Part shown: positions 1 to 64,000 of the stretch, piece by piece
How positions within the stretch are numbered: the stretch's first letter is position 1
How the letters are laid out: every line of letters begins with the position of its first letter
Sequence record: PQ871103.1
Strand: one strand, 5' to 3'
DNA from: Escherichia phage vB_Eco_ZCEC15
DNA length: 64,000 bases
The notes under the pieces: model-generated
Seen by the model: only the letters and a program-made list of their open reading frames with translations
Told to the model about the DNA's origin: nothing
The model's database searches: none
Translations under genes and position numbers: made by a program

Positions 1-30
1 CTCATTATCAATCCAAGGTATTGATGACAT
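1..30 (-). CDS. 61: DNA primase gp61, first 10 codons only (gene continues beyond window start)
   Basis: Minus-strand reading from ATG at 30 gives MSSIPWIDNE, matching the T4 primase N-terminus as I recall it; truncated by window edge. Confidence 0.55.
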   Translation of the reverse strand, partial: MSSIPWIDNE

Positions 31-32
31 TT

Positions 33-197
33 TTACTCTTCTTTTTCTTTAGATTCCTCTTTTTTCTTTTTAGGAATCTGTTCAGGACCTTTATTTACTA
101 CAGCGCCTGATGTTGTTCCAGTGGAGATATTTTCAGGATTACCACCTGAATCTCCAGCTACCATATCTTCTTTAATAAATTCTTTATATGTTTTCAT
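33..197 (-). CDS. small protein, 54 aa (61.1 position), N-terminus MKTYKEFIKE
   Basis: Own translation of minus strand: ATG at 197, TAA at 33-35; below the 60-aa cutoff of the ORF track; tightly packed between gene 61 start and next ORF. Confidence 0.45.
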   Translation of the reverse strand: MKTYKEFIKEDMVAGDSGGNPENISTGTTSGAVVNKGPEQIPKKKKEESKEKEE

Positions 198-198
198 A

Positions 199-555
199 TT
201 AACCTCTATTCATAAAAGCATTAAAAATTTGGTCATCAATCGATGGAACAGCAACCTTTTCGGCATCATTTAGCAAATCATTAATTTCATCAGATAGCAT
301 AACGCATGTACCTTTATTTCCTGTAATTGTTACTGCACAATTACGAACGTTTTCTTTATCAAATTTTAGGTTAATATTTTCGTAGTGAAAATCCTTTAAT
401 GCCGAATATATTTTTAAAATGAAATTGTCTTTTACTGCAATAAACCCAACTTCACTATTAAAACGTGGTTCATGGAAACTGTAATAAACCTTTTCATCTA
501 TAAAATCGTATGAAATTTTTTCCATTTTTAAATATGAAAATTCAGAACTGTACAT
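199..555 (-). CDS. hypothetical protein, 118 aa (61.2 position)
   Basis: ORF track; fills gap in minus-strand gene string. Confidence 0.6.
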   Translation of the reverse strand: MYSSEFSYLKMEKISYDFIDEKVYYSFHEPRFNSEVGFIAVKDNFILKIYSALKDFHYENINLKFDKENVRNCAVTITGNKGTCVMLSDEINDLLNDAEKVAVPSIDDQIFNAFMNRG

Positions 556-567
556 ACTAACCTCTAA

Positions 568-861
568 TTACTCACCTACCACTTCAGCGATGATATTTTT
601 ATTATTAAAGTTTTTATCGCAATACAGAACATAATTATACTGCATTACACCGCCAGACTTAAGCTGTTTTTGCACTTCAGCTTTCATTTCAGGACGATCA
701 CGCTCAACGATATTCATAATATCTGCTTCAATTTGAGTTTCAACCTCAGTCTGATCTGCAGTCATAGACCATTCACACAAATCTTTGTCATAACCCGCCA
801 TAGCAGGCTGAGCAGCACAAGAAGATAAAGCAAAAATTGCAGCAAAGATAAATTTTTTCAT
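568..861 (-). CDS. sp: Spackle (Sp) periplasmic protein, 97 aa, signal peptide
   Basis: N-terminal signal peptide MKKFIFAAIFALSSCAAQPAMA; length and position match T4 sp. Confidence 0.75.
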   Translation of the reverse strand: MKKFIFAAIFALSSCAAQPAMAGYDKDLCEWSMTADQTEVETQIEADIMNIVERDRPEMKAEVQKQLKSGGVMQYNYVLYCDKNFNNKNIIAEVVGE

Positions 862-919
862 GATAATCTCCTCAGTAGTTTATGTTTATAGTATCTCAAT
901 TTCCAATAAAAGTAAACAA

Positions 920-1177
920 TTATTTTAAAACTTCTGCATAATCACATGTTACAAACTGTTTCTCTAACTTGACGATTTTACGAAAGTATCTTTTGCATTG
1001 GCGAATCTGCCGCTTTGTAGGGCGCACAGCAAACTTAATAAATTCCACTCGACCAAATGGAGGACTTTCTTCTGCTGGAATATCTAACACCAATTCCCAC
1101 GTATCTGCAATAAGTGCTTTGAATTGAGTATTTTTCCTGACATTATACGGAGTAGGTTTAAATAAAACGATATGCAT
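920..1177 (-). CDS. hypothetical protein (61.4 position), about 85 aa from internal Met
   Basis: ORF track 920..1219; start at Met15 (ATG at 1177) has GAGGA SD and avoids overlap with dmd. Confidence 0.5.
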   Translation of the reverse strand: MHIVLFKPTPYNVRKNTQFKALIADTWELVLDIPAEESPPFGRVEFIKFAVRPTKRQIRQCKRYFRKIVKLEKQFVTCDYAEVLK

Positions 1178-1178
1178 A

Positions 1179-1361
1179 TTATCCTCGGCAATCCACTTCA
1201 CATACTTTCTTGTCATCAATGAAAGCTTTAACTAATGCTTTATTAACTTCAGCGTATTGATTAGTAGCCCATTGAACGTCATCTTTCATCATTGTGATTT
1301 CTTTAGTAAACATGCTTTCGTTCTTAAACCACCCCATAAAAACTACCTTTACCAATTCCAT
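1179..1361 (-). CDS. dmd: Dmd (discriminator of mRNA degradation; RnlA/LsoA antitoxin), 60 aa
   Basis: 60-aa ORF immediately downstream of gene 41, as in T4. Confidence 0.8.
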   Translation of the reverse strand: MELVKVVFMGWFKNESMFTKEITMMKDDVQWATNQYAEVNKALVKAFIDDKKVCEVDCRG

Positions 1362-1419
1362 AACAATCTCCTCATTTAACCAACAAGACTACTATACCAT
1401 AGTCTTGTTGGCTTGTAAA

Positions 1420-2847
1420 CTAAAATTTTAATTCATTCGCTAAAGCATCTAACTGAGCTCGAGCGGATTCGTTTCTTTGATAGCGATTCTGTTCAGCCTG
1501 AATCTGCTGTGAACCTGCTACTTCGTTCACTTCAGTTGGAGTAGAATCTTGTTCAATTTCTACCCATTTCTGATTTCCTTTTTGAACACCCATCAAAAAC
1601 TTATTCCATTTATTCTTATCACCGTATCGTGATTTGATTTGCTTAATGAGTTGTTGTTCAGCAGCTGCTAGCTCCTCGGTTTCAATGACCGCAAGCATAA
1701 AATCGGCTGTTGCTGGAAGGCCGGCAGATTCTGCAATATCGCTCATGTTAACATCAGAAGAGTCCCAAGCTTGTTTACCAACCTGTGCTGCGGTCCAAAG
1801 AACAGTTTCGGTTTCAACAGCCAGAGCACGCAATTCCTCTGCGATAGCTTTAACAGTTGTGTAACTATTTTCTGAATAAACTCTAATGCGACAAGATTTA
1901 CAAATACCCAGATAGTCAACAATAATGATTGTTGGAACAAAATTCTTCTTGAGCTTCAATTCATTCAAGAGAGACCTGAATGTATTAGCGTCTGCTCCAC
2001 CAGTAGGATACTGTTTAACGATTAAACGGCCGAGAGTAGATTTCTCACGCCATTTTTCCATTTTTCCTTTATACTCAGCGTAAGAAATATGCCCATCATC
2101 AATGTCATCAAGAGAAACATCAAGCATATTAGCGTCAATACGCTTAGCACAGACTTCTTCTGCCATTTCCATGGAAATGTAAAGAACATTATGTCCGAGC
2201 TGCAAATAATCTGCTGCCAATGAACACAGACCTAATGACTTACCGACGTTAACACCAGCCATTAAAACGTTCAGTGTTCCAGTTTCAGCTCCGCCTTTAG
2301 TAATTTTATTTAGAATTTTGAGTCTAAATGGAACCTTACGAGCTTTATTCATATAAGATAGCCAACGTGCTTCGTAGTCATCCATCCAATCATGACCAAC
2401 GTAACTATCAAATGAAATTGATAATGCTTGGCGCATGATGTCAGGAATAGCACCAACATCTGGCATTTTCTTATTTCGTTTTTCCGGAGGAAGCTCAGCA
2501 TTAGTTTGAATTTCAATTATTTTAGACGTAGCATTAAACATCGCCCTTTGCTGAACATATTTTTCTGTTTCTTTTACTAACCAGCTGTGGTCTTCTGGCG
2601 AATCGGCCAGTTTTGAAATAAGTGTTTTTACACCAGAATATTCTGTTTCAGTAAATGAACTATTTTCTAATGCAACATTTAACGCATTAATAGATGGAAC
2701 GCTATGGTATTCATTAACATGAGATTTAATTAATTTGAATGTATTTTTAGCTGGACCACTTTCAAAATATTCTGAATCCATATATGGCCAAACTTTTGAA
2801 AAATAAGCTTGATCAAATATGAGATGAGAAAGAATAATTTCTACCAC
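1420..2847 (-). CDS. 41: replicative DNA helicase gp41 (DnaB family), 475 aa
   Basis: Walker A GVNVGKS; length and sequence match T4 gp41. Confidence 0.95.
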   Translation of the reverse strand: MVEIILSHLIFDQAYFSKVWPYMDSEYFESGPAKNTFKLIKSHVNEYHSVPSINALNVALENSSFTETEYSGVKTLISKLADSPEDHSWLVKETEKYVQQRAMFNATSKIIEIQTNAELPPEKRNKKMPDVGAIPDIMRQALSISFDSYVGHDWMDDYEARWLSYMNKARKVPFRLKILNKITKGGAETGTLNVLMAGVNVGKSLGLCSLAADYLQLGHNVLYISMEMAEEVCAKRIDANMLDVSLDDIDDGHISYAEYKGKMEKWREKSTLGRLIVKQYPTGGADANTFRSLLNELKLKKNFVPTIIIVDYLGICKSCRIRVYSENSYTTVKAIAEELRALAVETETVLWTAAQVGKQAWDSSDVNMSDIAESAGLPATADFMLAVIETEELAAAEQQLIKQIKSRYGDKNKWNKFLMGVQKGNQKWVEIEQDSTPTEVNEVAGSQQIQAEQNRYQRNESARAQLDALANELKF

Positions 2848-2856
2848 ACTTACTCC

Positions 2857-3201
2857 TTAAAAGAATTTAAATTTTTTCTTTGACCTTTTATTAAATGCAT
2901 CTTGTAGTTGCATTGTAATACATTTTTCTACATGAGGAGCTAACTCAGCTTTTCTTTCTTGGTCAAGAACAGCAAAGTCCATTACGACTTTTCCATCAAC
3001 CCAATCTAATTTTGTCACATACACAATGTGTGTAGAACCATCTTCTAGTTTAATGACAATCTCCTGGATAACATTTTCCATGGCAGATTTAATTATCTTA
3101 AGAGATTCATTAAAAAGACGTTCTTTTCTTTCTTCTTCCCCCTCCGAAGAGGGGGATTCATCGATAATTTCTAGATCTAAATCTAAATCATCTTTATTCA
3201 T
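2857..3201 (-). CDS. 40: gp40 head vertex assembly chaperone (likely 114 aa from internal Met)
   Basis: Position between 41 and uvsX; ORF track gives 2857..3219. Confidence 0.65.
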   Translation of the reverse strand: MNKDDLDLDLEIIDESPSSEGEEERKERLFNESLKIIKSAMENVIQEIVIKLEDGSTHIVYVTKLDWVDGKVVMDFAVLDQERKAELAPHVEKCITMQLQDAFNKRSKKKFKFF

Positions 3202-4375
3202 TAAATTCTTCCATATCACTTAACTGATCTAGGTCAGTTTCTAAATCAGCTGCTGATTTACTTTTACTTTCTGGAGATTTAAATTTTTCAACCTTTGAGT
3301 TAATCAACTCATCAACTTCAGCTTCAACAATTTCATTACTATCAATAGCACCTAACTGATAAGCACGTTTAATAGCATCTCGGAATGGCTGATGCTTAAA
3401 TAAAGGACCCCAGAATGTAGTGCAGTTGGTATCTTTTGCACGCCAAGATTTTTCTTCTCGAATCATCTCGCCAGTTTCTTCGTCAAGAAATTCACGAGCA
3501 TACCAACCATTTTTAGGTTTTACCACAAATCCTAATTCAAGAGCCATATCTAACAATCCAGAATAAGGATCGATACCACCGTCAAATTTAACATCAATAA
3601 AGAATTTACTTTTTTCTTTAACGGTACGAGATTTTTCTACATTTAGAACAAATTGATACCCCTGAAGATCAGAACCATCTTTAATCTGGCGCTTACCGAT
3701 AATGAATACAGTATCAGCCGAATACATTACGCCTGTACCACCTGTCATCACGGTTTTACTGAACATTTCAATTGTTTCAATTGTATGGTTAACCGCAACG
3801 CATGGAATGTTTTTAATACTAAAATAAGGAGTAACAATACGGAATAATGACTTCAGTGATTTAGCACGAGTCATATCTGCCACAGATTTTTCATTCAAGG
3901 CATCTTCCGTTTCTTTCTTAGAAGCCATATTACCGATTGAGTCGATGAATACAATAACTTTTTCACCACGCTCAATAGCTTCAAGCTGATTCACCATATC
4001 AATTTTCAGCTGTTCAACTGACTGAATTGGTGTATGAATTACTCGTTCCGGGTCAACTCCCATGGATCGCAAATAAGCTGGAGTAATGCCAAATTCGCTA
4101 TCATAAAATAGACATACCGCGTCAGGATATTTGTTCAAATACGCCGCAACCATAGTCAAAGACATATTTGATTTAAAGTGTTTAGAAGGACCTGCAAAAA
4201 TGGTTAAACCAGACTGCATACCACCATCAATCGCACCAGAAATAGCAATATTAAGCATTGGGATTTTTGTACGGATTACATCCTTTTCATTAAAGAATTT
4301 AGATGTAGTCAGTTCAGCAGTCATTTTAGAAGTGGAAGCTTTAATCAAACGGGATTTTAAATCTGCAATAGACAT
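3194..4375 (-). CDS. uvsX: UvsX recombinase (RecA/Rad51 family), 393 aa
   Basis: Sequence closely resembles T4 UvsX but is not identical at N-terminus. Confidence 0.95.
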   Translation of the reverse strand: MSIADLKSRLIKASTSKMTAELTTSKFFNEKDVIRTKIPMLNIAISGAIDGGMQSGLTIFAGPSKHFKSNMSLTMVAAYLNKYPDAVCLFYDSEFGITPAYLRSMGVDPERVIHTPIQSVEQLKIDMVNQLEAIERGEKVIVFIDSIGNMASKKETEDALNEKSVADMTRAKSLKSLFRIVTPYFSIKNIPCVAVNHTIETIEMFSKTVMTGGTGVMYSADTVFIIGKRQIKDGSDLQGYQFVLNVEKSRTVKEKSKFFIDVKFDGGIDPYSGLLDMALELGFVVKPKNGWYAREFLDEETGEMIREEKSWRAKDTNCTTFWGPLFKHQPFRDAIKRAYQLGAIDSNEIVEAEVDELINSKVEKFKSPESKSKSAADLETDLDQLSDMEEFNE

Positions 4376-4452
4376 TCATTTTTTCCATAGGCATCATTAT
4401 ATTTTCCTCACTGGTTAAAGATAAAGTAATTATAACACAATAAATTTAGGCA

Positions 4453-5295
4453 TTAATCAACTGCTATTGGATGAATAGCATTAAACTTATGAAATGCTTC
4501 TGATTTTTCTTTGCGCGAAACACACATGCGAAGAACCTTTAATGGCTCGTCTTCTTCACCCAACGATTTTCTCTTTTCAATATTCGATGTTTTCCAACGA
4601 GCTTGCTCTGGAAACTCTCTATTGATTTGCTCAAGAGCTCTATTATGTTTTGAATTACTACGAATTGAACTGCACCCGCCCGGAGCCTGTGCTTTTCCAG
4701 ATACAACCAGATATTTGAACAGGGCCAAATGCGGATAACCTTGATTAATTAAATTGAGAAATGCATACATATCTTCGCATAAATCAATTTTTCCATACCC
4801 AATTTGTTCTGTTGTAAGTTTTCCGAGGTCATACCATGTATTCGTGAATCCATATGAATTTTCACGATAATTACCCCAAGATGAAGTAATTTTAAAAATT
4901 GGTAAACGAGCATGACCATGATAATACCCGCAATCCATGGCATCTTCAACGTATTGAATCAATTCATAGAACTGTTCACGAGTTAACTGATTAATTTTAT
5001 CTACGCAGCGACGATCATCTTTCTTTCGCATTGAACTCATACGAATAGTAGTATCATCATCAATCATCCAAATTCGTTGACCTGCATACATATCAGTAAT
5101 TGCTTTACGAGTACCGGCAATTCCGTTTACATCATCAGGAATAGTTATAATTTTAGCTCTAGACCCATAGGCATCATAATAAGCTTTTTCTTCATGTTCA
5201 CGCACTACAATATGGGGTTCATAATCAGTCGGAAACATATCAAGGGCAGAAACTGCCCCGACACGCTGATAACTTGGAATTACGAATTGAATCAT
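4453..5295 (-). CDS. GT-A fold glycosyltransferase, 280 aa (candidate beta-glucosyl-HMC-alpha-glucosyltransferase of T2/T6 type)
   Basis: N-terminal VIPSYQRV and DxD motif IWMIDDD typical of GT-A enzymes; occupies the locus of T4 beta-gt but is unrelated in sequence. Confidence 0.6.
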   Translation of the reverse strand: MIQFVIPSYQRVGAVSALDMFPTDYEPHIVVREHEEKAYYDAYGSRAKIITIPDDVNGIAGTRKAITDMYAGQRIWMIDDDTTIRMSSMRKKDDRRCVDKINQLTREQFYELIQYVEDAMDCGYYHGHARLPIFKITSSWGNYRENSYGFTNTWYDLGKLTTEQIGYGKIDLCEDMYAFLNLINQGYPHLALFKYLVVSGKAQAPGGCSSIRSNSKHNRALEQINREFPEQARWKTSNIEKRKSLGEEDEPLKVLRMCVSRKEKSEAFHKFNAIHPIAVD

Positions 5296-5933
5296 TTAAG
5301 TGCCTTACATTTGTCAAAATGGTATCTTGTCATATTTGGCCCACGTCCTTTTAGTCCGCAATGCGGACATATTTTTTCTATCAAATTATGAGGTTTTCCT
5401 TTACGATTTTTAGACATCGTTTCTTTAATTATTTTAGCTTTTTCTGCGCCAAAAATTTCTTCATAAGTTTTACCAGAATTTTCCTTTGCTCGATTTATAA
5501 TTCCATATGCCTGCTCATTTTTACCATACATTGGATTACCTTCGCCTTTCATTCTTTTAGAATGATCAGGACGCTTGATTCCACGAAAGGCATTTCCGCA
5601 CTTATATCTTTCTTCTGGAGATAGTTTTTTACCGTACATTCCATTTAATTTGCCTGGAAAACTTCCTCCCCATGCTTCATTCTTTAAATTATATGAATCC
5701 GGACAATTAGCAGCATCTAAACAAGTTAAAATAATTTCTTCAACCTGTCTAAACATTGGTCCTTCATATAATATTTCTTTATTAAAGGATTTTATTCCAT
5801 ATTTCTTTTTAGCATGTTGCCAAACTACACCCGAACCATCATAATTTGGGTTGTGACCATCATGACTTCCTATATACCACTTTTTAGTTTTAGGATGTTT
5901 ATACTTATAAACATGTGGCACATTTACTTCCAT
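5292..5933 (-). CDS. GIY-YIG homing endonuclease (seg-like), 213 aa, C-terminal zinc finger
   Basis: VYKY...WYIGS GIY-YIG motif, NUMOD3-like G-K-x-S/P-E repeats, C-terminal CPHCG...RYHFDKC. Confidence 0.75.
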   Translation of the reverse strand: MEVNVPHVYKYKHPKTKKWYIGSHDGHNPNYDGSGVVWQHAKKKYGIKSFNKEILYEGPMFRQVEEIILTCLDAANCPDSYNLKNEAWGGSFPGKLNGMYGKKLSPEERYKCGNAFRGIKRPDHSKRMKGEGNPMYGKNEQAYGIINRAKENSGKTYEEIFGAEKAKIIKETMSKNRKGKPHNLIEKICPHCGLKGRGPNMTRYHFDKCKALK

Positions 5934-6664
5934 TTTCCAGTATAATCCTTTTTAGCAATATGAGTTTCACCAGTGTTCCACCAATGGTCAACTAAATAAA
6001 ACTGATTTTCGTACACATGAAGACTTCCAACGTTCCATATAATAGAACCTGCTTTATATTGCCGCGATGGGTCGCCTGCATTCAAATCAGATACTAATTT
6101 ATCTAGTACGTATTTTTGCCATGCATAATCATTACGATAGCCTGCCCAGCAGTCATTGCTTCTCATATTAACAACTGCATTGACTTTCTTGTCACGAATC
6201 AGATACTGTACGGTATTCGTACACATGAAATCTGACATACCATCTTTATTGTAGTCAAACTGCATAGATGGACGAGTATAAATCATGATACCACGTCGAG
6301 AATCAGGATTTTGACCAAGTTCAGCTAAACACATATCATACTGGGCATAGTTATCTTCTGACCAGATGGCCCAACCATAATTCGAGTTAATTTCGCCTTT
6401 AGAAGATGCTACCTGCTGCCAAATCTTCGGTGTTTCACCCGGAATATCTTTAACAAACAAACTTTTAGATTTATACCATTCAAGTTCACGTTGAATGTAT
6501 TCATCATTAAGAGCGCCAAAAATAAACGGTTCATCTGCTACAAATGATGCGCCAATAATTTCAATAGTTTTAACGCCAGTTTTATCAACTACGAAATCTT
6601 TTTCCTTTAATGCAAGCCCCAAATGAAGACGGATTTCTTCAACTGTCATAGAGTCACTAATCAT
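5924..6664 (-). CDS. 42: dCMP hydroxymethylase gp42, 246 aa
   Basis: Sequence and length match T4 gp42. Confidence 0.95.
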   Translation of the reverse strand: MISDSMTVEEIRLHLGLALKEKDFVVDKTGVKTIEIIGASFVADEPFIFGALNDEYIQRELEWYKSKSLFVKDIPGETPKIWQQVASSKGEINSNYGWAIWSEDNYAQYDMCLAELGQNPDSRRGIMIYTRPSMQFDYNKDGMSDFMCTNTVQYLIRDKKVNAVVNMRSNDCWAGYRNDYAWQKYVLDKLVSDLNAGDPSRQYKAGSIIWNVGSLHVYENQFYLVDHWWNTGETHIAKKDYTGKWK

Positions 6665-6817
6665 TTAAACCTCAATTGATACATTCATATTTAACTTGTA
6701 ACAGTAATAAACCCCAACCTATAATAAGTGTCGGAATCATACAAGGAACCGTTACGCTATAGTATATACTTATTATAATCATCAAGATTAAAAGCAATAC
6801 TGCTAAAATTTTGCTTT

Positions 6818-7069
6818 TCATTCCTTCTCTCTGATGATAATTACTTGATTTGGTTGTGCGGATTTTTTAGTTTCACCCGCAATTGACCAAATAAATGTAA
6901 TAAACCAACCAATAATTGACCAATTAAACAGTAAAGATGTGAAAAAGATTCCTACTGTCGATTTTGACCCGCGCATCAAGGCGATGAACCATGGAAGCAT
7001 GTATATAATAATAGCCAACACGCCTGAAACTAAAACCATAAAAATTGAACCTGCTACTAAAGTTTCCAT
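6818..7069 (-). CDS. imm: Imm superinfection immunity membrane protein, 83 aa
   Basis: Two hydrophobic helices, 83 aa, position downstream of 43. Confidence 0.8.
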   Translation of the reverse strand: METLVAGSIFMVLVSGVLAIIIYMLPWFIALMRGSKSTVGIFFTSLLFNWSIIGWFITFIWSIAGETKKSAQPNQVIIIREKE

Positions 7070-7076
7070 ATTTTCC

Positions 7077-7457
7077 TCACTTAGTCAAATTTTTTACACA
7101 TGAATTATAAGAATTCACTACATACTCCATCGGAGCATTTTTACCTGTACGCCACTGGTAATTATTAGCCCAATTTGCCCAAAGTTCAGCGCAGTAGTTT
7201 TCAATTTTTTCTTCGCGTGTAATTACATCTGAATTACGATATGCTTGAGCAGATTCATCTGGACGAATAGCTTCGTCAAAATTCGCCTGCATTTGTTCTA
7301 CTGTTTGCTTTGGAGCTTCTTTATAACACTTGACATTAGGATTATAAAATTTGCTTGAACAGTTTACAATTTTTCCTGCATCAGACTGATTTACTACCGG
7401 TCCTTGAGCTACACAACCAGTAAGACCTAATGCAATAACCAAAATAGCGATTTTCAT
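7077..7457 (-). CDS. predicted lipoprotein, 126 aa (imm.1 position)
   Basis: Signal peptide with lipobox LTGC; Cys-rich mature part. Confidence 0.6.
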   Translation of the reverse strand: MKIAILVIALGLTGCVAQGPVVNQSDAGKIVNCSSKFYNPNVKCYKEAPKQTVEQMQANFDEAIRPDESAQAYRNSDVITREEKIENYCAELWANWANNYQWRTGKNAPMEYVVNSYNSCVKNLTK

Positions 7458-7467
7458 AATAATTTCC

Positions 7468-7716
7468 TCAAATGCAAGTAGTAATTACTCCAGTAGTGCT
7501 TATGCAGGTATTACCCATTTGCACACCTAAAGATCCATTTGTATTCACATGAAGATTATCATCAATTTTAACTGATATTTTACCATTAGTGTGAATAACG
7601 GTGCTAGATTCAATCACAGGTTGAGTATCATTTTCAACACTAACAAATGGAACTGCTGCTAATGCAACTAAACAAACTGCTAAGCATCCCATAACAATTT
7701 TCATTTCATTCTCCAA
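7468..7716 (-). CDS. small exported protein, about 78-82 aa
   Basis: Signal peptide; GGAG SD before ATG at about 7704; early promoter module immediately upstream. Confidence 0.5.
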   Translation of the reverse strand: MENEMKIVMGCLAVCLVALAAVPFVSVENDTQPVIESSTVIHTNGKISVKIDDNLHVNTNGSLGVQMGNTCISTTGVITTCI

Positions 7717-7741
7717 ATCCGTATCAGTAGTTGATAGTTGT

Positions 7742-7771
7742 ATAGTACCATAGAAGAACAGGGATGTAAAC
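7742..7771 (-). promoter_or_regulatory. sigma70-type early promoter (TTTACA-17-TACTAT on minus strand)
   Basis: GTTTAC -35 and TACTAT -10 read on minus strand; same module repeated at 50572..50601. Confidence 0.55.
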
Positions 7772-7850
7772 AGTTTTGTGAAAAAATTTTTAGGGAATCC
7801 AAAGGGTCCAGAATCATCTCTTTTTCATAAGTATAGATTTATATTACTTG

Positions 7851-7876
7851 TATGAAAAAGGGACCTGGAGGTCCCT
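7851..7876 (-). terminator. intrinsic terminator downstream of gene 43 (stem AGGGACC/GGTCCCT plus U-run)
   Basis: Perfect 7-bp inverted repeat with 4-nt loop followed by U-run on minus-strand transcript. Confidence 0.6.
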
Positions 7877-7888
7877 AGATTTATTCTA

Positions 7889-10585
7889 TCAGCCAAACAG
7901 GAAGTCTAACGAAGCTTTTTCTTCATAGTCCATGCCAGCCGATTCACACATACCCGCAAGCGGTTTAACAAACGATTTTTGGAACAAAGTTGAGTGGTCA
8001 ATCCAAGATAGCACATCAGAACGAATTTCTTTTGGAAGTTCTGTACCCGATGGCCAAGCAATGCACTTGTCACCAAATGGATTTCCTTCACGTAATGGAA
8101 GAACCATTACTTTATTTCCATCCAAAATTGGAGCTACACCCAGACCACTAACAGCTCGACGATAAGTTAGCACACCGCGAATATGGAACGGGCATTTAAA
8201 TCCTGGCCAACCTTTATCATCATATTTCGCTATATCGTTCGCAGTTTTTACTTCAGCAATAACTTTATAGTCAAGTTGACGATATTCTTTCTCGAAGTTC
8301 TTGTAGTATTCTTGGACAGACTCTTCACCTTCTTGAAGAATACGACGAATACTTTCTTCGAGAGCTTCTTGCACTGCTTTTGGTGTTGAACTCTGCTGAG
8401 TTTCCATACCCATGATTTTTAGATGCGGTTCAGCAAATCGTTTATCTTCCATATCATAAACGTTCAGAGCATAACGCTTTTTCGCTTTCCAAAATCCACC
8501 AACACCCTTTGAACCAAGTGGAGGGCAAGAAATAGCTTCACGGTCCATATGCATCAGATGCTCGCGGTTATTCATATAATCACATAACTCACGATATGCA
8601 ACATCAATCATAGGTTCCATCTTTTTCTTACCGAACTGATTCATGAATTCAACTAAATCGTTCTGCTCTTTGAATCGGTCAAGACCAACTTTTTCAATAA
8701 CTTTATCTACACAAACATATACCGAATCAGTATCACCTGCTGCGATGAAATCTTCACCATTAGTTCCGCATACTTTATTCAGATATTCATTAATTTTACG
8801 AGCAATCCACTGAATACCAACTTGGCCGAAAATTGTGATAGCAGTAGCATTTCGCAAATCATAGTAACGAAAATGAATATTACCAAGAGCACCGTAAAGA
8901 CTGTTAATAAGAATTTTACGGTTCAGCTGATTTGTGTTAGCAAGTGTAGCTGCTTTTTCACATTCTTCAATCAAACTATTGAGAACAGATTCAGTGTAAT
9001 TCGATAGTTCATTTAAGAAATCATCACTGAACTTAACATATCGTTCAACTTCAGGTTTAGTTGAACAAGACCCTGCGCCTTTCATAATAATCTTTTTAAT
9101 AGCTTCGGCATTCATTTCTTCAGCGAACATTTTCTTTTTCCAATCTTTACGCTGGAAAAATACTTTAGCGATTTCCTTTGGAATGATACCTTCTTGATGC
9201 TTATCATACATCCATCCATTCGGAGAACAAGAATATTCATCACTCGGTTTAGGAGCTGTTCCTGCGATATATTCATGAATTGGATGAACTTTAAACTGAC
9301 CACGAATAGTCTCAGGACTAATGTTAACCTGACGAATAATGCTCGGATACAGAGACGTCAAGTCAAAACTCATAATATATCGACGAGCAATTGGTTTAGG
9401 TTCAAATACAAATGCACCCGGAAAACTTTGTTTAACGTGCGAACCTTGTTGAGGAATAACCTTATGTTCACCTTTCAGTGAGTTAAAAATAATAGCGTCC
9501 CAAGTTTTAATAGGACTCATTACACCAGAAAAAGGCATTTTAGCGTAATAAGACATACTTAAAACTAGATCGATAAACCCACGAATTTTATCAATTGCTT
9601 GAACTGATTCTACGTCAATGATGTTATAACTAATGTATCGTTGATGATTAGTCTCACGAAGTTTATTAATAGGACCATCGTACGGCAATTTACCTTTTTT
9701 GGTTTCATGTTGAGCAACTGATTCCAACGAGAACGATGGCAAATTAGTAAATGCGAACTTCTTGTATAAATCTAAATAATCAAGAATAGATACGCCATCA
9801 ATAGAATAAATTTCTTTGCTACCGTACATATTTTGAATTAGTTTAGATTTTACTCGACCGATTGGAGAGAAGCGTTTCATACTACGTTCACCGAGAACCA
9901 TTTTAACGCGATTCATGATATACGGAACGTCAAATCCCTCAATATTCCAACCAGTAAAAATAGCAGGTCGTTTCTGTTCCCAGAGATTGATATATTCCAT
10001 GAGCATATCACGCTCATTATCGAATGGCATATAAATTACTCGGTCAAGAATTTCTTGAGGAACTTCATCACCACCTTCACAGTCAAGCTTAGCAGCTAAC
10101 TTTGCATCCCATTTTGATACTGAACCGTACATTGAATTCAACAAATCAAAGACGTAAAAACGGTCGTCAATTGAATCGTAATGAGTGATAGCATCAATTT
10201 CATATTCTGCTTTCATTGGGTCAGGAAATTTATCACCAGTAACCTCAATGTCGCAGTTAGCTACACGAACAAATTTTCGGTCATAAACAATTTCTGAACC
10301 ATATGTATCACTGATATAAGCGAGTTTAAAATCGTTCATACCGAGAGCTTCGAGACCGATGTCTTCCATTCGCTTCATCCAGTCTCGTGCATCTTTCATT
10401 GATGGAAATTTTTGAGGAGCGCAATTTTTACCATAAATGTCTTTGTATTTTGACTCTTCCTTACAATGCCTAAACATAGTCGGAAGATATTCTACTTCAC
10501 GAGTACGTTCCTTTCCGTTTTCATCAATATAACGTTCAACAATATTATTTCCGACTGTTTCGATAGAGATATAAAATTCTTTCAT
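7889..10585 (-). CDS. 43: DNA polymerase gp43 (family B), 898 aa
   Basis: Near-identical to T4 gp43 over full length as recalled. Confidence 0.98.
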   Translation of the reverse strand: MKEFYISIETVGNNIVERYIDENGKERTREVEYLPTMFRHCKEESKYKDIYGKNCAPQKFPSMKDARDWMKRMEDIGLEALGMNDFKLAYISDTYGSEIVYDRKFVRVANCDIEVTGDKFPDPMKAEYEIDAITHYDSIDDRFYVFDLLNSMYGSVSKWDAKLAAKLDCEGGDEVPQEILDRVIYMPFDNERDMLMEYINLWEQKRPAIFTGWNIEGFDVPYIMNRVKMVLGERSMKRFSPIGRVKSKLIQNMYGSKEIYSIDGVSILDYLDLYKKFAFTNLPSFSLESVAQHETKKGKLPYDGPINKLRETNHQRYISYNIIDVESVQAIDKIRGFIDLVLSMSYYAKMPFSGVMSPIKTWDAIIFNSLKGEHKVIPQQGSHVKQSFPGAFVFEPKPIARRYIMSFDLTSLYPSIIRQVNISPETIRGQFKVHPIHEYIAGTAPKPSDEYSCSPNGWMYDKHQEGIIPKEIAKVFFQRKDWKKKMFAEEMNAEAIKKIIMKGAGSCSTKPEVERYVKFSDDFLNELSNYTESVLNSLIEECEKAATLANTNQLNRKILINSLYGALGNIHFRYYDLRNATAITIFGQVGIQWIARKINEYLNKVCGTNGEDFIAAGDTDSVYVCVDKVIEKVGLDRFKEQNDLVEFMNQFGKKKMEPMIDVAYRELCDYMNNREHLMHMDREAISCPPLGSKGVGGFWKAKKRYALNVYDMEDKRFAEPHLKIMGMETQQSSTPKAVQEALEESIRRILQEGEESVQEYYKNFEKEYRQLDYKVIAEVKTANDIAKYDDKGWPGFKCPFHIRGVLTYRRAVSGLGVAPILDGNKVMVLPLREGNPFGDKCIAWPSGTELPKEIRSDVLSWIDHSTLFQKSFVKPLAGMCESAGMDYEEKASLDFLFG

Positions 10586-10644
10586 AGATATTCCTTAGTT
10601 TATAGCCCGAGTTATTAGGCTCTTGATATATTATACTCCAAATA

Positions 10645-10662
10645 AGGGGCCGAAGCCCCTTG
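10645..10662 (-). terminator. UUCG-tetraloop hairpin (GGGGC-UUCG-GCCCC on minus-strand RNA) between regA and 43
   Basis: Plus strand reads aaggggccgaagcccctt; U-rich tract follows on minus strand. Confidence 0.55.
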
Positions 10663-10663
10663 C

Positions 10664-11032
10664 TTAATTACCAATCGTATATTTAGGAACGAGTTTCCAT
10701 TCATGTTTTTGTTTAAAAGAAATAACTCGGAAATTATTAGTTAAATCTTTCATAAAAGTTCTTTGACCAGGAACGATTTCAATCAGTCCCCAATCTTCTA
10801 ACAGCCATGCAATCGAATCACGACGAACTTCATCTTCTTCTGTCATTTCAACTTGGCGACCATCCATACGAAGCATTTCTTTAAAATGAACGATATAGTA
10901 TAGTCCTTTTTTCTGAAGAATATGACAGGACTGATACAGAACTTTATCTTTATTATTAGCAATTCCCATACGAGTCAAAGTTTCTTTTACTTTCAGAAAA
11001 TCTTCAGGTTTTTTAAGAGTAATTTCAATCAT
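10664..11032 (-). CDS. regA: RegA translational repressor, 122 aa
   Basis: Length and position (between 62 and 43) as in T4. Confidence 0.9.
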   Translation of the reverse strand: MIEITLKKPEDFLKVKETLTRMGIANNKDKVLYQSCHILQKKGLYYIVHFKEMLRMDGRQVEMTEEDEVRRDSIAWLLEDWGLIEIVPGQRTFMKDLTNNFRVISFKQKHEWKLVPKYTIGN

Positions 11033-11033
11033 T

Positions 11034-11597
11034 TTACCATTCCAATGCTAGTTTTTTGAGTTGTTTCTGTTCTTTTACGTTCTTAGTCACTTCTTTTAAA
11101 AAATCATCCGTGACTAAACCTTTTAGTTCTTTTAATACTAAAGGAAGTTTTCCATTTTTAGCAAGAATTGATTTATAGTTAATTGCATCATTTGTATTAA
11201 CTTGATACCGCTTAGCAAGTAACTTAATAATCAATACTTCAGTAGAATCTTCGACCAGTTTTGCCCATTTACCATATCTTTTACCCCGAGGAACAGCAGC
11301 CATCAGATAATTAAAATGGGCTTCATCGCTTAAACCTGATCCAATTAAATTCATAGCATATACAGCTGGCATGCACTCAGGAAATTGTGATAATGCATTC
11401 TCAACCATGTATTTTGAATAATCTTTTTGAGCAATAGAGCATTTAGTTTTATTATTAATAGCTCCAATTATTTCAAAAAATTCATTTTCAGCTTTTTCCT
11501 TAAAAGAATCAGCAGCAGATTGGACAGCTGTCCAATCTTTTGAATACCAAGCAACTTGATGCTCGTTTAATTGAATATCATCTTCAAATAAGCTCAT
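11034..11597 (-). CDS. 62: clamp loader small subunit gp62, 187 aa
   Basis: Length and position as in T4. Confidence 0.9.
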
Positions 11598-11598
11598 A

Positions 11599-12573
11599 TC
11601 ACTTCCACTGCATTTCGCATGCTAATTGAATGAAAAGATATGCTAAATGTAATTCCGTATTAGCCGCAATTCCATGATACTGGTTATTTTCACCAACAAT
11701 TTCATACATACGAATAATACTTTGCGGAGTTACACGTGTATAGATTTCTTCGGCAAGTTTACCTACGAACCACGAATAATCAGCTGCATATTTTGGCGCT
11801 AAAGCTCTGAGCTGTTTAACATCTTTATTTTTGAGAGACTCAAGAACATCATCAATAGCACCACGATCGTTAGTAACCAGTGATAAAATACCAGCATCCA
11901 AAACACCTTTAGATGAATAACTATCGAGCTCACCAATAGTTTTACGAAAATCAGGAAAATTCTTTTTAACCAAAGCTGCTACAACTTTCATATCAGCTAT
12001 AGCAATTCCTTCATGCTTGCAGATTTCAGTCAATCGACGAATCATCTGCTTCATCATTTCAATTTTATCTTCATCAGTCGGTTGACCGAACGTAATAACT
12101 CGGCAGCGTGACTGAAGCGGTTTAATAATACCATCAATATTGTTAGCAGTAATAATAATACTACAGTTTGAACTATAAGCTTCCATAAAAGAACGAAGAT
12201 GTCGCTGAGACTCTGCTAACCCTGAGCGGTCAAATTCGTCAATAACGATTACTTTTTGACGACCATCAAATGAAGCTGCACTAGCAAAATTAGTCAAAGG
12301 ACCACGAACGAAATCAATTTTACAATCTGATCCATTCACAAACATCATATCAGCATTTACATCATGACACAATGCTTTTGCTACAGTTGTTTTACCTGTT
12401 CCTGGAGAAGGAGAATGAAGAATAATATGTGGAATCTTACCTTTACTTGTAATAGATTTAAAGGTTTCTTTATCAAAGGCGGGAAGAATACATTCATCGA
12501 TAGTAGATGGACGATATTTTTGTTCAAGAATGTGTTCTTTTTCATTTACAGTAATCATAATTTCCTCATTCAA
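11599..12573 (-). CDS. 44: clamp loader ATPase gp44 (AAA+), 324 aa in track (T4 is 319 aa; start may be Met6)
   Basis: Walker A GTGKTT, Walker B VIVIDEFD. Confidence 0.95.
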
Positions 12574-12589
12574 GTTTTAGTGTAAATTT

Positions 12590-12605
12590 AAGGGCCGAAG
12601 CCCTT
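12590..12605 (-). repeat. UUCG-tetraloop hairpin (plus strand aagggccgaagccctt) between 45 and 44
   Basis: Inverted repeat with cgaa loop; one of six related copies. Confidence 0.5.
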
Positions 12606-12607
12606 TA

Positions 12608-13294
12608 TTAAAAGTCGTGGGTAGAATCAGCTTCAAGAGCTACTACATAATTCGCGTGTTCACCTTCAAATTTAGCAGCACCTTGTTTACCTTTTGCCCA
12701 GAGCAGAAGTTTATAATTTCCTGGTTGCATTTTCATATTTGCCATATTGATAATGAAATTAAATGTATTTTCACCATCATAATCACCAAGAGTCAAAGAA
12801 TATTTAACACGGGTCAAAGCAGAATCTTCTACTTTATTAAAACCGTTAATTACGATTTTACCTTCTTTTACTGTGATAGCAATTGTATCAATCTGCAGAC
12901 CACGAGATACACGCAACAGTTGTTGAAGGTCTTCAGCTTTAATTTCAGTAACAACAGATGCTACCGGGAATGGAATTGGTTTATTAGGAGCCACTACTGT
13001 GCTCGGATCAGCTGCTGGCCAAAAAATTGTTGAACGAGCATCAGCAATTTTAATATTTCCATCTTCTGACTGGGAAATTTCTGCATCGTCATTAACTAGG
13101 GACAGAATACCGAGAAAACCGTTCAAATCGTAAATTGCTACATCAAAATCAATAGTGTCAGAAATATTTGCTTCCGCATAAGTTGTACCATTAACTGCGC
13201 GAGTCATAATAAATTGACCAGATTTAAGCATAATACCAGAGTTAATAGTAGCGAAATTTTTAAGCAGAGCAGTAGTATCTTTAGACAGTTTCAT
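12608..13294 (-). CDS. 45: sliding clamp gp45, 228 aa
   Basis: Sequence and length match T4 gp45. Confidence 0.95.
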   Translation of the reverse strand: MKLSKDTTALLKNFATINSGIMLKSGQFIMTRAVNGTTYAEANISDTIDFDVAIYDLNGFLGILSLVNDDAEISQSEDGNIKIADARSTIFWPAADPSTVVAPNKPIPFPVASVVTEIKAEDLQQLLRVSRGLQIDTIAITVKEGKIVINGFNKVEDSALTRVKYSLTLGDYDGENTFNFIINMANMKMQPGNYKLLLWAKGKQGAAKFEGEHANYVVALEADSTHDF

Positions 13295-13349
13295 GTAATT
13301 TCCTTCAATTCAAATGAGATTTAATTTTATAACTAATTTAATAAAGCAA

Positions 13350-13739
13350 TTAACGATTAAAATCAGCAGCAATTGTTTCAGCAACAATTTGAGCAGCAAC
13401 AATTAGACGTTCATCTGCATTACCGCAATAATCGTCTTCAAGGCGTTCACCGCATGAAGTCATAATAAATTTAGCACCAGCATTTAAAGATTCTGTCGTA
13501 TGTTTGCGCATTAGTTCAATCCATTTATTACTTACTTCACGATCGATAGCTTCATAATACGCATGACGAGCAGGTGCAGATTTAATTTTGTTCTGAATAA
13601 CTTCCATTGCGTTATCAGAAAGAGACAAAACCCATGCTCGACGAATTTTATTTTGGTTTTGCGGATTTGATTCAGAACGCACGTGTTTTGGCTGAATATC
13701 TTTTACATCAACAGTATAATTCACAGTAATTTTAGTCAT
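13350..13739 (-). CDS. rpbA: RpbA RNA polymerase-binding protein, 129 aa
   Basis: Length and position upstream of 45 as in T4. Confidence 0.65.
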
Positions 13740-13748
13740 AATACACCT

Positions 13749-13940
13749 TTAGTCATAATAATCAGTAACAGTCCAAGCTTCATTCCTGTTGGACATTATT
13801 TTCGTATATTCTGATTTAAATGCATTCTTAAGCATAGATTCAGTAACTATATGCTCTTCATTAGAAAAATTATTTCTCAGAATATATCGTTTTATTTCAG
13901 GAATAGTTAATAGATGCTGTCCAGTTGAATATTCTGCCAC
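13749..13940 (-). CDS. hypothetical protein, 63 aa (45.2 position)
   Basis: ORF track; position. Confidence 0.55.
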   Translation of the reverse strand: MAEYSTGQHLLTIPEIKRYILRNNFSNEEHIVTESMLKNAFKSEYTKIMSNRNEAWTVTDYYD

Positions 13941-13950
13941 AGTTCCTCCG

Positions 13951-13958
13951 TATAAATA
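13951..13958 (+). promoter_or_regulatory. late promoter TATAAATA (plus strand) upstream of HNH endonuclease gene
   Basis: Exact TATAAATA about 33 nt upstream of ATG at 13992, with AAGGA SD between. Confidence 0.5.
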
Positions 13959-13991
13959 TGTTTATCACTCGCTGTATCAAAAGGATATGTT

Positions 13992-14708
13992 ATGAATTAT
14001 AAACTAATTTATGAAAAGTTAATCTCTAATGCTAAATCTCGAAAACTTGATTGCTATACTGAATCTCATCACATTATACCACGCTGTTTAAATGGTAGCG
14101 ATGATGCTTCAAACTTAGTAGATTTAACACCAGAAGAGCACTATGTAGCTCATCAACTTTTAGTAAAAATTTATCCTTCTGAACCAAAATTAGTCTATGC
14201 TGCTAACATGATGACAGTTTCTACGAAATACGCTAAACGTAACAATAAAACTTTCGGCTGGATTCGTCGTAAACTCTGGGAAATAGAAAAGAATAAAGAG
14301 TTCTCCCAAGAGACACGAAAGAAAATGTCCGACGCAGTAGCTAATAAAGCAAGACTAACTTGTCCACATTGCGGTAAGTCTGGATTAAGCGGGAATATGA
14401 ATCGATGGCATTTTGATAACTGCCCAAATCATCCCAATCCTAAAGTTAGACCGCCAATGTCTAAAGAACACAGAAATAATATCTCAAACGGACTTAAAGC
14501 AATCGTTCTTGAAGAAACATCCTGCGAATTCTGCGGAATGATAGGCAAGAAATGCGTTATCGCAGCGCATAGAAATTTCTGCAAGAAAAATCCAAATGGA
14601 CGCAAGAAAACTGAAAAGACTGGTACTTGCGTCCATTGTGGTAAAGTTACCACTTTCGGAAATTTATCAAGATGGCATAATGATAATTGTAAATATAAAC
14701 CTAGCTAA
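13992..14708 (+). CDS. HNH homing endonuclease, 238 aa, three C-terminal zinc-finger repeats
   Basis: HNH core ESHHIIPRCLNGSDDASNLVDLTPEEHYVAH; opposite strand to flanking genes; absent from this position in T4 as I recall. Confidence 0.8.
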   Translation: MNYKLIYEKLISNAKSRKLDCYTESHHIIPRCLNGSDDASNLVDLTPEEHYVAHQLLVKIYPSEPKLVYAANMMTVSTKYAKRNNKTFGWIRRKLWEIEKNKEFSQETRKKMSDAVANKARLTCPHCGKSGLSGNMNRWHFDNCPNHPNPKVRPPMSKEHRNNISNGLKAIVLEETSCEFCGMIGKKCVIAAHRNFCKKNPNGRKKTEKTGTCVHCGKVTTFGNLSRWHNDNCKYKPS

Positions 14709-16389
14709 TCTTAGCTAAACTAAATCTACCAACTTTTTCCATTTGAATGTGCTGACCATATTCCTGTGGGTCATGGTCTTTATGCGAAATTATGAAGAAG
14801 TTGGTATCCTTCAAACCATCTAAAATTTTAGCCACATTTTTAATACCTTCAGCATCAAATGCACCGTCATACACTTCATCAAGAAATAAACAACTTATTT
14901 TAACACCTGAAACTTTTTCAGCAATATCACGCCAAGTAAATAGAAGAGCAATATCAATTCGTGCTTTTTCGCCTTGACTGAATGAAGCATAACTAAAATC
15001 TTCGCGACCACGGGATTTAATTGTCTCATTAAATTCTTCATCTAATGTAAACACATAATCCGCTTCCATTATTTTAAGATAATGGTTAATCTGCTTATTA
15101 AATAATGGAATGTACTTTTTAATAATAGCACCTTTAATACCAGAATCTTTGAGCATATCAGTCAAAATTCCTCTGTGGTATTTTTCCATTACCAAATTAG
15201 TTTTTGTCTTAACAATTTTATCAAGTTCTTCTTGAAGCAGTGCTATTTCATCAGCATGGTCAATAAACTCAGAAGATGCTTTTTCTATAGCCGCTTTAAC
15301 CTTTTTAGCTTTATCTACCGTCGTGATTAAAGATTGCTTTTTATTGCGAATATCATTCGCCAACGTCTGCTGGGTTTTAATATTATCTCGGTATTCATCA
15401 ACGAGAACTTTTAAATTATCACGATGCGTTGAAAGCTGTTCAAACGAATGCGTACATTCAGAAACTTTATCTTTAATTTTAGAAACAACTTTATCACCGG
15501 AACTTAACTGTGACAAGCAGGTTGGACATAATCCACCTTCGTGATACATATTAATGACTTTATTATACGAGTCAATTTTTGATTTAATTAAAACTGCTTC
15601 TTGACCGATTTTATTAAATGCATCAGTCGGGTCTTCATCTAAAACAATATTAACTAATCTTTCATTAGCTTTTTCTATTTCCGATTTTAGCGTTCTAGCT
15701 TCTTTTGCCAAATCATCATACATATTTTGCAGACGAGTAAGATTGTCACCCGTTAATTTTTTCTGGCGTTCAACGTTATCATTATATATTTTAATTTGTT
15801 GGATAATACTATCTTTTTTAACGTCAAGCACTTGGTTTTGTGAATTTAATTCACGTATTAGTGCTTTATTAAGCTTATCCATTTCAGCTAATGTTCCTAC
15901 CTCAAGCAGGTCTTCCACAAGCTTTCTTCGCGCAGGGGTCGACAAACCCATGAAAGGGGTATACCCTGCTGTACCAAGGACAACAATCTGCTTGAAACTG
16001 GCATATGACATTCCGATAAGCTGTTCAAATTCTGCTTGGAAATCTTTACTGCTGGCAGATTCATTAAGACGTGTACCGTTAACGGTGATTTCAAAAACGT
16101 TCGGTTTTTGTCCTCTTTTGATATAGTACTTTTTCTCATCATATTCCATCCACAGTTCAACTAAAAGTTCTTTCTTATTTGTGCTGTTTATTAATTGGCC
16201 TTTCTTTACATCACGAAATGGCTTGCCAAAAAGCCCAAATGTGATGGCTTCTAACATAGTAGACTTACCACCGCCATTTCGTCCAGTAATAAGAGTTTTT
16301 TGAACCTTATCTAATTGAATGTCAATAGGATTTCCACCTACTGACATTATATTTTGATACCTAACTCGGTTTAGTTTAAAATTCTTCAC
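14701..16389 (-). CDS. 46: recombination nuclease subunit gp46 (Rad50/SbcC-like), 562 aa
   Basis: Walker A GRNGGGKS, CPTC zinc hook, C-terminal signature/Walker B. Confidence 0.95.
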   Translation of the reverse strand: MKNFKLNRVRYQNIMSVGGNPIDIQLDKVQKTLITGRNGGGKSTMLEAITFGLFGKPFRDVKKGQLINSTNKKELLVELWMEYDEKKYYIKRGQKPNVFEITVNGTRLNESASSKDFQAEFEQLIGMSYASFKQIVVLGTAGYTPFMGLSTPARRKLVEDLLEVGTLAEMDKLNKALIRELNSQNQVLDVKKDSIIQQIKIYNDNVERQKKLTGDNLTRLQNMYDDLAKEARTLKSEIEKANERLVNIVLDEDPTDAFNKIGQEAVLIKSKIDSYNKVINMYHEGGLCPTCLSQLSSGDKVVSKIKDKVSECTHSFEQLSTHRDNLKVLVDEYRDNIKTQQTLANDIRNKKQSLITTVDKAKKVKAAIEKASSEFIDHADEIALLQEELDKIVKTKTNLVMEKYHRGILTDMLKDSGIKGAIIKKYIPLFNKQINHYLKIMEADYVFTLDEEFNETIKSRGREDFSYASFSQGEKARIDIALLFTWRDIAEKVSGVKISCLFLDEVYDGAFDAEGIKNVAKILDGLKDTNFFIISHKDHDPQEYGQHIQMEKVGRFSLAKIS

Positions 16390-16649
16390 AAAAGATTCCT
16401 TTTAATGTATCTTTTAGACCATTCTATCATATCATCATAATCTAAAAAGTATTCATCAAATTCAGCCATGCAAACAACGCCTTGTGCTGTTTTTGATGTA
16501 ATATAAATTATTCCAACATATCTAGAATCTTCTTCGGTGTAATCAATATTTGCTATGAATTCATCGTTAATGTCAAATGTCGAAAACTTCACAGTATGCA
16601 TCCTTAATACAAGATACAGCCATATCTTGTAATGATTTAGGTGTGTCAT
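16386..16649 (-). CDS. hypothetical protein (46.1 position); start uncertain
   Basis: ORF track; overlaps next ORF by 77 nt so true start is probably internal. Confidence 0.45.
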   Translation of the reverse strand: MTHLNHYKIWLYLVLRMHTVKFSTFDINDEFIANIDYTEEDSRYVGIIYITSKTAQGVVCMAEFDEYFLDYDDMIEWSKRYIKRNLL

Positions 16650-16836
16650 TATCTAAAATGTTGAAGTTAAAAGATACAGCCCAATCTGTACAGACCGTAA
16701 CCTTTTTAATACAATTATCTTCAACCTCTAACGGTTCAAACCAGTATTCAATAGTTTCTTTATGCCCAATATCATCTTTTACTTCGCATTCAAAATGCTG
16801 ACTCATCATAACATTTTTAAATTCATCAAAAGTCAT
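16573..16836 (-). CDS. hypothetical protein, 87 aa (46.2 position)
   Basis: ORF track; stop overlaps gp47 start. Confidence 0.5.
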   Translation of the reverse strand: MTFDEFKNVMMSQHFECEVKDDIGHKETIEYWFEPLEVEDNCIKKVTVCTDWAVSFNFNILDNDTPKSLQDMAVSCIKDAYCEVFDI

Positions 16837-17852
16837 TGTGTTGCCTCTACATATAACTGATTTGCATATTGAATAAGTGCTTCACGGTCAGAATCAGTGA
16901 TGTCTGGAATTGCATTAATGTATTCTTCCATCAATGTCTGAAGCGATTGAACTTCAACTTCTTCACTGTCATCTGACTCGACAGAGTTATCAATCTTTGA
17001 CACAACTCGTAATGAATGCACAACTTTTTCTAGTTCAGATTCGAACTTCGTTAGATTTTTGTCTACTTCAGTTACTATAACACGTACTGATAGATTTGTA
17101 AAATCTTTATAGTCAATTTTTCCTTTAAATGGATAATGAATTCTACGATGCCAGGTAGTGTTGTTTGGAATAAATTCCATTCGTTCTGTTTCTGTATCAA
17201 ACATCCAGAACCCGCGAGGGTCATTCTCGTCACCTGCAGTTAGTGTCCATGGTGTCCCAATATATCTGACGTTAGCAGCCTCAGAGATAGTATGGAAGTG
17301 ACCAGACCACACCTCTTTATAAGTCTTAAGGAAATCAGGTTCAAGACCGTGAGATTTCATTCCTTTATAAAAATAAAATCCATTCAGTTCCCAGTGACCA
17401 ACACAAAAAGAAGCAGATGAAGTTTTGATGTGTTCAAGAATTTCACCAGTATTTTCTTCGCACATCCAAGGAATTAAATCAATCAAACATCCGTCAAAAT
17501 CTACTGTAGTAGGCTTATCATATACTTCAACATTAGGATATTTAGCCAAAAGCTCAGTAGAAGCATTTGGATGCATTACATTTTTGTAGTGGAGATCGTG
17601 ATTTCCTACAATAGTATGTAATGTGATTCCAGCGTCATCAAGCATTTGAACTATTTCACGGGCAAACTCCATTGTTTTATGCGTGATCGCTTTTCGCACA
17701 TCAAAAATATCACCATATTGAATCCATACAGTAATTCCATTTTTCTTAGAATATTCTATCGCTTGCTTAATTCCATCAATTTGAATACCGCGAATCCACT
17801 CATCATCAGCTTTAACGCCTAAATGCCAATCACCCAAGTTTAGTATTTTCAT
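16833..17852 (-). CDS. 47: recombination nuclease gp47 (Mre11-like phosphoesterase), 339 aa
   Basis: Calcineurin-like motifs (GDWH, GNHD, GHxH); length as T4 gp47. Confidence 0.95.
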   Translation of the reverse strand: MKILNLGDWHLGVKADDEWIRGIQIDGIKQAIEYSKKNGITVWIQYGDIFDVRKAITHKTMEFAREIVQMLDDAGITLHTIVGNHDLHYKNVMHPNASTELLAKYPNVEVYDKPTTVDFDGCLIDLIPWMCEENTGEILEHIKTSSASFCVGHWELNGFYFYKGMKSHGLEPDFLKTYKEVWSGHFHTISEAANVRYIGTPWTLTAGDENDPRGFWMFDTETERMEFIPNNTTWHRRIHYPFKGKIDYKDFTNLSVRVIVTEVDKNLTKFESELEKVVHSLRVVSKIDNSVESDDSEEVEVQSLQTLMEEYINAIPDITDSDREALIQYANQLYVEATQ

Positions 17853-17962
17853 GGTGTCTTTTCCATCCTAATTTAGCTGCTTTTGAAACCAGTTCTTTAA
17901 TTTTTCCTTTTGTCCATTCAGGACCAGGAGGTTCATGACATAACATTTGCTTAACTCCGTTA

Positions 17963-18454
17963 TTATACCATTTTTTTACCTTTATTATGTGATGAAGCTT
18001 TAAATTTATTTGACCTTCCTTTTACATAACCTTTTGGAATATAAGGCAAAAAGGCAGATTTTCCTGTTAATGGATCATGTGAATGTATATTTCCTTTACA
18101 ATTATGAGAACCATATAATGGATGATTTTGTCCTTTATTATCTCTTCCAAATGAACCTTTTGGAGCAGCATATGACATATTAAAGAATAATGGATTTTTA
18201 ACTGCATCATGCAATCGTTGATAATATAACTCGCATTTAATAGCTTCTTCACGCGTATCAAATTCAGCTAAAATGCATGAATCAAATAAGTGAGGATTAT
18301 CTGAAAGCTCTTTATTATAAATTTTCTTATACTTTTTAGATAAAACTGAACCATGATATCCAGCTAAATGCCTATCTAAAGACGTAGATCCAATATAAAA
18401 AGGAGGAAGTTTATCTCCACTATATATTGTTAAATAAGTTATATATTTTTTCAT
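17963..18454 (-). CDS. GIY-YIG homing endonuclease-like protein, 163 aa
   Basis: YLTIYSG...FYIGST and FDSCILAEFDTREEAIKCELYYQ resemble the I-TevI catalytic core; NUMOD3-like repeats. Confidence 0.75.
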   Translation of the reverse strand: MKKYITYLTIYSGDKLPPFYIGSTSLDRHLAGYHGSVLSKKYKKIYNKELSDNPHLFDSCILAEFDTREEAIKCELYYQRLHDAVKNPLFFNMSYAAPKGSFGRDNKGQNHPLYGSHNCKGNIHSHDPLTGKSAFLPYIPKGYVKGRSNKFKASSHNKGKKMV

Positions 18455-18591
18455 ATATCAAGAACCGTCATTGAAATGCAAAATAAAATTATTGAAATAA
18501 ATCCATCTGGAGTGCTAAAAAACCCAACCCAACATGCTCTAGTGAATAGATAAAATGCGAGAAAAAGTATCACATATCCAAGAAATATCAT
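18451..18591 (-). CDS. small hydrophobic protein, 46 aa (own translation)
   Basis: ATG at 18591, TGA overlapping ATG of downstream GIY-YIG gene (ATGA coupling); not in ORF track. Confidence 0.3.
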   Translation of the reverse strand: MIFLGYVILFLAFYLFTRACWVGFFSTPDGFISIILFCISMTVLDI

Positions 18592-18614
18592 TATATCAAA
18601 CTCCGTATAAAGCT

Positions 18615-18632
18615 AAAGGGCCGAAGCCCTTT
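18615..18632 (-). repeat. UUCG-tetraloop hairpin (aaagggccgaagcccttt) at a-gt stop codon
   Basis: Inverted repeat with cgaa loop. Confidence 0.5.
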
Positions 18633-19833
18633 ATTTTGTAATAATGTCAAACTGTTCTTTAAAGCAGAAGCTTGAATCTTGATGCTGATACAAAAATTCA
18701 TAAGCTTTTTCGCGTTCACGGTCATAAAGATTTCGGTCAGATGACAGTTCTTTAATACGCTCAAATGTTGATTCCATGTCATTTTCATCAAACCAAACGA
18801 TACCGCTATCATGAGAAATTAACGGAGTATTATCAACACGGAATTTTAAATTTTCGCCAGTAGATTTCCAAAATACTGGAATTGTTCCACACGCACCAAG
18901 CTCGAGATGAGTATATTCTAAAGAACGTTGTAGATATTTTTTATCCAACTTACTCAACTGATAACCAAAACCGGATTTACTCATGCGTTCAAGCATTTCG
19001 CTATTTACATAACGATCAAGAATTTGCGTTGGCAAATTAGGAGCAATTTTAATTTGGTCTACTTGATGAAGACGATAATACTCGTATGGAATTCCTTTTT
19101 CTTTAATAGGAATGAACGCTGGAGAACGTTCCAGACCTTCCATAATAGTACTTAGTCCTGCAGGTTTAAGATGTTTTTCGTGAAAATCAAACATCTGATA
19201 AAAACCTTTCCATGTAGTCGTACGACCAATCCAACGGTTAACATTCATGTTAATTTCAGAAACATCTTTCCAGTAGGTTGACCGAACCTTCGCAATATCC
19301 ATAGGAGGCTGAAAGTTATATACTGTCGGTGCTTCTTCAATATCATCAAACAGAGAAACAGTTTCTGGATACCATTCTTTCATCAGAACTTTATTAAAAT
19401 CACCATTATCAGAATGACTAAAAATAACATCAGCTCGACGAACAGTTTCTTCTAATCCCAAATTTCGACGCAAAGAAAGAGAAGAATGGTCATGTTGATA
19501 AACTACAACACGAACAGAAGGTTTAATGTTATCAATAATTTTTTTATAGTTATTAATAGTGTCTTCTTCAACCGAAGTAGCAGGAACTGAATTGATAATT
19601 AGAATATCACAATCATTTACCAGCTTAAGTGTTTTATCATATTCTTTTGCCAATAAAACCGGAATTGAAAATGATTTATAATCATGCGCGCAATTACGAG
19701 TAAATGATTTATCTTTAGCATAAACCAAAGTTACTTCATGACCATTCTTAATAAACCAATCACGTTGCTCAAGAGAAAATTTAGTTACACCACAACCTTC
19801 AAGACCTCGAGCCATAAAAATACATACTTTCAT
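18631..19833 (-). CDS. a-gt: alpha-glucosyltransferase (a-gt), 400 aa
   Basis: N-terminus and length match T4 alpha-gt. Confidence 0.95.
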   Translation of the reverse strand: MKVCIFMARGLEGCGVTKFSLEQRDWFIKNGHEVTLVYAKDKSFTRNCAHDYKSFSIPVLLAKEYDKTLKLVNDCDILIINSVPATSVEEDTINNYKKIIDNIKPSVRVVVYQHDHSSLSLRRNLGLEETVRRADVIFSHSDNGDFNKVLMKEWYPETVSLFDDIEEAPTVYNFQPPMDIAKVRSTYWKDVSEINMNVNRWIGRTTTWKGFYQMFDFHEKHLKPAGLSTIMEGLERSPAFIPIKEKGIPYEYYRLHQVDQIKIAPNLPTQILDRYVNSEMLERMSKSGFGYQLSKLDKKYLQRSLEYTHLELGACGTIPVFWKSTGENLKFRVDNTPLISHDSGIVWFDENDMESTFERIKELSSDRNLYDREREKAYEFLYQHQDSSFCFKEQFDIITK

Positions 19834-19883
19834 TTAATATCCTCTTTGTTTTGGTTTATTTTACCAAAAATTTATAAAGCAAT

Positions 19884-19903
19884 ATAGGAGCCGAAGCTCC
19901 TAT
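19884..19903 (-). repeat. hairpin ataggagc-cgaa-gctcctat upstream of a-gt
   Basis: 8-bp inverted repeat with cgaa loop. Confidence 0.45.
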
Positions 19904-20076
19904 CCACATAATACGCCATACAGAGGCTCGTTAGAACTTTTAAATTTTATGCGCTTATATTTTATAGTTCCTTCTGCTTTAGCTTTATCATGAGACGCTT
20001 TAAAGAGTCTCATCATTTCCTCTTTAGAGGAACGAATTTTATTATAATCTATTTCAGAAGTCTGGGTGTTCATCTT

Positions 20077-20283
20077 TCATAACTGCCACCATTTTTTGAC
20101 TTGATAAGAATCAACCCACACTTTCATATTAGGGTCTGCTCTTACAATAGGAGGATTAACTTCTTTAATTGAACTATCATGGTATTCTTTTTCAGAAATT
20201 TTCACACAAAGATGACCATTCAAAGATTCAGTAAATCCTGCATTAATTTTAAGACGCTTGAATTTTACGTGTGTAAGCATCAA
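20077..20283 (-). CDS. hypothetical protein, 68 aa
   Basis: ORF track. Confidence 0.5.
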   Translation of the reverse strand: MMLTHVKFKRLKINAGFTESLNGHLCVKISEKEYHDSSIKEVNPPIVRADPNMKVWVDSYQVKKWWQL

Positions 20284-20566
20284 TCATATCCTCAATTTGC
20301 GATCTAGTAGTCTTCCAAAGAATACTGATGAGTTCATCGTTATATGGCTGTTTTAGAATATCCCGACTTTTCTTGATAGCATATTCGTATTGAGCAAAAT
20401 TATTGTTTTCAGCTGCAATCTGAGCGTGCTTATAAAGACGGTTCAGTTCGCGTTTGTTTTTAGACAATAACTTATTTGCTTTTCTTTCTGCTTCAAGACG
20501 GTTCTTTTCTTCAATAGAAGAAATAAGCTTTTCCACTTCATCATTAATTTCGGGTTTATCAGTCAT
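20249..20566 (-). CDS. hypothetical protein, 105 aa
   Basis: ORF track. Confidence 0.55.
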   Translation of the reverse strand: MTDKPEINDEVEKLISSIEEKNRLEAERKANKLLSKNKRELNRLYKHAQIAAENNNFAQYEYAIKKSRDILKQPYNDELISILWKTTRSQIEDMIDAYTRKIQAS

Positions 20567-20567
20567 A

Positions 20568-20786
20568 TTATTTCTCTAATATAAAATAAAAATCATCATC
20601 TGTTAAATGATACCGATAGTTTAATTCTACGCCATTAGATTTAAAAGCGGTATCATACGGATTTTCTGGATCAATATCAATGTCAAGAGCTAAAACTTCC
20701 CTGAGATACATTTTAAGTAAATAGGGAATAGCTTCAACTTCAGGTATTTCTTCCAAGAATCCGGAGAGGTTAATCGTTAGCCTCAT
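20568..20786 (-). CDS. hypothetical protein, 72 aa
   Basis: ORF track. Confidence 0.55.
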
Positions 20787-21333
20787 ATAAAAAATCCAAA
20801 CTAGGAGAATCGTCTACAACACTTTTCTTTTCAGCCCCCGGTGTTCTATAGGTTGATTCTTCGTAATGCGTCATTTTATCGTAGATGTCTTGAATAAAAG
20901 TTTCATCTACTAACGCAACCATATCGTCGTCACGACTGTCATAGACATTGTGAACGAAGTAACTGTATTTCTTTGCAACTTCCTTACGTTCTTTTTTAAT
21001 ACGTTGGACGAATGCATTAAAACAAGCTTGAGTTATATATGCATGCGGGTTTTTATATTTCGTTTCATCAAAATTATGAAGCCCCTTAATAGAAGCTTCT
21101 ATACCATCTGCAATCATTTCTTGTTTCCAGGATTGGGTGTATCCTGAAAAGTTGAAACGTTTAGATAAGCCTTCTGCAATAAGCATAATGGCTAATCCGA
21201 TAGTATCATTCTGACGAACTACTTTATTTGGGTCTTTATTATTTGCTAATTCTGTTTTCCAATCAATAATAGCTTGTAAAAGCTCTTTATTGTTTACGTA
21301 ATTATATTTAGGCTTAGTTTCTGACATTTTCAC
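20770..21333 (-). CDS. 55: late-transcription sigma factor gp55 (likely 185 aa from Met3)
   Basis: Sequence from [10 protein letters not shown] onward matches T4 gp55. Confidence 0.95.
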
Positions 21334-21405
21334 CTCTTAGCTCAATTCATAGATCTATTATATCATAATATTTGAAGATCTATCTTAAAGCATAGAGGAT
21401 ATCAG

Positions 21406-21675
21406 TTATCTAAGTAAGCAGTATGCCTGGAACACTTTCTCCATCATCTTTTTAAATTCATGAATATCTATATAATGACTAGTTAAATCAGCATGATATA
21501 AAAAGTCTAAAAACTTTTCATGTGTGCTAGCATATTCACTTTCATTTAATTCAGAAACATGGCTTTCCCAATATCCAACACCAGTCTTATTTGGGAAAAA
21601 TGAAATTTTCATGTATTGATCAACATAGAAAATGCCATAATTTTCAATAGTAATAGAAATATTAATAAATTTCAT
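21406..21675 (-). CDS. hypothetical protein, 89 aa (55.x)
   Basis: ORF track. Confidence 0.55.
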   Translation of the reverse strand: MKFINISITIENYGIFYVDQYMKISFFPNKTGVGYWESHVSELNESEYASTHEKFLDFLYHADLTSHYIDIHEFKKMMEKVFQAYCLLR

Positions 21676-21893
21676 GCATTCATCAACTTAGCCGCTTCAA
21701 GAGCTGCATCTAGTGAATCAAACTGGTCAACGTATTCAATCAATTCGCCATAATTAGCGTATAACCACCATTGGCTAAATTCATACTCAAGGATGAATCC
21801 ATTTCCTTCAATTTGAGTTAAACCAATGCCGTTTGTATTTACTTCATATCCGGCAAGACGCAAATCGTTAATAAGAGCTTCGTTCATATTCAT
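21672..21893 (-). CDS. hypothetical protein, 73 aa (55.x)
   Basis: ORF track. Confidence 0.55.
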   Translation of the reverse strand: MNMNEALINDLRLAGYEVNTNGIGLTQIEGNGFILEYEFSQWWLYANYGELIEYVDQFDSLDAALEAAKLMNA

Positions 21894-21911
21894 ACCTTAG
21901 CAATTTTCAGG

Positions 21912-22217
21912 TCAGCAAATTTTTTTCTTGCGTTGATTTTTCATACGACGAATAGTTTTATCGGAAATTTCATGCTTTTGATAAGCTTTAGATTCTACAC
22001 CAAAAGCTTTAACATCAAATTCTGACAAGATATATTGAACCAACAATTCGCGGACAGTATTGCGTCCAATCTTCTGATCGTTTTGTTTCATCGTCTGATG
22101 AAGCTCTTTTTCCCATTTATCCAAAATTTGAGGAGTTACAATATCGCCTTTTTCTAGCAAAGAAACCACTTTATCATATGCGTAAGAATTGATGGCGTTT
22201 TTAATTTGAATAGTCAT
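21912..22217 (-). CDS. hypothetical protein, 101 aa (55.x)
   Basis: ORF track. Confidence 0.55.
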   Translation of the reverse strand: MTIQIKNAINSYAYDKVVSLLEKGDIVTPQILDKWEKELHQTMKQNDQKIGRNTVRELLVQYILSEFDVKAFGVESKAYQKHEISDKTIRRMKNQRKKKIC

Positions 22218-22255
22218 ACATTATCCTCAATTGCGTTAAAATTTTATTATCCAAA

Positions 22256-22271
22256 AAGGGCCGAAGCCCTT
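22256..22271 (-). repeat. UUCG-tetraloop hairpin (aagggccgaagccctt)
   Basis: Inverted repeat with cgaa loop right after stop of 22270..22470 ORF. Confidence 0.5.
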
Positions 22272-22470
22272 AGCTAAACTGTTTGGCGCCCTTCCAGCCT
22301 TCGTACATCATTGCGGCTGATATTAATATTGCTCCTGAGCAACTTGAATATTTGTGATTCCAAAACCAGTTTAGAAAAACTTCGTCATCAATACCTTGAG
22401 CTATCATATTTTCAAAGAACTGACGACGAGCTTCAGCAATTCGTTGCGATAATTTAGATTCAGGATTCAT
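22270..22470 (-). CDS. hypothetical protein, 66 aa
   Basis: ORF track. Confidence 0.5.
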   Translation of the reverse strand: MNPESKLSQRIAEARRQFFENMIAQGIDDEVFLNWFWNHKYSSCSGAILISAAMMYEGWKGAKQFS

Positions 22471-22686
22471 TTAAATTTTCCAGTTACCATTTTCATCAAT
22501 AAATTTAATCCAGTCATTTACTGACCACTTGGTCGTATCGCCTTTTGGAGCAACATTTAAAGTGTATAATCCTTGTTTAAAAAGCATGCGTTTGATATTC
22601 ATATTTTCCTCAGCTGTAACGATAGCACTCGTTTGATTTACGCTTAGCAACTCGTTGAGAAGTATTGTAATCAAAATCATCGTCAA
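22471..22686 (-). CDS. hypothetical protein, 71 aa
   Basis: ORF track. Confidence 0.5.
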   Translation of the reverse strand: MTMILITILLNELLSVNQTSAIVTAEENMNIKRMLFKQGLYTLNVAPKGDTTKWSVNDWIKFIDENGNWKI

Positions 22687-22948
22687 TGTAAACTGATTTT
22701 TTCAACTTTCTTACTTCACCACGTAATTGGCGATTTAACTCATCTTTAACTTCTGAATCAATGCCTTTCATTCTACGCCATTTATCAGAGCGAAAAATGT
22801 TTTCGACCATATCTTTATGACTTACACCATCAGGAGCTTTACGCTTTCCAAAATAGTCATAATCACGCACTTTTAAATCTTTACGACGATACGTTTTACC
22901 CATGGAGTTTAATTTCCTTAGCAACTGAACTAAATACAGCACGATCAC
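22610..22948 (-). CDS. basic hypothetical protein (true start probably internal Met at about 22903, 97 aa)
   Basis: ORF track; overlap with neighbour suggests internal start with AGGAA SD. Confidence 0.45.
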   Translation of the reverse strand: MIVLYLVQLLRKLNSMGKTYRRKDLKVRDYDYFGKRKAPDGVSHKDMVENIFRSDKWRRMKGIDSEVKDELNRQLRGEVRKLKKSVYIDDDFDYNTSQRVAKRKSNECYRYS

Positions 22949-23078
22949 AAATCATCTGTTTATGTAACTTGAGTATAAGATAATAAACTTCAAAGCCGTT
23001 TACATAAGTAACACGAACAACATTACCATTAATAAAATAATACTGTCCCTTTTTAATTTCTTTATCAACCACAACCAT
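22896..23078 (-). CDS. hypothetical protein, 60 aa
   Basis: ORF track; early promoter upstream. Confidence 0.45.
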   Translation of the reverse strand: MVVVDKEIKKGQYYFINGNVVRVTYVNGFEVYYLILKLHKQMICDRAVFSSVAKEIKLHG

Positions 23079-23108
23079 ATCAATTCCTCAAAGGCAATTC
23101 ATGTGTTA

Positions 23109-23137
23109 ATAATACCACAGTTTGAACTTCTTGTAAA
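23109..23137 (-). promoter_or_regulatory. early promoter (TTTACA-17-TATTAT with TGG extension, minus strand)
   Basis: GTTTAC and TGGTATTAT read on minus strand. Confidence 0.5.
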
Positions 23138-23216
23138 CAACTTTGTGAAAATTATTTTAGGGAATGATAAGAAGGGAACGATAGTTAGAATGGTAATATA
23201 CAGAATGTGAGAAAGA

Positions 23217-23234
23217 AAGGCCCAGAGGGCCCAT
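23217..23234 (-). terminator. hairpin ggccc-aga-gggcc downstream of nrdH
   Basis: GC-rich inverted repeat immediately after nrdH stop. Confidence 0.4.
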
Positions 23235-23235
23235 C

Positions 23236-23544
23236 TTAGTCTTCTATGATATCTCTATCATATCCAAGTGAAATGAGAGTTTCTTTGAAGTGTTTAATGT
23301 TCTTTTGTCTAGAATCATTGATGAAAATGACTGGATAACGAATGTTAAGAGATGTGAATCCAGCGCGTTTAGCAAGAGATACAATCAGTGGACGATCATA
23401 CTCAATCTTACCATTATTTGTAAGAACTTTATAGAAAGTAAAAGGAGCATTGAGCTCCTTTAGAAGTTTTGTAACTGATTGACATCCAGGACAACGACCT
23501 ACTTCATCTGGAATTCCATAGACTTCAATCTTGTTTTGTTTCAC
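23236..23544 (-). CDS. nrdH: NrdH glutaredoxin-like protein, 102 aa
   Basis: CPGC redox motif; position upstream of nrdG/nrdD. Confidence 0.8.
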   Translation of the reverse strand: MKQNKIEVYGIPDEVGRCPGCQSVTKLLKELNAPFTFYKVLTNNGKIEYDRPLIVSLAKRAGFTSLNIRYPVIFINDSRQKNIKHFKETLISLGYDRDIIED

Positions 23545-23546
23545 AA

Positions 23547-23759
23547 CTATTCCTTACTAAGAGCAGCATTCAGCTTATTAGTAATTTTATCCAGACGCTC
23601 ATTGAACTCGCTAGAAGATAGTCCTTTTTCTGGAGAAATTAAGCTAATCACGAAAAATATAGCAATAAAAGGAATAAGAAAAATAGCACCAACTGCCATA
23701 AACAAAAAGAACGTTACAGTTGTAAGAAAATCAGCTAAACCTTTACGAAATTTATACAT
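23547..23759 (-). CDS. small membrane protein, 70 aa
   Basis: Long hydrophobic segment. Confidence 0.55.
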   Translation of the reverse strand: MYKFRKGLADFLTTVTFFLFMAVGAIFLIPFIAIFFVISLISPEKGLSSSEFNERLDKITNKLNAALSKE

Positions 23760-23874
23760 ATTTTACCCTTAATTGATTAACCAAGCATTGATAAGCACTA
23801 AACTATATTGTGAATAAAATTCTGGACCAAAATGAAAAATCATATCATTTATAGTGTCCATAATATAATTCAAT

Positions 23875-24345
23875 TTAATCATGTTTCCACACCCCATCGG
23901 TATTTGACCAAAGTCGCTGATTATCTGATCCTCGCCACAGCTTTTTGGTCGGAAGATTTTTCTCATACTTCCCATCAATAATAACATCAACATATTTAAG
24001 CATTTCTAGTTGTTTAATATCCTCAAACTTATATCCTGTCCACAACCAAATGCTTTTATTTGGATAAAGATTTTTTACTGTTTGAACAATGCAATGAATA
24101 ACATCTCGGTTATCAGGATAGAGAGGGTCTCCTCCAGTTATAGTCAATCCTTCTATATAATCATTATTCAAACATTCAATTAATTGTTCCAGTGTTTCAC
24201 CAGTGAATGGAACGCCATTTCTAGCATTCCATGTTGATTTATTATAACACCCTTCGCATTTATGCAAACAACCTGTAACGAAAAGAACGACCCTGCATCC
24301 AGGGCCATTCACAAAATCACAAGGATAAAATCTATCATAATTCAT
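23875..24345 (-). CDS. nrdG: anaerobic RNR activating enzyme NrdG (radical SAM), 156 aa
   Basis: Cys cluster CLHKCEGC; adjacent to nrdD. Confidence 0.9.
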   Translation of the reverse strand: MNYDRFYPCDFVNGPGCRVVLFVTGCLHKCEGCYNKSTWNARNGVPFTGETLEQLIECLNNDYIEGLTITGGDPLYPDNRDVIHCIVQTVKNLYPNKSIWLWTGYKFEDIKQLEMLKYVDVIIDGKYEKNLPTKKLWRGSDNQRLWSNTDGVWKHD

Positions 24346-26159
24346 TGGTGTTTAACCCTATGCATGATTTCTTTATTTTTTCCAAGATTAAATCCGCGTT
24401 CATTCGGATTTCCCAAATAGCCACAAGTTCTTCTTATTGTGTTCATCTTTTTAGGATCAGTTTCTCCACAAATAGAACAAACAAACCCGTTTTCAGTAGG
24501 AGTCATTTCATGGGTACTTCCGCATGTAAAACATTTATCTACTGGCATATTAACACCAAAATAATCTAAATGTTGTGCAGCATAATCCCATACAGCCTCA
24601 AGACCTTTTAGGTTATTTTTCATATCAGGAAGTTCAACATAAGAAATGTGACCACCTGTCGCAATGAAATGATATGGGGCTTCGCGAGAAATCTTTTCAA
24701 ACGGAGTAATATTTTCTTCTACTGAAACATGGAAACTATTAGTGTACCAGCCTTTATCAGTAACATCCTTTACACTTCCATATTTCTCAGTATCAAGTTT
24801 ACAGAAGCGATAGCACAGGTTTTCAGCAGGAGTAGAATACAAGCTAAAAGCAAAACCGGTTCTTTCAGTCCACTGCTTAAGACGAGCATTCATTTTAGTT
24901 AAAATTTCCTGTCCAATATCACGACCGACAAGAATATTCAATTCGTGAATACCAATGTATCCTAAGGACACTGAACTTCTACCGTTTTTAAATAACTCAA
25001 TTATGTCGTCATCAGGTTTAAGACGAACCCCAAATGCACCTTCTTGGTAAAGAATAGGAGCAACAGTCGCTTTAACTCCTTTTAAGGAACTAATTCTACA
25101 CATCAAAGCTTCAAAACACAAATCCATTCGTTCATTGAACAATTCAGCAAATTTCTGTTCATTGAACTGTGTTCCAATATAAGAATCTAACGCAATGCGA
25201 GGAAGATTCAGTGTTACAACGCCAAGATTATTACGTCCATCAAGAATTTCATTACCAGTCGAATCTTTCCATACGCTCAAGAAACTACGGCAACCCATTG
25301 GAGAAACAGGAATAGATGAGCCGGTGATAACTTTATTGTTCTTAGCTGAAATAATATCAGGATACATTCTTTTGCTTGCACACTCTAAAGCAAGCTGCTT
25401 AATATCATAGTTCGGATCGTCCTTATAAAGATTAACACCTTCTTCAACGAACATAACAAGTTTAGGGAAAATAGGAGTTATCCCATCACGGCCAAGGCCT
25501 TTAATACGATTTTTCAGAATTGCTTTCTGAATCATTCGTTCAGTCCAGTCAGTTCCCGTACCAAATGTAATTGTTACAAAAGGCGTTTGTCCGTTTGAAC
25601 TAAAGAGAGTATTTACTTCATATTCATAAGCTTGGAATGCATCGTATACGTCTTTTTCTGTTTTAGATTGGGCATAATTCAATGCATCGGCGATTTGCCA
25701 TTTTTCTGCATCCTCAATATGTTTTGCATAGGTGCGTTTAACATATGGAGAAAGTACTTTATCTACATTCGCAAAAGTCGTTCCGCCATATTGATGAGAA
25801 GCAACCTGTGCAGTAATTTGTGCCATAATTGCAGTAGCAACGCCGATTGATTTAGGAGTTTCAATCTGCGCATTACCGAGCTTAAATCCGTTCTCAAGCA
25901 TTCCTTTTAAATCTACTAAACAGCAATTAGTAAATGGAAGAGCAGGGGAATAATCAATATCGTGGAAATGGATAATTCCGCTTTCATGCGCTTTCATAAT
26001 AAAAGACGGGACCATATTTTTGGCAATGTGTTTAGACACAATACCAGCCATAAGGTCCCGTTGAGTTGGAAAAACACGAGAATCTTTATTAGCATTCTCG
26101 TTCAAAAGGTCTTTATTAGTTTTATGAATCAATCCTTCAATTTCTTTTTCAATCGTCAT
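24342..26159 (-). CDS. nrdD: anaerobic ribonucleoside-triphosphate reductase NrdD, 605 aa, uninterrupted
   Basis: C-terminal glycyl-radical motif RTCGYLG and zinc ribbon; single continuous ORF. Confidence 0.95.
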   Translation of the reverse strand: MTIEKEIEGLIHKTNKDLLNENANKDSRVFPTQRDLMAGIVSKHIAKNMVPSFIMKAHESGIIHFHDIDYSPALPFTNCCLVDLKGMLENGFKLGNAQIETPKSIGVATAIMAQITAQVASHQYGGTTFANVDKVLSPYVKRTYAKHIEDAEKWQIADALNYAQSKTEKDVYDAFQAYEYEVNTLFSSNGQTPFVTITFGTGTDWTERMIQKAILKNRIKGLGRDGITPIFPKLVMFVEEGVNLYKDDPNYDIKQLALECASKRMYPDIISAKNNKVITGSSIPVSPMGCRSFLSVWKDSTGNEILDGRNNLGVVTLNLPRIALDSYIGTQFNEQKFAELFNERMDLCFEALMCRISSLKGVKATVAPILYQEGAFGVRLKPDDDIIELFKNGRSSVSLGYIGIHELNILVGRDIGQEILTKMNARLKQWTERTGFAFSLYSTPAENLCYRFCKLDTEKYGSVKDVTDKGWYTNSFHVSVEENITPFEKISREAPYHFIATGGHISYVELPDMKNNLKGLEAVWDYAAQHLDYFGVNMPVDKCFTCGSTHEMTPTENGFVCSICGETDPKKMNTIRRTCGYLGNPNERGFNLGKNKEIMHRVKHQ

Positions 26160-26629
26160 TTTAAACTCTTTCTAAGCTGCTTCTTAAATGAAGCTATTAA
26201 TTGTGTTTTAGTGTCAGATTCATTATATTCAAATCCTCTTTGAAGCATCTCAGCCATCATTTCCTCTTTTCCTAAACGAGAAAATTCCTTTGATTTATCT
26301 CCAACGAAGTTAGGGTGAATATTATTTTGGGTGTAATCGGATTTTAAATAAGTAAGTAAATTTTCTAACCATTCAAGATAATCAACGCCTTGCCCCTTTA
26401 AGCCAGAACGATTAAATTTGTGTTTCATTTGACCTTCCGCTGCATTGCAGAGATTACAGAGCAATCCACGTACCTTTCCTGCTTTTGGTCCATTTAATTC
26501 ATGGTCATGGTCAAGGTGATTAGCTTGAACATCAGGATTTAGTTCTCGTTGGCAAATTAAGCATTTACCGTTTTGTGCGTTATAAAATTTCTGTTTTTCT
26601 TCTTTGTATAATTTGCCAGTCAATAACAT
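26156..26629 (-). CDS. 49: endonuclease VII gp49 (Holliday junction resolvase), 157 aa
   Basis: Sequence and length match T4 Endo VII. Confidence 0.95.
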   Translation of the reverse strand: MLLTGKLYKEEKQKFYNAQNGKCLICQRELNPDVQANHLDHDHELNGPKAGKVRGLLCNLCNAAEGQMKHKFNRSGLKGQGVDYLEWLENLLTYLKSDYTQNNIHPNFVGDKSKEFSRLGKEEMMAEMLQRGFEYNESDTKTQLIASFKKQLRKSLK

Positions 26630-26847
26630 AATAAAATCCTTACCTTGAATAGATAAGGATATTTATTATTTTCAAGTATTGTAAAACATTCGATGCAATC
26701 GCTTATATTGTCGAATCATCTTTTTAGTAGGACGAGAATAAGTTCCTACACAAGTGGTCATATTAGGGTCAGTAGGACTTCCTTTAATAAAAAGTTTCCA
26801 GACTTTACCACCATTTAGCTTTTCAGTATAAATCAATTCAGTTTTCA

Positions 26848-27312
26848 TTAGAATGGCCTATCAGAAAAAGAAATTTGAGTTTCAAGCCATTCAATGTATT
26901 CTGCCGCAGCTTGCATCAAATTTCCTTCATAACCATCGTTATTTTCTTGTGCAGCTAATTTAGCTAATGCGTATGAAATGCGTTCACCTTGAAAAGCGGC
27001 TTTAGGTTTATGAATAACTTGATCAACTCGTTCTACAACTTCTTCAATTTCGCCATTTTCCGCTGATTCAGTATTCCACAAGCACCAATACGTAATTGGC
27101 TTATCATAGATGTTAATAATCTTTCCATTAGAAAGTTCAATTTCAATAATTCCAGTATCAGGTTCTATATCATCTTCGCATTCTTTTGCAAGTTCACGAA
27201 CTTTAAAGACAGTACCTGCACTAAGTTCCGGCCAGTAATTACACAGCCCTTTATCAGCACGATTAATTCTAAACCACTTATCTACTGCAATCATGTCCCA
27301 TCTCCATATCAA
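26848..27312 (-). CDS. hypothetical protein, 154 aa (pin/49.x region)
   Basis: ORF track. Confidence 0.55.
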   Translation of the reverse strand: MIWRWDMIAVDKWFRINRADKGLCNYWPELSAGTVFKVRELAKECEDDIEPDTGIIEIELSNGKIINIYDKPITYWCLWNTESAENGEIEEVVERVDQVIHKPKAAFQGERISYALAKLAAQENNDGYEGNLMQAAAEYIEWLETQISFSDRPF

Positions 27313-27417
27313 TTAAGTCGTTTATCGTCGGTTCATTATATACTGTTTCTTCATCAGTGTAAACCGGTTCTTCCGGCTCTGGCTCTACTGTTTCCCATCT
27401 AGCCGCCCACCAAGGTT

Positions 27418-27738
27418 TTATAGCGTAATCCATTCTCGTACTGTCTGAGTTACTACACGTTCACGGGGCTCGACTAGTTCAACAGTCGGAACTGCATAAT
27501 ACCAGTCAGAATGATAAGAACCTGAGCGAGATTCATTTACGGAAACATGTACATTGTGTTTTGGACTAAAATAAACACACTGACGATATTGGCATTTACC
27601 ATCTTGCACCCAGTCTTCTATTTCGATAGGTTTAAGATAATCCGAAAAATCGAAATCATAATTTTCTGAAAATGCATCATGGTCTTCGATGATTTCACTC
27701 AGAACTGCATCAACATCTAATTTATTTTCAATATTCAT
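27418..27738 (-). CDS. hypothetical protein, 106 aa
   Basis: ORF track. Confidence 0.55.
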   Translation of the reverse strand: MNIENKLDVDAVLSEIIEDHDAFSENYDFDFSDYLKPIEIEDWVQDGKCQYRQCVYFSPKHNVHVSVNESRSGSYHSDWYYAVPTVELVEPRERVVTQTVREWITL

Positions 27739-27748
27739 TTTTCACCAA

Positions 27749-28138
27749 TTAATTTCGCAATTTATTAAGTTCTTCATAATCAATCCAGGATTCTAGTCCT
27801 GATGGCAAATCAGATTCAATTTCCCAAAGAAGTTCTTCAATTTTCTGAAGACGATCTAATTCTTCAGCAGGAATAGTAACCATTGACGGAGTTCTTGATA
27901 CGCTAATATCGTAAATCATATTTACCCCCAGTTTGACCATACAATCGCCATATTTCCATTTAGAAATAGACTTTTCACCATTAGAATAATAAACTTCAAG
28001 TTTAGCACGATTATTTTTAATTTGAATAACCTTTGCTGTCATCAAAGTTCCATACCCATAATAAACTGTAACCTCATCACCTACATATACCGCGCTTCCG
28101 CGGTAGTCATGGATATAATCAGTTCCTTCGAGCATCAT
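27749..28138 (-). CDS. hypothetical protein, 129 aa
   Basis: ORF track. Confidence 0.55.
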   Translation of the reverse strand: MMLEGTDYIHDYRGSAVYVGDEVTVYYGYGTLMTAKVIQIKNNRAKLEVYYSNGEKSISKWKYGDCMVKLGVNMIYDISVSRTPSMVTIPAEELDRLQKIEELLWEIESDLPSGLESWIDYEELNKLRN

Positions 28139-28398
28139 TTAAAGTATTCCCGCAATTGGTCAAATCCACCAATATGACTTCCATCAGGAGCAAATACTTG
28201 CGGCATTGTCAAACCAATTTGAGTATCACGACCTAGTTTCGTCAGAAGCTCAGCGATTTTCTCATCATCAAAAACACCTTTTTCCGGCATAATGTTGATA
28301 AATTCAAACGGCTGTTTCTTCACAGTCAAAAGACGTTTTGCATTATCACAATACACGCATTTATGGATACTGCTATCATAACCATATACTTTAAACAT
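28135..28398 (-). CDS. nrdC: NrdC thioredoxin/glutaredoxin, 87 aa
   Basis: CVYC active site; matches T4 NrdC. Confidence 0.9.
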   Translation of the reverse strand: MFKVYGYDSSIHKCVYCDNAKRLLTVKKQPFEFINIMPEKGVFDDEKIAELLTKLGRDTQIGLTMPQVFAPDGSHIGGFDQLREYFK

Positions 28399-28399
28399 A

Positions 28400-28657
28400 T
28401 TATTCCTTAATTCCTAGTACTTGTTTAAAAGTCTCGTCGTAATCAAGACTTTGGCCAGTTTGTTCTTTATGTTTGTATATAATATCACTTACTTCTGATA
28501 GCATATTTTTATATGAACGAGTTAAAGCAGATTTAAGCACGCTGTATCTATCAGGAAATTTACCATGTTCATAATAATAAGCTATTGCTAATTCGCGGAC
28601 TGCCATTTCAGCAGTCTTCATATATTCTTTACGCTTGGACATTTTCTTCTCTCTCAA
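28400..28657 (-). CDS. hypothetical protein, 85 aa (nrdC.1 position)
   Basis: ORF track. Confidence 0.55.
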
Positions 28658-28946
28658 ATCGGTGTTTACAATGACGACATTTATAACGAAGATTACTAGT
28701 CTGCCAATGAACTAATTGTACCTGTTCAGTACCGCATTCAGGACAATTAGGAACGCTTTTAGAAGCCCTTTCGCGACGTTCAACCATAGCCATAATGGCA
28801 TCCCAAGCTGGAGGTTTAAAATCTAAATCATCGCAACCATGAATCTTTCCACGCATTTCCAGATCGTCTTCTTCACCAGCCATAATAATTTTAATTAGAC
28901 TGGAATTACTTGAAGCTGCAATATCTTCTAATAAGCGCTTTTTCAT
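28629..28946 (-). CDS. zinc-ribbon protein, 105 aa
   Basis: CPECG...CRHCKH four-Cys motif. Confidence 0.55.
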
Positions 28947-29872
28947 TTCAATACCTCAATAGCATTACGTAAACCATTTGCTTTTGCATTAAGAGCTTTT
29001 AACAATTTGGTGTGTTCGGCAATCTGGGCTTCAACTTCAATTAAACGAGCATTGAGATATTCACGTTCTTCGCTCAGGTTATCAACCTTTTCTACTTTAG
29101 GTTCTTTTACAGCTGTCTTATATGTATTAGGGTTCTTCAGTTTAATTAGAATGCGTGAACTGTATAACATTGAACCATTATCTTCGGTTTCGTCATACAT
29201 TTCTACTACGTCCATGATTTTTAACATCATGCGGAGTTTATAAGACAACGAACGAATAGTTTTGTTGTGCTTATTAATTTCTCTAGAGTTCATGGTGCCG
29301 AGATTACGTGAGTAATAATAAGGAACCTGGATATTAATTAGCACTGATGAACCACCTGGCTTATGTGTTACTTCATCAGCAATAACCCAGTCCTTAACAT
29401 GAACTGTATTTGTACGGTCATCACCAGCAGTAAATAGTTTGCGAGCATGCTTAAAAAGCATATTCACTTGGGTATTGAATTGACAAGCAAATTGACAAGC
29501 AAATTTAGTTTCAGGAATGGTAGATAACCAATCAGCCAAATGGGTCTTTTTAACATCGTTAACAATAGTAAATTTAACCAAATCGGTTATAGATGTCGTA
29601 GATTTAATGAAGCTCGGCTTCATAAAGTTTTTAATGTTATCGCGAGCTACAGTAGAAGATAACATACGAGAACGTTTAAACCATTCAAGCAAATTGCCTA
29701 ACGAATGAGAATAAGCGTTTTGAGTATCTTTACAGATATGATTTTCCTGGCCAACATATTGAAGGAAATCACGAAGAATATTATTGATTACTGCTCTGTG
29801 TCCGATATTATAATTACGGTGTTTAGTAATAAGGCTGTCAAAATAATCAATATAATGTTTACGAGTTTTCAT
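28943..29872 (-). CDS. hypothetical protein, 309 aa, C-terminal coiled coil (paralogue family member 1)
   Basis: ORF track; C-terminal heptad-like region. Confidence 0.6.
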   Translation of the reverse strand: MKTRKHYIDYFDSLITKHRNYNIGHRAVINNILRDFLQYVGQENHICKDTQNAYSHSLGNLLEWFKRSRMLSSTVARDNIKNFMKPSFIKSTTSITDLVKFTIVNDVKKTHLADWLSTIPETKFACQFACQFNTQVNMLFKHARKLFTAGDDRTNTVHVKDWVIADEVTHKPGGSSVLINIQVPYYYSRNLGTMNSREINKHNKTIRSLSYKLRMMLKIMDVVEMYDETEDNGSMLYSSRILIKLKNPNTYKTAVKEPKVEKVDNLSEEREYLNARLIEVEAQIAEHTKLLKALNAKANGLRNAIEVLK

Positions 29873-29924
29873 GTTCTTCTCACTTGGTTAATGATTTATA
29901 CTCCGAGCCATCCTTGGCTTTAAA

Positions 29925-30926
29925 TTACTTAATTAACTGTAAAGCTTGTTCAAGACGATCCAGGCGATTAACAGATTCTTCCCAAATCCTTTTAGCTTGC
30001 TCATATTCTTTCTGCGCTTTATTAGAAATTTCTAGAACTTCTTTATAAGCTTTTTCTAATGCAATAACTTCTGGACGAATTTCTACCGGTTCAGGTGAAT
30101 CGTCAAGACATTCCATTAGTTCCTCAAGGGTAGTTTCTTCTTTAGGAGTATTCACAATTTCTTCACATTTTTGTTGATAAATTTCTTTATCAGTCGGTGA
30201 GTACGCACACTTTACTTCACGGAGACTAACTACAATTTTATATCCTTCCCAACCGCATATATTCTTAAAAGGATAAGTATGAATATTTTCTACTGTTTCC
30301 ATACAAAGTAATGCGGTCTCTAACTGACGAGTTATATCGCTAGCAATTGAGAAAAATTTATTAATGTTCTTTTGATTAGCTTCTGGTGTAAAAAATTCAT
30401 AATTCACAAAAATAGCTGCTTTATTTTTATCAAGTTCATATTCTTTTATGATAATCATATCAGAAGCCCAAGGATGAATTTGACGATAATCGCCATAGCA
30501 TAATTTAGAAGCTGATTTTAGAATTTGCTTTTTGAAAAGTCTGAAATTACTAATCCAACGACGAGTAAAAATATTCTTAGTGTCTTCTTTATTATTAAGA
30601 TGATATGAATTAACATCACCGAACCAATTATATCCTACTACATCTTTAGTTCGTTTAATTTCTTTCCCAAATTTACCGAGAATATCTTGGTTAACTAAAT
30701 ATGAAAGAAGACGAGAACCTTTGAAGGTTTCCTTAATATCATCTTTATATTCGCGACTAGAAATTTTATGAACTTCATGAATAAATTTGTTGGAAGAGAC
30801 AATACTTGCATCAGTATTATTGAGCCATTGATTGATAATGGAAATAACACTATTCTGACTAGACACAGGTTTAACTTTATCATCAATAACGCTATTGAAT
30901 GATTTGATATATTCGTTACGAGTCAT
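29925..30926 (-). CDS. hypothetical protein, about 333 aa from Met18, C-terminal coiled coil (paralogue 2)
   Basis: GAGGAG SD before ATG at 30926; motif RRWISNFRLFKKQILKSASKL shared with next ORF. Confidence 0.6.
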   Translation of the reverse strand: MTRNEYIKSFNSVIDDKVKPVSSQNSVISIINQWLNNTDASIVSSNKFIHEVHKISSREYKDDIKETFKGSRLLSYLVNQDILGKFGKEIKRTKDVVGYNWFGDVNSYHLNNKEDTKNIFTRRWISNFRLFKKQILKSASKLCYGDYRQIHPWASDMIIIKEYELDKNKAAIFVNYEFFTPEANQKNINKFFSIASDITRQLETALLCMETVENIHTYPFKNICGWEGYKIVVSLREVKCAYSPTDKEIYQQKCEEIVNTPKEETTLEELMECLDDSPEPVEIRPEVIALEKAYKEVLEISNKAQKEYEQAKRIWEESVNRLDRLEQALQLIK

Positions 30927-30983
30927 ATTAATCTCCTCAGTAGAAAGTAAGAACATTATACCACATCCTTGTGGCAAAGTAAA

Positions 30984-32006
30984 CTAGTTTAGTGCATTTA
31001 GTGCATTGTTCAGTTTAGAACGTTGCTTCGTAAGATTTTTGACTTTTTCTTGAGCTTTTTCTAGCATCTTTTCAGCTTCTAACACTTCATTAGTTGCTTT
31101 AACGAGTTCATCATCTACTGCCTTGATAGACTTCTCAATCGCATCCGCATGCCATTTTTCAACAGGTTTAAGACTCGGATTTTCAACAGGAAGAAAATTC
31201 ACTTTATTGAATTTCCATGCATCTTTATTACTTGAACTATACATCCAAAATTTAGGATCGTTTGATGAGTAATTGGATAAATTTAAGTTATCTTGCACTT
31301 CCTGCTTTTTCTCTTGTGGGACTTCGTCCTTTCTCAAAAAACCGTATTTAAATGAAACGATCATATCAAGTTCATACGTTGTTGTATGTTCCCAATTTCG
31401 CTCAAAATGAGGTAAAATCTTAGACTGAACAGCGGCAACAACATCCATATACTTAAATGCTTCTGTCAACTGTGATTTAAGGCATTCGCAAATTGAAAGA
31501 GAATTTTTTGTATTAGGTTTAAAGCTAATTCGCGCAGTTCTGTTATTTTCTTTTAATGGTCTTACTTCCATCTGAAGAGTATAACCATCAAATTTCAGGT
31601 TCTTTAAGTTAATGTCAGAACCTTTTAATCGACTAGCCGTCGACAAAATTTGCTTTAATTGTTTACGGAATAGAGCAATAAATCTCCATTCAAGACGGTA
31701 ATGATTTGGATTGAAAAATCCAGATGATAAATCGACCTTACTTTGGCCAACACCTTGAACAAATAGAGGATTTTTATAATCAATAGTTTTACAGAAATCA
31801 GTGAGCTGCTCACGAGCCGTCATTTGTGTAATATATCCTGCTTGGTTAAAATTGCGCACCCATTCACTGCTGTTCAGATGTTTAAAGGCATGAATGGAAC
31901 AATTAACTTTACCAAGGTCTAAATTATTTTCACACAAAAACGTCATAGCATCACGAGTATAGCTGGCATTACGAACCATATCTTCAATTTGAGAACGAGT
32001 TTTCAT
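30984..32006 (-). CDS. hypothetical protein, 340 aa, C-terminal coiled coil (paralogue 3)
   Basis: Motif RLEWRFIALFRKQLKQILSTASRL shared with previous ORF. Confidence 0.6.
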   Translation of the reverse strand: MKTRSQIEDMVRNASYTRDAMTFLCENNLDLGKVNCSIHAFKHLNSSEWVRNFNQAGYITQMTAREQLTDFCKTIDYKNPLFVQGVGQSKVDLSSGFFNPNHYRLEWRFIALFRKQLKQILSTASRLKGSDINLKNLKFDGYTLQMEVRPLKENNRTARISFKPNTKNSLSICECLKSQLTEAFKYMDVVAAVQSKILPHFERNWEHTTTYELDMIVSFKYGFLRKDEVPQEKKQEVQDNLNLSNYSSNDPKFWMYSSSNKDAWKFNKVNFLPVENPSLKPVEKWHADAIEKSIKAVDDELVKATNEVLEAEKMLEKAQEKVKNLTKQRSKLNNALNALN

Positions 32007-32014
32007 GGTATTCC

Positions 32015-32926
32015 TTAAGATTTAAGTAAATCGACAATTTTAATTAACTTTTCACGCTCAGATTTAGCTTTACTACTCAGTCCAGATAGTCTGAAAATTT
32101 CATCATCATATTGTTGAATAGAAATATTCAGCTCTTCAATCTGTTTATTAAAATAATCAATTTGTTCAGAATGTTTTTCGTTACTACGAACTGATACAGG
32201 TTTCGTAGGCAATGTAGTTGAACTGGATTCATCCGGGCGATAAATTAAAATACAACTTGAACCAATAGGGCATTTTGCACCAGATGAATATTCTAATGTT
32301 CCAGCTTCTTTTAAAACTTCAAAAGCTAAACAGAGATGATGCCCCATATTGACATAATCTGTAGAGCGAGCTCTGATATAATAATCATCTCCACGAATAC
32401 TAAATTTAAAGCATTTAAGGTCTTCTGTATTATTGGTCTTAAAAATCATTTGTTTATCTAGACCTTTAGCTAATCGAGCGCCTAATGCTAATAATCGTCT
32501 TTGATTTTCCCACAAATCCGCAATCATTTGATCGAATGATAATTTTGGCATTAGTCGACCATAAAGGTCATATCCTTTATTATAATTACGAAGGATTTCA
32601 CTCGCGTTAATACGAGACAATGCTCCAATTTTATTAAGGGCTTTCATAATGCGATTAGATAAACTCATTCCAGATCCGTTTGTTCGCTGCAAATGTTTTT
32701 CTAATCCAAATCCAATATCAACTTTAAACTTATCTAAAATTTCTGCATGAACATCTCTGTCAATAACATTCAAATCCAAAGTTGGGTTAAATCTATGAAA
32801 AAATTTATCCGGCTCTCCACGGCGAAATACAGTCCATTCATTCATCATTTTTTTATTAACTAAAGATTTAATTACTGCATTGACATTATTAATTACTACT
32901 GACATATTTTCCTCACTCAATTTCAA
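32015..32926 (-). CDS. hypothetical protein, 303 aa, C-terminal coiled coil (paralogue 4)
   Basis: ORF track. Confidence 0.6.
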   Translation of the reverse strand: MKLSEENMSVVINNVNAVIKSLVNKKMMNEWTVFRRGEPDKFFHRFNPTLDLNVIDRDVHAEILDKFKVDIGFGLEKHLQRTNGSGMSLSNRIMKALNKIGALSRINASEILRNYNKGYDLYGRLMPKLSFDQMIADLWENQRRLLALGARLAKGLDKQMIFKTNNTEDLKCFKFSIRGDDYYIRARSTDYVNMGHHLCLAFEVLKEAGTLEYSSGAKCPIGSSCILIYRPDESSSTTLPTKPVSVRSNEKHSEQIDYFNKQIEELNISIQQYDDEIFRLSGLSSKAKSEREKLIKIVDLLKS

Positions 32927-33320
32927 TTTTACTAAATATACAGAATAAGATGGAACAGACTATATAAGCACCACACACAGATTGAACTAATACCATTCCA
33001 AAGAACCAAACAATATTATCAAACAATGTCTGTTTTACGTCGAAAGGACGTAAACTTACAGTAATATTATCACCTTTTTCTATTGAAGAATACATCTCTG
33101 GGGAAATATATTCACTAAATCTATAACCGTCTTTTAGTTCATATACGGCAATAAACGATAAACTAGACCCTTTTCCTTGTGTTCCTGTAATGGTATTAAC
33201 TACAGTAACATCATAATCTTTATAATGCATATAATCATTAATTGCGTAATAACCATATGCAACTACTACACATAAACAACATATCAATAAATTCAATCTT
33301 TTAATTATCAACTGTTTCAT
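32913..33320 (-). CDS. membrane protein, 135 aa
   Basis: Two hydrophobic helices. Confidence 0.55.
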   Translation of the reverse strand: MKQLIIKRLNLLICCLCVVVAYGYYAINDYMHYKDYDVTVVNTITGTQGKGSSLSFIAVYELKDGYRFSEYISPEMYSSIEKGDNITVSLRPFDVKQTLFDNIVWFFGMVLVQSVCGAYIVCSILFCIFSKIEIE

Positions 33321-33375
33321 AATAATCTCAATTAAAAGGGCTTAGAACCATTATACCATCCTTGGTATAAAGCGG

Positions 33376-33903
33376 TTATGCGAGTACCGTCTTTAACCGT
33401 TCTTCAAACTTCCGAAGAGTATTTTGGCGTTCAGCTCTTTGCTTTTTGTAAGTTTCAATACGCTCTGAAATGAGAGTGTATCGTTCATTTACTGATTCTT
33501 TCATAAAATCAGGAATTTCACGAGAAGCTTTAATCTCGTCAAATTTATCAATAACAGCTTGCTCTTCAGCAATTAAGTTATCATACATTAAAATATCTTT
33601 CTTGATGAACTCAATATCTTCTTGAGTTACACGAGATAATTTAGATGCTTTATCCTTTTTGTACTGTTCGTTAGTATCACGAGACCAGTGTAATGTACGA
33701 TTTTTATTCGTATTCTTGTAAATTTCTACAATACCGATCTCATCAATAATAACGATCCAATTCCAACGGGATTTGTAAATTTGTCCTCCATCAACAGTGA
33801 TTTCACCTCCGATTGAGATGTCATTAAAGAACTTGCTTTGTGCCTCAGATTTAAATTTACCATCGTTGTAATTTACCAAGTTGAAAATATCTTTAGCGTT
33901 CAT
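33376..33903 (-). CDS. hypothetical protein, 175 aa
   Basis: ORF track; early promoter module and SD upstream. Confidence 0.6.
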   Translation of the reverse strand: MNAKDIFNLVNYNDGKFKSEAQSKFFNDISIGGEITVDGGQIYKSRWNWIVIIDEIGIVEIYKNTNKNRTLHWSRDTNEQYKKDKASKLSRVTQEDIEFIKKDILMYDNLIAEEQAVIDKFDEIKASREIPDFMKESVNERYTLISERIETYKKQRAERQNTLRKFEERLKTVLA

Positions 33904-33931
33904 TTTGTGTTCCTCCGTAGTTGATAGTTGT

Positions 33932-33960
33932 ATAGTACCACAGAGGAACAGTCTTGTAAA
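33932..33960 (-). promoter_or_regulatory. early promoter module (copy of 7742..7771 type)
   Basis: tatagtacca...tgtaaa on plus strand. Confidence 0.5.
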
Positions 33961-33963
33961 CCA

Positions 33964-34278
33964 CTAAAAGAAACTTCTTTCACAATTTTTTCCACTGAAC
34001 CATGCACTTACCGCTTTCTTGGTCTCAGGAGCAGTGTTATCCATAAACCATTCAAAGGCAGCCTTTTTGTGATTCTGGAGGGCTTCTCGGGCTTTAATCT
34101 GCTCACGGTCTATTAACACTAACATATGAGCCTTTCTTGTCACCATGGGCTTCTTATGATTTTTTGAATACTCCCAGTCATTTGTCCATCGCATTGTCGT
34201 TGCAAACTGAAATACTGCTTCTTTAATTTTAGTTTCGTAAATTTCACGAGCCTTTGAGTATAACATCATTACCTCCAT
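33964..34278 (-). CDS. hypothetical protein, 104 aa
   Basis: ORF track. Confidence 0.5.
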   Translation of the reverse strand: MEVMMLYSKAREIYETKIKEAVFQFATTMRWTNDWEYSKNHKKPMVTRKAHMLVLIDREQIKAREALQNHKKAAFEWFMDNTAPETKKAVSAWFSGKNCERSFF

Positions 34279-34367
34279 TCACCAGTTTAATTCTAGTCAT
34301 CTTTTTAATGGCAGTCCATATAATCTATTTCTGAACTGCCTTTTTGTTATAGAAGTCCTCTTATGAA

Positions 34368-35354
34368 TTATTTCAGAAGAGTAACCTCAGCGATTTCTTC
34401 CCAACCGTTTTTGTCGGTCATAATAAAGTCAGCAAGATAAAGAGCAGTACGCAGTGAAACATTGCGTAAACGATTAACATTAACTTTCATCCATGATAAT
34501 GCTTTATAAGTTTCTTCATCAGAAAGACCACGCTTTTGCATCATGTCAGTTGAAAGAATAACATCTTCAACCCTGACCATAATTTCTTCATTAGTGTGAA
34601 CACCCAAATCTAAATAAACCGAGCGGGACACTAATGCTTGTAAATGTGGAGCAAGTTTAGTACCACGGTCTAATTCGCGGTCAATGTCAACGTTTGTGAT
34701 AAAAACAATCGTTCCTTTAAATTCAAACTCACGCTCAATGCCTTTTTCTTCTAAGTAAGAAGACGCAGTGCTCCAGCAGACTTTACGGGTCTCTCCAGTG
34801 TCCAGAGCGGCTTTTAGAAGATTAAGAATGTCCATATCAGAGAAAACATCCACATCATCAATCAAAAGGACAGAATTCTCTTCACGATTATTCCAAAGCT
34901 GCTCATAAAGACCAATACCAGAGATTTTACCATTAATGCTTTTATATTCAATGTATCCAATATCATTTGCTTTATTTAAAGCTTTATCTAAAGAATACGT
35001 TTTACCAATACCTGCTGCACCAGAGATAATCAATGAACGAATATTTCCATTAATAATACCATTCGTCATCATTCCCATAACATTAAATCTTTTATTAATG
35101 CGGGTTTTCATATCTTCATATGATTCTTTAACTTCTTCAACTTTTACACCATCATATGAAATATCTGATTTGTAAACCCAAACACCGCGACGTTTACCGT
35201 CAATTTCAACAAAAACTTTACCATCTCCTTGTGCATCTACCGGAGCATTATCTGGGAACCATTCGCCTAAGAGCTCAAAAGTTCCAGAGATTTCTTTACC
35301 GAAGTAGATACCCTTATTGATAGTTACAGTTTTCATTTTATTCTCCAATTTCAC
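34368..35354 (-). CDS. P-loop NTPase, 328 aa (Walker A GAAGIGKT, Walker B LLIDDVD)
   Basis: Motifs read directly from translation. Confidence 0.65.
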   Translation of the reverse strand: MKLENKMKTVTINKGIYFGKEISGTFELLGEWFPDNAPVDAQGDGKVFVEIDGKRRGVWVYKSDISYDGVKVEEVKESYEDMKTRINKRFNVMGMMTNGIINGNIRSLIISGAAGIGKTYSLDKALNKANDIGYIEYKSINGKISGIGLYEQLWNNREENSVLLIDDVDVFSDMDILNLLKAALDTGETRKVCWSTASSYLEEKGIEREFEFKGTIVFITNVDIDRELDRGTKLAPHLQALVSRSVYLDLGVHTNEEIMVRVEDVILSTDMMQKRGLSDEETYKALSWMKVNVNRLRNVSLRTALYLADFIMTDKNGWEEIAEVTLLK

Positions 35355-35405
35355 ATTTGTTTTGATAGGGTAATAGTATCACACTACTACCCTACTGTAA
35401 ACAAT

Positions 35406-35669
35406 TTATTTTAGTGTTTGCCAAATTTTTACTGCTTCGCGACGAGATACTTCTACAGCTCCAAGTTCTACGGCTTTTTGACGTCGGCGAGCATGTAAGT
35501 CATAATGTTTAATGCGTTTATCTTGAAACCAAGAACGTTTCATTCCTATTGCTTCTGCCATTTCATGGAGCTCTTCAATATCTCCATCAGTGAACATATG
35601 ACAATTTTTAGTTAGATGACCGCGAAGTTTCCATCCATGATTCATTAAAACATCTACGTAAACTGTCAT
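35406..35669 (-). CDS. small protein, 87 aa, DUF4031-like
   Basis: Motif pattern GMKRSWFQ...HYDL...GA resembles the DUF4031 family as I recall it; stop overlaps upstream gene by 4 nt. Confidence 0.5.
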   Translation of the reverse strand: MTVYVDVLMNHGWKLRGHLTKNCHMFTDGDIEELHEMAEAIGMKRSWFQDKRIKHYDLHARRRQKAVELGAVEVSRREAVKIWQTLK

Positions 35670-36859
35670 TGATTCTGCTCCAAATATGTTTCTATAATTT
35701 TCTGAGCGAGATAAACTGCGTTATCTTCAGTTGCATCTTCTAAGAAATTTTCAAAATAAGCTGAAATTTCTTCTGTGTCAATCAACTTTTTTACTTCAAT
35801 TAACGTAGTTTTCATTTTATTCCCCAAATCCGTATCAGTTGATAGTTGTATAGTACCATATCGGTGGTTTTCAAGATAAACCCTCTCAAGGAAGTCATCC
35901 CAGAACCCCATGTCTACTTTTTGCTGCATACCGTTCTTAGAAGCTTCAATGGATGCTGCTTCTACTTGATCGACCACATCTTCCAAAAACTCTTGAACCG
36001 TTTTAAATGGATGTTTACCCAGCTTCACGTCGAGAATAAATGAAGCATCTTGAAGTGGATAGACCAAGTCACCAGTTTTGTAAATTTCCAATAGTTGGAG
36101 TCCACCACGACAAGCATGACTCAGGGCTTTCCAGTCAATGCCCTCATTCGCCTCAGCCTTACGAGCACGTTCGCCGTATTCAGCATCTAATTTGTTCAGT
36201 GACTGCTTAAGCTCAATAAGAGAAAGCGTTGTCTGATATTTACGACCCAACACCGTATAGAATGTTTGTGGGCCTGTTTTCTCATGATTATGGAATACCC
36301 ATTCACAGAATTCGTTTTCTGGAAGACGATGCTTAATATCTTCTACCTTAGTCCGACGTAAACGATCTGGAATGCCTTCTTGATAATCAACCCATTGTTC
36401 AGGAATCTGGTTAACAATTTCCAATACACCACGCAGTGCAGCCAATCGAGAACCCTTAACGCCGTATTTAGAAGCTTGCTTGCGAACATATCCTAAATAG
36501 GATTTCATGTTAGTCGTATAAAAACGAGAACGATTGTCTTGAACAAATTTCCATACATCAGGCAAATCAGATTTAACTACCAGTTCAGGTGGAGTGTGGA
36601 GCATATCCAATGCTACAGTTTCACCATCTGCTGCTAATTTAAAGAAATACTTAAGACTGTATAGTTCATGGTCAATATCATCTTTAGTGTTTTTAGATGA
36701 TGTGCTGTTAGTGTTTTTACTCATATGCTCTTTAACATTTCCGATAAGAATATCACGAGCAGGAGGAACAAAGATTTCTTTAAAATCTACATCAGATTCT
36801 GGAGTAGAAGTTCCATAAAGATGACTACCAAAATAGCTTTTCATTACTGTTTTCATCAT
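35666..36859 (-). CDS. Pol-beta-superfamily nucleotidyltransferase-like protein, 397 aa
   Basis: N-terminal GS-x8-DVD motif (YFGSHLYGTSTPESDVDF) typical of minimal nucleotidyltransferases. Confidence 0.6.
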   Translation of the reverse strand: MMKTVMKSYFGSHLYGTSTPESDVDFKEIFVPPARDILIGNVKEHMSKNTNSTSSKNTKDDIDHELYSLKYFFKLAADGETVALDMLHTPPELVVKSDLPDVWKFVQDNRSRFYTTNMKSYLGYVRKQASKYGVKGSRLAALRGVLEIVNQIPEQWVDYQEGIPDRLRRTKVEDIKHRLPENEFCEWVFHNHEKTGPQTFYTVLGRKYQTTLSLIELKQSLNKLDAEYGERARKAEANEGIDWKALSHACRGGLQLLEIYKTGDLVYPLQDASFILDVKLGKHPFKTVQEFLEDVVDQVEAASIEASKNGMQQKVDMGFWDDFLERVYLENHRYGTIQLSTDTDLGNKMKTTLIEVKKLIDTEEISAYFENFLEDATEDNAVYLAQKIIETYLEQNQ

Positions 36860-37341
36860 TCAGCCTTATATTCAATAACAGGACATACTTTAGCTTTATG
36901 CGCTTTTAAAAATTCGACGATAATAGATTTCTTGGGTTGAATAGGCTCAAGTCCATTTTTGATTCGTTCTTCGTTTTGTACAATGAGCTCAATTTCTTTA
37001 TTGAGCTTTCGGTCGTTATATTTGTCTAACAACCAGGAAGGACCAATTACCGCCCCGACAGCAATAAGAACCATGACCGATAATGCTAAAATGCCTATAC
37101 CAATTGAAGCTGGAATTAATGTCCATAGACTACTAAAGACAAAGAATTTAATTAAAATTTCTTGGCCAATTATTGCAGCACCTGTTAAAGTTGCAAATCC
37201 AACAATTGAAACCGCTAATACCGGGAGAAACGTTTTCCAAAAATAAGCACATAACGTTTTTGGACGATTCCATGTGCTGTTAAATGCCGAGTAAATTTTA
37301 AAGTGCCAAGAGTTTTCATTAATAATCATAATTATAATCAT
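36856..37341 (-). CDS. membrane protein, 161 aa
   Basis: Three to four hydrophobic helices. Confidence 0.6.
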   Translation of the reverse strand: MIIIMIINENSWHFKIYSAFNSTWNRPKTLCAYFWKTFLPVLAVSIVGFATLTGAAIIGQEILIKFFVFSSLWTLIPASIGIGILALSVMVLIAVGAVIGPSWLLDKYNDRKLNKEIELIVQNEERIKNGLEPIQPKKSIIVEFLKAHKAKVCPVIEYKAE

Positions 37342-37859
37342 CCTTTCATTGAAGGTGTAACAGTTGTTAAATACTTAATCATAGCTTCAGCTTCTGATTT
37401 TGATAATGAAATTTCTCCATTGTTTTGACGAATAGAAATAAAATCCGGATGACGGTCACCACCAGCTTTTAAAACACACATATAAGTATCAGTTTCATCT
37501 TCAATATCTGAAATGATTGAAGCAGTTCCACATGAATGTGGTTTTTGATAAATCAATACAGCTTTTCTTCCACCGTTTGACTGTTCATAAACTTTTAACA
37601 CATCAAACAAATCGCTTCTTTTATCAATAGCTAAGATGTTGTTTTCATCTTCAATATTAAATCCTTCGGATACTTCATAAAGTGTCACCCATAAATCACC
37701 AATATCAATAACAGCGTTCACTTTTCCATGACTTTCAAGAGCATTACAAATTTTCTTAATTTCATCATAACTCATTTTAATAATATCATCTCCTTGAATA
37801 AGGAAGATGTCATTTTTAAATTCAACACGAATTAAACCACTTCCACTTGAAATAAACAT
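37338..37859 (-). CDS. hypothetical protein, 173 aa (tandem paralogue A)
   Basis: C-terminus SKSEAEAMIKYLTTVTP resembles next ORF. Confidence 0.55.
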   Translation of the reverse strand: MFISSGSGLIRVEFKNDIFLIQGDDIIKMSYDEIKKICNALESHGKVNAVIDIGDLWVTLYEVSEGFNIEDENNILAIDKRSDLFDVLKVYEQSNGGRKAVLIYQKPHSCGTASIISDIEDETDTYMCVLKAGGDRHPDFISIRQNNGEISLSKSEAEAMIKYLTTVTPSMKG

Positions 37860-37865
37860 ATTTCC

Positions 37866-38420
37866 TCACTTTGAAATCATAGTTGGAATGACAGAATCAA
37901 GATAAGTCTTTAGCGCAATAGCTTCGTCTTTGGTAAATGTGACAATATGTGCTCGAGAATCATCAATTTGGCGAACAAGTACGACATCACCATCTTCATA
38001 AGAAGTTTTGACATCCAAAGTCGTAGTATAGTTTGCAGCTACTGGATTAATAATGCTAGCACTGCGATCTTTAGCCCATTGAAGTTTAGCCTTTTCGGAT
38101 GTTTCGGCTGATTCAGATTCCAAGAATTCTTTCACCTTAACAACGAATGTTGCCCAATTATCGATAGAAAGACACGCAAGTTCAGTTTCAATATTACCAC
38201 CGTGAGTGCCACGATAAAAACGAACTTGGAGGTCGCCTGTGATATTAGTTACACTGGTAACTCCTGAGGGAGTATAAGATAAAATCGCAGCTAGTTCCAT
38301 AGGAAGAATAGTAATACTATCGTCTTCCTGTGTCAGAACGTATGCATTACCACGTTTTTCGATAACTAGATCACCGAACAAATCAGTTGTTTCAATTACA
38401 GCTTTCATATTATTTACCAA
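37866..38420 (-). CDS. hypothetical protein, 184 aa (tandem paralogue B)
   Basis: C-terminus TKDEAIALKTYLDSVIP resembles previous ORF. Confidence 0.55.
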   Translation of the reverse strand: MVNNMKAVIETTDLFGDLVIEKRGNAYVLTQEDDSITILPMELAAILSYTPSGVTSVTNITGDLQVRFYRGTHGGNIETELACLSIDNWATFVVKVKEFLESESAETSEKAKLQWAKDRSASIINPVAANYTTTLDVKTSYEDGDVVLVRQIDDSRAHIVTFTKDEAIALKTYLDSVIPTMISK

Positions 38421-38604
38421 TTAAAGTTTCAATATAAGAATCAAGATGTACTTTAGCTTCTTCCATAAGAGTTTTGTATTTAATCTTAATCTTATTAGCA
38501 TGTCTGGAGAAAGCTGATTCTTCATCAATAACTGTTGATGCATGAACAGCTTTACTATAAATCTCAATTAATTCTCTTAACTCAAAAGCTTGTTCATTTG
38601 TCAT
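38410..38604 (-). CDS. hypothetical protein, 64 aa
   Basis: ORF track. Confidence 0.45.
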   Translation of the reverse strand: MTNEQAFELRELIEIYSKAVHASTVIDEESAFSRHANKIKIKYKTLMEEAKVHLDSYIETLIGK

Positions 38605-38767
38605 TACATGCTCCTTTGAATAATATCAATAATGTTGTTCACCAGATTATAAGTAAACATTGGGTAATTATATTGAATCATCACATACACAACAAACAAA
38701 ACTTTCATTCTCTTCTCCTTGGAAGTTGACAAGATTACTATATCATAACCTTGCCAACTTGTAAACC

Positions 38768-38941
38768 ATTAAATGACGTTTTCAATAAAATTCTGAAGCT
38801 TTGTGTGAGCATTAACCATGATTTTCATTTCTTCCTTTGCGAAAGCTGTACCTCTTTCTCGAGCAGAATACTCATAGTCAGAAACTGCATTAGCATATTC
38901 TTCAATTAGCTTCATTAAAAACATCTGCTTTTCAGTTTTCA
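38768..38941 (-). CDS. small protein, about 57 aa (own translation, MKTEKQMFLMKL...)
   Basis: Minus-strand ORF not in track; coordinates approximate. Confidence 0.3.
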
Positions 38942-39126
38942 TTATTCCACCTAATCATTTCAAGATATTGAACTAACTTAGCTTTGGATTTATCCAAATC
39001 CTTTTTAGCTGCTTCTATACCATCGTATGAGTATCCTTCACAATGCTCAACTGCTAATTGGTATGAATCTATTTCAATATCACGTGCTAATTTAATGATT
39101 TTTTCAAACTGTTCACTTGTCAGCAT
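38932..39126 (-). CDS. hypothetical protein, 64 aa
   Basis: ORF track. Confidence 0.45.
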   Translation of the reverse strand: MLTSEQFEKIIKLARDIEIDSYQLAVEHCEGYSYDGIEAAKKDLDKSKAKLVQYLEMIRWNNEN

Positions 39127-39128
39127 AC

Positions 39129-39368
39129 TTAAACTCTCGTATTATGATCGATAATTTCATCAAGAAACATATCTAAAGCTTCTACAGCATTATTAACTTT
39201 AGCTTCAAATTTTTCAATACCTTTATTTGCAATGCCTGCCGAAAACCAAGCAAAGTCACTAAGTTCCTCATCTGCTTTGCGAATTAAAGCTACCAATTCT
39301 TTAATTTTATCTGCTTGTTCAATTCTAGTCATTATTCCACCACATATGAAAGAGAGAATATTGCACAC
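39129..39368 (-). CDS. hypothetical protein, 79 aa
   Basis: ORF track. Confidence 0.45.
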
Positions 39369-39520
39369 GCCATATGAGTTGCAGCTTCATCACACATATC
39401 ATAACGTTTCTTAAGAAGTTCTACAAGTTCTTCACTAGTAACTTCATCCATGTCGACGAAAAAATCACCATTAATGATGACGTAGATATTTCCTTCTTGA
39501 TTGAGTGCTTCAATTTTCAT
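39332..39520 (-). CDS. hypothetical protein, about 62 aa from Met16
   Basis: GAGGAG SD before ATG at 39520; track gives 39332..39565. Confidence 0.45.
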
Positions 39521-39589
39521 GATGTTCTCCTCTTTATCCGATGGTTGTATAGTATCACGGCTCAAATTGAAAGTAAACTGGTAAAATGA

Positions 39590-39610
39590 AAAAAGTCTCC
39601 CGAAGGAGAC
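39590..39610 (-). terminator. intrinsic terminator (GUCUCC-UUCG-GGAGAC plus U-run on minus-strand RNA)
   Basis: Inverted repeat gtctcc/ggagac with cgaa loop and A5 on plus strand. Confidence 0.6.
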
Positions 39611-39615
39611 TAATG

Positions 39616-40002
39616 TTATTCGAGGGAAAGAAGATATTTGCTCTGGTAAAACATCCCAGTAATATCATCTATCGTGCTTTGAATGGCTGGAGGCATTTCT
39701 TTATAAATGCTGTTAGATTGGTCTAGTATGTGATCAATCATTTTAATTGTGTCGGTAGGAAGTTTACTGGCATCTGGAATAGAAGGCGTGTATTTTCTAC
39801 CAGAATACCCTAAATATTGCTCACCAAATTTATCAATCAAATCTGGCAATTCAGAGAAAATAAAATCGTATGCTTTGTGTCTAGCATAACTTTTAGTTTC
39901 AAAATGTGCAGAATGAAAATAAGCTTGTGCAGCCATTAATAAACCTAAGTATTCATCTGCCTTTGAAGGTTTTCCACTTTGTGAAAAGTCGCTGAATTTC
40001 AT
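39616..40002 (-). CDS. hypothetical protein, 128 aa (rI.-1 position)
   Basis: ORF track; position. Confidence 0.55.
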
Positions 40003-40292
40003 TCAGTCTCCAATTTAATGTTCATAATTCTAGCGTATGATTGTGCCATCTCCGCGCCTCGCTCTATACATTCAAAATCGGAAGAGCACGGGTCATTTTT
40101 ATAAGTCGTTCGCATAAAACTATAGAACTGTTCAGATGATTCTACGCTTTTATTTTCAAAAAGCATATAAACGTGTCTAATACCAGATTCCATAAATTTA
40201 TCAAAATGAGGATCGACATTCGCTTCAATTGGTGGAGATAAAGCAAACGCTAATCCTAGCATGGCAAATAGTGCCGTTGCTTTTAAGGCCAT
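39999..40292 (-). CDS. rI: RI lysis-inhibition regulator, 97 aa, signal-anchor
   Basis: Sequence close to T4 RI as recalled. Confidence 0.8.
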   Translation of the reverse strand: MALKATALFAMLGLAFALSPPIEANVDPHFDKFMESGIRHVYMLFENKSVESSEQFYSFMRTTYKNDPCSSDFECIERGAEMAQSYARIMNIKLETE

Positions 40293-40304
40293 AAAGGCCT
40301 CCTA

Positions 40305-40517
40305 TCATTTTTGTCCTGTATTTACTTTATGCCGATGCACGGCCTTAACTTTATCAAGGTATTTTTCAAAATTTCGCAATCTAGTATAGTCTGCCGGAGA
40401 TTGGTTGAGTGATACTTCTCGACGCAAAGCTGAAATGATATTTCCAACTTCCCTACGAATTTCATCTAATTGAAGAACAGTAAGATTGCGAAGTTGCTTT
40501 TCAGTTAATTGTAGCAT
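40305..40517 (-). CDS. hypothetical protein, 70 aa (rI.1 position)
   Basis: ORF track. Confidence 0.55.
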
Positions 40518-40559
40518 ATATACCCCTTTAGTTAGATAAACCTATTTATAACTTTTGCA

Positions 40560-41141
40560 CTAACCGAGCTTTTTAGTTAATTCATTCCAATGTTTTCTAC
40601 ACAAAGAAACATAAATTTCATCACCAATACAGATTTGATTACCTTCTTTAACTGGTGTTCCATCTTCCATTAATCGAGCTGTCATAATAGCTTTTTTACC
40701 ACAATGACAAACTGCCTTTAGTTCAATAAGTTTATCTGCAATCGCCAAAAGTTCTTTAGAACCTTCAAATAATTTTCCAGCGAAATCAGTCCTTAGTCCA
40801 TAAGCCATAACAGGAACATTATATGTATCAACAATTCGGCTTAATTGATGCACCTGTTCAGTTTTTAAAAACTGGGCTTCATCTACAAATACACAATGAA
40901 TATCTTTTTGTGCTTCAGCCCATTTATAGAACTCAAAAATATCCATATCATCCGTAATAATATTCGCTTCCTGCTTAATTCCAATGCGAGAAACGACTTC
41001 ACAGACAGAATCACGAGTATCAATAGCAGGCTTAAGAACTAATACACCCATTCCGCGTTCTTTATAATTATGTGCAGCAGTCAAAAGAGAAGCAGATTTT
41101 CCAGCATTCATTGCTGCGTAAGTAAAAATTAAACTCGCCAT
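40560..41141 (-). CDS. tk: thymidine kinase, 193 aa
   Basis: P-loop AMNAGKS and zinc motif; matches T4 Tk. Confidence 0.95.
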   Translation of the reverse strand: MASLIFTYAAMNAGKSASLLTAAHNYKERGMGVLVLKPAIDTRDSVCEVVSRIGIKQEANIITDDMDIFEFYKWAEAQKDIHCVFVDEAQFLKTEQVHQLSRIVDTYNVPVMAYGLRTDFAGKLFEGSKELLAIADKLIELKAVCHCGKKAIMTARLMEDGTPVKEGNQICIGDEIYVSLCRKHWNELTKKLG

Positions 41142-41150
41142 ATCACCTTC

Positions 41151-41336
41151 TTAAAGCGTATTCACATAAGCTATTAATTCATTTTCTTTCTTATCAAACC
41201 GATCAGCAAATTCTTCCTGCTGTTCGGGAGATAGCGGGCCATATTCATCATAAAAGGTGTTTGCTTCTGTATGCTCATCTAGAAGTTCATGGATAAGCTC
41301 AAACAATTTATCTTTTTGTTCTTTACTCAGACTCAT
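41151..41336 (-). CDS. hypothetical protein, 61 aa (tk.1 position)
   Basis: ORF track. Confidence 0.5.
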   Translation of the reverse strand: MSLSKEQKDKLFELIHELLDEHTEANTFYDEYGPLSPEQQEEFADRFDKKENELIAYVNTL

Positions 41337-41506
41337 ATATTAATTTCCAGGAGTTTTAAAATAATTCGCTTTTGCTTAAATATTTCCATAGTTAAATGAC
41401 CAGTATCTTTTTGACCGATTCCAATGGCAAAACCTTTATTGACAGCGAGTTCAATTAAATTATCAAGCTCACATAACACTTCATATTGTAACTCAAAACT
41501 ATTCAT
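41333..41506 (-). CDS. small protein, about 57 aa (own translation, MNSFELQYEV...)
   Basis: ATGA start/stop overlaps with both neighbours; not in ORF track; coordinates approximate. Confidence 0.35.
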   Translation of the reverse strand: MNSFELQYEVLCELDNLIELAVNKGFAIGIGQKDTGHLTMEIFKQKRIILKLLEINI

Positions 41507-41730
41507 TTTGGTTTACCTTCTTTAACGAAATCGGGATAAGGATAAAATCCTGAATAAAATCCTTCACCTTTATGATTGATGCATCCTTTATTAGAACAAT
41601 AGCACCAATAATCGAAATCACAAGCCATTTCATCATTACATAAAGCAAAAACAACTGGCCATTCACACTTTTCGCAGTGGGCATTTTTAAGAATACTTGT
41701 TTGGCTCATAACCATGTAACCTTTAAACAA
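41503..41730 (-). CDS. Cys-rich small protein, 75 aa
   Basis: Multiple Cys/His (CEKCEW, CDFDYWCYCSNKGC). Confidence 0.5.
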   Translation of the reverse strand: MFKGYMVMSQTSILKNAHCEKCEWPVVFALCNDEMACDFDYWCYCSNKGCINHKGEGFYSGFYPYPDFVKEGKPK

Positions 41731-41918
41731 TATTCTTCTACGTGTTGTTTACGACCTTTCTTATCAATAAAGGTATATTCAACGAATGTTCCAATATAGT
41801 CTTTATCTACACCATGTGGACTATTAATTGGGCATTTAGTACGGCAAATGCGTTCCCATTGACGAATAATTTCCACTTTGTTTTTAGGATCAAACGGATG
41901 CGGGTAATGTACTTTCAT
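41706..41918 (-). CDS. hypothetical protein, 70 aa
   Basis: ORF track; GGTGGA SD upstream. Confidence 0.5.
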   Translation of the reverse strand: MKVHYPHPFDPKNKVEIIRQWERICRTKCPINSPHGVDKDYIGTFVEYTFIDKKGRKQHVEEYCLKVTWL

Positions 41919-42369
41919 AATCCACCACTATTAAATCAATATCAGGAGTAAACATGTCGATTAATTTAGAAACCTTATCCCAATCGCCGCCAGCAATACC
42001 GCAACCTATACGTGGAATGTAAATTACTGGTTTAAACAAAAGGGTTTCTGCCTGTAGATTTAATTCTATCATGCAGTTTACTAAAGCACCATAATCAAGA
42101 TTAGGACCCGGTTCGTATTGTGTATACAGGTTATAGCATATACCAAATCCCGTAGGACTATGTTTAAAAACAATAGACATATCGCCTAATTTATCACGAG
42201 AACCGTACTCGGTAGTGGTTTTATCTATTTCTAAAATTTTGGGATAGGCTCTTGCTAATTGACCCGCTACGCCAGAGCCCATTGTGTGGAAGCAATTGCA
42301 CCCGTGCGCAATAATATTACCTTGAAGAAATAGGGCGACAATATCGCCCTTGATATATTTTACAATCAT
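41890..42369 (-). CDS. macro-domain protein, 159 aa (tk.4 position)
   Basis: Motifs IAHGCNCF and GCGIAGG resemble macro-domain ADP-ribose-binding loops. Confidence 0.6.
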   Translation of the reverse strand: MIVKYIKGDIVALFLQGNIIAHGCNCFHTMGSGVAGQLARAYPKILEIDKTTTEYGSRDKLGDMSIVFKHSPTGFGICYNLYTQYEPGPNLDYGALVNCMIELNLQAETLLFKPVIYIPRIGCGIAGGDWDKVSKLIDMFTPDIDLIVVDYESTLPASV

Positions 42370-42713
42370 CTAGTACTCAATCCTCGATTATAAGAATCTA
42401 CTAAACGGTCAACCATTGAATGACAAGCGGCTTTATCTTTCTCCTCCGCAACTGAACATTCTAAGGTATTCCACTTTTTAGCATATCGTTTTAACAATGT
42501 ATCATTTTTGTATCTGCTTGATTTATCTCTTTCTCCGTCTTTATATGCATATATTAATTTCTGCGCAAATTCAGCTTGGCATGCTTTATTTTTCCCACAA
42601 TAATCCGCGGCAGTACGGTTTACATACTCTCTAATTTCAGTATATGATGTATCTGCTAACGCAGAAGCAGAAAATGAAATTAATCCTATACATAAAACCA
42701 AAATTTTAGTCAT
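42366..42713 (-). CDS. vs: Vs valyl-tRNA synthetase modifier, 115 aa, signal peptide
   Basis: Length and position as T4 vs. Confidence 0.7.
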   Translation of the reverse strand: MTKILVLCIGLISFSASALADTSYTEIREYVNRTAADYCGKNKACQAEFAQKLIYAYKDGERDKSSRYKNDTLLKRYAKKWNTLECSVAEEKDKAACHSMVDRLVDSYNRGLSTR

Positions 42714-43251
42714 TTACTATTTCCAAAAGTTTATTATTTTTAAGGTAATTAGCCTTTTCTAGGACTTCAGAAGCATATTTAGAACCTGCTTTAACATTCC
42801 ATCCCGAATTATAAGAGGATATCGCCTTTCTTATATCGCCCTTATGTATATTTAACCAATAAGAAAGTTCAATGTACGCCCAGGAAGCTGAATTGGACCG
42901 TTTATTCAACATTCTTTTTATTTCAGCATCGGTCATATTATAACCAAGTTCCTTAACTCTTGCTCGCATAGTAGGCAAATAATTTTGGAACATTCCATAG
43001 GCATGATGCTTTGGTTTAGATTTTAAATTAACTCCGGCAGAGCTTTCTTGCCATAAAATAGCAGCCATTATATGACCCAATCCGCTCTTGTGGATATTTT
43101 TGTGTGTTTTATATTTTCCATCCTTAGAAAATTGTTCCCCGAATTGATACGCGTAACGCATGTTATCGAGTTGGACATTACTGAAAGTATGCTCGGAGCT
43201 ATGCGCCATCATTGAAATGGCCAATAGACCAGCGAGTAGTGCTTTTCTCAT
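42706..43251 (-). CDS. secreted lytic transglycosylase-like protein, 181 aa (vs.1 position)
   Basis: Signal peptide; SLT-like motifs QESS, YGMFQ, SYNSGWN. Confidence 0.6.
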   Translation of the reverse strand: MRKALLAGLLAISMMAHSSEHTFSNVQLDNMRYAYQFGEQFSKDGKYKTHKNIHKSGLGHIMAAILWQESSAGVNLKSKPKHHAYGMFQNYLPTMRARVKELGYNMTDAEIKRMLNKRSNSASWAYIELSYWLNIHKGDIRKAISSYNSGWNVKAGSKYASEVLEKANYLKNNKLLEIVND

Positions 43252-43258
43252 GCTTACC

Positions 43259-43720
43259 TCATTGAGTTTTAATTACTGCTTTAGAAGCCTTTCCTGGTAA
43301 ACGACGACTGTTGATAATTGCCATCCTGCATTGAAGCGACGGGTCTTTGAACTTCGCATTAGGTTTACAAACTGTAAATCCAAGCCAAAGATTTCCATCT
43401 GTGATTTCTAAACGTCCAGGGCGATATTCAACCCCATCAATAAAATCCTCGTCAATGTCAGGACGCGGAGGCATACTCAGGAATTCATTAACTTCTAAAA
43501 CATGGTCTTTTATTTTGTGGAATAATTCAAAAACATATGTCTCATCAATCTCCCGTTGAATTGCACGATCAAGAAGATGCTGAGAATATTTTAGATGAAA
43601 CGATGAGACCCCTGCTGCTTTTGATGCCTCACGAATCTCATTGTTAATTTGACGAAACTCCGACTCAAAGTGACGACGAAGCTTATTTCGACGGATAAAA
43701 ACTTCTGTGTTGATAGTCAT
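43259..43720 (-). CDS. regB: RegB endoribonuclease, 153 aa
   Basis: Length and position as T4 regB. Confidence 0.85.
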   Translation of the reverse strand: MTINTEVFIRRNKLRRHFESEFRQINNEIREASKAAGVSSFHLKYSQHLLDRAIQREIDETYVFELFHKIKDHVLEVNEFLSMPPRPDIDEDFIDGVEYRPGRLEITDGNLWLGFTVCKPNAKFKDPSLQCRMAIINSRRLPGKASKAVIKTQ

Positions 43721-43779
43721 GTTATTCTCCTCTTAACTGATAGAAAAATTATACCACAGTCAAGAGGAAAAGTAAACAG

Positions 43780-44100
43780 TTATTCTTTAAATCTAATCAA
43801 TTTATTCATAGACTTTGAAACTTCTGCACGGACCTCATGTAGGTTTTTAAGCTGTTCAAGACGCTGCTCATAGTAAGCAATTTCATCTTCTTCGAGACAG
43901 TCCTGTGAATCTTCTTTAAGATAACGTGCATAGTCCTGGAAAGCTTTACGGACTACTTCTTGGAAGTCATCAAGACTTTGAATTTTCTTAGGAGCAACAG
44001 ATACACGACGAGGGGCAGTATAATACTCATAACCAAACCCTGCGCTTAATTGAGCCATTAATATTTTTCCTCTGGTTGGAACACAGCACGACAAGCCCAC
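43780..44100 (-). CDS. hypothetical protein, 106 aa (vs.3 position)
   Basis: ORF track. Confidence 0.55.
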
Positions 44101-44360
44101 ATACTAGCTTCTTTGAGTTTCGTTTTAGCAATAGTTAACTGATCGAGGCTTTCAGCATAATTCTTTGCGAATTCGTAGTCTTCACAATTATCTAGTGCTT
44201 CCCAGAATTCATCATATAAAGCGTCAAAGATAAGTCCTAAACGAACTTCAGCGTCTTTGATAGCATTCACTTTATCGATTTTCTCTTCAGTGTGCGGCTT
44301 ATAACCTTTAATATCTTCAATCATATTTGACTTCCTCGCCCGTTCCCAAATCATATTCAA
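44058..44360 (-). CDS. Vs.4-position protein, about 94-100 aa; candidate Acb2-type cyclic-oligonucleotide sponge
   Basis: Position corresponds to T4 vs.4, which is the anti-CBASS protein Acb2; identity not verified by alignment. Confidence 0.5.
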
Positions 44361-44538
44361 CTAAACGAATAGGTTCATAAATGCCATATCCCTGAACAGA
44401 AATTTCTGTCGTAGGATAAATTCCACTAATATCACCCATATTCCACGCTTCATTAAATTGCTGTTCGCCTGAATTACTAAACCATTCTGCGAAAGCATTT
44501 AACACATCTTTAGAACCTTCAATAATTATCTTTGCCAT
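44317..44538 (-). CDS. hypothetical protein, 73 aa (vs.5 position)
   Basis: ORF track. Confidence 0.5.
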   Translation of the reverse strand: MAKIIIEGSKDVLNAFAEWFSNSGEQQFNEAWNMGDISGIYPTTEISVQGYGIYEPIRLVEYDLGTGEEVKYD

Positions 44539-44900
44539 TACAAGCTCTCAGTAAAGGTACGAGCGATAACGTCGCGCTGCTGTTCCGGAGTCAGAGAGTT
44601 AAAGCGAACTGCATAACCGGATACACGGATGGTCAGCTGCGGATATTTTTCCGGATGCTTAACTGCATCTTCCAGAGTTTCACGACGCAGAACGTTAACG
44701 TTCAGGTGTTGACCACCTTCAATTTTAACTGTAGGTTGTGGTTCAATTTCAATTTCACGGGTGTGCAAACCGTAGAAAATTTCTGGGTCTACAAAAGAAT
44801 CCTCTTTAAAGGTTTTAGAAACAATAATTCGTGCTTGAATACCATCTTCAAAATAAATAGTACCTTTATGTGTGCCTTCAAGAATTTGATATGCTTTCAT
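44538..44900 (-). CDS. autonomous glycyl-radical cofactor GrcA/YfiD-like protein, 120 aa
   Basis: Glycyl-radical motif RVSGYAVRF; C-terminal half essentially identical to E. coli GrcA as recalled. Confidence 0.85.
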
Positions 44901-44906
44901 ATAACC

Positions 44907-45287
44907 TCAATTAGAAAATAAATTTATCCAAGATTGTTCTTTAATTAAAAATGGCTCAGAATCGTATGCCATTAAACTTTGGGTGATTAGTCCTTTAAAA
45001 GGTCCATCAATAAATTCCATGGTAAAATATGGAATTTTATTCATTAATCTTGCATTAGGAGCAGTACACAAAACTCTGCATCCTTTGAATACACCTTTTT
45101 GCAATTTGTATTGCTTAGGATAAAATTCGCTCAAGACGTTGTTATTTGCCAAAATTTCAAAATGATTCACCAATTTATTTTTAATAGTTTTTGGCGAAAA
45201 ATAAAGATATTCGAAAAGCTGTGTGTCTGTCATCATTGCATTCCGATTACGAAAAACTGCGGACGAGTAATACCACCAATGCAACAT
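44907..45287 (-). CDS. hypothetical protein, 126 aa (vs.7 position)
   Basis: ORF track. Confidence 0.55.
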   Translation of the reverse strand: MLHWWYYSSAVFRNRNAMMTDTQLFEYLYFSPKTIKNKLVNHFEILANNNVLSEFYPKQYKLQKGVFKGCRVLCTAPNARLMNKIPYFTMEFIDGPFKGLITQSLMAYDSEPFLIKEQSWINLFSN

Positions 45288-45823
45288 TTACTATTACAGC
45301 AGTGTTGCACAGTTTCAATATGAATATCGTAAATTTTATCCATATCAGGAGATTTAACAGGCTCATCGATTATATACAAAATTCGCGAAAGAGATAAACC
45401 TCTGAACTTGCTTCCTTTATTACCGATAAAACTACGGACAGAATCAGTAAATAAACGGAATCGAATATCATCGCTAGAATAACGAGAAAATTCTTTTTTA
45501 ATGTGGTCCGCAGAAATTTTAGCGTAAGATGAAGTATTAGAAAGAACAATAACTGTTCCACCGTCATACAACCAATTAGCAGCAAAGTTAGTCACAGCAA
45601 TTGATTTACCGGATTGACGTCCACCATCTAGTCGAAGTGTGCAGTATTCTTTAAATAAATGTGGCGAATCAGGTACATAAAATCCACTATTACAAATTTC
45701 TTCTACTCTAGCATCAGAATGGTGTGTAAAAGCATTCATCAGGGATAGATAAGGACCAGTTAAAAATGTTCTCATTTTGTTATCTCTAAATTTGGGCCAT
45801 TCCATGGCGCATGAATTTTCCAT
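45233..45823 (-). CDS. P-loop-containing hypothetical protein, 196 aa (vs.8 position)
   Basis: GGRQSGKS Walker-A-like motif. Confidence 0.55.
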   Translation of the reverse strand: MENSCAMEWPKFRDNKMRTFLTGPYLSLMNAFTHHSDARVEEICNSGFYVPDSPHLFKEYCTLRLDGGRQSGKSIAVTNFAANWLYDGGTVIVLSNTSSYAKISADHIKKEFSRYSSDDIRFRLFTDSVRSFIGNKGSKFRGLSLSRILYIIDEPVKSPDMDKIYDIHIETVQHCCNSKCCIGGITRPQFFVIGMQ

Positions 45824-45920
45824 TTCTGTATTTACCCATTACCGCACTTGGGCTCGACCTTATTACAGGTTGGCGGGAATCCCTCATAGAATCATGAGGT
45901 CCAGCTTGTTCCCATGTTAT

Positions 45921-46337
45921 TTAAATGTAAATATTTTTGCCGTAATACTTATACCAGTGTGGCTTCATTAAAATTTTTTCATCGAGTCGTTGTTGACTCA
46001 ACTTAATAGCTGATTTGCATGGATTATAATCATTTTTCCATTCTACTGGAATATCGCTGATGTCAGGAACTTCAGTATCTTTTATACTGAACCCGCGTTT
46101 TAAGCATTCCGTTATAATGTCCGATTGACGCTTTCGCAAAAATTCTAACTTATCATAAAAGAACGTAACATGACCAGAACCTAAAATAAACTCGGAAGAT
46201 ATTTTAAAATCTTTAACCCGCTTACCATTTGCTACATGTTTACGAACTATACCAAAAACACGCGGCAATTCACGGTATTCTGCGATTAAATGTTGATCAG
46301 CAAGTTCAGATACTAAAGTCAAATTAATACGAGTCAT
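45921..46337 (-). CDS. denV: endonuclease V DenV (pyrimidine-dimer glycosylase), 138 aa
   Basis: N-terminus [17 protein letters not shown] and length match T4 DenV with substitutions. Confidence 0.9.
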
Positions 46338-46351
46338 TTTATCCCTCCAAG

Positions 46352-46390
46352 CAATTGTGAATATACTATCACAATTCTAGGAGAAAGTAA
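46352..46390 (-). promoter_or_regulatory. early promoter with dyad ATTGTGA/TCACAAT flanking the -10 region, upstream of denV
   Basis: GTTTAC -35, inverted repeat around -10, GGAGGG SD before denV ATG. Confidence 0.45.
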
Positions 46391-46396
46391 ACAACT

Positions 46397-46927
<531 letters not shown>

Positions 46928-47383
46928 TTAAAAGAGGCTGTTCATTATTCGGTAAAGTGAAGGGCCCATCACATATTGCCACTGAGTACGAGGAATAAGA
47001 GCAAAAGCATCCATCTCTGGAATCATAACGCCATCTTTATTTTCAAAATAAGACTCGCAATGGCAATTTCTAAACATCTCATGCTCTACTGGAATCGTAT
47101 AATAAAATAACTGTAAGTCTTTATTACTAGAATATTTAAATACACCTAAGTCTTCTAGAAGGTCTGGATTATAATTGCTAAAGCCAGTCTCTTCTAAGCA
47201 TTCTCTTCGTGCTGCATCTAGTGCGCTTAAATCAGAACTTTCTACACGCCCCTTTGGAATATCCCAGCGATGTGCCATCATTCCATGTTTACGAGAACCA
47301 GTAACTCGTCCCATAAATAAATCTTTATCTTCTGTCATAAAGATAATACCAGCTGATAGTGTTTTCATTTTAATTTCCTGCAT
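46928..47383 (-). CDS. nudE: NudE Nudix hydrolase, 151 aa
   Basis: Nudix box GRVESSDLSALDAARRECLEETGF. Confidence 0.9.
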   Translation of the reverse strand: MQEIKMKTLSAGIIFMTEDKDLFMGRVTGSRKHGMMAHRWDIPKGRVESSDLSALDAARRECLEETGFSNYNPDLLEDLGVFKYSSNKDLQLFYYTIPVEHEMFRNCHCESYFENKDGVMIPEMDAFALIPRTQWQYVMGPSLYRIMNSLF

Positions 47384-47853
47384 TCAGTGATAAAATTATT
47401 TAAATTTTGAGCATATTTCTTTTCATCAAAAATCTTTTGTTGTCTGCGCATCCGCCATGGCATTTCAATGAACATGTACCATATTCCTGATAATATTGAT
47501 GCTGTAAAAATATTAACAAGTATGGTTAAAAGAATCCAATCTCCTATTCTGTCCATTGGATTTTTTATAAAAAAGTAAAATACGAATGATGACACAGGAA
47601 GACTAATGATATACCACAGAATCATAATCTTATCTGTGAACCATTCAGCATTCGTTAACTTAGCACGACCATTATGAATACACACGAATTTATCATCTGT
47701 TACAGTAGATGGCTTAACTGCTTGATATCCCATTCTAAACTCCCTAATTAATCGTTTCTTTGTATCTTCAGAACAGCCGCTCCAGTCAACTCTATCAACT
47801 GAAATGCCATCGTCCCCATCATCTAAATCATACCAGTGAGTTTTTAAAATCAT
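47365..47853 (-). CDS. membrane protein, 162 aa, C-terminal CRKLK (e.2 position)
   Basis: Hydrophobic helices; C-terminal motif shared with next three ORFs. Confidence 0.6.
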   Translation of the reverse strand: MILKTHWYDLDDGDDGISVDRVDWSGCSEDTKKRLIREFRMGYQAVKPSTVTDDKFVCIHNGRAKLTNAEWFTDKIMILWYIISLPVSSFVFYFFIKNPMDRIGDWILLTILVNIFTASILSGIWYMFIEMPWRMRRQQKIFDEKKYAQNLNNFITECRKLK

Positions 47854-48224
47854 TTAATTTTCCTACAATCACTCACAAACTCTTCCATTGATTCTTTTTC
47901 AATATAAGACATATAGCTATTATATTCCTTTAATTGTATTTTGTAATCCTTTTTTCTTTGCCAATTTATTTTAAAATTATCATAATGAAAATATAACACG
48001 GTACCAAAGAATGAAAATAATGAAATTGCTATAGTATAATGAAGTTCACTCCAAACTTCTATTATATCTACTATACCGCTGACGTTACTGCGGATGTTTA
48101 AAATAAAACAGTCAATTAACAATCCAATAAAACTACCCGCAAGAGCTGCAGCCAATGCCACAGCAAAAATTGAAAATGACTCAGAAAAAGAATATTTGAC
48201 TTTATTTAGTTTTGGCTTTTGCAT
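47850..48224 (-). CDS. membrane protein, 124 aa, C-terminal CRKIK (e.3 position)
   Basis: As above. Confidence 0.6.
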   Translation of the reverse strand: MQKPKLNKVKYSFSESFSIFAVALAAALAGSFIGLLIDCFILNIRSNVSGIVDIIEVWSELHYTIAISLFSFFGTVLYFHYDNFKINWQRKKDYKIQLKEYNSYMSYIEKESMEEFVSDCRKIK

Positions 48225-48619
48225 CGTGATTCCTTAACAAATTTCATAATTTCATCAAATTCATACATATCTAGCTTAAGCTGGTGTTCCTTTTTAATCT
48301 TTTTACACTGAGCTTTCCAATCACGTACGCGTTTACGATAATGCCTTCCTTGATACCAGTATCCTACCCAATTTACGGGTACTAATAAAAGTGGAACTAT
48401 TAATGGAAGAATTAGCATTAACACAAGTATTTCGCCAGAATCAATATCAGTCATAACATCTAAAACACCTCCAATAATCAATAGAATTACAAATGATATG
48501 AGTATAACAGGACCTATTAACACATCAGTAGAAATTATCTGACGCTTTGGTTCATACTTCAACGGTTTACTTGGAAGGTATAGTGATGGCTTTGACATAT
48601 TCTCTACATTCCTTAACAA
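48206..48619 (-). CDS. membrane protein, 137 aa, C-terminal CKKIKK and CKSQN (e.4 position)
   Basis: As above. Confidence 0.6.
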   Translation of the reverse strand: MLRNVENMSKPSLYLPSKPLKYEPKRQIISTDVLIGPVILISFVILLIIGGVLDVMTDIDSGEILVLMLILPLIVPLLLVPVNWVGYWYQGRHYRKRVRDWKAQCKKIKKEHQLKLDMYEFDEIMKFVKESRCKSQN

Positions 48620-49181
48620 ATTTTTCTAATAATAAATCGCTTTCAAAATTGGGATTTTCTACGAATTTATCAAAAAGATCATCAACAATAGTTAAGATAT
48701 TCTTTTTACTAAGAATACGCTTATTTTCATATTTTGTTTCAGAGTCAACTATAAGAGTAAAGAAATATTTCTTTCCCTGAAATTTTACCGTAGTATCAAT
48801 ATAAAATAAATTTGATTTTTGTAAATTACGTTTAAACCATGCATCACTTAAACTATAAACGCCAAGATAATCATAATCGTCGTTTAAATAACAAACCGTC
48901 CATTCAGGAGAAATGAAATCAGTAAATTCAACATCAAAATCACACGTCAATGAATGAATTGATTCAATACTGTTAATAAGTATTCCAGGACGTATTAAAG
49001 ACTTTTTACCTCTAGAAAATCTTCCGGAAAGACTTTCATCAGTTTCATATGAAGACCCCCAATAGTAATTACGTCCTTCTGCCATACGTTTAAGAGCATT
49101 TAGTAATTGGTCTGGAACATCAACCTGTCTTTGGAACTCTTCAAACATTGAATTGAAATCACTTTGCATTTTCATTTTCAT
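48567..49181 (-). CDS. hypothetical protein, 204 aa, C-terminal KECREYVK (e.5 position)
   Basis: ORF track. Confidence 0.6.
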   Translation of the reverse strand: MKMKMQSDFNSMFEEFQRQVDVPDQLLNALKRMAEGRNYYWGSSYETDESLSGRFSRGKKSLIRPGILINSIESIHSLTCDFDVEFTDFISPEWTVCYLNDDYDYLGVYSLSDAWFKRNLQKSNLFYIDTTVKFQGKKYFFTLIVDSETKYENKRILSKKNILTIVDDLFDKFVENPNFESDLLLEKFVKECREYVKAITIPSK

Positions 49182-49200
49182 TCCTATTTACTCCAAGTAT

Positions 49201-49218
49201 AAGGGGCCGAAGCCCCTT
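49201..49218 (-). repeat. UUCG-tetraloop hairpin (aaggggccgaagcccctt)
   Basis: Same hairpin as at 10645. Confidence 0.5.
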
Positions 49219-49222
49219 ATCA

Positions 49223-49815
49223 TTATTTCAGAGAATTAATGTATTCCTGAACATCGGCAGAGGTAGTTTCAACCCCAGAAATATTACCATTAAAGGTTTC
49301 AACTCGAGCAAGGGTATCTTCAATATCAACCTTAGTCAGTGCTGCAATTTCAACTACATCATCTGCAGCACTAATTCCAAGGGCATTTGCCGCACGAGTT
49401 TCACGGATATATTCCAATTTAACTGCAAGCTCTTGACGAGCATCATCTAACTCAACTACTTTCTTGGCGATTTCAATTCGCATTTCAGCATAACCGTCAG
49501 CCTTAGTAGTCAACTGCTCAGCTGTTCGACGATATAGTAAACCAAGTTTAGCATGCATTGTTACATCTTGACCTTCGGAAAGAAGTTTACGAATTTCACG
49601 CTCTTTTGATTCAGCCTGTCGATTCTTTTCGACAATAAGTTCACGAATACGTTTTTCTTCATTAATAGATTTAACAGAAGCAGTTTTAGATCTTTAATTT
49701 TATCAAGTAGTTTTGCTGCCGCAGCAGTATACTGTTCTTCAACAGATAAATTTTTAGCCATAGCAGAACCAAGTTTAGTGCGAATAAACTCAACAATTTT
49801 CTTCAGTGTGTTCAT
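49223..49815 (-). pseudogene. gene split by a 1-nt frameshift in a T4 (plus) / A4 (minus) run near 49684-49687; joined product about 196 aa
   Basis: Upstream ORF turns into low-complexity out-of-frame sequence after DKIKDLK; the frame of the downstream ORF is open and protein-like for about 40 codons before its ATG. Confidence 0.45.
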
Positions 49816-49872
49816 AGTATTTCCTTAGGTTGATACAATTAGATAATATCACGTTTTTAATAGATTGTAAAC

Positions 49873-50208
49873 TTATTCTTCGTCTATCTCATCGATAAAG
49901 ACGTCAATGGCCTCGATAACGGCATCATTGATAGCCAATAAAGTAAAATCATCGTCAGTGCCTTTAGAAGATTCTAAAGCATTGATATATGCTTGGTTAG
50001 CAAGTTCCCAAGCCTTTTTAAAATAAGGAGCTTCATCATCAGGGCCAACGAAACGTACACCTTCAAAGATACGGTTAGCATAATCCAATACCCACTGTAC
50101 AGGCATGTTTTGAGAGCGTTCGTTAAACTCTTTAAATTCCTTAGATTCAAAAAGCTCTTCGGGATAATAATTTCGATTACAAAAAGCTTTACTAAAGTTA
50201 CGTTTCAT
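49873..50208 (-). CDS. acidic hypothetical protein, 111 aa
   Basis: ORF track. Confidence 0.55.
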   Translation of the reverse strand: MKRNFSKAFCNRNYYPEELFESKEFKEFNERSQNMPVQWVLDYANRIFEGVRFVGPDDEAPYFKKAWELANQAYINALESSKGTDDDFTLLAINDAVIEAIDVFIDEIDEE

Positions 50209-50263
50209 AATGTTCTCCTCAAGTTACAGGCTCATAATATCTCAATCATGAGCCTGTGTAAAC

Positions 50264-50581
50264 TTATTTCATATTATTGAAATATTCTTCTGCGATTTCG
50301 TCGTTATCATGGTAAACTTTAGAAGACAGTTTAACATAACCTTCTGCTGTGAACATATTAATCACAACTTTTACAGTATACCACTGACCGTCTTCATTAC
50401 CCATTACTGCGTAAGTTTCAAACATCGGATGATCAGGACCGATAACTTTAATATCATTCACTGTACGACCGAAATCTTCTGAAACGCATTTCATAAAGAA
50501 GTTGAACAGTTCGCCGTAATTATCCATTTCATTCTCCAAGTTGTTTTTCTGTATCAGTAGTTGATAGTTGTATAGTACCAT
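50264..50581 (-). CDS. hypothetical protein (likely 87 aa from Met19 at about 50527)
   Basis: GGAG SD precedes internal ATG; promoter module upstream. Confidence 0.5.
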   Translation of the reverse strand: MVLYNYQLLIQKNNLENEMDNYGELFNFFMKCVSEDFGRTVNDIKVIGPDHPMFETYAVMGNEDGQWYTVKVVINMFTAEGYVKLSSKVYHDNDEIAEEYFNNMK

Positions 50582-50601
50582 GGAAGAACAGGGATGTAAA
50601 C
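50572..50601 (-). promoter_or_regulatory. early promoter (duplicate of 7742..7771)
   Basis: About 80 bp near-identical to 7717..7800. Confidence 0.55.
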
Positions 50602-50735
50602 AGTTTTGTGAAAAAAATTTTTAAAAAGTTTTAGGGAATTCTAGGGTCAGGAGGGACAATTAAAAGGTAGGATAATATATTATAAAGGGTATAAACTAAA
50701 TGATGCCTAGAGAGACAAGGAAAGGCCTAGATACC

Positions 50736-50763
50736 AAAAAGCCCCAACCTTTTGGTCGGGGCT
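50736..50763 (-). terminator. intrinsic terminator (10-bp stem plus U-run on minus strand)
   Basis: aaaaagccccaacc-tttt-ggtcggggct on plus strand. Confidence 0.6.
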
Positions 50764-50770
50764 AAGAATG

Positions 50771-51232
50771 TTATTTGATTTGTTTAGCAGACCAAATGCG
50801 GTCTTTGATGATTTTTTGGAGGTCTTCAACATACTCTAGGTCATGAGCATGTGGATTATCTTTGAAACTATGAGCTCGCGCAAGTTTCTGGCCTTCGGTC
50901 TTAATTATCAAAAGTTCTTTAAGAATTGCTTCATACCTAGAGATAATTCCTTTAGCAATATTTTTTTCTTGTGCTGCTTTAGGGTCAGCCTTAGGAGCAG
51001 GTTTACCAGAAGGTTTTTCGAAAGCCGCGCCAGTAGCAACCAGGCTTTTCCAGGCGGTGGTAACATAGTTACCCACAAAGCCTTCAGCTCTCATATCGTC
51101 GTAGAACTTGTACCGAGATTCGTCAGAAGCATCTTTATAAGAATATTTACCAGCTTTAATAGCAGCAGTTGCTACAGCGCGAACATCTGAAGCGGATGCT
51201 TCGGTCATTAAAAATTGAGCATAAGTTTTCAT
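50771..51232 (-). CDS. internal-protein-like protein, 153 aa, N-terminal MKTYAQFLMTEA
   Basis: N-terminus resembles the capsid-targeting sequence of T4 internal proteins; late promoter upstream. Confidence 0.55.
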   Translation of the reverse strand: MKTYAQFLMTEASASDVRAVATAAIKAGKYSYKDASDESRYKFYDDMRAEGFVGNYVTTAWKSLVATGAAFEKPSGKPAPKADPKAAQEKNIAKGIISRYEAILKELLIIKTEGQKLARAHSFKDNPHAHDLEYVEDLQKIIKDRIWSAKQIK

Positions 51233-51260
51233 TGTTATTTCCTGTGTTAATTAACTCATC

Positions 51261-51268
51261 TATTTATA
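51261..51268 (-). promoter_or_regulatory. late promoter TATAAATA (minus strand)
   Basis: tatttata on plus strand about 29 nt upstream of ATG at 51232. Confidence 0.5.
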
Positions 51269-51270
51269 CT

Positions 51271-51298
51271 AAAAAGCCCCAACCTTTCGGTCGGGGCT
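51271..51298 (-). terminator. intrinsic terminator closing the tRNA/stable-RNA transcription unit
   Basis: agccccaacc-tttc-ggtcggggct with GAAA loop on RNA and A5 on plus strand. Confidence 0.6.
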
Positions 51299-51305
51299 AA
51301 GCCTT

Positions 51306-51612
51306 GCGGCAACCTTGTCGGGGTTCCACCTGCTAAGGCAAGTGTTTGTACGAAACGCCGGGATTCGAACCCGGTTATTAAGTAGTTGACGCTACTCAAT
51401 ATTTTTAAAAGGCCATATCTCGACCATATCCGAACGTTCCGTCAAAAACGCTACTCGGCTTACGGCAAAGATATTTCCTCGAATCGATAATTCGGTGCGC
51501 CGTTTCTGCTGTGATGTAAGAGGGCATCAATAAACGTGAAGATTATTAACGCAATTCCTTACTCAGGGAACATCAGTCCGACGACTTACCGGTAGCGACC
51601 CGGTTTCTTGTT
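51306..51612 (-). ncRNA. stable small RNA region (species 1 / species 2, RNA C and RNA D-like)
   Basis: No protein-like ORF; tRNA-like T-arm CCGGGTTCGAATCCCGG at 51359-51374 without a full cloverleaf; position downstream of tRNA-Arg as in T4. Confidence 0.4.
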
Positions 51613-51689
<77 letters not shown>

Positions 51690-51692
51690 TAA

Positions 51693-52358
51693 TTAAAATT
51701 TCATTTTTCTACCTTTAAACCATCCTTCTGGAATTGGGTCAGTTTTCTTAATACGTTTAGAAACTTTTTCATCTAATGAATGAATCCACATCATACCAAA
51801 TTGGGAATTCTTTTCACCTTGTTGGTGTTTATTTTTGGCGTGAGATTCTTTCATTTTATTAATAGTTTCAGGAGTATGATGCTTATTTAAAAATCTGCTA
51901 TTATTTAAAAATTTTTCCCTGTATTCAGGAGTTGACCACAAACGTTTAAATACATTTGAACCATGTTTACGATATTTTTCTTGAAGTAAAATATCATTTT
52001 TAAAACGTGACTTAAACGATTTAGCTCCTTTTAAACTAGCGTCTTTCTTCTGATTTAGCATCTCAGGAATATTTATATGGTCCCATCCACCTTCACCACC
52101 AAGTTTTAAATTATACACATCTGGTCTATTTAAAAACTCTTCTGTGACAATATTTTTCTCGGCTTCAAGCATAGATTCTTTATCATCAAAATACTCTAAT
52201 ATTTCTTTAGAGAAATTTTCTATACCATACTTGTCTTGGGCTCTTTTTAATAATTTACCAGAACCCATATATCCATCATCTAAATTTTCGGTAGAATGCA
52301 CACCAATATAAATTTTATTATTAATTTTATTTGTTATTTTATAAGTGTAATGGAACAT
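51693..52358 (-). CDS. segB: GIY-YIG homing endonuclease SegB, 221 aa
   Basis: YTYKITNKINNKIYIGVHS motif; sits between tRNA subclusters as in T4. Confidence 0.85.
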   Translation of the reverse strand: MFHYTYKITNKINNKIYIGVHSTENLDDGYMGSGKLLKRAQDKYGIENFSKEILEYFDDKESMLEAEKNIVTEEFLNRPDVYNLKLGGEGGWDHINIPEMLNQKKDASLKGAKSFKSRFKNDILLQEKYRKHGSNVFKRLWSTPEYREKFLNNSRFLNKHHTPETINKMKESHAKNKHQQGEKNSQFGMMWIHSLDEKVSKRIKKTDPIPEGWFKGRKMKF

Positions 52359-52418
52359 AAATATCTCCTATTTCTAAGAGTATTTATGTTCCCAAAATAT
52401 GGCCCTGGGTGGAATTGA

Positions 52419-52490
52419 ACCACCATCTGGCGATTATGAGTCGCTTGCTTGAACCTTCCAGCTACAGGGCCTTGGTGCTGATTGACGGAA
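52419..52490 (-). tRNA. tRNA-Ile (anticodon CAU, lysidine type), CCA not encoded
   Basis: Acceptor GGCCCTG/CAGGGCC, T-arm GGTTCAATTCC, anticodon loop CTCATAA. Confidence 0.7.
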
Positions 52491-52491
52491 T

Positions 52492-52567
52492 CGAACCGCC
52501 GACGTCCTCATTACAAGTGAGGTGCTCTACCTACTGAGCTAAATCAGCGAAATTACGGAGGCGATAG
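52492..52567 (-). tRNA. tRNA-Thr (anticodon UGU), CCA encoded
   Basis: Acceptor GCTGATT/AATCAGC, anticodon loop CTTGTAA. Confidence 0.8.
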
Positions 52568-52574
52568 GATTTGA

Positions 52575-52661
52575 ACCTATGAGTCGCCGGAGCGACTGCC
52601 GGTTTTCAAGACCGGTGCATTAAACCACTCTGCCACGCCTCCAGTCTCCATACAAGGATTT
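52575..52661 (-). tRNA. tRNA-Ser (anticodon UGA), long variable arm
   Basis: Acceptor GGAGGCG/CGCCTCC, anticodon loop CTTGAAA. Confidence 0.8.
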
Positions 52662-52663
52662 GA

Positions 52664-52821
<158 letters not shown>

Positions 52822-52826
52822 GGACT

Positions 52827-52913
52827 CGAACCCACAAGGAAATCATTCCGCAGCATTTTAAGTGCTGTGCCTTTACCAATTTGACCATTCTCGCGCTGGG
52901 AATAAAGGACTCG
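52827..52913 (-). tRNA. tRNA-Leu (anticodon UAA), long variable arm, CCA encoded
   Basis: Acceptor GCGAGAA/TTCTCGC, anticodon loop CTTAAAA. Confidence 0.8.
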
Positions 52914-52914
52914 A

Positions 52915-52987
52915 ACCTTTGCATCCTGGAATCAAAATCCAGTGCCTTACCAACTTGGCTAATTCCCAATTATTAACAAAGGCTCTT
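52915..52987 (-). tRNA. tRNA-Gln (anticodon UUG)
   Basis: Acceptor TGGGAAT/ATTCCCA, anticodon loop TTTTGAT. Confidence 0.8.
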
Positions 52988-53054
52988 AAGCAAGAACCCT
53001 TGATGATAGAGGGTATTAATCAGTGCGATATGAGTTAATAATAACAAATAATTC

Positions 53055-53579
53055 TTAAAGCAAATTAAACATTTTAACGGTCGGCAAAACAATTTCTTCT
53101 TCTATATAAGAGTATTTAACACTCTCAACTACACGCAAAAAATCATAATCATAATACTCAGAAGCATTACCTAAAATATTAATAAGTCCTTCAAGCACCT
53201 TATTACTATTCACAAAGAATAAGTCAAATACACGTTCTTCATCTTCTTCAGATTTATTACCAAGATCAACTTCTATGCGAAAGACCTTTTTAATGAATTC
53301 TGGATAAAGCTGATCTGAGAACAGTCCTTCAACCAAGTATTCATAAATAAAAAGAGATTGCTCGCTGAACAAACCATTACCACAATAGCGCTCAATTTTA
53401 GTACTAGAATATCTGCTTTTAAACTTCTTTAAAAGATACTGAAATTGTAAGATTTCATGCTCTTCTACGCCAAACAGTGTTTTGGTTTTATAGTTGTCAC
53501 CATCATTTTCCCAGGTAGTGACATCAATTACGTAACCCTGCGGAATTGTAGTACCCAAACAAATATTCATTTTCACCAC
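53055..53579 (-). CDS. hypothetical protein, 174 aa
   Basis: ORF track. Confidence 0.55.
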   Translation of the reverse strand: MVKMNICLGTTIPQGYVIDVTTWENDGDNYKTKTLFGVEEHEILQFQYLLKKFKSRYSSTKIERYCGNGLFSEQSLFIYEYLVEGLFSDQLYPEFIKKVFRIEVDLGNKSEEDEERVFDLFFVNSNKVLEGLINILGNASEYYDYDFLRVVESVKYSYIEEEIVLPTVKMFNLL

Positions 53580-53863
53580 GCTGCATTAATGTAAGTATAT
53601 TTAATACATTCAAGACCCAAAGGATTCTTGAAAATATCATATTCAAGAGGACCTTTTTCTGTTTCGATAAAGAAATCAAAATTTACTGTATTAAATTTAC
53701 GGTCTTCCTTCACTAATTTAACTTGTGAAGATGAACGGTCAATGTAAACCTTTTCAACTTCAAAATATGTTAAAATGCCATAATCATCAATCAAAGCTTT
53801 AGCCGCGTCTTGATCATATTTATATCCATTTTCAATGGATGATACTTTCGCATAAAGAATCAT
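53573..53863 (-). CDS. hypothetical protein, 96 aa
   Basis: ORF track. Confidence 0.55.
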   Translation of the reverse strand: MILYAKVSSIENGYKYDQDAAKALIDDYGILTYFEVEKVYIDRSSSQVKLVKEDRKFNTVNFDFFIETEKGPLEYDIFKNPLGLECIKYTYINAAW

Positions 53864-53865
53864 TA

Positions 53866-54264
53866 TCAGCCTTCATCAACAATAGTGTGAGTATTAGCAT
53901 TTACAATTTGCCACCAATCAAAGCGATTAGAATCCATCGGTTTGTTTTCATTTTCTTTGATAATGTCACGGAGTTCATCTTCAGAGAATGCTTTAGCAAT
54001 TAAATCGGTATACCCACCACGGGGATAATAATTATCACCTGCAAACAAAAGGAAATTTACCTTCCCGGAAGCAACATATGCTTCCTTAGGATACTTGTTT
54101 CCTGCGTGGTCAACCACTTCAATATAACGGTAAGGAATATCGGTTCTTTCAACCCATTGCCATGCCGCCGCAGGGGAATCGAAAGCATCTACACCTAAAC
54201 GATTATCTTCATCTTTAGACGGATTATTTTCGTAATCCGCATATACATAATATTCAACGTTCAT
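53866..54264 (-). CDS. hypothetical protein, 132 aa
   Basis: ORF track. Confidence 0.55.
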   Translation of the reverse strand: MNVEYYVYADYENNPSKDEDNRLGVDAFDSPAAAWQWVERTDIPYRYIEVVDHAGNKYPKEAYVASGKVNFLLFAGDNYYPRGGYTDLIAKAFSEDELRDIIKENENKPMDSNRFDWWQIVNANTHTIVDEG

Positions 54265-54449
54265 TATTCACCTTTAGAAATTTTATCCATAACAATAGCA
54301 ATTAAACCAATTAAAAATGCTACTACAAGTGAAAACACATTTTCTGCTGTAGTCAATAATCCACATATAAATCCAACAAACATTGAAAAACTAAAAGCGG
54401 AAGCAGAAATTGCAATAGCAACATTTCGAATTAATTCACAACGTTTCAT
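54264..54449 (-). CDS. small membrane protein, 61 aa
   Basis: Hydrophobic throughout. Confidence 0.5.
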   Translation of the reverse strand: MKRCELIRNVAIAISASAFSFSMFVGFICGLLTTAENVFSLVVAFLIGLIAIVMDKISKGE

Positions 54450-54464
54450 TTTATTCTCCTCAGT

Positions 54465-54495
54465 AGTAAATAGGGTAATAGTATCACTACCCTAT
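54465..54495 (-). promoter_or_regulatory. promoter-early stem-loop (PeSL-like) module: dyad AGGGTA/TACCCT around -10, GTTTAC -35
   Basis: Inverted repeat flanking atagtatcac core; compare 54763 and 55093. Confidence 0.5.
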
Positions 54496-54507
54496 CTAAA
54501 AGTAAAC

Positions 54508-54741
54508 TTATTTTTTACGAAAAATTGATTTATTTTCTGCTGCCCATTTTTCAATAACTGCAGCAGGACCAGTAACAACAATTTTATCACCGTAATCTTC
54601 TGCGGCGAGTTGACCGAAATTATCTAATGCATCACGAAGAACTCCATGAGGCATTTCACCCATTTTATCTTTCTTGCCAGTGTAAATAAACTCAACTTTT
54701 ACATCAGCAGTTTCAGCAATAAATTCTTGGTAAGTTTTCAT
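54508..54741 (-). CDS. internal-protein-like protein (about 77 aa from MKTYQEFIAE)
   Basis: N-terminus MKTYQEFIAE resembles the T4 internal-protein capsid-targeting sequence. Confidence 0.6.
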   Translation of the reverse strand: MKTYQEFIAETADVKVEFIYTGKKDKMGEMPHGVLRDALDNFGQLAAEDYGDKIVVTGPAAVIEKWAAENKSIFRKK

Positions 54742-54762
54742 TTTGATTTCCATTTGGTTTTG

Positions 54763-54795
54763 TTTTGATAGGGTAATAGTATCACAACTAAAACC
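54763..54795 (-). promoter_or_regulatory. PeSL-like module: dyad ATAGGGT/ACCCTAT around -10
   Basis: As above with different arm sequence. Confidence 0.5.
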
Positions 54796-54817
54796 CTATG
54801 TAAACAACTTTGTGAAA

Positions 54818-55075
54818 TTATTTTAAATCTTCTAATCGTTTCTTCATCTTAGAACCATTTTTAGCAATTTCTCCTGCATCGGAGCATAATGCTAAAAGTG
54901 CTTTAACTTTAGTTTGGTCTCCTTTAAAAGATGAAGGATCGACCGCAGCAGCAAGTTCTTTAATACGAGAGAAAAGACGCTCAGCTTCAGCTAAAGCCAT
55001 TCCAAGCTTTACTTCCATACCGTGGGAAGATTCAGTGATAGTAGTTTTTGTAGCAAACTCTTTGAAAGTTTTCAT
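54818..55075 (-). CDS. internal-protein-like protein, 85 aa, N-terminal MKTFKEFATK
   Basis: CTS-like N-terminus; flanked by PeSL-like modules. Confidence 0.55.
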   Translation of the reverse strand: MKTFKEFATKTTITESSHGMEVKLGMALAEAERLFSRIKELAAAVDPSSFKGDQTKVKALLALCSDAGEIAKNGSKMKKRLEDLK

Positions 55076-55092
55076 TTTTATTTTCCTAATTA

Positions 55093-55125
55093 ATTTTGAT
55101 GAGGTAATAGTATCACTACCTCATC
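55093..55125 (-). promoter_or_regulatory. PeSL-like module: dyad GATGAGGTA/TACCTCATC around -10
   Basis: 9-bp arms flanking atagtatcac; GTTTAC -35 at about 55122-55127. Confidence 0.5.
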
Positions 55126-55148
55126 AGTATGTAAACAACTTTGTGAAA

Positions 55149-55833
<685 letters not shown>

Positions 55834-55834
<1 letters not shown>

Positions 55835-56559
55835 TATAGTACCTTTAGTGTATTTTTAATTTTAGAAAAAAGTTCTTCAAGAGAACCATCGTTTGTAATT
55901 ACTAAATCGCCATCACGAATTGGCAATCCAGCTTCTGTAATATGTGTATCATTGGATTTTTGACCAGGACGAACTACATGAATTACTGTAGCACCCATCG
56001 CCCTAGCCGCATCCATTTCATGATCTTGACGGGTATCAGGAACGATATAATAATCATAACCTGAGTTAAATTTATCAAGATAATCTAAAGCAAATAATTT
56101 TACCCAGTACATGCGGTCGAAGTTATTAACAATCAAATCCGTACCTAGGGCTTGCATCAGACGACGGACTGACCATTGATCTTCAATATTATTTATAACG
56201 TCAATAATCTTGTTAAATGCTACGGAATTAACTGATTCTTGTCCTTCGTCATCAAAAACAAACACACCTTTAATTGGGCTTTTACCATTAAGATAGCAAA
56301 ATGCTTGTTCCATAATCGTGATTACTTCTAATTTAGTTAGATTTAAATTAGTCTCACGATCATAGTCAATTCCTTCAAACTCTTTACGAGTTAAGCAAGG
56401 ATAGTCGGTATTTGCTGCAAATACTCCCCATGCATAAGCCAATGCATCCTTAATAGGACCAGCAAGTTGGTATTTAACTGCAGAATAATTGCTCATGATA
56501 AAATCTGCAGTAGTATCTTTTCCACTACGCTTTACACCGCTTAAAAAGATTAGTTTCAT
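55834..56559 (-). CDS. 1: dNMP kinase gp1, 241 aa
   Basis: P-loop GVKRSGKDT; matches T4 gp1. Confidence 0.95.
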
Positions 56560-56608
56560 ATGTTTATCCTCAAATTTAGTTAAGATTATAACACATGAAA
56601 CTGAAGCA

Positions 56609-57139
56609 TTAAACTTCCGCTATAATTTTTCCATCTTTTTCTACTTGAAAATACGTATAAGGAATCGTTGCTGTACATACTAAAGCTGGGTCTGAATCTT
56701 CCGTGTAGCTAAATTCTACTTCAGACAGGTCAGAAACCCAAGGCTTATAAAAATTTATTGACATCACGATTTCAGTTTTACTATTATCTAAAATGTAAAG
56801 CGTAATGTATTCAGGACCTGTTTTTTGGGCAGTATTTTCGCCTGTAAGATAGTTACTAGTTCCTAGCATCCATTCATACATTCCTATCCACGACTTAAGC
56901 TCTTCATCAACTATAAATCTCACGATGAGTGGATCGTACTCAAACGTAACTCCTGGACGCTGTGCTCGACCTAGTCCAAACGGCCCAGTCACGGTATCAG
57001 TAACAGGTATTCTAATTCCTGGAATAGGAACTGACTGAGCATTTAAAGTAAAAGCAGATGTAGTATTACTATGTGGTATTGATACTACAAAGTTAGTTGT
57101 ATTTGCTTGGTTAAAAATTTGTTGCAGTGCTTGCGACAT
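56609..57139 (-). CDS. 3: tail tube terminator / sheath stabiliser gp3 (176 aa from MSQALQQ)
   Basis: GAGGAA SD before ATG at 57139; track ORF extends to 57220. Confidence 0.8.
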   Translation of the reverse strand: MSQALQQIFNQANTTNFVVSIPHSNTTSAFTLNAQSVPIPGIRIPVTDTVTGPFGLGRAQRPGVTFEYDPLIVRFIVDEELKSWIGMYEWMLGTSNYLTGENTAQKTGPEYITLYILDNSKTEIVMSINFYKPWVSDLSEVEFSYTEDSDPALVCTATIPYTYFQVEKDGKIIAEV

Positions 57140-57245
57140 ATATTCCTCATAATGCTTTATAAATGTTGGTGGTATAATGGGTCTAAGTCCCTTCCATTCA
57201 ATTCCAATTAGAACAAACAATAGAAAAGAATGGAAGATAATAGAA

Positions 57246-58070
57246 TTAGATATTTGACCAGACTTTGTTTGCAGAGAAACGTTTTCCTTTTGAAACGAAC
57301 TGCTGAAGTGGCATTAACACAACGTTCGCCCAGTCTTTCGGGGCGATTTCAACAAGGCTACCCATAATATTACCGGGGATATATGCCTTAATCATTTGGT
57401 CTGCACCTCTAAATCCTTTCACTTGACTCCAATCAATTTTTAATTTCGTTTTATTAGTAATAGTAGGTGTATTTGAATATTGCTTTAAAAGCTCTTCTAG
57501 AAATTGCTGACGAGCTTTAGGTGGAATATAGTGCAAGTTCAATCCGTACATTAAATTATGCTTACCTAAACCAAGGTAAATTATCAAAGGAAATTTATCC
57601 CAGTAAGGAAGAGTTTCCTTGTGTTTAGCATCATAAGCAAAAGCATATATTCGTCCCGGCTGCGGGCGAACAACTTTATGTCCTTTTACTTGCTTAATAG
57701 TTTCAGCAAACCACTTTCTGGTTTTATTATTAATTGCTGCACCTTCATTACGAATTTTATCACGCAATGTTTGTCTGAATGAATTTATCATAAGCAGTTG
57801 TCTTTCTTGCTTATTGAGTTTATTCATTGGTTTTGATTCAAGCTTTTGAATCTTTTCAGCCGTTTTAATTCCTGAAGCATATTTTGACATTGCTGAAGTA
57901 AACGTAGAGTATTTGATTCCTCTTTCTTCAGCAAATTGCTTTCCTGTCATTCCTTTTGCTTTGGCCTTTTTATATTCAAGACCTATCTGAATCCATTTCT
58001 TCTCGTTTAATGATTGCTTAACCTTTGGAACTTGGGGAGTGCTTTCATTAATTATTTGAAAAATAGCCAT
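57246..58070 (-). CDS. 2: DNA end protector gp2, 274 aa
   Basis: Length and sequence match T4 gp2. Confidence 0.9.
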
Positions 58071-58522
58071 TATGCCCCCTTAAAGCCAAGAGCTCGTAAT
58101 CCATCTTCTGTTAGAATTCTAAATTTTATTCCACGCTTTTCAGCTAAAGATTGTGCTGCTTTCCATTTGTCAGTATTAACAGAATATGTATAAATTTCAT
58201 TCATAAATCTTTTCTTCGCTGCAGTTGTTAGATGTGCCGGTTTAACTGGTGGTTGTGTTTCTTTTTTAGGTTTTATTTCAATAAAAAATTCTTGTCCAGA
58301 AGAATCTTTCATCCAAATATCCATGAAGTATCTACGTTTTTTCCCTTCTGCATTACAAAAATAAGGAATTACTGCTGTTTCACTACCCCATGCAATAATT
58401 TCTGGATTTTTATCTAACCATTCAAAAAAGAATTTTTCCCAATTTGATCTATACGTAATTTTTTTAGGGTCACCTCTATATTTTGATATATTTTTAGGAA
58501 CCCATTTTCCAGAATATGCCAT
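58070..58522 (-). CDS. 4: head completion protein gp4, 150 aa
   Basis: Length and sequence match T4 gp4. Confidence 0.9.
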
Positions 58523-58533
58523 TGGATTCTCCT

Positions 58534-58541
58534 TATAAATA
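58534..58541 (+). promoter_or_regulatory. late promoter TATAAATA for gene 53 (plus strand)
   Basis: Exact TATAAATA about 28 nt upstream of gp53 ATG. Confidence 0.6.
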
Positions 58542-58548
58542 GATAATA

Positions 58549-58556
58549 TATTTATA
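58549..58556 (-). promoter_or_regulatory. late promoter TATAAATA for gene 4 (minus strand)
   Basis: tatttata on plus strand about 27 nt upstream of gp4 ATG; divergent with the gene-53 promoter. Confidence 0.6.
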
Positions 58557-58569
58557 AACAGGAGGGCCC

Positions 58570-59160
58570 ATGCTCTTTACATTTTTTGATCCGATTGAAT
58601 ATGCGGCCAAAACGGTGAATAAAAACGCGCCGACTATTCCTATGACAGATATTTTTAGAAACTATAAAGACTATTTCAAACGTGCTCTTGCGGGATACCG
58701 CTTACGTACTTATTATATTAAAGGTTCACCACGTCCGGAAGAATTAGCAAATGCTATATATGGAAATCCGCAGTTGTATTGGGTTTTATTGATGTGTAAT
58801 GATAATTATGATCCGTATTATGGATGGATTACTTCGCAAGAAGCTGCTTATCAAGCATCTATACAAAAATACAAAAACGTAGGTGGAGACCAAATAGTAT
58901 ATCATGTGAATGAGAACGGTGAAAAATTTTATAATTTAATATCATACGATGATAATCCATATGTTTGGTATGACAAAGGCGATAAAGCTAGAAAATATCC
59001 TCAATATGAAGGAGCACTTGCTGCTGTTAATACGTATGAAGCTGCTGTTCTTGAAAATGAAAAACTTCGTCAAATAAAAATAATAGCAAAATCAGACATC
59101 AATTCATTTATGAACGACCTTATACGTATAATGGAGAAATCTTATGGAAATGATAAGTAA
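58570..59160 (+). CDS. 53: baseplate wedge protein gp53, 196 aa
   Basis: Length and position as T4 gp53. Confidence 0.9.
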   Translation: MLFTFFDPIEYAAKTVNKNAPTIPMTDIFRNYKDYFKRALAGYRLRTYYIKGSPRPEELANAIYGNPQLYWVLLMCNDNYDPYYGWITSQEAAYQASIQKYKNVGGDQIVYHVNENGEKFYNLISYDDNPYVWYDKGDKARKYPQYEGALAAVNTYEAAVLENEKLRQIKIIAKSDINSFMNDLIRIMEKSYGNDK

Positions 59161-60871
59161 TAACCTTAATTGGTTTGTTGGTGTTGTTGAAGATAGAATG
59201 GACCCATTAAAATTAGGTCGTGTTCGTGTTCGTGTAGTTGGTCTGCATCCACCTCAAAGAGCACAAGGCGATGTAATGGGTATTCCAACTGATAAATTAC
59301 CGTGGATGTCAGTTATTCAACCCATAACTTCCGCAGCAATGTCTGGAATTGGAGGCTCCGTTACTGGTCCGGTAGAAGGAACTAGAGTCTATGGTCATTT
59401 TTTAGACAAATGGAAAACTAACGGAATTGTCCTTGGCACGTATGGTGGAATAGTTCGCGAAAAACCTAATAGACTTGAAGGATTTTCTGATCCGACTGGA
59501 CAGTATCCTAGACGTCTAGGAAATGATACTAACGTATTAAACCAAGGCGGAGAAGTAGGATATGATTCGTCTTCTAATATTATCCAAGATAGCAATCTAG
59601 ACACTGCGATAAATCCCGATGATAGACCGCTATCAGAAATTCCAACTGATGATAATCCAAATATGTCAATGGCTGAAATGCTTCGCCGCGATGAAGGATT
59701 AAGACTAAAAGTTTATTGGGATACTGAAGGATATCCGACAATTGGTATTGGTCATCTTATCATGAAGCAGCCAGTTCGTGATATGACCCAAATTAATAAA
59801 GTTTTATCAAAACAAGTTGGTCGTGAAATTACTGGAAATCCAGGTTCTATTACAATGGAAGAAGCGGTAACTTTATTTGAACGTGATTTGGCTGATATGC
59901 AACGTGACATTAAATCACATTCTAAAGTTGGCCCAGTTTGGCAGGCAGTTAATCGTTCTCGTCAAATGGCATTAGAAAATATGGCATTTCAGATGGGCGT
60001 TGGTGGTGTAGCTAAATTTAACACAATGTTAACTGCTATGTTAGCTGGAGATTGGGAAAAGGCATATAAAGCTGGTCGTGATTCATTGTGGTATCAACAA
60101 ACAAAAGGCCGTGCATCTCGTGTTACCATGATTATTCTTACAGGTAATTTGGAATCATACGGTATTGAAGTGAAAACACCGTCTAGGTCTTTGTCAGCAA
60201 TGGCTGCTACTGTAGCAAAGTCTTCTGATCCAGCTGATCCTCCTATTCCGAATGATTCGAGAATTTTATTTAAAGAACCTGTTTCTTCATATAAAGGTGA
60301 ATATCCGTATGTTCACACAATGGAAACTGAAAGCGGTCATATTCAGGAATTTGATGATACCCCTGGGCAAGAACGATACAGATTAGTTCATCCGACTGGA
60401 ACATATGAGGAAGTATCACCCTCAGGAAGAAGAACAAGAAAAACTGTTGATAATTTGTATGATATAACAAATGCTGATGGTAATTTTTTGGTAGCCGGTG
60501 ATAAAAAGACTAACGTCGGTGGGTCAGAAATTTATTACAATATGGATAATCGTCTCCACCAAATAGATGGAAGCAATACAATATTTGTACGTGGCGATGA
60601 AACTAAGACGGTTGAAGGTAATGGAACTATCTTAGTCAAAGGTAATGTTACTATTGTAGTTGAAGGTAATGCTGACATTACAGTTAAAGGAGATGCTACC
60701 ACTTTAGTTGAAGGAAACCAGACTAATACAGTAAATGGAAATCTTTCTTGGAAAGTTGCTGGGACAGTTGATTGGGACGTTGGTGGTGATTGGACGGAAA
60801 AAATGGCATCTATGAGTTCTATTTCATCTGGTCAATACACAATTGATGGATCGAGGATTGACATTGGCTAA
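59144..60871 (+). CDS. 5: baseplate hub / tail-associated lysozyme gp5, 575 aa
   Basis: Internal lysozyme domain closely resembling gpe; C-terminal VxGxxxV beta-helix repeats. Confidence 0.97.
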   Translation: MEMISNNLNWFVGVVEDRMDPLKLGRVRVRVVGLHPPQRAQGDVMGIPTDKLPWMSVIQPITSAAMSGIGGSVTGPVEGTRVYGHFLDKWKTNGIVLGTYGGIVREKPNRLEGFSDPTGQYPRRLGNDTNVLNQGGEVGYDSSSNIIQDSNLDTAINPDDRPLSEIPTDDNPNMSMAEMLRRDEGLRLKVYWDTEGYPTIGIGHLIMKQPVRDMTQINKVLSKQVGREITGNPGSITMEEAVTLFERDLADMQRDIKSHSKVGPVWQAVNRSRQMALENMAFQMGVGGVAKFNTMLTAMLAGDWEKAYKAGRDSLWYQQTKGRASRVTMIILTGNLESYGIEVKTPSRSLSAMAATVAKSSDPADPPIPNDSRILFKEPVSSYKGEYPYVHTMETESGHIQEFDDTPGQERYRLVHPTGTYEEVSPSGRRTRKTVDNLYDITNADGNFLVAGDKKTNVGGSEIYYNMDNRLHQIDGSNTIFVRGDETKTVEGNGTILVKGNVTIVVEGNADITVKGDATTLVEGNQTNTVNGNLSWKVAGTVDWDVGGDWTEKMASMSSISSGQYTIDGSRIDIG

Positions 60872-60905
60872 TATACTTCCAATGAGCGCTGATTTAGGAG
60901 AATCC

Positions 60906-61400
60906 ATGGAAGGTTCTTCTATCGACGTCACCTTTACCGCTCAATTAGAAACAGGTGAAACGTTAGTATCTATAAATATAACTAGTTACGAAGAAACTCC
61001 TGGGGTTTTAGTAGAAGAAAATCGTTTATATGGAACGTATGAATCTGTGTTTGGATTTGGAAATGATGCGTTGAAATATCGTTTAGATAATGAATTTAAA
61101 ACTGCTGCTTCATGGGAAGACCTTCCAACTGATTCTAATACTCAGTTATATTTATGGAAAGCTCCTCAGAACCTCCAGAAGACATTCACTTACGAAGTAA
61201 CATTAATATATGACTACCAAGAACAAAGTGAATCTGGAGGTTCTGGTAGTAATTCTAGGTCATCTTCTGATACCACTGAACCAACTGATCCTCCAGCTCC
61301 AATAAGAAAAACTCTTGTTAAAAATTACACAAAAACTATAGTTGGAAATTGGAGTCGTTGGGCTAATAAATTGAGAAGCTACGTGTATGAGAGGCAATAA
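60906..61400 (+). CDS. gp5.1-position protein (about 164 aa from ATG at 60906 with GGAG SD)
   Basis: Track ORF 60843..61400 overlaps gp5; internal start preferred. Confidence 0.6.
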   Translation: MEGSSIDVTFTAQLETGETLVSINITSYEETPGVLVEENRLYGTYESVFGFGNDALKYRLDNEFKTAASWEDLPTDSNTQLYLWKAPQNLQKTFTYEVTLIYDYQEQSESGGSGSNSRSSSDTTEPTDPPAPIRKTLVKNYTKTIVGNWSRWANKLRSYVYERQ

Positions 61401-61694
61401 ATGTCAGGATTAAGCTATGATAAGTGTGTTACTGCTGGCCATGAAGCATGGCCTCCAACAGTTGTGAATGCTACACAAAGTAAAGTATTCACTGGAGGAA
61501 TTGCTGTTCTCGTAGCAGGCGATCCAATTACAGAACATACAGAAATTAAAAAGCCATATGAAACACATGGCGGAGTGGCACAACCTAGAACTTCTAAGGT
61601 ATATGTCACTGGAAAGAAAGCTGTTCAAATGGCTGATCCAATATCATGCGGTGATACTGTGGCTCAGGCATCATCTAAAGTATTCATTAAATAG
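61401..61694 (+). CDS. 5.4: gp5.4 PAAR-repeat spike-tip protein, 97 aa
   Basis: Length and position; Gly/Val-rich PAAR-like sequence. Confidence 0.8.
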
Positions 61695-61702
61695 GATTTA
61701 AA

Positions 61703-63685
61703 ATGGCAAATACCCCTGTAAATTATCAATTAACAAGAACAGCAAATGCTATTCCCGAGATATTCGTCGGGGGTACATTTGCTGAAATAAAACAAAACCT
61801 CATTGAATGGCTTAATGGCCAAAATGAATTTTTGGATTATGATTTTGAAGGCTCAAGATTAAACGTTCTGTGTGACCTTTTGGCTTATAATACATTGTAC
61901 ATTCAGCAGTTTGGTAATGCTGCCTTGTATGAAAGCTTTATGCGTACTGCTAATTTACGTAGTTCAGTAGTTCAAGCTGCACAAGATAATGGATATTTAC
62001 CTACTTCAAAATCAGCTGCTCAAACTGAAATTATGCTAACTTGTACAGATGCATTGAATAGAAATTACATTACTATTCCTCGTGGTACTCGCTTTTTAGC
62101 ATATGCAAAGGATACTTCCGTTAATCCTTACAACTTTGTATCTACCGAAGATGTTATTGCTATTCGTGATAAAAATAACCAATATTTTCCACGTTTAAAA
62201 TTGGCCCAGGGGCGTATAGTAAGAACTGAAATCATTTATGATAAATTAACACCTATTATCATTTATGACAAAAATATAGATAGAAACCAAGTTAAACTAT
62301 ATGTCGATGGAGCAGAATGGATTAACTGGACAAGAAAGTCAATGGTTCATGCTGGTTCTACATCAACAATTTACTACATGCGTGAAACTATTGATGGAAA
62401 TACTGAGTTTTATTTTGGTGAAGGCGAGATTTCTGTTAATGCGGCAGAAGGAGCATTGACTGCTAATTATATTGGAGGTCTTAAACCTACCCAGAACTCT
62501 ACGATTGTTATTGAGTACATCAGTACTAACGGTGCAGATGCGAATGGCGCAGTCGGATTTTCATATGCAGATACATTAACAAATATAACTGTCATCAACA
62601 TTAATGAAAATCCAAACGATGACCCAGATTTTGTTGGGGCAGATGGCGGCGGCGATCCAGAAGATATTGAACGTATTCGCGAATTGGGTACTATTAAACG
62701 CGAAACCCAGCAACGCTGCGTAACTGCGACTGACTATGATACATTCGTTTCAGAGAGATTTGGTTCTATTATTCAAGCAGTTCAGACGTTCACTGATTCT
62801 ACTAAACCTGGTTATGCATTTATTGCTGCTAAACCTAAATCAGGACTATATTTAACTACTGTACAGCGCGAAGATATTAAAAATTATCTCAAAGACTATA
62901 ATTTAGCTCCTATTACGCCATCAATTATTTCTCCTAATTACCTTTTTATTAAGACTAATTTAAAAGTCACATATGCTTTAAATAAGCTGCAAGAATCCGA
63001 ACAGTGGCTCGAAGGTCAAATAATTGATAAAATTGATCGTTATTATACCGAAGATGTAGAAATTTTTAACTCATCTTTCGCTAAATCTAAGATGTTGACA
63101 TATGTAGATGATGCAGATCATTCTATCATTGGCTCATCCGCGACAATTCAAATTGTTCGTGAAGTACAAAACTTCTATAAAACGCCTGAAGCAGGTATTA
63201 AATACAATAATCAAATAAAAGACCGTTCTATGGAATCTAATACGTTTTCATTTAATTCTGGACGAAAGGTTGTAAATCCTGATACTGGTTTAGAAGAAGA
63301 TGTATTATATGACGTTCGCATAGTATCAACAGACCGAAATTCTAAAGGAATTGGTAAAGTTATTATTGGTCCATTTGCTTCTGGCGATGTTACAGAAAAT
63401 AAAAACATTCGTCCATATACAGGAAACGATTTTAACAAATTAGCAAATTCTGATGGACGCGACAAATACTATGTTATCGGTGAAATAAATTATCCAGCTG
63501 ATGTGATTTATTGGAATATCGCTAAAATTAATTTAACATCTGAAAAATTTGAAGTTCAGACCATTGAATTATATTCTGACCCAACCGATGATGTTATCTT
63601 TACTCGCGATGGTTCACTGATTGTATTTGAAAATGACTTACGTCCACAATACTTAACTATCGATTTGGAGCCTATATCACAATGA
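61703..63685 (+). CDS. 6: baseplate wedge protein gp6, 660 aa
   Basis: Length and position as T4 gp6. Confidence 0.95.
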   Translation: MANTPVNYQLTRTANAIPEIFVGGTFAEIKQNLIEWLNGQNEFLDYDFEGSRLNVLCDLLAYNTLYIQQFGNAALYESFMRTANLRSSVVQAAQDNGYLPTSKSAAQTEIMLTCTDALNRNYITIPRGTRFLAYAKDTSVNPYNFVSTEDVIAIRDKNNQYFPRLKLAQGRIVRTEIIYDKLTPIIIYDKNIDRNQVKLYVDGAEWINWTRKSMVHAGSTSTIYYMRETIDGNTEFYFGEGEISVNAAEGALTANYIGGLKPTQNSTIVIEYISTNGADANGAVGFSYADTLTNITVININENPNDDPDFVGADGGGDPEDIERIRELGTIKRETQQRCVTATDYDTFVSERFGSIIQAVQTFTDSTKPGYAFIAAKPKSGLYLTTVQREDIKNYLKDYNLAPITPSIISPNYLFIKTNLKVTYALNKLQESEQWLEGQIIDKIDRYYTEDVEIFNSSFAKSKMLTYVDDADHSIIGSSATIQIVREVQNFYKTPEAGIKYNNQIKDRSMESNTFSFNSGRKVVNPDTGLEEDVLYDVRIVSTDRNSKGIGKVIIGPFASGDVTENKNIRPYTGNDFNKLANSDGRDKYYVIGEINYPADVIYWNIAKINLTSEKFEVQTIELYSDPTDDVIFTRDGSLIVFENDLRPQYLTIDLEPISQ

Positions 63686-64000
63686 CAGTAAAAGCACCTT
63701 CAGTCACTAGTCTCAGAATTTCCAAGTTATCCGCAAATCAGGTGCAAGTACGCTGGGATGACGTTGGTGCTAATTTCTACTATTTTGTAGAAATCGCTGA
63801 GACAAAGACAGACTCGGGGGAAAATCTCCCGAGTAATCAATATAGATGGATTAACTTAGGATATACTGCAAATAACAGCTTCTTTTTTGACGATGCTGAC
63901 CCATTGACATCATACATTATTAGAGTAGCTACAGCTGCACAAGATTTTGAGCAGTCTGATTGGATTTATACCGAAGAGTTTGAAACTTTTGCTACAAATG
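63682..64000 (+). CDS. 7: baseplate wedge protein gp7, N-terminal part (continues beyond window end)
   Basis: ATGA overlap with gp6 stop; N-terminus MTVKAPSVTSLRISKL. Confidence 0.85.
   Translation, partial: MTVKAPSVTSLRISKLSANQVQVRWDDVGANFYYFVEIAETKTDSGENLPSNQYRWINLGYTANNSFFFDDADPLTSYIIRVATAAQDFEQSDWIYTEEFETFATN

Follow-up and report, generated by a model that had tools for sequence, protein, structure and literature searches.

The window is a stretch of 64,000 nucleotides from the genome of Escherichia phage vB_Eco_ZCEC15 (PQ871103.1), a Tequatrovirus (T4-like) phage. Four consecutive minus-strand genes are located between nrdC and nrdC.10 in T4 gene order and are orthologs of T4 nrdC.3, nrdC.4, nrdC.5, and nrdC.6 (paralogs A, B, C, and D, respectively; Table 1). 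The four genes themselves were already known. A preliminary description of the sequence had listed four consecutive minus-strand ORFs of 309, about 333, 340, and 303 amino acids (aa), and these were recovered with one change: nrdC.6 codes for 296 aa from its ATG, or 303 aa if the TTG start at 32926 is used. The nrdC.4 ORF would be 343 or 350 aa long with earlier start choices.

Table 1. Genes, motifs, tails, and early promoter of the nrdC.3–nrdC.6 array (positions within the window).
Feature	Position	Strand	Basis
nrdC.3 ortholog, paralog A	28943..29872	-	309 aa ORF; T4 match; phrog_1435
nrdC.4 ortholog, paralog B	29925..30926	-	333 aa from ATG downstream of Shine-Dalgarno
nrdC.5 ortholog, paralog C, DUF7235	30984..32006	-	340 aa; Pfam PF23882
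nrdC.6 ortholog, paralog D	32015..32905	-	296 aa from ATG; PF26899
Family motif 1 in NrdC.4, FKGSRLLSYLVNQDILGKFGK	30663..30725	-	HHalign
Motif 1 counterpart in NrdC.3	29618-29680	-	
Motif 1 counterpart in NrdC.5	31788-31850	-	
Motif 1 counterpart in NrdC.6	32576-32638	-	
Family motif 2 in NrdC.4, WISNFRLFKKQILKSASKLCYGDYR	30483..30557	-	HHalign
Motif 2 counterpart in NrdC.3	29414-29479	-	
Motif 2 counterpart in NrdC.5	31611-31688	-	
Motif 2 counterpart in NrdC.6	32453-32527	-	
NrdC.3 heptad (coiled-coil) tail, aa 261-309	28946..29092	-	heptad test p=0.003
NrdC.4 heptad tail, aa 285-333	29928..30074	-	p<0.0005
NrdC.5 heptad tail, aa 292-340	30987..31133	-	p<0.0005; a/d 93% hydrophobic
NrdC.6 helical-hairpin/heptad tail, aa 242-296	32018..32182	-	p<0.0005; model helices
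T4-type early promoter, GTTTAC-N14-GTGGTATAAT	30955..30983	-	nrdC.5-nrdC.4 spacer; consensus scan

Family assignments, tails, and motifs

The nrdC.5 ORF matches the PF23882 (DUF7235/NrdC.5 family) model over its full length (E 2.7e-126, 421.6 bits; gathering cut-off 30 bits), and the NrdC.3, NrdC.4, and NrdC.6 ORFs have no match to this model. NrdC.5 is 91% identical to its T4 ortholog over residues 1–331; about 9% of positions and the last nine residues are unlike the experimentally tested T4 protein. NrdC.3 (E 9e-115) and NrdC.4 (E 3e-164) are both full-length matches to phrog_1435, and homologs of this family carry the precomputed assignment PF26897. The NrdC.6 ORF (32015–32926) belongs to phrog_2257 (E 5e-151), and its homologs carry PF26899.

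All four proteins end in heptad tails of about 50 residues, as had been noticed in the sequence. Within the last 49 residues, a/d positions in a single register are 86%–93% hydrophobic, compared to 17%–29% elsewhere, and a register shuffle test gave p values of 0.003 or lower for every tail. Each has the continuous register, hydrophobic a/d positions, and at least five heptads by which a coiled coil was defined. The tail is modeled as one long helix in NrdC.4 (residues 284–331) and as two helices in NrdC.6 (242–272 and 278–295). Among distant orthologs of NrdC.3, NrdC.4, and NrdC.6, the tail is the region of highest conservation, and conservation between two nrdC.3 alleles peaks there as well. 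In NrdC.3 and NrdC.4, variability is highest in the core. This division between conserved tail and variable globular domains suggests parts that could be swapped or truncated to map target specificity.

All four proteins contain two shared motifs in a constant order, motif 1 upstream of motif 2. The second spans residues 124–148 of NrdC.4 and 107–132 of NrdC.5, with diverged forms in NrdC.3 (132–153) and NrdC.6 (127–151). A motif common to the middle two ORFs, also noted in the preliminary description, is real; HHalign aligned the NrdC.4 and NrdC.5 copies.

Relationships among the four proteins

BLASTP recovered the NrdC.3–NrdC.4 pair (E 3e-6 over 226 aa), while most direct pairs were not significant. 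HHalign comparisons of full-length profiles linked NrdC.3 to NrdC.4 (97.6%, E 5e-12) and NrdC.4 to NrdC.5 (84.7%). With the tails removed, the same two links were found at 97.6% (E 2.7e-12, 224 columns) and 62.8% (E 7e-5, 160 columns). Profiles that included bridging homologs gave 93.7% (E 2e-7) for NrdC.4–NrdC.5 and 81.4% (E 1.2e-5) for NrdC.4–NrdC.6, the latter with both motifs aligned and with bridging sequences for NrdC.6 that were picked by hand. Unrelated neighboring proteins served as controls, and every E value among them was above 0.009. The lack of significance in most BLASTP pairs would agree with a four-way resemblance made up of coiled-coil or low-complexity composition and chance, but this is extremely improbable. 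Collinear tail-free alignments of 160–224 columns refute it for paralogs A, B, and C, and structural evidence contradicts it for NrdC.4 and NrdC.6. Because tail-free and bridged profiles align, the similarity extends beyond coiled-coil composition. The suggestion that the four ORFs are paralogous is upheld by tail-free profiles for A–B and B–C, and by bridged profiles and Foldseek for NrdC.6.

Structure prediction was applied to NrdC.4 and NrdC.6 (AlphaFold2, pLDDT 75 for NrdC.6). The two models have an identical order of secondary-structure elements, including a helix pair and then β-β-α-β-β. A Foldseek search with the NrdC.4 model identified the JS10 NrdC.6 model (E 5.5e-5, probability 1.0; TM 0.43/0.49 with a large rmsd). 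Seven BFVD matches in other Straboviridae are common to the NrdC.4 and NrdC.6 models among the matches listed, and NrdC.5 is absent from the best 50 BFVD matches of either model. The predicted plan of the two proteins consists of an N-terminal helical domain (motif 1), a helix pair (motif 2) directly ahead of a β-β-α-β-β core, a variable linker, and the coiled-coil tail. NrdC.3 and NrdC.5 fit this plan by profile comparison.

NrdC.6 could instead be an unrelated neighbor that gained a coiled-coil tail independently, with NrdC.3, NrdC.4, and NrdC.5 as the true family. Pfam and PHROGs keep it as a separate family, the Foldseek TM scores are low, and direct profile comparisons outside the tail are not significant against NrdC.3, NrdC.4, or NrdC.5 (E 0.07–0.37), nor against NrdC.4 when bridges are omitted (E 0.07–0.09). 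We nevertheless regard this as unlikely, given the Foldseek probability and E value, the BFVD matches shared by two independent models, and the identical element order. The bridged profile aligns precisely those elements along with both motifs, and the NrdC.6 gene is found at one and the same syntenic position across the genera compared.

NrdC.4 is the hub that connects the other three paralogs by sequence and structure. We propose a NrdC.3–6 superfamily based on profile similarity to this hub outside of the coiled coil, with NrdC.6 joined through bridges. Within this single diverged family, the NrdC.3–NrdC.4 link is firm and the link to NrdC.5 is good. Since the direct NrdC.4–NrdC.6 comparison is not significant, the proposed membership of NrdC.6 leans on predicted structure and bridged profiles. 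Searchable literature yielded neither a four-way family link for NrdC.3–NrdC.6 nor a description of NrdC.5 as part of a four-member paralogous family.

Age, copy number, and evolutionary rate

The paralogs are at most 25% identical to each other, and Acinetobacter phage Acj61 has two structural relatives in tandem at this position. The duplications are therefore ancient, and the recent local amplification implied by the preliminary description does not hold. A comparison across genera revealed 1 to 4 copies in a slot that is constant from Escherichia to Acinetobacter phages, a natural series for the expansion of a counter-defense repertoire. The family is restricted to Straboviridae. Two alleles of nrdC.3 exist, and the one in this genome is deeply diverged from the T4-type allele (60% aa identity to T4 NrdC.3, dS ~1.1). 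Some phages have a split nrdC.4, and pseudogenized copies occur.

Pairwise gene-wide dN/dS values (Nei-Gojobori) range from 0.04 to 0.33 in the array and from 0 to 0.09 in flanking genes, which indicates that the array proteins evolve faster but does not point to positive selection. No pairwise gene-wide comparison of array genes exceeded 1, and the diversifying selection first supposed for these genes was not recovered. Gene-wide values below 1 provide no positive evidence for an arms race.

Early expression and links to host defense

A consensus scan placed a T4-type early promoter in the spacer between nrdC.5 and nrdC.4 (10 of 12 matches and an extended -10), and the annotation of phage ASO78A marks a T4 early promoter at the equivalent site. 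This promoter drives nrdC.4 and probably nrdC.3 too. Transposon libraries of both T4 and Bas37 show all four genes to be non-essential, and the available portions of the HIDEN-SEQ report give no significant conditional phenotype for NrdC.3, NrdC.4, or NrdC.6. T4 has been studied more thoroughly than any other lytic phage, but functions have been assigned to only a minority of its genes from nrdC to tk.

For one member of the array, a target has been established by genetics in the T4 ortholog. T4 NrdC.5 (PF23882), expressed from a plasmid, restored plating of the deletion phage on dsr1 cells (Srikant, Guegler and Laub, eLife 2022, PMC9391042). Dsr1 is a SIR2 NADase with a TPR sensor domain that recognizes the major capsid protein. 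The ORF at 30984–32006 is the ortholog in the same genomic position, so by analogy with T4 its target is probably Dsr1. No report of direct NrdC.5–Dsr1 binding was found in searchable literature. NrdC.3, NrdC.4, and NrdC.6 share the architecture and both motifs of T4 NrdC.5 but have no DUF7235 match. Among neighbors of the array, gp49.2 inhibits OLD, NrdC.1 inhibits Septu, and the NrdC.8 ortholog Bas37_0203 inhibits Druantia III. These three come from the same early, non-essential, and hypervariable nrdC–nrdC.10 region and have functions assigned by genetics, but they differ from the array proteins in being small and unrelated.

The anti-defense role raised from the sequence thus stands for NrdC.5 through its T4 ortholog and agrees with the neighboring genes and with dispensability; for NrdC.3, NrdC.4, and NrdC.6 such activity is suggested by the family tie. 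As paralogs of the anti-Dsr1 protein NrdC.5, the sole member with a known target, these anonymous but widely conserved T-even genes are good immune-evasion candidates and specific entries for counter-defense screens. Support for the anti-defense reading comes mostly from literature.

We consider it probable, on balance, that the array consists of ancient, diverged Straboviridae paralogs that are accessory early genes in an anti-defense island and likely act as stoichiometric inhibitors of immune sensors. In the most likely mode, the inhibitors would be made early in infection and would assemble into oligomers through their coiled-coil tails. Their rapidly evolving globular domains would bind to an immune sensor of the host and block it before its triggers, the late structural proteins, are present. 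That sensor would be Dsr1 for NrdC.5; NrdC.3, NrdC.4, and NrdC.6 would act on different sensors or on different variants of this sensor type. A similar mechanism is known for DSAD1 of phage SPbeta, which neutralizes DSR2, a NADase with SIR2 and repeat-sensor domains (PMC10973363, PMC11087589). DSAD1 binds the DSR2 sensor region that otherwise recognizes a late structural protein, and the same model is proposed for NrdC.5. The likeness is one of mechanism and by analogy; the target of DSAD1 is DSR2 (a tail-tube sensor) rather than Dsr1, and its phage belongs to another lineage.

The family could also be real without being mainly anti-defense, with another early accessory role, for example in taking over the host, remodeling the nucleoid or membrane, or regulating phage assembly by a tail-terminator-like core. 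In that case, the effect on Dsr1 would be incidental, or a specialization of one member. The available portions of the source give no defense-related phenotype for three of the four copies, gene-wide selection is purifying throughout, and the core may be similar to a virion assembly protein. We give this account a small but real chance, since T4 NrdC.5 has a specific, genetically established anti-defense activity. Early promoter control speaks against an assembly role. Each of the four genes is dispensable in the laboratory strain of the libraries, as would be expected of host-range genes, and anti-defense genes flank the array on both sides. Variable copy number, deep alleles, and pseudogenized copies are typical of accessory counter-defense loci.

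The proteins were compared to tail terminator and completion proteins (lambda gpU, T5 p142, Mu and pyocin collar proteins, and SPP1 gp17-like). No tail-terminator family was identified in a Pfam scan allowing E values up to 1 or in PDB sequence searches. Unlike tail terminators, which sit in the tail module, the array genes are early, dispensable, and located in the nrdC–nrdC.10 region, and their products have extra helical and coiled-coil parts; they are not a gpU-like family by sequence, late expression, position, or essentiality. The globular core of the family may still be a tail-terminator-like domain that derives from an ancient copy of part of the virion module and now serves as a decoy expressed early in infection, although we rate this as quite improbable. 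Each paralog, with its conserved coiled coil for assembly, would then display a surface like that of a structural protein and plug a repeat-type (TPR) pattern-recognition sensor without activating it. That sensor would be Dsr1 for NrdC.5; for NrdC.3, NrdC.4, and NrdC.6, it would be an Avs-type sensor or another one that responds to conserved virion proteins. The four genes would thereby supply a set of molecular mimics modeled on late proteins of the phage itself, and the resemblance to tail terminators, if confirmed, would tie anti-defense proteins to imitation of those virion components that bacterial sensors detect.

The T4 internal proteins IPI, IPII, and IPIII are likewise a diverged and dispensable T-even set in which single members counter single host defenses. 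They are packaged in the capsid via a targeting sequence and injected; the NrdC proteins lack a signal of this kind, and an early promoter drives their expression. NrdC.8, which has no profile similarity to the NrdC.3–6 family, also has a heptad-like C-terminal tail.

Gene content and promoters of the nrdC.3–nrdC.6 array

Comparison with the T4 reference annotation identified the four minus-strand ORFs as orthologues of nrdC.3, nrdC.4, nrdC.5, and nrdC.6, flanked by nrdC (thioredoxin) and nrdC.10. The 3,984-bp segment matched 655 phage records, nearly all from T4-like phages of Escherichia, Shigella, or Yersinia, with a best match of 99.3% identity. These are long-annotated T4 genes, and a function is published for one of them. 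Pfam places them in three separate families (PF26897, PF23882, and PF26899), and PHROGs joins only NrdC.3 and NrdC.4 (both in phrog_1435). No description of the four as one family, or of their architecture, was found in the literature, which is weak evidence because the searchable literature is incomplete. Pfam, PDB-sequence, and PHROG searches returned no known domain, only the family's own DUFs and noise; matches to Phage_int_SAM_1, DUF3905, and designed helical repeats were at noise level and were discarded as meaningless.

Features of the nrdC region and of comparison loci, with pairwise dN/dS values
Feature	Locus	Coordinates	Strand	Product	dN/dS
ORF in place of 49.3	window	27749-28138	minus	129 aa	
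nrdC.3	window	28943-29872	minus	309 aa	0.19-0.31
nrdC.4-nrdC.3 spacer	window	29873-29924	minus		
nrdC.4	window	29925-30926	minus	333 aa	0.09-0.33
nrdC.5	window	30984-32006	minus	340 aa	0.07-0.20
nrdC.6	window	32015-32905	minus	296 aa from ATG; 303 aa from TTG at 32926	0.04-0.15
nrdC.8 orthologue	window	33376-33903	minus	175 aa	
ORF downstream of nrdC.11	window	35406-35669	minus	87 aa	
nrdC.11 orthologue	window	35666-36859	minus	397 aa	
49, nrdC, nrdC.8, nrdC.9, nrdC.10					0-0.09
nrdC.6 as annotated	T4 reference (NC_000866)	~52066-52893		275 aa	
Split nrdC.4	IMG/VR Tequatrovirus contig L014	7968-9000		193 + 158 aa	
Inserted ORF	L011-L020, each	~6840-7070		71 aa	

The nrdC.5-nrdC.4 spacer contains a match to the T4 early-promoter consensus (GTTTAC-N14-GTGGTATAAT), and a T4 early promoter is annotated at the equivalent site in phage ASO78A. 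Because an alternative ATG overlaps the -10 element of this promoter, longer readings of nrdC.4 from earlier starts (343 or 350 aa) are unlikely. A scan for consensus sigma-70 sites found no more than in shuffled sequence (24 vs 28), and the T4 early-promoter match alone was kept. A short hairpin, CCAAGGATGGCTCGG, lies in the nrdC.4-nrdC.3 spacer, with TATAAATC after it. This second element is one base off the T4 late-promoter consensus TATAAATA, and on that basis nrdC.3 may be transcribed late as well. The T4 reference carries a shortened nrdC.6, with the conserved coiled-coil tail DISIQQYDDEIFRLSGLSSKAKSEREKLIKIVDLLKS lying in another frame just after ...QIEEL; the displaced frame means that this record has either a frameshift of one base or an error of sequencing. 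The full gene, 891 nt long, is present in a re-annotated laboratory T4.

Heptad tails and probable paralogy of the four proteins

The preliminary description reported long heptad-like C-terminal regions in all four ORFs, and a register test with shuffled controls bore this out. A single heptad register fits the C-terminal 49 residues of all four proteins, where 86-93% of a/d positions are hydrophobic, compared to 17-29% elsewhere; composition-preserving shuffles equaled the signal in ≤0.3% of trials. AlphaFold2 models the NrdC.4 tail as a 48-residue helix and that of NrdC.6 as a helical hairpin. When distant orthologues of NrdC.3, NrdC.4, and NrdC.6 are compared, no other part of the protein is as well conserved as the tail (62-78% identity), and identity in the α/β core is only 40-48%. 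The tails are not low-complexity filler. The distinctive motif noticed earlier in the middle two proteins is also real, with both copies aligned by profile comparison. This motif or diverged versions of it (motif 2) occur in all four proteins, in constant order with an upstream motif 1 (FKRSRMLSSTVARDNIKNF / FKGSRLLSYLVNQDILGKF / FNQAGYITQMTAREQLTDF / LNKIGALSRINASEILRNY).

Evidence for paralogy differs in strength across the array. NrdC.3 and NrdC.4 were the only pair with a significant BLASTP match (E 3e-6 across 226 residues), all other direct comparisons yielding nothing significant. Their HHalign comparison with tails removed gave 97.6% probability (E 2.7e-12), and the paralogy of these two is firm. 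A good link connects NrdC.4 to NrdC.5: profiles of 71 and 67 homologues aligned over 230 collinear columns (84.7%, E 6.6e-6), with 62.8% (E 7e-5) after tail removal. Adding syntenic homologues (Klebsiella phage GF, Yersinia phage fHe-Yen9-01, and Citrobacter phage Moon) brought the figure to 93.7% (E 2e-7).

Membership of NrdC.6 is the weakest link, and its direct profile comparisons reached no significance outside the tail. The AlphaFold2 models of NrdC.4 and NrdC.6 (pLDDT 80 and 75) have a common succession of elements: a helical N-terminal domain, a small β element, and a helix pair, then β-β-α-β-β, a linker, and the C-terminal helix. A Foldseek search with the NrdC.4 model matched the BFVD model of JS10 NrdC.6 (E 5.5e-5, probability 1.0, TM 0.43/0.49), and seven hits of 304-346 aa, from Acinetobacter, Klebsiella, Enterobacter, Pectobacterium, and Serratia phages, were common to both models. 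Adding Karamvirus and Tegunavirus relatives of NrdC.6 (individually E 3.7e-5 and 1.5e-3 against NrdC.6, with controls all >0.009, on family alignments thinned to ≤90% identity) raised the NrdC.4-NrdC.6 profile comparison to 81.4% (E 1.2e-5). This bridged alignment spans NrdC.4 residues 28-173 and NrdC.6 residues 42-178, and the elements it brings into register are exactly those that the models predict, the helix pair and the first β-hairpin. The earlier proposal of one paralogous family is thus upheld by profile links for NrdC.3, NrdC.4, and NrdC.5, and by models, Foldseek, and the bridged profile for NrdC.6. Common ancestry of all four genes is quite probable on these sequence and model comparisons, whose hand-picked bridging sequences introduce some circularity.

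Divergence, copy number, and age

Identity to the T4 counterparts is 60%, 90%, 91%, and 98% for NrdC.3, NrdC.4, NrdC.5, and NrdC.6, compared to 98-99% for flanking genes. Diversifying selection, as originally suggested, was not borne out: gene-wide dN/dS never exceeded 1 in nrdC.3-nrdC.6 (pairwise 0.04-0.33). Their raised values relative to neighboring genes show weaker constraint or faster protein evolution. For nrdC.3 there are two deep alleles within Tequatrovirus, with 60% amino acid identity and a dS of ~1.1 between them in a comparison of the window with loci L001 (T4), L007, and L009, whereas dS in adjoining genes is 0.1-0.3; this disparity points to allele replacement by recombination. 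The adjoining nrdC.2 is also mosaic (64-87% identity). The split nrdC.4 of one IMG/VR contig, together with T2 (A0A2Z5WKJ2) and phage G8 (A0A482N302), where the gene was seen only as 155- and 158-aa fragments, suggests that nrdC.4 may have been pseudogenized repeatedly. Two database homologues are rearranged. One (P0114) fuses NrdC.5 (~residues 147-275) to NrdC.3 (~residues 137-309) at a short FN..VN microhomology, with nrdC.4 deleted, and the other (P0115, the 378-aa NrdC.6 of Shigella phage Sf25) has an internal tandem duplication of ~82 residues that takes in the β-α-β core and the first part of the tail.

The family is narrow at the sequence level. A HMMER profile of NrdC.3 and NrdC.4 searched against 1.84 billion cluster representatives produced just 10 hits, all close relatives or fragments, and did not link NrdC.5 or NrdC.6. 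Single-protein locus searches recovered close Tequatrovirus loci only, and alignment-based locus scans were more useful. Copy number, compared across T4-like phages as the preliminary description had proposed, is four in Tequatrovirus and three (nrdC.6, nrdC.5, and nrdC.4, without nrdC.3) in ten Dhaka-, Gapriver-, and related loci, where a small membrane-protein gene is inserted between nrdC.6 and nrdC.5. The product of this conserved 71-aa ORF has two hydrophobic segments. Tequatrovirus lacks the ORF and instead has a membrane protein, NrdC.7, on the opposite flank of nrdC.6. A reading of the ORF as a split NrdC.5 N-terminus was rejected, since it encodes a separate two-TM membrane protein.

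One large candidate gene (~336 aa) occupies the slot in Moonvirus. In Acinetobacter phage Acj61, two genes stand in tandem between nrdC and nrdC.10, p120 (330 aa) and p121 (304 aa). Judging by protein length and by the consecutive numbering of the UniProt accessions, they are apparently E5E4A1 and E5E4A2 of the structural searches. When p118, p120, and p121 of Acj61 and the DLP1 candidates were compared as single sequences with the family profiles, HHalign gave nothing significant, so these candidates are proposed from Foldseek alone. Copies across genera, including the Acj61 pair, indicate that the family and its position predate the Tevenvirinae/Twarogvirinae split. The duplications are old, and the local amplification of the preliminary description is no recent event.

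Anti-defense setting and proposed mechanism

A host-interaction or anti-defense role had been proposed for the whole array, and it stands most clearly for NrdC.5. A T4 deletion mutant was unable to grow on E. coli ECOR17, and deletion of the SIR2 defense gene dsr1 restored its growth (PMC9391042). Dsr1 as the NrdC.5 target is shown genetically for the T4 orthologue. The TPR sensor domain of Dsr1, common to Avs7, recognizes phage major capsid proteins (PMC12803255). Neighboring genes also act against defenses: gp49.2 inhibits OLD (PMC13096335), and a transposon study (bioRxiv 10.1101/2025.11.20.689424) reports that NrdC.1 inhibits Septu, that Bas37_0203 inhibits Druantia III, and that nrdC.3, nrdC.4, nrdC.5, nrdC.6, and their Bas37 counterparts are non-essential. 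Its supplementary gene table lists bas37_0203 as a 528-nt gene directly after the nrdC.7 position, and by size and position the protein is the NrdC.8 orthologue. The nrdC.8 orthologue in the window has the same size and place. It ends in a heptad-like charged tail, has no profile similarity to NrdC.3-NrdC.6 (HHalign E 0.04-0.46), and was rejected as a truncated family member. NrdC.3, NrdC.4, and NrdC.6 are best filed as uncharacterized paralogues of the known anti-defense protein NrdC.5.

We propose that the family would act as early-made protein inhibitors in which the coiled coil mediates assembly and the variable globular part binds and blocks a host sensor before late trigger proteins accumulate. 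The model follows DSAD1, which blocks DSR2 in the same way. We infer the physical binding of NrdC.5 to its target, the part played by the coiled coil, and any activity of NrdC.3, NrdC.4, and NrdC.6. Structure searches also returned tail terminators, over an aligned length that would fit the α/β core (aligned residues were not reported); for a small α/β domain, scores of this kind are no proof of homology. The idea that the family members are tail terminators is contradicted by their sequence, their time of expression, their place in the genome, and their dispensability. The resemblance is of interest because repeat-type bacterial sensors recognize conserved virion proteins, and the Avs15 family recognizes the tail terminator itself. 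That the family comprises early-expressed mimics of virion proteins that plug such sensors is a possible but improbable reading.

Between 49.2 and nrdC, a 129-aa ORF stands in place of T4 gene 49.3 (102 aa). It gave no match in tblastn against the T4 locus and so looks like a gene replacement in this same anti-defense-rich stretch. The nrdC.11 end is variable too: the orthologue is only 82% identical to that of T4, and the 87-aa ORF directly downstream, which overlaps its end, may be a counterpart of the DUF4031 gene of Citrobacter phage Moon.

Follow-up and report, generated by a model that had tools for sequence, protein, structure and literature searches.

We analysed a window of 64,000 nt from the genome of Escherichia phage vB_Eco_ZCEC15 (PQ871103.1), a Tequatrovirus (T4-type), and examined the block at positions 34368 to 37341. 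Four minus-strand ORFs are present exactly where an initial annotation had placed them (34368-35354, 35406-35669, 35666-36859 and 36856-37341). That annotation had read them as an undescribed accessory system composed of a nucleotidyltransferase (NTase), a DUF4031-like protein, a P-loop ATPase and a membrane protein. The ORFs are real, but the block combines two T4 genes with a small mobile cassette of two genes and a membrane protein that is common in phages. Very probably it is part of the hyperplastic region that runs from nrdC to rI in T4-type genomes, and its early genes are independent rather than forming one system. The features of the locus are as follows:

34279-34367, minus strand: intergenic stretch following nrdC.10; contains a hairpin of 9 bp (34310-34340) and, at 34290-34318, a weak promoter-like site
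34368-35336, minus strand: nrdC.10 orthologue, AAA+ ATPase of 322 aa, 99% identical to T4 NrdC.10
35357-35404, minus strand: PeSL-type module between DUF4031 and nrdC.10, from promoter scan, pattern search and RNA fold
35406-35669, minus strand: DUF4031 protein of 87 aa (Pfam PF13223), second gene of the cassette
35666-35815, minus strand: orf49, acidic ORF of 49 aa (phrog_6888; a separate CDS in vB_SsoM_113), first gene of the cassette
35816-35860, minus strand: former -10 (TACTAT, 35850-35855), 5'UTR and RBS of orf49, from alignment with T4 and vB_SsoM_113
35860-35861, no strand: junction of an in-frame 84-nt deletion, from alignment with T4 and vB_SsoM_113
35861-36859, minus strand: nrdC.11 orthologue, RlaP-family Pol-beta nucleotidyltransferase, residues 1-333 of a 397-aa fusion ORF (35666-36859)
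36856-37341, minus strand: membrane protein of 161 aa, RB32ORF096c family (phrog_944, E=5e-50; hydropathy)

The initial annotation took T4 to have nothing of this kind here. Annotation, blastn and a colinearity map instead place both the NTase and the ATPase gene in T4, which lacks the membrane gene and the orf49 and DUF4031 genes (no blastn match for the latter). The window NTase is identical to T4 NrdC.11 (NP_049709) at 314 of 332 residues (95%, residues 2-333) and the window ATPase to T4 NrdC.10 (NP_049708) at 314 of 316 aligned residues, correcting the premise that T4 is devoid of these genes. Hundreds of T4-like genomes already have the genes of the block annotated, and both the family of the NTase and its likely role have been published. 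T4 NrdC.11 has been named as a member of the RlaP family (bioRxiv 10.64898/2025.12.29.696909) and the role of RlaP in phage RNA repair has been discussed (PMC7824862), so the locus does not qualify as undescribed. The NTase and ATPase genes are ordinary conserved T4 genes, whereas DUF4031 is not.

The NTase falls within the RlaP family, reportedly named in a 2016 paper by Burroughs and Aravind. The Pfam RlaP model (PF10127) matches at 42.7 bits (cut-off 23; E=7e-11) over residues 7-135, which correspond to model positions 23-142 of 249 and hence to its N-terminal half only. A second match is to phrog_388 'nucleotidyltransferase' (E=4e-133), and all homologous proteins retrieved carry a precomputed PF10127 match. 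Among 30 relatives of 34-56% identity, G11, S12, D23, D25 and D63 never vary, and at least 90% retain D85. The sequence alignment thus displays the Pol-beta signature (hG[GS], DxD and a third carboxylate), with D63 or D85 as candidates for the third catalytic carboxylate. The motif it had given as GS-x8-DVD contains the right residues at the wrong spacing, the actual arrangement being G11-S12-x10-D23-V-D25. Its identification of a Pol-beta nucleotidyltransferase holds on both the Pfam and the PHROG match, and the catalytic carboxylates are conserved.

A generic GS...DxD motif is also shared by signalling and toxin-type Pol-beta enzymes (CD-NTase/cGAS-like, MenT-like and antibiotic NTases), which would place the protein outside RNA-end repair. 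We consider such an assignment extremely improbable: RlaP is the only Pfam family over threshold, NTP_transf_2 reaching 13.5 bits and remaining under its cut-off; 3,413 representatives of the NTase family align full-length and colinearly; and PADLOC returned no match to CBASS or other defence NTases.

The RlaPs of P. fluorescens and P. aeruginosa, the only ones with a demonstrated activity, add one or two NMPs to the 3'-OH of RNA, and RlaP has been proposed to act against RloC-type nucleases. The crystal structure of PfRlaP shows a C-terminal helical domain with the last helix packed back onto the NTase domain. Phage RlaPs form a separate sequence cluster, cluster 5, in which T4 NrdC.11 is placed (bioRxiv 10.64898/2025.12.29.696909). 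Like T4 NrdC.11 and RlaP, the window NTase keeps the GS, DxD and downstream Asp residues, and it occupies the same position upstream of nrdC.10. Unlike the genes for bacterial RlaPs, it has no adjacent RNA ligase or RtcB gene; no RNA-ligase, RtcB or Pnk match to Pfam or PHROG was found in the nine ORFs scanned between 32913 and 38420. The T4 RNA-repair genes are located elsewhere in the T4 genome. By analogy with the Pseudomonas RlaPs, NrdC.11 would most likely extend broken RNA at its 3'-OH by one or two NMPs, and phage Pnk and RNA ligase could then reseal tRNAs from which an RloC-type anticodon nuclease has excised a nucleotide. Of the possible functions of the NTase by itself, RNA repair or counter-defence, as initially suggested, fits best given its family membership. 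Whether T4 RlaP lets the Pnk/Rnl1 pathway cope with nucleotide-excising anticodon nucleases is a question already posed in the literature.

The second T4 gene encodes a P-loop ATPase, as first proposed, albeit most likely of 322 aa, the length annotated in relatives, in place of 328: the most likely start codon is the ATG at 35336, which follows a GGAG RBS, and not the GTG at 35354. Besides an AAA+ core and a helical lid, the protein has a beta-rich domain at its N-terminus (about residues 1-62), and Walker A, Walker B, sensor 1, Arg finger and sensor 2 are all found. PDB sequence and profile searches with the ATPase and with the NTase returned nothing meaningful, and BFVD fold matches of the ATPase include AAA+ proteins of a Roseobacter phage and of uncultured phages (32-37% sequence identity, TM about 0.7). 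The gene shares with T4 nrdC.10 its promoter, RBS, start context and Walker A/B, sensor and Arg motifs. It differs at the extreme C-terminus, where the last 6-9 residues are unaligned, and in being preceded by the orf49 and DUF4031 cassette, while in T4 nrdC.11 directly precedes it.

The membrane protein call is likewise borne out by two hydrophobic stretches (at about residues 35-60 and 62-105, followed by a charged C-terminal tail) and by the phrog_944 match; the hydropathy suggests two or three transmembrane helices. Its gene is coupled by ATGA overlaps to an upstream y05I paralogue and to the downstream NTase gene. The protein is 55% identical to the RB32 allele and 99.4% identical to that of LF73P3, the closest relative; in T4 the mobD homing endonuclease gene stands in its place.

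The two remaining genes form a conserved pair in T4-like phages. DUF4031 matches PF13223 at 77.2 bits (cut-off 25.6, E=1.2e-21) over 73 of 76 model positions, upholding the initial assignment, and its predicted structure has a pLDDT of 92. D6, H24, Q49, H55-Y56-D57 and G70 are invariant in 34 relatives, and the D/H/H-Y-D set could be a catalytic or metal site. Membership in PF13223, like that of the membrane protein in the RB32ORF096c/phrog_944 family, is clear at profile level, and both families are common in T4-like and other phages. The upstream partner, orf49, has a net charge of -7 and is normally a gene apart, with its own RBS; in Shigella phage vB_SsoM_113 it is annotated as a separate CDS of 150 nt. 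Klebsiella phage JD18 has the cassette elsewhere, downstream of the ATPase gene by about 2 kb, and gp073, 42% identical to orf49, is likewise directly upstream of DUF4031. DUF4031 is also found with neither an NTase nor an ATPase neighbour in five unrelated phage or prophage contexts. We looked for an orf49-like upstream partner of DUF4031 beyond the T4-like phages and rejected the idea, the upstream ORFs in four other contexts being unrelated.

The cassette is bordered by promoter-early stem-loop (PeSL) elements, the mobile regulatory cassettes of T4-type phages (Arbiol et al., 2010, PMC2839356; Comeau et al., 2014, PMC4122927), for which the promoter consensus is TTTACW-N17-TAYWAT (PMC4122927). 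The pattern GTTTAC-N16-18-TAYWAT has 16 matches in the window, all on the minus strand, against 0.18 expected. Between DUF4031 and nrdC.10, the promoter GTTTACA-N17-TACTAT (35373-35402) is embedded in a 14-bp hairpin (35365-35395) with a folding energy of -20.9 kcal/mol (z=-6.5; none of 200 shuffles as stable). The fold signal of the region downstream of nrdC.10 is modest (z=-2.5), and an Rfam scan of positions 32000-40000 found no RNA family. Promoter, RBS and ATGAAAACT are duplicated on both sides of orf49 and DUF4031, and in LF73P3 an extra cassette with a 161-aa ORF sits at the same site between two copies of the terminator and promoter. The site therefore has the arrangement that defines a PeSL, a stem-loop with an early promoter repeated at the borders of variable ORFs. 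As in known PeSLs, the modules combine a terminator hairpin with an early promoter and are duplicated around ORFs that come and go between close relatives within a hyperplastic region. Comparison with T4, vB_SsoM_113, LF73P3 and JD18 shows that orf49 and DUF4031 were inserted between nrdC.11 and nrdC.10 by recombination at the duplicated PeSL modules. The early-promoter/stem-loop modules of the initial annotation are thus real and act as cassette boundaries, but they do not bound the four-gene block: one is inside it, one has been destroyed by a deletion, and the nearest copies outside are at 33932-33961 and 39549-39578.

This deletion is the sole unusual feature of the block, is private to this genome and fuses two genes. 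Positions 11367-11450 of the T4 locus (L001) have no counterpart in the window. The 84 nt removed comprise the last four codons and the stop codon of nrdC.11, the intrinsic terminator GGGAGCCTTCGGGCTCCC with its T-run and the early-promoter -35 GTTTAC, and positions 35816-35860 are now translated as the linker YGTIQLSTDTDLGNK. Because the in-frame deletion took the nrdC.11 stop codon, the NTase ORF is fused to the 49-aa ORF and reaches 397 aa. The 397-aa ORF of the initial annotation is real, but its length was created by the deletion, the ancestral protein having 336 aa. Unlike T4 NrdC.11, the window protein has its last four residues swapped for a 64-residue extension (15 residues of translated UTR and the 49-aa ORF); phrog_6888 matches residues 349-397 of the fusion, orf49 being its C-terminal 49 residues. 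Whereas known PeSL cassettes are gained or lost, here one PeSL has been mostly deleted, resulting in a gene fusion. The tight coupling of NTase and DUF4031 is also due to the private deletion only, since a terminator and a promoter ancestrally lie in between. An overlap of these two genes had been noted before, in the reverse sense: it is the DUF4031 start that overlaps the NTase stop (ATGA, 35666-35669).

All 25 phage records inspected, of 423 that match the junction, align in two pieces with about 84 extra bases across it and none carries the fusion in one piece; no entry identical to the 397-aa protein exists in the protein collection. Such uniqueness would also be expected of an assembly or sequencing artefact, and the deleted segment, with a strong GC hairpin within a repeated promoter module, could mislead an assembler. 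An artefact is nevertheless unlikely: the break is clean, with exactly 84 nt lost and the reading frame kept, its flanks are 98-100% identical to relatives, indels have been shown to concentrate at this PeSL site in close relatives, and natural PeSL-associated indels are documented (PMC2839356, PMC4122927). With the deletion taken as genuine, NrdC.11 would be made, in this genome alone, as a 397-aa fusion to the 49-aa protein, and DUF4031 would now rely on transcriptional read-through and on translational coupling. Since the RBS and ATG of orf49 survive inside the fusion, its free protein may also be produced. The deletion explains the odd length of the NTase, a length that could be misread in annotation as a novel domain architecture. 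An origin from an LF73P3-like ancestor by loss of the 161-aa cassette was rejected, the junction TATGG having the T4/vB_SsoM_113 form and not that of LF73P3 (TGTGG).

We then considered whether the membrane protein, NTase, DUF4031 and ATPase work together as one accessory or counter-defence system. The genes are adjacent on one strand, ATGA overlaps run from the y05I paralogue through the membrane gene and the NTase-orf49 fusion to DUF4031, and most of the 4-kb block recurs in at least 117 phage records. Yet T4 carries only half of the set (NTase and ATPase), the cassette sits elsewhere in JD18, and the ancestral terminator and promoter separate NTase from DUF4031. Numbers of phage records (NTase, 1,520; ATPase, 1,311; membrane protein, 1,194, including Pseudomonas and Vibrio ICP1 phages; DUF4031, 324; orf49, 164) and host distributions differ widely. 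DUF4031 and ATPase homologues are found without the others, and the genes occur apart and in other orders in other phages; co-occurrence with adjacency kept across unrelated genomes was not found for the four. None of the four proteins matched PADLOC (E<=0.01) or NCBIfam. The distribution largely refutes a four-gene system, and we regard it as very improbable.

The remaining candidate for joint function is NrdC.11 (RlaP) with NrdC.10 (AAA+), possibly with the membrane protein; the ATPase might, for example, remodel damaged tRNA or ribosome substrates or deliver them to the nucleotidyltransferase. NrdC.11 is followed by NrdC.10, with zero to two small ORFs between, in T4, JD18 and Ac42 (53-68% protein identity), and RB32-type phages, JD18 and Ac42 have a membrane homologue immediately before it, so that the order membrane protein, NrdC.11, NrdC.10 is kept from Tequatrovirus through Jiaodavirus (JD18) to Acinetobacter phage Ac42 of another subfamily. 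Adjacency is weak evidence here because conserved genes generally keep their order in T4-like genomes. Moreover, NTase and ATPase counts differ by genus (286 versus 149 records in Klebsiella phages, 59 versus 121 in Vibrio phages), and therefore many genomes carry only one of the two. The KVP40-like Vibrio phage PC-Liy1 and two metagenomic or genomic loci (L008 and L010) have an ATPase homologue with no NTase within 5-8 kb, and the ATPase fold matches extend to the Roseobacter and uncultured phages described above. Bacterial RlaPs are tied to RNA ligases and not to a NrdC.10-type ATPase (bioRxiv 10.64898/2025.12.29.696909). A functional pair or trio is unlikely. If it existed, it would restore tRNA nucleotides excised by RloC-type anticodon nucleases, ahead of ligation by T4 Pnk/Rnl.

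We hold it similarly unlikely that NrdC.11, NrdC.10 and perhaps the membrane protein form such a repair module conserved in T4-like phages, or that orf49 and DUF4031 are a mobile cassette of an enzyme and its acidic partner that acts by itself in host takeover or counter-defence. The site itself offers a clean example of cassette turnover, one PeSL site being seen in four states: that of T4, the RB32/vB_SsoM_113 type, that of LF73P3 and the deleted form.

The four ORFs of the initial annotation, which had proposed an accessory system without a T4 counterpart at 34368-37341, are all present on the minus strand of the window, with several details corrected; across 31-40 kb every sizeable ORF lies on that strand.

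34368-35354, minus strand, ATPase ORF, 328 aa counted from a GTG start
35406-35669, minus strand, DUF4031 ORF, 87 aa
35666-36859, minus strand, nucleotidyltransferase (NTase) ORF, 397 aa
36856-37341, minus strand, membrane-protein ORF, 161 aa

The G+C content of the block is 0.34-0.42 versus 0.29-0.38 in the flanks, with the maximum (0.40-0.42) over the NTase gene. The domains originally guessed for the four proteins are borne out by Pfam and PHROG profile scans. The 87-aa protein is a DUF4031 protein (PF13223, 77 bits), and the 397-aa protein matches both phrog_388 "nucleotidyltransferase" and Pfam RlaP (PF10127, described as "RNA repair pathway DNA polymerase beta family"; score 42.7 bits, cut-off 23). 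For the 328-aa protein the match is to phrog_1250, alongside weak matches to several AAA families. The 161-aa protein was assigned to phrog_944 "membrane protein", and its hydropathy (hydrophobic stretches at about 35-60 and 62-105, then a charged tail) suggests that it crosses the membrane with two or three helices.

Of 50,697 phage records, 735 were matched by megablast with 33900-37900 as the query, nearly all Tequatrovirus and relatives, with one place covering at least 80% of the query in 117 of the 735. The T4 reference has the order nrdC.9, nrdC.10 (978 nt), nrdC.11 (1011 nt), mobD, mobD.1, with nrdC.11 annotated as "nucleotidyltransferase" and mobD as an HNH homing endonuclease. The blastn map of the window onto T4 is as follows.

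30000-35348, T4 nrdC.4 to the nrdC.10 start
35349-35806, no T4 counterpart
35861-36860, T4 nrdC.11
36861-37840, mobD in its place in T4

In protein alignments with T4, 314 of 316 residues agree between the window ATPase and NrdC.10, and 314 of 332 between the NTase and NrdC.11. The earlier statement that T4 carries nothing comparable therefore fails for these two genes and stands for the other two, which are annotated in an RB32-type relative under names such as RB32ORF096c. Nor is the block undescribed: the AAA match of nrdC.10 and the COG3541 nucleotidyltransferase match of nrdC.11 were already reported (Nolan et al., 2006), and a 2025 preprint lists T4 NrdC.11 as an uncharacterised member of cluster 5 in the RlaP family (bioRxiv 10.64898/2025.12.29.696909). 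Everything in the block is of a known kind. The membrane protein, judged by its alleles in close phages (55% to RB32, 79% to AV116, 99% to LF73P3), shows strong allelic divergence.

One feature alone is specific to the window: a private deletion of 84 nt that fuses nrdC.11 to a downstream ORF and removes a terminator/promoter module. T4 and Shigella phage vB_SsoM_113, when aligned with the window, both carry these 84 nt, which are made up of the final four nrdC.11 codons with the stop, the intrinsic terminator of that gene (GGGAGCCTTCGGGCTCCC and a T-run, RNA-folded) and the -35 GTTTAC of the next early promoter. Because 84 is divisible by three and no stop codon lies in the old 5'UTR, the reading frame runs on through a 15-residue linker, YGTIQLSTDTDLGNK, into a 49-aa ORF (orf49; net charge -7), which relatives carry as an annotated gene of its own and whose ribosome-binding site and ATG are still present inside the fusion. 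The fusion explains why PHROGs reads the 397-aa protein as two families, phrog_388 over residues 1-337 and phrog_6888 over residues 349-397. In 25/25 matches listed, a 141-nt probe over the junction 35861|35860 aligned as two segments separated by about 84 additional bases, and the exact 397-aa protein has no record in a large gene-position collection; on these comparisons the junction appears unique to the window.

The initial annotation had also taken repeated early-promoter/stem-loop modules as boundaries. The modules are real: GTTTAC-N16-18-TAYWAT has 16 exact matches in the window, 16/16 on the minus strand, versus 0.18 expected. The idea of cassette boundaries holds, but what they delimit is the cassette of orf49 and DUF4031, not the four-gene block. 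In T4, an early promoter, a ribosome-binding site and ATGAAAACT lead straight into nrdC.10; in the window and vB_SsoM_113 the same module begins orf49, and by alignment a second copy (repeat family D4; GTTTACA-N17-TACTAT ... GGAGAATAAAATGAAAACT) lies 3' of DUF4031 and starts nrdC.10. This copy sits in a 14-bp hairpin (-20.9 kcal/mol, z=-6.5). Promoter-early stem-loops (PeSLs; T4 consensus TTTACW-N17-TAYWAT, PMC4122927) are composite terminator/early-promoter modules, described as mediating modular shuffling in T4-type hyperplastic regions (PMC2839356, PMC4122927), and the promoter within a hairpin 3' of DUF4031 bears their signature. At the same site the closest relative, LF73P3 (97.7% identical), has an additional ORF, without a Pfam match, between two terminator and promoter copies.

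LF73P3 locus 2543-3028, minus strand, extra 161-aa ORF at exactly the PeSL site deleted in the window

Comparison of the T4, vB_SsoM_113, LF73P3 and window arrangements therefore indicates one PeSL site in four states. Elsewhere in the window, early-promoter matches lie on the minus strand at, for example, 888-917, 7742-7771 and 50572-50601, and three cluster within 660 nt (54478-55136, minus strand).

The claim that the four genes form one system is contradicted by their distribution. Record counts for the block proteins differ widely (tblastn, phage collection).

NTase, 1,520 phage records
ATPase, 1,311 phage records
Membrane protein, 1,194 phage records, Pseudomonas and Vibrio ICP1 phages among them
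DUF4031, 324 phage records
orf49, 164 phage records

Klebsiella phages have 286 NTase versus 149 ATPase records, and Vibrio phages 59 versus 121. The cassette lies elsewhere in Klebsiella phage JD18, where the order is membrane protein, three ORFs, NTase, two ORFs, ATPase, six ORFs, then a 54-aa ORF (42% identical to orf49) with DUF4031; orf49 and DUF4031 are therefore a conserved pair at varying positions. Beyond T4-likes, the surroundings of DUF4031 are early and DNA-metabolism regions of phages or prophages (with methylases, ThyX, dUTPase, RNase T, SSB, DUF5131) and no NTase or ATPase is nearby. We rejected orf49 as a general DUF4031 partner, since the upstream ORFs in four such contexts are unrelated to it. 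No NTase was found within 5-8 kb of distant ATPase homologues (loci L008 and L010, KVP40-like phage PC-Liy1), and PADLOC and NCBIfam scans matched 0/4 proteins. Acinetobacter phage Ac42, from another subfamily, retains the order membrane protein, NrdC.11, NrdC.10; this is expected because T4-like genomes are generally syntenic, though a functional link among the three keeps a low probability.

The NTase family has 3,413 representatives at 50% clustering. The catalytic carboxylates are conserved: among 30 relatives (34-56% identity) G11, S12, D23, D25 and D63 are invariant and D85 nearly so. Pnk/Rnl1 repair is how T4 classically counters the PrrC nuclease, and NrdC.11 may extend this RNA-repair pathway, which is the best-supported mechanism that we infer. 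The RNA-repair role first suggested for the NTase holds as a reading of the RlaP match and of published predictions. Two Pseudomonas RlaPs extend RNA 3'-OH ends by one or two NMPs, favour damaged RNA and yield a 3'-OH product that fits 5'-phosphate ligases; these enzymes were proposed to replace nucleotides excised by "smart" ribotoxins such as RloC, ahead of ligation (bioRxiv 10.64898/2025.12.29.696909). The same nucleotide-restoring prediction was made for phage RlaPs (Iyer et al., 2021; PMC7824862).

NrdC.10 has 322 aa in the window, ending ...EVTLLK like most relatives, but 325 aa in the T4 reference, and the two diverge over the last 6-9 residues (window 34368-34390 versus 10344-10373 of the T4 locus), which suggests a small frameshift or indel in the T4 reference at the nrdC.10 3' end. 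Upstream of the block, 37338-37859 and 37866-38420 (minus strand) are tandem paralogues of the T4 y05I/mobD.1 family (Pfam T4_y05I_N and T4_y05I_C, 'putative transcription factor', E 1e-31 to 1e-35); T4 annotates mobD.1 only here, the second copy (RB32ORF097c) sitting at T4's mobD position. Five small ORFs follow in a row at 38410-39565 (minus strand; 64, 57, 64, 79 and 77 aa; the mobD.2a to mobD.5 region), several starting with helical motifs that resemble one another, such as ..EQ...L..LI..Y..A, and this pattern suggests small paralogues in tandem array. Many of the listed phage records call nrdC.10, nrdC.11 and neighbours 'thioredoxin', and T4 mobD.4, like a CDS that the match covers in several relatives, is labelled 'molybdopterin-guanine dinucleotide biosynthesis protein MobD'; both labels look like annotation errors spread from the gene names nrdC.x and mobD.x without homology.

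Follow-up and report, generated by a model that had tools for sequence, protein, structure and literature searches.

Gene content in the hyperplastic regions of T4-type phages is known to vary through promoter-early stem-loops (PeSLs), composite elements made of a stem-loop terminator, an early promoter, a Shine-Dalgarno sequence (SD) and an ATG, that mediate the gain and loss of gene cassettes (PMC2839356; PMC4122927). In the T4/PST pair their consensus is TTTACW-N17-TAYWAT (PMC4122927), and degraded 'half' PeSLs have been reported beside indels in the same pair (PMC4122927; PMC2839356). The early promoters of T4 are of the UP/-35/TGn/-10 type; a sigma-70 promoter generally requires two of the three sigma-dependent elements, and TGn/-10 promoters are independent of the -35 and insensitive to AsiA (PMC2988021).

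We have analyzed a stretch of 64,000 nucleotides of Escherichia phage vB_Eco_ZCEC15 (PQ871103.1), referred to here as the window. On sequence similarity the window is that of a Tequatrovirus (T4-like phage), and the region matches 728 phage records, nearly all of them Tequatrovirus, with a best identity of 97%. An ORF of 397 aa in this window carries part of an early promoter translated as protein. Very probably this came about by a private in-frame deletion of 84–85 nt that fused nrdC.11, coding for a nucleotidyltransferase (NTase), with the gene after it, so that the downstream half of the early promoter now lies within the ORF. The parts of the locus are as follows.

35666..36859, minus strand: fused ORF, 397 aa, made of the nrdC.11-type nucleotidyltransferase, a translated promoter/leader remnant and a 49-aa gene
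35861..36859, minus strand: NTase-derived part of the fused ORF, 333 codons from the first ATG, last residues ...LENHR
35860..35861, minus strand: deletion junction, CACCGA/TATGG, placed by the alignments and by the BLAST break at 35861/35860
35816..35860, minus strand: promoter/5'-leader remnant, 45 nt, read as the 15-aa linker YGTIQLSTDTDLGNK
35850..35858, minus strand: surviving extended -10 TGGTACTAT (TGn + TACTAT), orthologous to that of T4 P(nrdC.10)
35822-35825, minus strand: Shine-Dalgarno GGGG, 6 nt 5' of the ATG of the 49-aa gene
35666..35815, minus strand: 49-aa gene (phrog_6888), C-terminal part of the fusion, with its own SD and ATG retained
35406..35669, minus strand: DUF4031 gene, 87 aa; its start ATG and the TGA that ends the fused ORF overlap (ATGA)

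The codons of the fused ORF add up as 333 + 15 + 49 = 397, with the linker YGTIQLSTDTDLGNK followed by MKTTLIEV..., and across the junction the minus strand reads ...GAAAACCACCGA and then TATGGTACTATACAACTATCAACTGATACGGATTTGGGGAATAAAATGAAAACT... The NTase ORF runs on into the 49-aa gene because the 45-nt leader is free of stop codons in that frame; one other frame is open as well and the third is closed. Residues 7-135 match PF10127 (RlaP) with 42.7 bits, the Pfam gathering threshold being 23, and in the profile search phrog_388 (NTase) covers residues 1-337 and phrog_6888 residues 349-397, the C-terminus of the ORF spanning positions 2-50 of the 50 of this last profile. The fused ORF lies in this way end to end on both families, and its halves are separate CDSs in the annotated relatives. 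The described proteins to compare with are the RlaP/COG3541 Pol-beta-type nucleotidyltransferases (PF10127), among them T4 NrdC.11. Over its N-terminal 333 residues the ORF shares 95% identity with the T2/T4-type protein, but here the C-terminal SYYK is missing and 64 unrelated residues have been added. An earlier, sequence-only reading of this DNA had taken the last 49 residues as a C-terminal peptide of the NTase with a possible nested start. They do have an SD and an ATG of their own, but they correspond to an independent conserved gene (phrog_6888), found by tblastn at full length and standing alone in 164 phage records, and present as its own CDS in the loci inspected. AlphaFold2 run on the fusion with an alignment of 17 sequences gave a model of very low quality, with a mean pLDDT of 48 and a pTM of 0.37.

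The best 120 of the 2882 NTase homologues are 324–343 aa long and cover 82–84% of the query, and all 16 aligned homologues sampled from these 120 terminate in ...NH(R/N)-xYY-x. The same reading had proposed to check whether the C-termini of the homologues diverge at the module, and they do, ending four residues after the point where it starts (...ENHR, then SYYK and the stop). Since the homologues stop there, the C-terminal 64 residues are not ancestral NTase sequence; the NTase part in the window lacks, by the alignments, both the stop codon and the conserved SYYK with which the protein ends in the relatives.

We aligned the locus with those of UGKSEcP2, UTI-E2, SsoM_113, T4 and GCA_039690175.1. 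In these five the NTase ends in ...ENHR SYYK and a stop, followed by GGGAGCCTTCGGGCTCCC-T6, AAAATTTTTTCACAAAAC, GTTTAC, a spacer and TATGGTACTAT; the window joins CCGA straight to TATGG. The stretch missing from the window, AGTTATTATAAATGA-TAGGGAGCCTTCGGGCTCCCTTTTTTATTTC-AAAATTTTTTCACAAAAC-GGTTTAC-AAGCATAAAGCTT, measures 84 nt in UGKSEcP2 and SsoM_113 and 85 nt in UTI-E2 and GCA_039690175.1, which have one extra A in the A-run. It takes in the 3' end of the NTase gene (last four codons and stop), an intrinsic terminator and, of the promoter, the UP element, the -35 GTTTAC and the greater part of the spacer. The GGGAGCCTTCGGGCTCCC-T6 terminator, found in T4, UGKSEcP2, UTI-E2, SsoM_113 and GCA_039690175.1, consists of an 8-bp GC stem, a UUCG loop and U6 (RNA fold of -17.7 kcal/mol, z -4.9), and on the minus strand of the window no terminator-like site was called between 33800 and 38000. 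The gene order in UGKSEcP2, UTI-E2 and SsoM_113 is a 1011-nt NTase CDS, an intergenic region of ~115 nt, a 150-nt CDS (49 aa), a 264-nt CDS (87 aa, DUF4031) and nrdC.10. The closest relative found at the locus, the GCA_039690175.1 contig, encodes an identical 87-aa neighbour and is 99.2–99.5% identical over the aligned flanks, and it retains the complete 85-nt segment.

None of the collections searched contained the junction. All 40 of the top-ranked phage records listed match it only as two pieces, ~84 nt apart, exact scans of IMG/VR, the JGI metagenomes and the GTDB genomes did not find it, and an exact look-up of the fusion protein found it not on record. These comparisons argue for a recent, private, in-frame deletion that joined two neighbouring genes. 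The fusion is known from one assembly of the genome, and such uniqueness would also be expected of an assembly or sequencing artefact, in which the phage has the intact terminator/promoter segment and the assembly dropped the 84–85 nt, for instance at the GC-rich hairpin or on account of the promoter repeats. The stretch concerned does contain a very stable hairpin and borders a repeat present in four copies. Against this, CACCGA at the left break point belongs to unique coding sequence outside the repeat, for which reason a collapse of the repeat would not give this junction; base-calling errors do not cleanly drop 84–85 nt, and the flanks are otherwise colinear with those of the relatives. 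We consider an artefact improbable.

The promoter module itself had been described by the sequence-only reading as a 48-mer inside the 397-aa ORF, translated in frame, and it is real: it lies on the minus strand at 35810-35857, and none of 100 shuffles gave a match. Its description as an early promoter has to be narrowed. The ORF copy has the TGn, the -10, the leader, the SD and the ATG, that is, what lies from TATGG onward, but the UP element and the -35 GTTTAC are missing. The TGn is TGG at 35856-35858, and the -10, TACTAT at 35850-35855, fits TAYWAT with A at position 2 and T at position 6 and agrees with TATAAT at four of six positions. A -35 of the type (G)TTTAC(W) 17 nt 5' of the -10 is absent from the ORF copy, where the closest look-alike is TTTATC with a spacer of 19 nt, and at -40 to -60 there is NTase coding sequence instead of an A/T-rich UP element. 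The promoter scan did not call the ORF copy, though it picked up those at 33960 and 35401, which are intact. The SD and the start codon are in place at the 3' end of the module (GGGG-6 nt-ATG), and directly 5' of the promoter the window has no stem-loop terminator. With these parts the remnant would formally qualify as a TGn/-10 promoter, at best much weaker than the intact element, and we regard the module as a degraded 'half PeSL'. The SD of the 49-aa gene is GGGG (35822-35825), versus GGAG in the leader of T4 P(nrdC.10) and in the imm.1 and e.8 copies; GGAG is the target motif of the RegB endoribonuclease, and the GGGG found here could alter the sensitivity of the mRNA to RegB.

The module has relatives within the window, which we list with the next early promoter.

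7730..7770, minus strand: intact sister promoter, at the T4 imm.1 position
33920..33960, minus strand: intact sister promoter, nrdC.8
50560..50600, minus strand: intact sister promoter, at the e.8 position
7730-7750, 33920-33940, 35838-35858 and 50560-50580, minus strand: copies of the 21-nt core TGGTACTATACAACTATCAAC
35373..35401, minus strand: intact next early promoter, TTTACA-17-TACTAT with TG, driving nrdC.10

The 21-nt core TGGTACTATACAACTATCAAC has exactly four copies in the window, all of them on the minus strand, with 0 expected by chance. The three sister copies are complete, with an A/T-rich upstream block (in two of them AAAATTTTTTCACAAAAC), GTTTAC, a 17-nt spacer (from TTTACA), TGG-TACTAT, leader, SD and ATG. 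The near-identity that had been claimed between the ORF module and these three holds for the core in all four, but it is near-complete through the ATG only with the 7750 copy, with one 3-nt indel and two mismatches; the 50580 and 33940 copies have in common with the ORF module only the first ~22–30 nt and the SD/ATG region. T4 carries the 21-mer with 21/21 identity 5' of imm.1, nrdC.8, nrdC.10 and e.8, orthologous to the four copies of the window, the ORF copy being the orthologue of the nrdC.10 early promoter, which is colinear and directly follows nrdC.11. There the order is nrdC.11 ending in ...ENHRSYYK and a stop, GGGAGCCTTCGGGCTCCCTTTTTT, AAAATTTTTTCACAAAAC, GGTTTAC, the spacer and TATGGTACTATACAACTATCAACTGATACGGATTTGGAGAATAAAATGAAAACT. 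Beyond the 21/21 core, T4 P(nrdC.10) (~55.36 kb) is colinear with the ORF copy in the leader, the SD region and ATGAAAACT, and it occupies the same place after nrdC.11. They differ by one leader base (GGAG in T4, GGGG here) and, above all, in that here the UP, the -35 GTTTAC and most of the spacer have been deleted and the module is found inside an ORF. The module precedes the 49-aa gene and not nrdC.10 because this lineage has a cassette of 479 nt that is absent from T4.

A second sub-family of early promoters, sharing GTGATACTATTACC(C/T)..., is found on the minus strand at 35373-35401, 54776-54804, 54478-54506 and 55107-55135, and in it an inverted repeat (e.g., TAGGGTA...TACCCTA) brackets the -10 and the start site. 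The promoters at 1419, 38765 and 50262 have similar hairpins across the -10.

By sequence comparison the module is the downstream half of the PeSL (terminator and early promoter) found after nrdC.11 in T4 and its relatives, and a recent deletion of 84–85 nt very probably took the last four NTase codons, the stop, the terminator, the UP, the -35 GTTTAC and most of the spacer. Both reading frames were left in register, with read-through via the linker YGTIQLSTDTDLGNK into the formerly independent 49-aa gene. How the deletion was produced is less apparent from the sequence. Read from the alignments, the two break points have no shared base or microhomology, and in a DNA fold of the ancestral segment no stem base coincides with them. 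What the fold shows is the terminator hairpin, the 12-nt palindrome ATAAAGCTTTAT located at the right break point, and a 9/10 inverted repeat, CTTGAAAACC/GGTTTACAAG, near both ends of the segment. The deletion is not between two PeSLs, and thus the mini-circle excision mechanism does not apply. PeSL–PeSL exchange was considered as a deletion route and rejected, with the left break point in unique coding sequence and no base shared between the break points.

Several consequences might be expected from such a deletion. Early transcripts from upstream should now continue past nrdC.11, because the terminator is gone, and would run unterminated from nrdC.11 through the 49-aa gene to the DUF4031 gene. 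The nearest canonical promoters upstream are at 38765 and 39577, and nrdC.10 retains its own promoter. Of the strong UP/-35/TGn/-10 promoter, no more than a weak TGn/-10 promoter, independent of the -35, would be left. Since the SD (GGGG) and the ATG are intact, the phage may continue to make free 49-aa protein beside the fusion, and a nested start for the 49-aa gene is plausible as a secondary feature. The overlap of the DUF4031 ATG with the TGA of the fused ORF positions this gene for translational coupling, which would now be to a long ORF. The change was probably neutral or mildly deleterious. A lesion of this kind is plausible because the nrdC.11 region is dispensable in T4, from which the nrdC.11-mobD.3 block can be deleted (PMC9825161).

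We give little probability to the fusion being more than a lesion, either as a 'Rosetta-stone' event or through a TGn/-10 remnant that retimes expression. In the first case the RlaP-type NTase NrdC.11 would work with the phrog_6888/DUF4031 cassette that often adjoins it, with a joint role in, for example, an RNA-repair or counter-defence pathway. In the second the remnant would be insensitive to AsiA, TGn/-10 promoters being independent of the -35, and the timing of 49-aa and DUF4031 expression could shift while the fusion protein is also made.

It is more doubtful still that the locus is an evolved nested gene, with an internal promoter and ribosome-binding site kept so that a long NTase and a short 49-aa product are both made. 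T4 gene 49/49' is the annotated precedent for an internal start with its own promoter, and both have a promoter-like element with SD and ATG in frame inside a longer ORF; here too the TGn/-10, the SD and the ATG are all intact and the fusion is in frame. However, 49' is conserved and has been shown experimentally, while the present case appears from its sequence to be a private and recent accident. The arrangement was found in no other genome: the 120 best protein homologues reach at most 343 aa, the junction is absent elsewhere, and two genes with a terminator between them are found in the 99.2–99.5% identical relative and in every other relative examined (the five aligned loci, the 40 listed junction matches and the 120 best protein homologues). 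Besides, an in-frame fusion would result from any deletion in the suitable length class, to which one in three belong, and the conserved NTase C-terminus SYYK is gone.

The small deletion, as we read it, falls at a site where larger changes of gene content are evident. The window and T4 differ there by the 479-nt cassette, which comprises the 49-aa phrog_6888 gene, the DUF4031 gene and the second early promoter at 35401-35373, and is bounded by a direct repeat.

35807..35827, minus strand: direct repeat 1, TTGGGGAATAAAATGAAAACT (SD, ATG and first codons), left boundary of the 49-aa + 87-aa cassette
35328..35348, minus strand: direct repeat 2, TTGGAGAATAAAATGAAAACT, start of nrdC.10, right boundary of the cassette

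The repeat, TTGG(G/A)GAATAAAATGAAAACT, has 21 nt with 20 of the 21 positions identical, and the comparison of 35328-35827 of the window (minus strand) with T4 55320-55434 shows that TTGGRGAATAAAATGAAAACT spans the SD, the ATG and the two codons that follow. The cassette difference has the look of a textbook indel mediated by the ribosome-binding site or PeSL. Another phage, Tequatrovirus LF73P3, has 708 nt where the window has none: its insert (1856-2548 of the LF73P3 locus, corresponding to the window junction 35860/35861) carries an early promoter (GTTTAC...TATAAT), an ORF of 161 aa without a known function and, as a second terminator, GGGGACCTCTAAGGTCCCC-T6. Close relatives thus show at least three cassette states, those of T4, UGKSEcP2 and LF73P3, which documents the nrdC.11/nrdC.10 site as a multi-state cassette hot spot. 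That homologous exchange between near-identical promoter modules grafted a foreign C-terminus on the NTase is extremely unlikely, since, even with four near-identical modules and a hot spot with the 479-nt cassette missing in T4 and the extra 161-aa ORF cassette in LF73P3, the two flanks of the junction already lie next to each other in the relatives, with nothing foreign added, the left break point is outside any repeat and has no homology to the right one, and a donor locus carrying CACCGATATGG would be needed. From the suggestion of the sequence-only reading that recombination at a cassette boundary created the NTase C-terminus, what stands is a new C-terminus at a cassette boundary; the event appears to be a private 84–85-nt deletion without homology at the junction.

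Placed beside the published PeSLs (Arbiol et al., 2010, PMC2839356; Comeau et al., 2014, PMC4122927), the element of the relatives has the full layout of stem-loop terminator, AT-rich region, TTTACW-N17-TAYWAT, SD and start codon. It is located in a hyperplastic region, at indel and cassette boundaries between close relatives, whose cassettes differ exactly at the element. The differences concern the window: in the published degraded PeSLs the -10 is lost and the -35, the stem-loop or both are retained, whereas here the -10, the SD and the ATG are retained and the stem-loop and the -35 are lost, and an in-frame gene fusion has been created. The deletion in the window would provide a clean natural example of PeSL decay in T4-like phages, with promoter and leader turned into coding sequence. 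As a further instance of a known element and a known type of event it is not surprising, and the finding opens no long-standing question. For annotation, the 397-aa 'nucleotidyltransferase' would be a chimera, to be labelled as nrdC.11 fused to the phrog_6888 gene via intergenic PeSL deletion, and its C-terminal 64 residues should be kept out of the annotation of other NTases.

Some other features of the window were observed in the comparison with T4 and the closest relative. The ORF list starts nrdC.10 (minus strand) at GTG 35354 (328 aa), and colinearity with T4 (MKTVTINKG) together with an SD, GGAG, places the start at ATG 35336 (322 aa). Upstream of the NTase, the gene of a predicted membrane protein of 161 aa at 36945-37297 gave no alignment to GCA_039690175.1 (blastn, E-value limit 1e-20), and both flanks align to this contig, which is otherwise 99% identical; this points to a local replacement. 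In the place of this membrane protein gene, T4 has the homing endonuclease gene mobD. Finally, eight tRNA genes (Arg, Met/Ile-CAT, Thr, Ser, Pro, Gly, Leu and Gln) are located on the minus strand at 51613-52968, as a cluster colinear with the tRNA region of T4; a gap of ~710 nt, at the place of T4 segB, separates tRNA-Arg from the next tRNA.

Follow-up and report, generated by a model that had tools for sequence, protein, structure and literature searches.

The stretch of DNA analysed here (the window) comprises 64,000 nucleotides of Escherichia phage vB_Eco_ZCEC15 (PQ871103.1), is collinear throughout with 18.9-83.4 kb of T4, and is part of a Tequatrovirus genome. A preliminary description had placed a 159-aa protein with macro-domain-like loops at 41890-42369, in the interval between tk and vs. 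Both the coordinates and the interval are exact: the protein is encoded by an ATG-started open reading frame on the minus strand that lies between vs and tk.3, with tk farther downstream. Beyond that description, the reading frame is a named gene, tk.4, in an allele that has strongly diverged from that of T4. The features of the locus are as follows.

43259..43720, minus strand: regB, upstream of tk.4
42706..43251, minus strand: vs.1, upstream of tk.4
42366..42713, minus strand: vs, adjoining tk.4 upstream
42366..42369, minus strand: ATGA overlap of the vs stop (TGA) and the tk.4 start (ATG), from the ORF coordinates and the DNA
41890..42369, minus strand: tk.4 (adfM-type) coding sequence, ATG-started, 159 codons, encoding a 159-aa single-domain macrodomain protein (ORF listing)
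41890..41918, minus strand: 29 nt shared by the 3' end of tk.4 and the start of tk.3 (4 nt in T4)
41706..41918, minus strand: tk.3, adjoining tk.4 downstream
40560..41141, minus strand: tk, downstream, beyond tk.3 and three small ORFs

All neighbours of tk.4 are on its own strand, in the order regB, vs.1, vs, tk.4, tk.3, three small ORFs and tk. The gene is probably translationally coupled to vs, judging from the ATGA overlap, and a GAGGA sequence is found at 42381..42385, 11 nt upstream of the start. No convincing promoter was detected directly upstream of tk.4, the 10 promoter-like matches in the region falling below the shuffle mean of 14.1. A search of the whole window revealed no second macro ORF, and there is no DarT or other ADP-ribosyltransferase (ART) gene beside tk.4, where the neighbours are vs, vs.1, regB, tk.3, the small ORFs and tk. 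Codons 7-13 of tk.4 (42332..42350) can form a GC-rich hairpin with a perfect 8-bp stem (AGGGCGATATTGTCGCCCT), behind which comes a U-rich run; this element is identical in T4, was flagged as terminator-like by a scan, and matches a region under which one GenBank record places a "terminator". The terminator reading was rejected when the 101-nt context was found to fold no better than shuffled sequences (z -0.09).

The 480 bp of tk.4 are 100% identical in Shigella phage vB_SsoM_113, where the gene is annotated as tk.4, and megablast matched them in 557 phage records, nearly all of them Tequatrovirus. Other matching records carry the labels "macro domain protein", "phosphatase" or "Poa1p-like family protein", and the T4 RefSeq label reads "phosphatase; contains A1pp phosphatase motif".

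The window ORF is the positional orthologue of T4 tk.4. The two proteins (T4 Tk.4 is NP_049723) align end to end by BLASTP without gaps (E 1e-70) at about 57-58% identity, the order vs - tk.4 - tk.3 is common to both genomes, and window Tk.4 falls in phrog_335 (E 1.2e-71), the same PHROG as T4 Tk.4. The window protein extends four residues farther at its C-terminus (159 vs 155 aa). The flanking proteins are much closer to those of T4 (Tk 99.0%, Vs 99.1%, Vs.1 99.4%, RegB 99.3% and Tk.3 91% identical), and at the DNA level the divergence has sharp limits:

41855..42330, strand not applicable: cassette divergent from T4, with 44-80% DNA identity per 50-nt segment against 90-100% in the flanks

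Identity to T4 returns to 98% over the first ~13 codons of tk.4 and on through vs. Because the drop in identity is confined between near-identical flanks, the body of window tk.4 is a replaced cassette. Proteins at least 90% identical to window Tk.4 occur in 312 phage records, and proteins at least 90% identical to T4 Tk.4 in 224, T2 included. Tk.4 homologues were found in 2859 of 50,697 phage records overall, the more distant ones in phages of many hosts. The adjoining tk.1/tk.2 interval (41142..41704) is also replaced relative to T4; its small ORFs are labelled RB32ORF110c/111c in a 100%-matching phage, and its tk.2-like protein is only 54% identical to that of T4. Mosaicism makes a hot spot of the entire tk-vs interval.

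The window departs from T4 at several other places. In the slot of T4 gene 61.2 (199..555, minus strand) there is only a 118-aa ORF, as compared to the 208-aa T4 protein; its identity to T4 gp61.2 is 35%, over the C-terminal half of that protein, and it belongs to phrog_4122 rather than phrog_3781. T4 gp61.2 is AdfA, a binder that counters DarT1 (PMC10286901), and the window phage is therefore unlike T4 at a second locus directed against DarT. The denV gene (45921..46337) is directly followed by the lysozyme gene e (46397..46891), and ipII and ipIII, which lie between these two genes in T4, are absent from the gap at 46338..46396. The window contains no counterpart of the T4 homing-endonuclease genes mobB, mobC and segC or of the I-TevII intron of nrdD; examples of the sites of missing mobile elements are 19824..19849, 24325..24345, 25621..25624 and 61397..61402. 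Segments replaced or inserted relative to T4 are located at 4364..5931 (the segA/beta-gt region), 13935..14720, 17853..18447, 36861..38600, 53075..53597 and 54488..55040 (around ipI). Finally, nudE (46928..47383, minus strand), 4.5 kb from tk.4, is described in the T4 record as a Nudix hydrolase active on ADP-ribose. This is the product that a Tk.4-type hydrolase would release, but a functional link between the two genes is pure speculation.

The assignment of Tk.4 as a macrodomain, which the preliminary description had offered from its loops, is borne out by profile searches, structure prediction and fold comparison. The Pfam Macro profile (PF01661) is matched at 32 bits (E 1.3e-7), above its gathering score of 22, and is covered from position 2 to 117 (116 of its 118 positions). 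With phmmer, the PDB sequences matched are those of BT1257 (2AFC/2FG1), Poa1p (6LF*), SCO6735 (5E3B), the Mycobacterium tuberculosis (Mtb) DarG macrodomain (5M3I) and TARG1. A profile of 83 homologues retrieves BT1257, TARG1, SCO6735, Poa1p and DarG from the PDB at E 1e-18 to 1e-11, and coronavirus and alphavirus macrodomains far more weakly (E about 7e-3); in bits, this family profile ranks BT1257, TARG1 and SCO6735 (62-71) above the DarGs (34-49). The only defence or annotation models matched by window Tk.4 are those for DarG: the NCBIfam model, whose cut-off is 250 bits, is matched at 27.7 bits (over positions 2-142 of its 338), and the PADLOC model is matched over positions 3-144 of 329.

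Structure prediction agrees with the profiles. AlphaFold run from the single sequence reached a pLDDT of 34, and the AF2 model built with an MSA was used instead (pLDDT 94.1, pTM 0.89, with alternating strands and helices). The predicted fold is a three-layer alpha/beta/alpha sandwich with a mixed six-stranded sheet, as is characteristic of macrodomains, and its best Foldseek matches are TARG1, BT1257, Poa1p, DarG and SCO6735. The two glycine-rich loops that in macrodomains line the pocket for the ADP-ribose diphosphate are present, with G31/G33 and G122/G124 conserved in 8/8 aligned ALC1-like proteins and invariant in the family. The resemblance to macrodomains is far beyond chance. Because its neighbours by profile, predicted structure and Foldseek are members of the ALC1-like (TARG1/DarG/SCO6735) class, clearly ahead of the MacroD, viral and PARG types, window Tk.4 is a macrodomain of that class. 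An ADP-ribose (ADPr) hydrolase role, also raised at the outset, is accordingly a prediction of the profile, structure-prediction and fold searches alike.

The loops quoted in the preliminary description read directly from the DNA, and together with the residue at the catalytic position they define the active site:

42253..42312, minus strand: IAHGCNCFHTMGSGVAGQLA, residues 20-39, substrate-binding loop region, with invariant H22, G23, N25, C26, G33 and A35
42118..42120, minus strand: Gln84 codon (CAA); the equivalent residue is the catalytic Lys in TARG1 (K84) and DarG (K80) and the essential Gln85 in SCO6735
41980..42006, minus strand: GCGIAGGDW, residues 122-130, phosphate-binding loop in the context PRIGCGIAGGDW, with invariant P119, G122, G124 and W130

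The alignment of 83 sequences, which reaches down to 38% identity, has 14 invariant positions: H22, G23, N25, C26, G33, A35, D49, N80, Y82, Q84, P119, G122, G124 and W130. The phosphate loop of the window protein, PRIGCGIAGGDW, is near-identical to those of SCO6735 (PRIGCGLAGGTW) and BT1257 (PRIGCGLAGGKW). That of T4 Tk.4 is PRIGAGIGKGNW, with GAGIGKGNW in place of GCGIAGGDW.

The identity of residue 84 sets Tk.4 apart from much of its class. In the alignment of the family profile with PDB sequences, window NLYTQ stands opposite TARG1 YLITK, which puts Q84 at the catalytic K84 position, and the position of TARG1 D125 is A126. A direct alignment to SCO6735 sets NLYTQ opposite NMIGQ and equates Q84 with Q85, H22 with H24 and N25 with N27. 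An eight-sequence MAFFT alignment has Gln at this position in window Tk.4, T4 Tk.4, BT1257 and SCO6735, and Lys in TARG1, Mtb DarG, Taq DarG and PhiKZ gp104; it also opens a six-column gap in both the window and T4 proteins opposite the HGIYKDSKGLP/HGMKTGSKGAP loop. The register of these comparisons rests on the profile, MAFFT and SCO6735 alignments, as phmmer misplaces NLYTQ relative to BT1257. A chimeric query (the window N-terminus joined to the SCO6735 loop) served only to obtain the SCO6735 sequence and the N-terminal register, and the real protein was then re-aligned. N25 aligns with N22 of TaqDarG, one of the residues mutated in PMC5179494. H22 and Thr29 align with His23 and Ser30 of Poa1p, the residues mutated in structure entries 6LFS and 6LFT, but both also occur in the DNA-active SCO6735 type and so do not tell the two activities apart.

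Published work shows what these residues do in relatives of Tk.4. The K80A change in DarG abolishes both activity and antitoxin function (PMC5179494). SCO6735 is efficient in stripping ADPr from thymidine that DarT has modified, and it relieves the toxicity of DarT; with Q85A or Q85E it is dead on DNA and protein substrates both. The mechanism proposed for it is water-mediated, with the water positioned by the Val25 carbonyl and Gln85 (PMC9411070). Among phage proteins, PhiKZ gp104, a macrodomain of another lineage, de-ADP-ribosylates DarT2-modified DNA in vitro (PMC13309987).

DarTG systems stop phages through ADP-ribosylation of phage DNA, and the link between tk.4 and these systems comes from recent T4 genetics. 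In a HIDEN-SEQ screen on E. coli that expressed DarTG2, depletion was significant for one T4 gene only, tk.4, and T4 with a clean deletion of this gene became sensitive to DarTG2; on plain K-12 the phage could do without it, and DarTG2 was the only one of the screened defences with which it scored (bioRxiv 10.1101/2025.11.20.689424). The same authors renamed the gene adfM, noted that the AlphaFold model of its product resembles the Mtb DarG macrodomain, and wrote that enzymatic removal of ADPr from DNA "seems likely" (bioRxiv 10.1101/2025.11.20.689424). Johannesman et al. had found that T2 and T4 without adfN stay resistant to DarTG2, and T4 delta-adfA delta-adfN fully so, and had predicted a further factor (PMC11825919). 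T4 Tk.4/AdfM fills the gap left by that study. Reversal of an ADP-ribosylation-based host defence, which the preliminary description had suggested, has thus been found genetically for the T4 orthologue; this DarTG2 requirement was demonstrated by others, and for the T4 allele only.

Taking these results together, it is likely that window Tk.4 is an orphan antitoxin that hydrolyses the ADPr-thymidine made by DarT2 on single-stranded phage DNA, in a reaction dependent on Gln84. The protein would be made from the leftward vs-tk transcription unit, probably coupled to translation of vs. Host DarT2 would ADP-ribosylate thymidines in single-stranded phage DNA, leading to a block of replication. Tk.4 would then bind the ADPr between the glycine-rich loops at residues 31-33 and 122-128 and hydrolyse the bond that joins thymidine to ribose, so that ADP-ribose is set free and the base is regenerated, and would act in this way as an orphan antitoxin against DarTG2. 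The chemistry would be SCO6735-like and not DarG-like, with the invariant Gln84 in place of a nucleophilic Lys, and Gln84 together with H22, G23 and N25 could position the substrate and water. The enzymatic reaction, its substrate, the Gln-based mechanism and the retention of function in the 57%-identical window allele are inferred.

Several properties bear on the strength of this model. That the pocket and Q84 are strictly invariant, in phages with many different hosts, speaks for catalysis. Counting against the model, the T4 genetics come from an allele that is only 57-58% identical and has a different phosphate loop, and Tk.4 has neither the catalytic Lys of DarG nor the longer loop of SCO6735 with K89/K93. 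H22 and T29 would also fit an ADP-ribose-1''-phosphate phosphatase. Tk.4 is moreover acidic overall (pI 5.0), as compared to a pI of 9.6 for the aligned 143-residue stretch of SCO6735; however, a low pI does not speak against DNA as the substrate, since PhiKZ gp104, which acts on DNA, is just as acidic.

The last of the residue-level objections leads to the first of the alternatives, namely that Tk.4 is an ADP-ribose-1''-phosphate phosphatase or an O-acetyl-ADP-ribose deacetylase with no role on DNA. Its sources are the A1pp label of T4 RefSeq and the "Poa1p-like family protein" label of other records, the alignment of Poa1p H23/S30 with window H22/T29, and the argument of Aravind's group that soluble derivatives of ADPr may be preferred by the macro domains of phages (PMC9503650). 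A metabolic enzyme of this kind leaves the DarTG2-specific conditional essentiality of T4 tk.4 unexplained. Furthermore, we know of no source of Appr>p or Appr1p during T4 infection, because tRNA repair by T4 Pnkp and Rnl yields an ordinary phosphodiester and leaves no 2'-phosphate, and both points count against this reading, which we regard as improbable.

We give similarly little credence to a role on proteins, in which Tk.4 would remove mono-ADPr and thereby tune modification by Alt, ModA and ModB or reverse a host ART defence directed at proteins. Its close structural relatives TARG1 and SCO6735 do hydrolyse Glu/Asp-linked ADPr on proteins (PMC9411070, PMC10789625), and T-even phages carry three ARTs (PMC8120803). 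However, the targets of Alt and ModA are arginines (PMC8120803), and Arg-linked ADPr is a substrate of ARH/DraG enzymes that human macrodomains do not remove (PMC10789625). This chemistry also weighs against the suggestion in the preliminary description that the protein might regulate the phage's own ADP-ribosyltransferases (PMC8120803, PMC10789625), and such regulation of the Arg-specific ARTs by Tk.4 is unlikely. A protein substrate is likewise hard to reconcile with a T4 gene that is dispensable on plain K-12 and scores only with DarTG2 among the defences screened, and no ART gene adjoins tk.4 in the window.

A third alternative accepts DarT2 as the target but makes hydrolysis dispensable: Tk.4 would neutralise DarT2 chiefly by binding, either to the toxin or to modified DNA, as a kind of antitoxin mimic. 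The catalytically dead Q85A form of SCO6735 retains its inhibition of DarT in vitro, and more so than dead DarG or TARG1 (PMC9411070); AdfA and AdfB work through DarT binding (PMC11825919); and diversification of alleles is typical of binding interfaces. On the other hand, the TaqDarG macrodomain alone with K80A fails to inhibit DarT (PMC5179494), the whole ADPr pocket and Q84 are strictly invariant across phages of many hosts, and Tk.4 is devoid of a DarG-like C-terminal DarT-binding domain, so that we find this reading quite improbable. That Tk.4 reverses ADP-ribosylation of RNA rather than DNA (for example that made by CmdT-type mRNA ARTs or through ModB RNAylation) is scarcely credible even though mRNA-targeting ART defences act on T-even phages (PMC11618068) and TARG1-class enzymes act on nucleic-acid ADPr generally (PMC9411070, PMC10789625), for no genetic link has been reported and CmdTAC is described as robust against T-even phages, which carry tk.4 homologues that are therefore no effective counter to it.

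Removal of ADPr from DarT2-modified DNA thus being the preferred function, the two alleles raise a further question of specificity. It is unlikely, though worth stating, that the window-type and T4-type alleles are functionally non-equivalent and that the Tk.4 family represents a third mechanistic type of DNA de-ADP-ribosylase, having the Gln of SCO6735 together with the short loop of DarG and TARG1. If so, the cassette swap and the changed phosphate loop could reflect an arms race, and the alleles might differ in the DarT2 variants or other nucleic-acid ARTs that they neutralise, or in how they evade a sensor or inhibitor of AdfM in the host. In this sense the allele divergence provides a natural experiment in specificity.

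The tk.4 gene is an annotated and named T-even gene, and its counter-defence role has already been published for the T4 allele. The additions made here are the allele divergence, the Gln-type short-loop active site and the non-equivalence of two lineages called "AdfM"; these refine the picture and do not constitute a new kind of system. T-even phages have layered countermeasures against DarTG, with AdfA and the NADAR enzyme AdfN directed at DarT1 and Tk.4/AdfM at DarT2. The AdfM-type identity explains a long-standing "phosphatase" or "hypothetical" label in hundreds of genomes of therapeutic-candidate phages and helps to predict host range on strains that bear DarTG2, and the residue-level comparison singles out Q84, N25 and G124 for mutation.

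Among known macrodomains, the closest to window Tk.4 is T4 Tk.4/AdfM, which occupies the same slot, is of the same length class and PHROG, and shares the invariant H, N, Q, GxG and W; it differs in about 57-58% identity, the GAGIGKGNW loop, a C-terminus that is four residues shorter and an overlap with tk.3 of only 4 nt. The other phage "AdfM", gp104 of the chimallivirus PhiKZ (PMC13309987), is also a single phage macrodomain that counters DarTG2, and was given the same name independently. It is of the Lys type with an FPTK motif, its match to Mtb DarG has an E of 9e-25, and only 23 residues of it match window Tk.4 by BLASTP; the protein undergoes import into the phage nucleus. The T-even and PhiKZ "AdfM" proteins are different lineages, and T4-like and PhiKZ-like "AdfM" should not be lumped as one family.

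Human TARG1/OARD1 (4J5S), a eukaryotic protein and DNA de-ADP-ribosylase, is the top Foldseek match (TM 0.74-0.84) and a full-length profile match (E 1e-16), but its catalytic dyad K84/D125 corresponds to Q84/A126 in window Tk.4. Yeast Poa1p (6LFQ) is about 20 residues longer and only weakly alignable in its C-terminal half, and the substrate known for it is a small molecule that arises in the splicing of tRNA. DarG (5M31, 5M3E, 5M3I, 7OMU) has the catalytic Lys in an FPTK(K/R)HW motif (TaqDarG K80) where window Tk.4 has Gln84. It carries a C-terminal DarT-binding domain that is missing from the 159-aa phage protein, which consists of the macro part only, and it is operonic with DarT, whereas window tk.4 is not beside any DarT gene.

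The stand-alone ALC1-like proteins SCO6735 of Streptomyces coelicolor (5E3B) and BT1257 of Bacteroides (2FG1/2AFC) have, like window Tk.4, Gln at the Lys position, the His and Asn of the substrate loop and a PRIGCGxAGGxW loop. Both are only about 27% identical to phage Tk.4, are chromosomal and not phage-encoded, and are basic, whereas the phage Tk.4 proteins are acidic (pI 5.0). Their "mobile loop", which is 5-6 residues longer than in DarG and TARG1, carries K89 and K93/94, defines their subclass and aids DNA binding in SCO6735, is missing in phage Tk.4, and K34 of SCO6735 is S32 in the window protein. A chromosomal homologue with ~40% identity, from Pelagimonas phthalicica (6001..6459 of the chromosomal stretch examined), stands alone among housekeeping genes and so resembles SCO6735 in its orphan status; its neighbours are genes for a redoxin, an M23 peptidase and a halogenase, and no DarT-like gene was found near it. 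Window Tk.4 would thus do the work of a DarG macrodomain but does not belong to the DarG family, and is described more accurately as an "orphan SCO6735-like macrodomain with a short loop".
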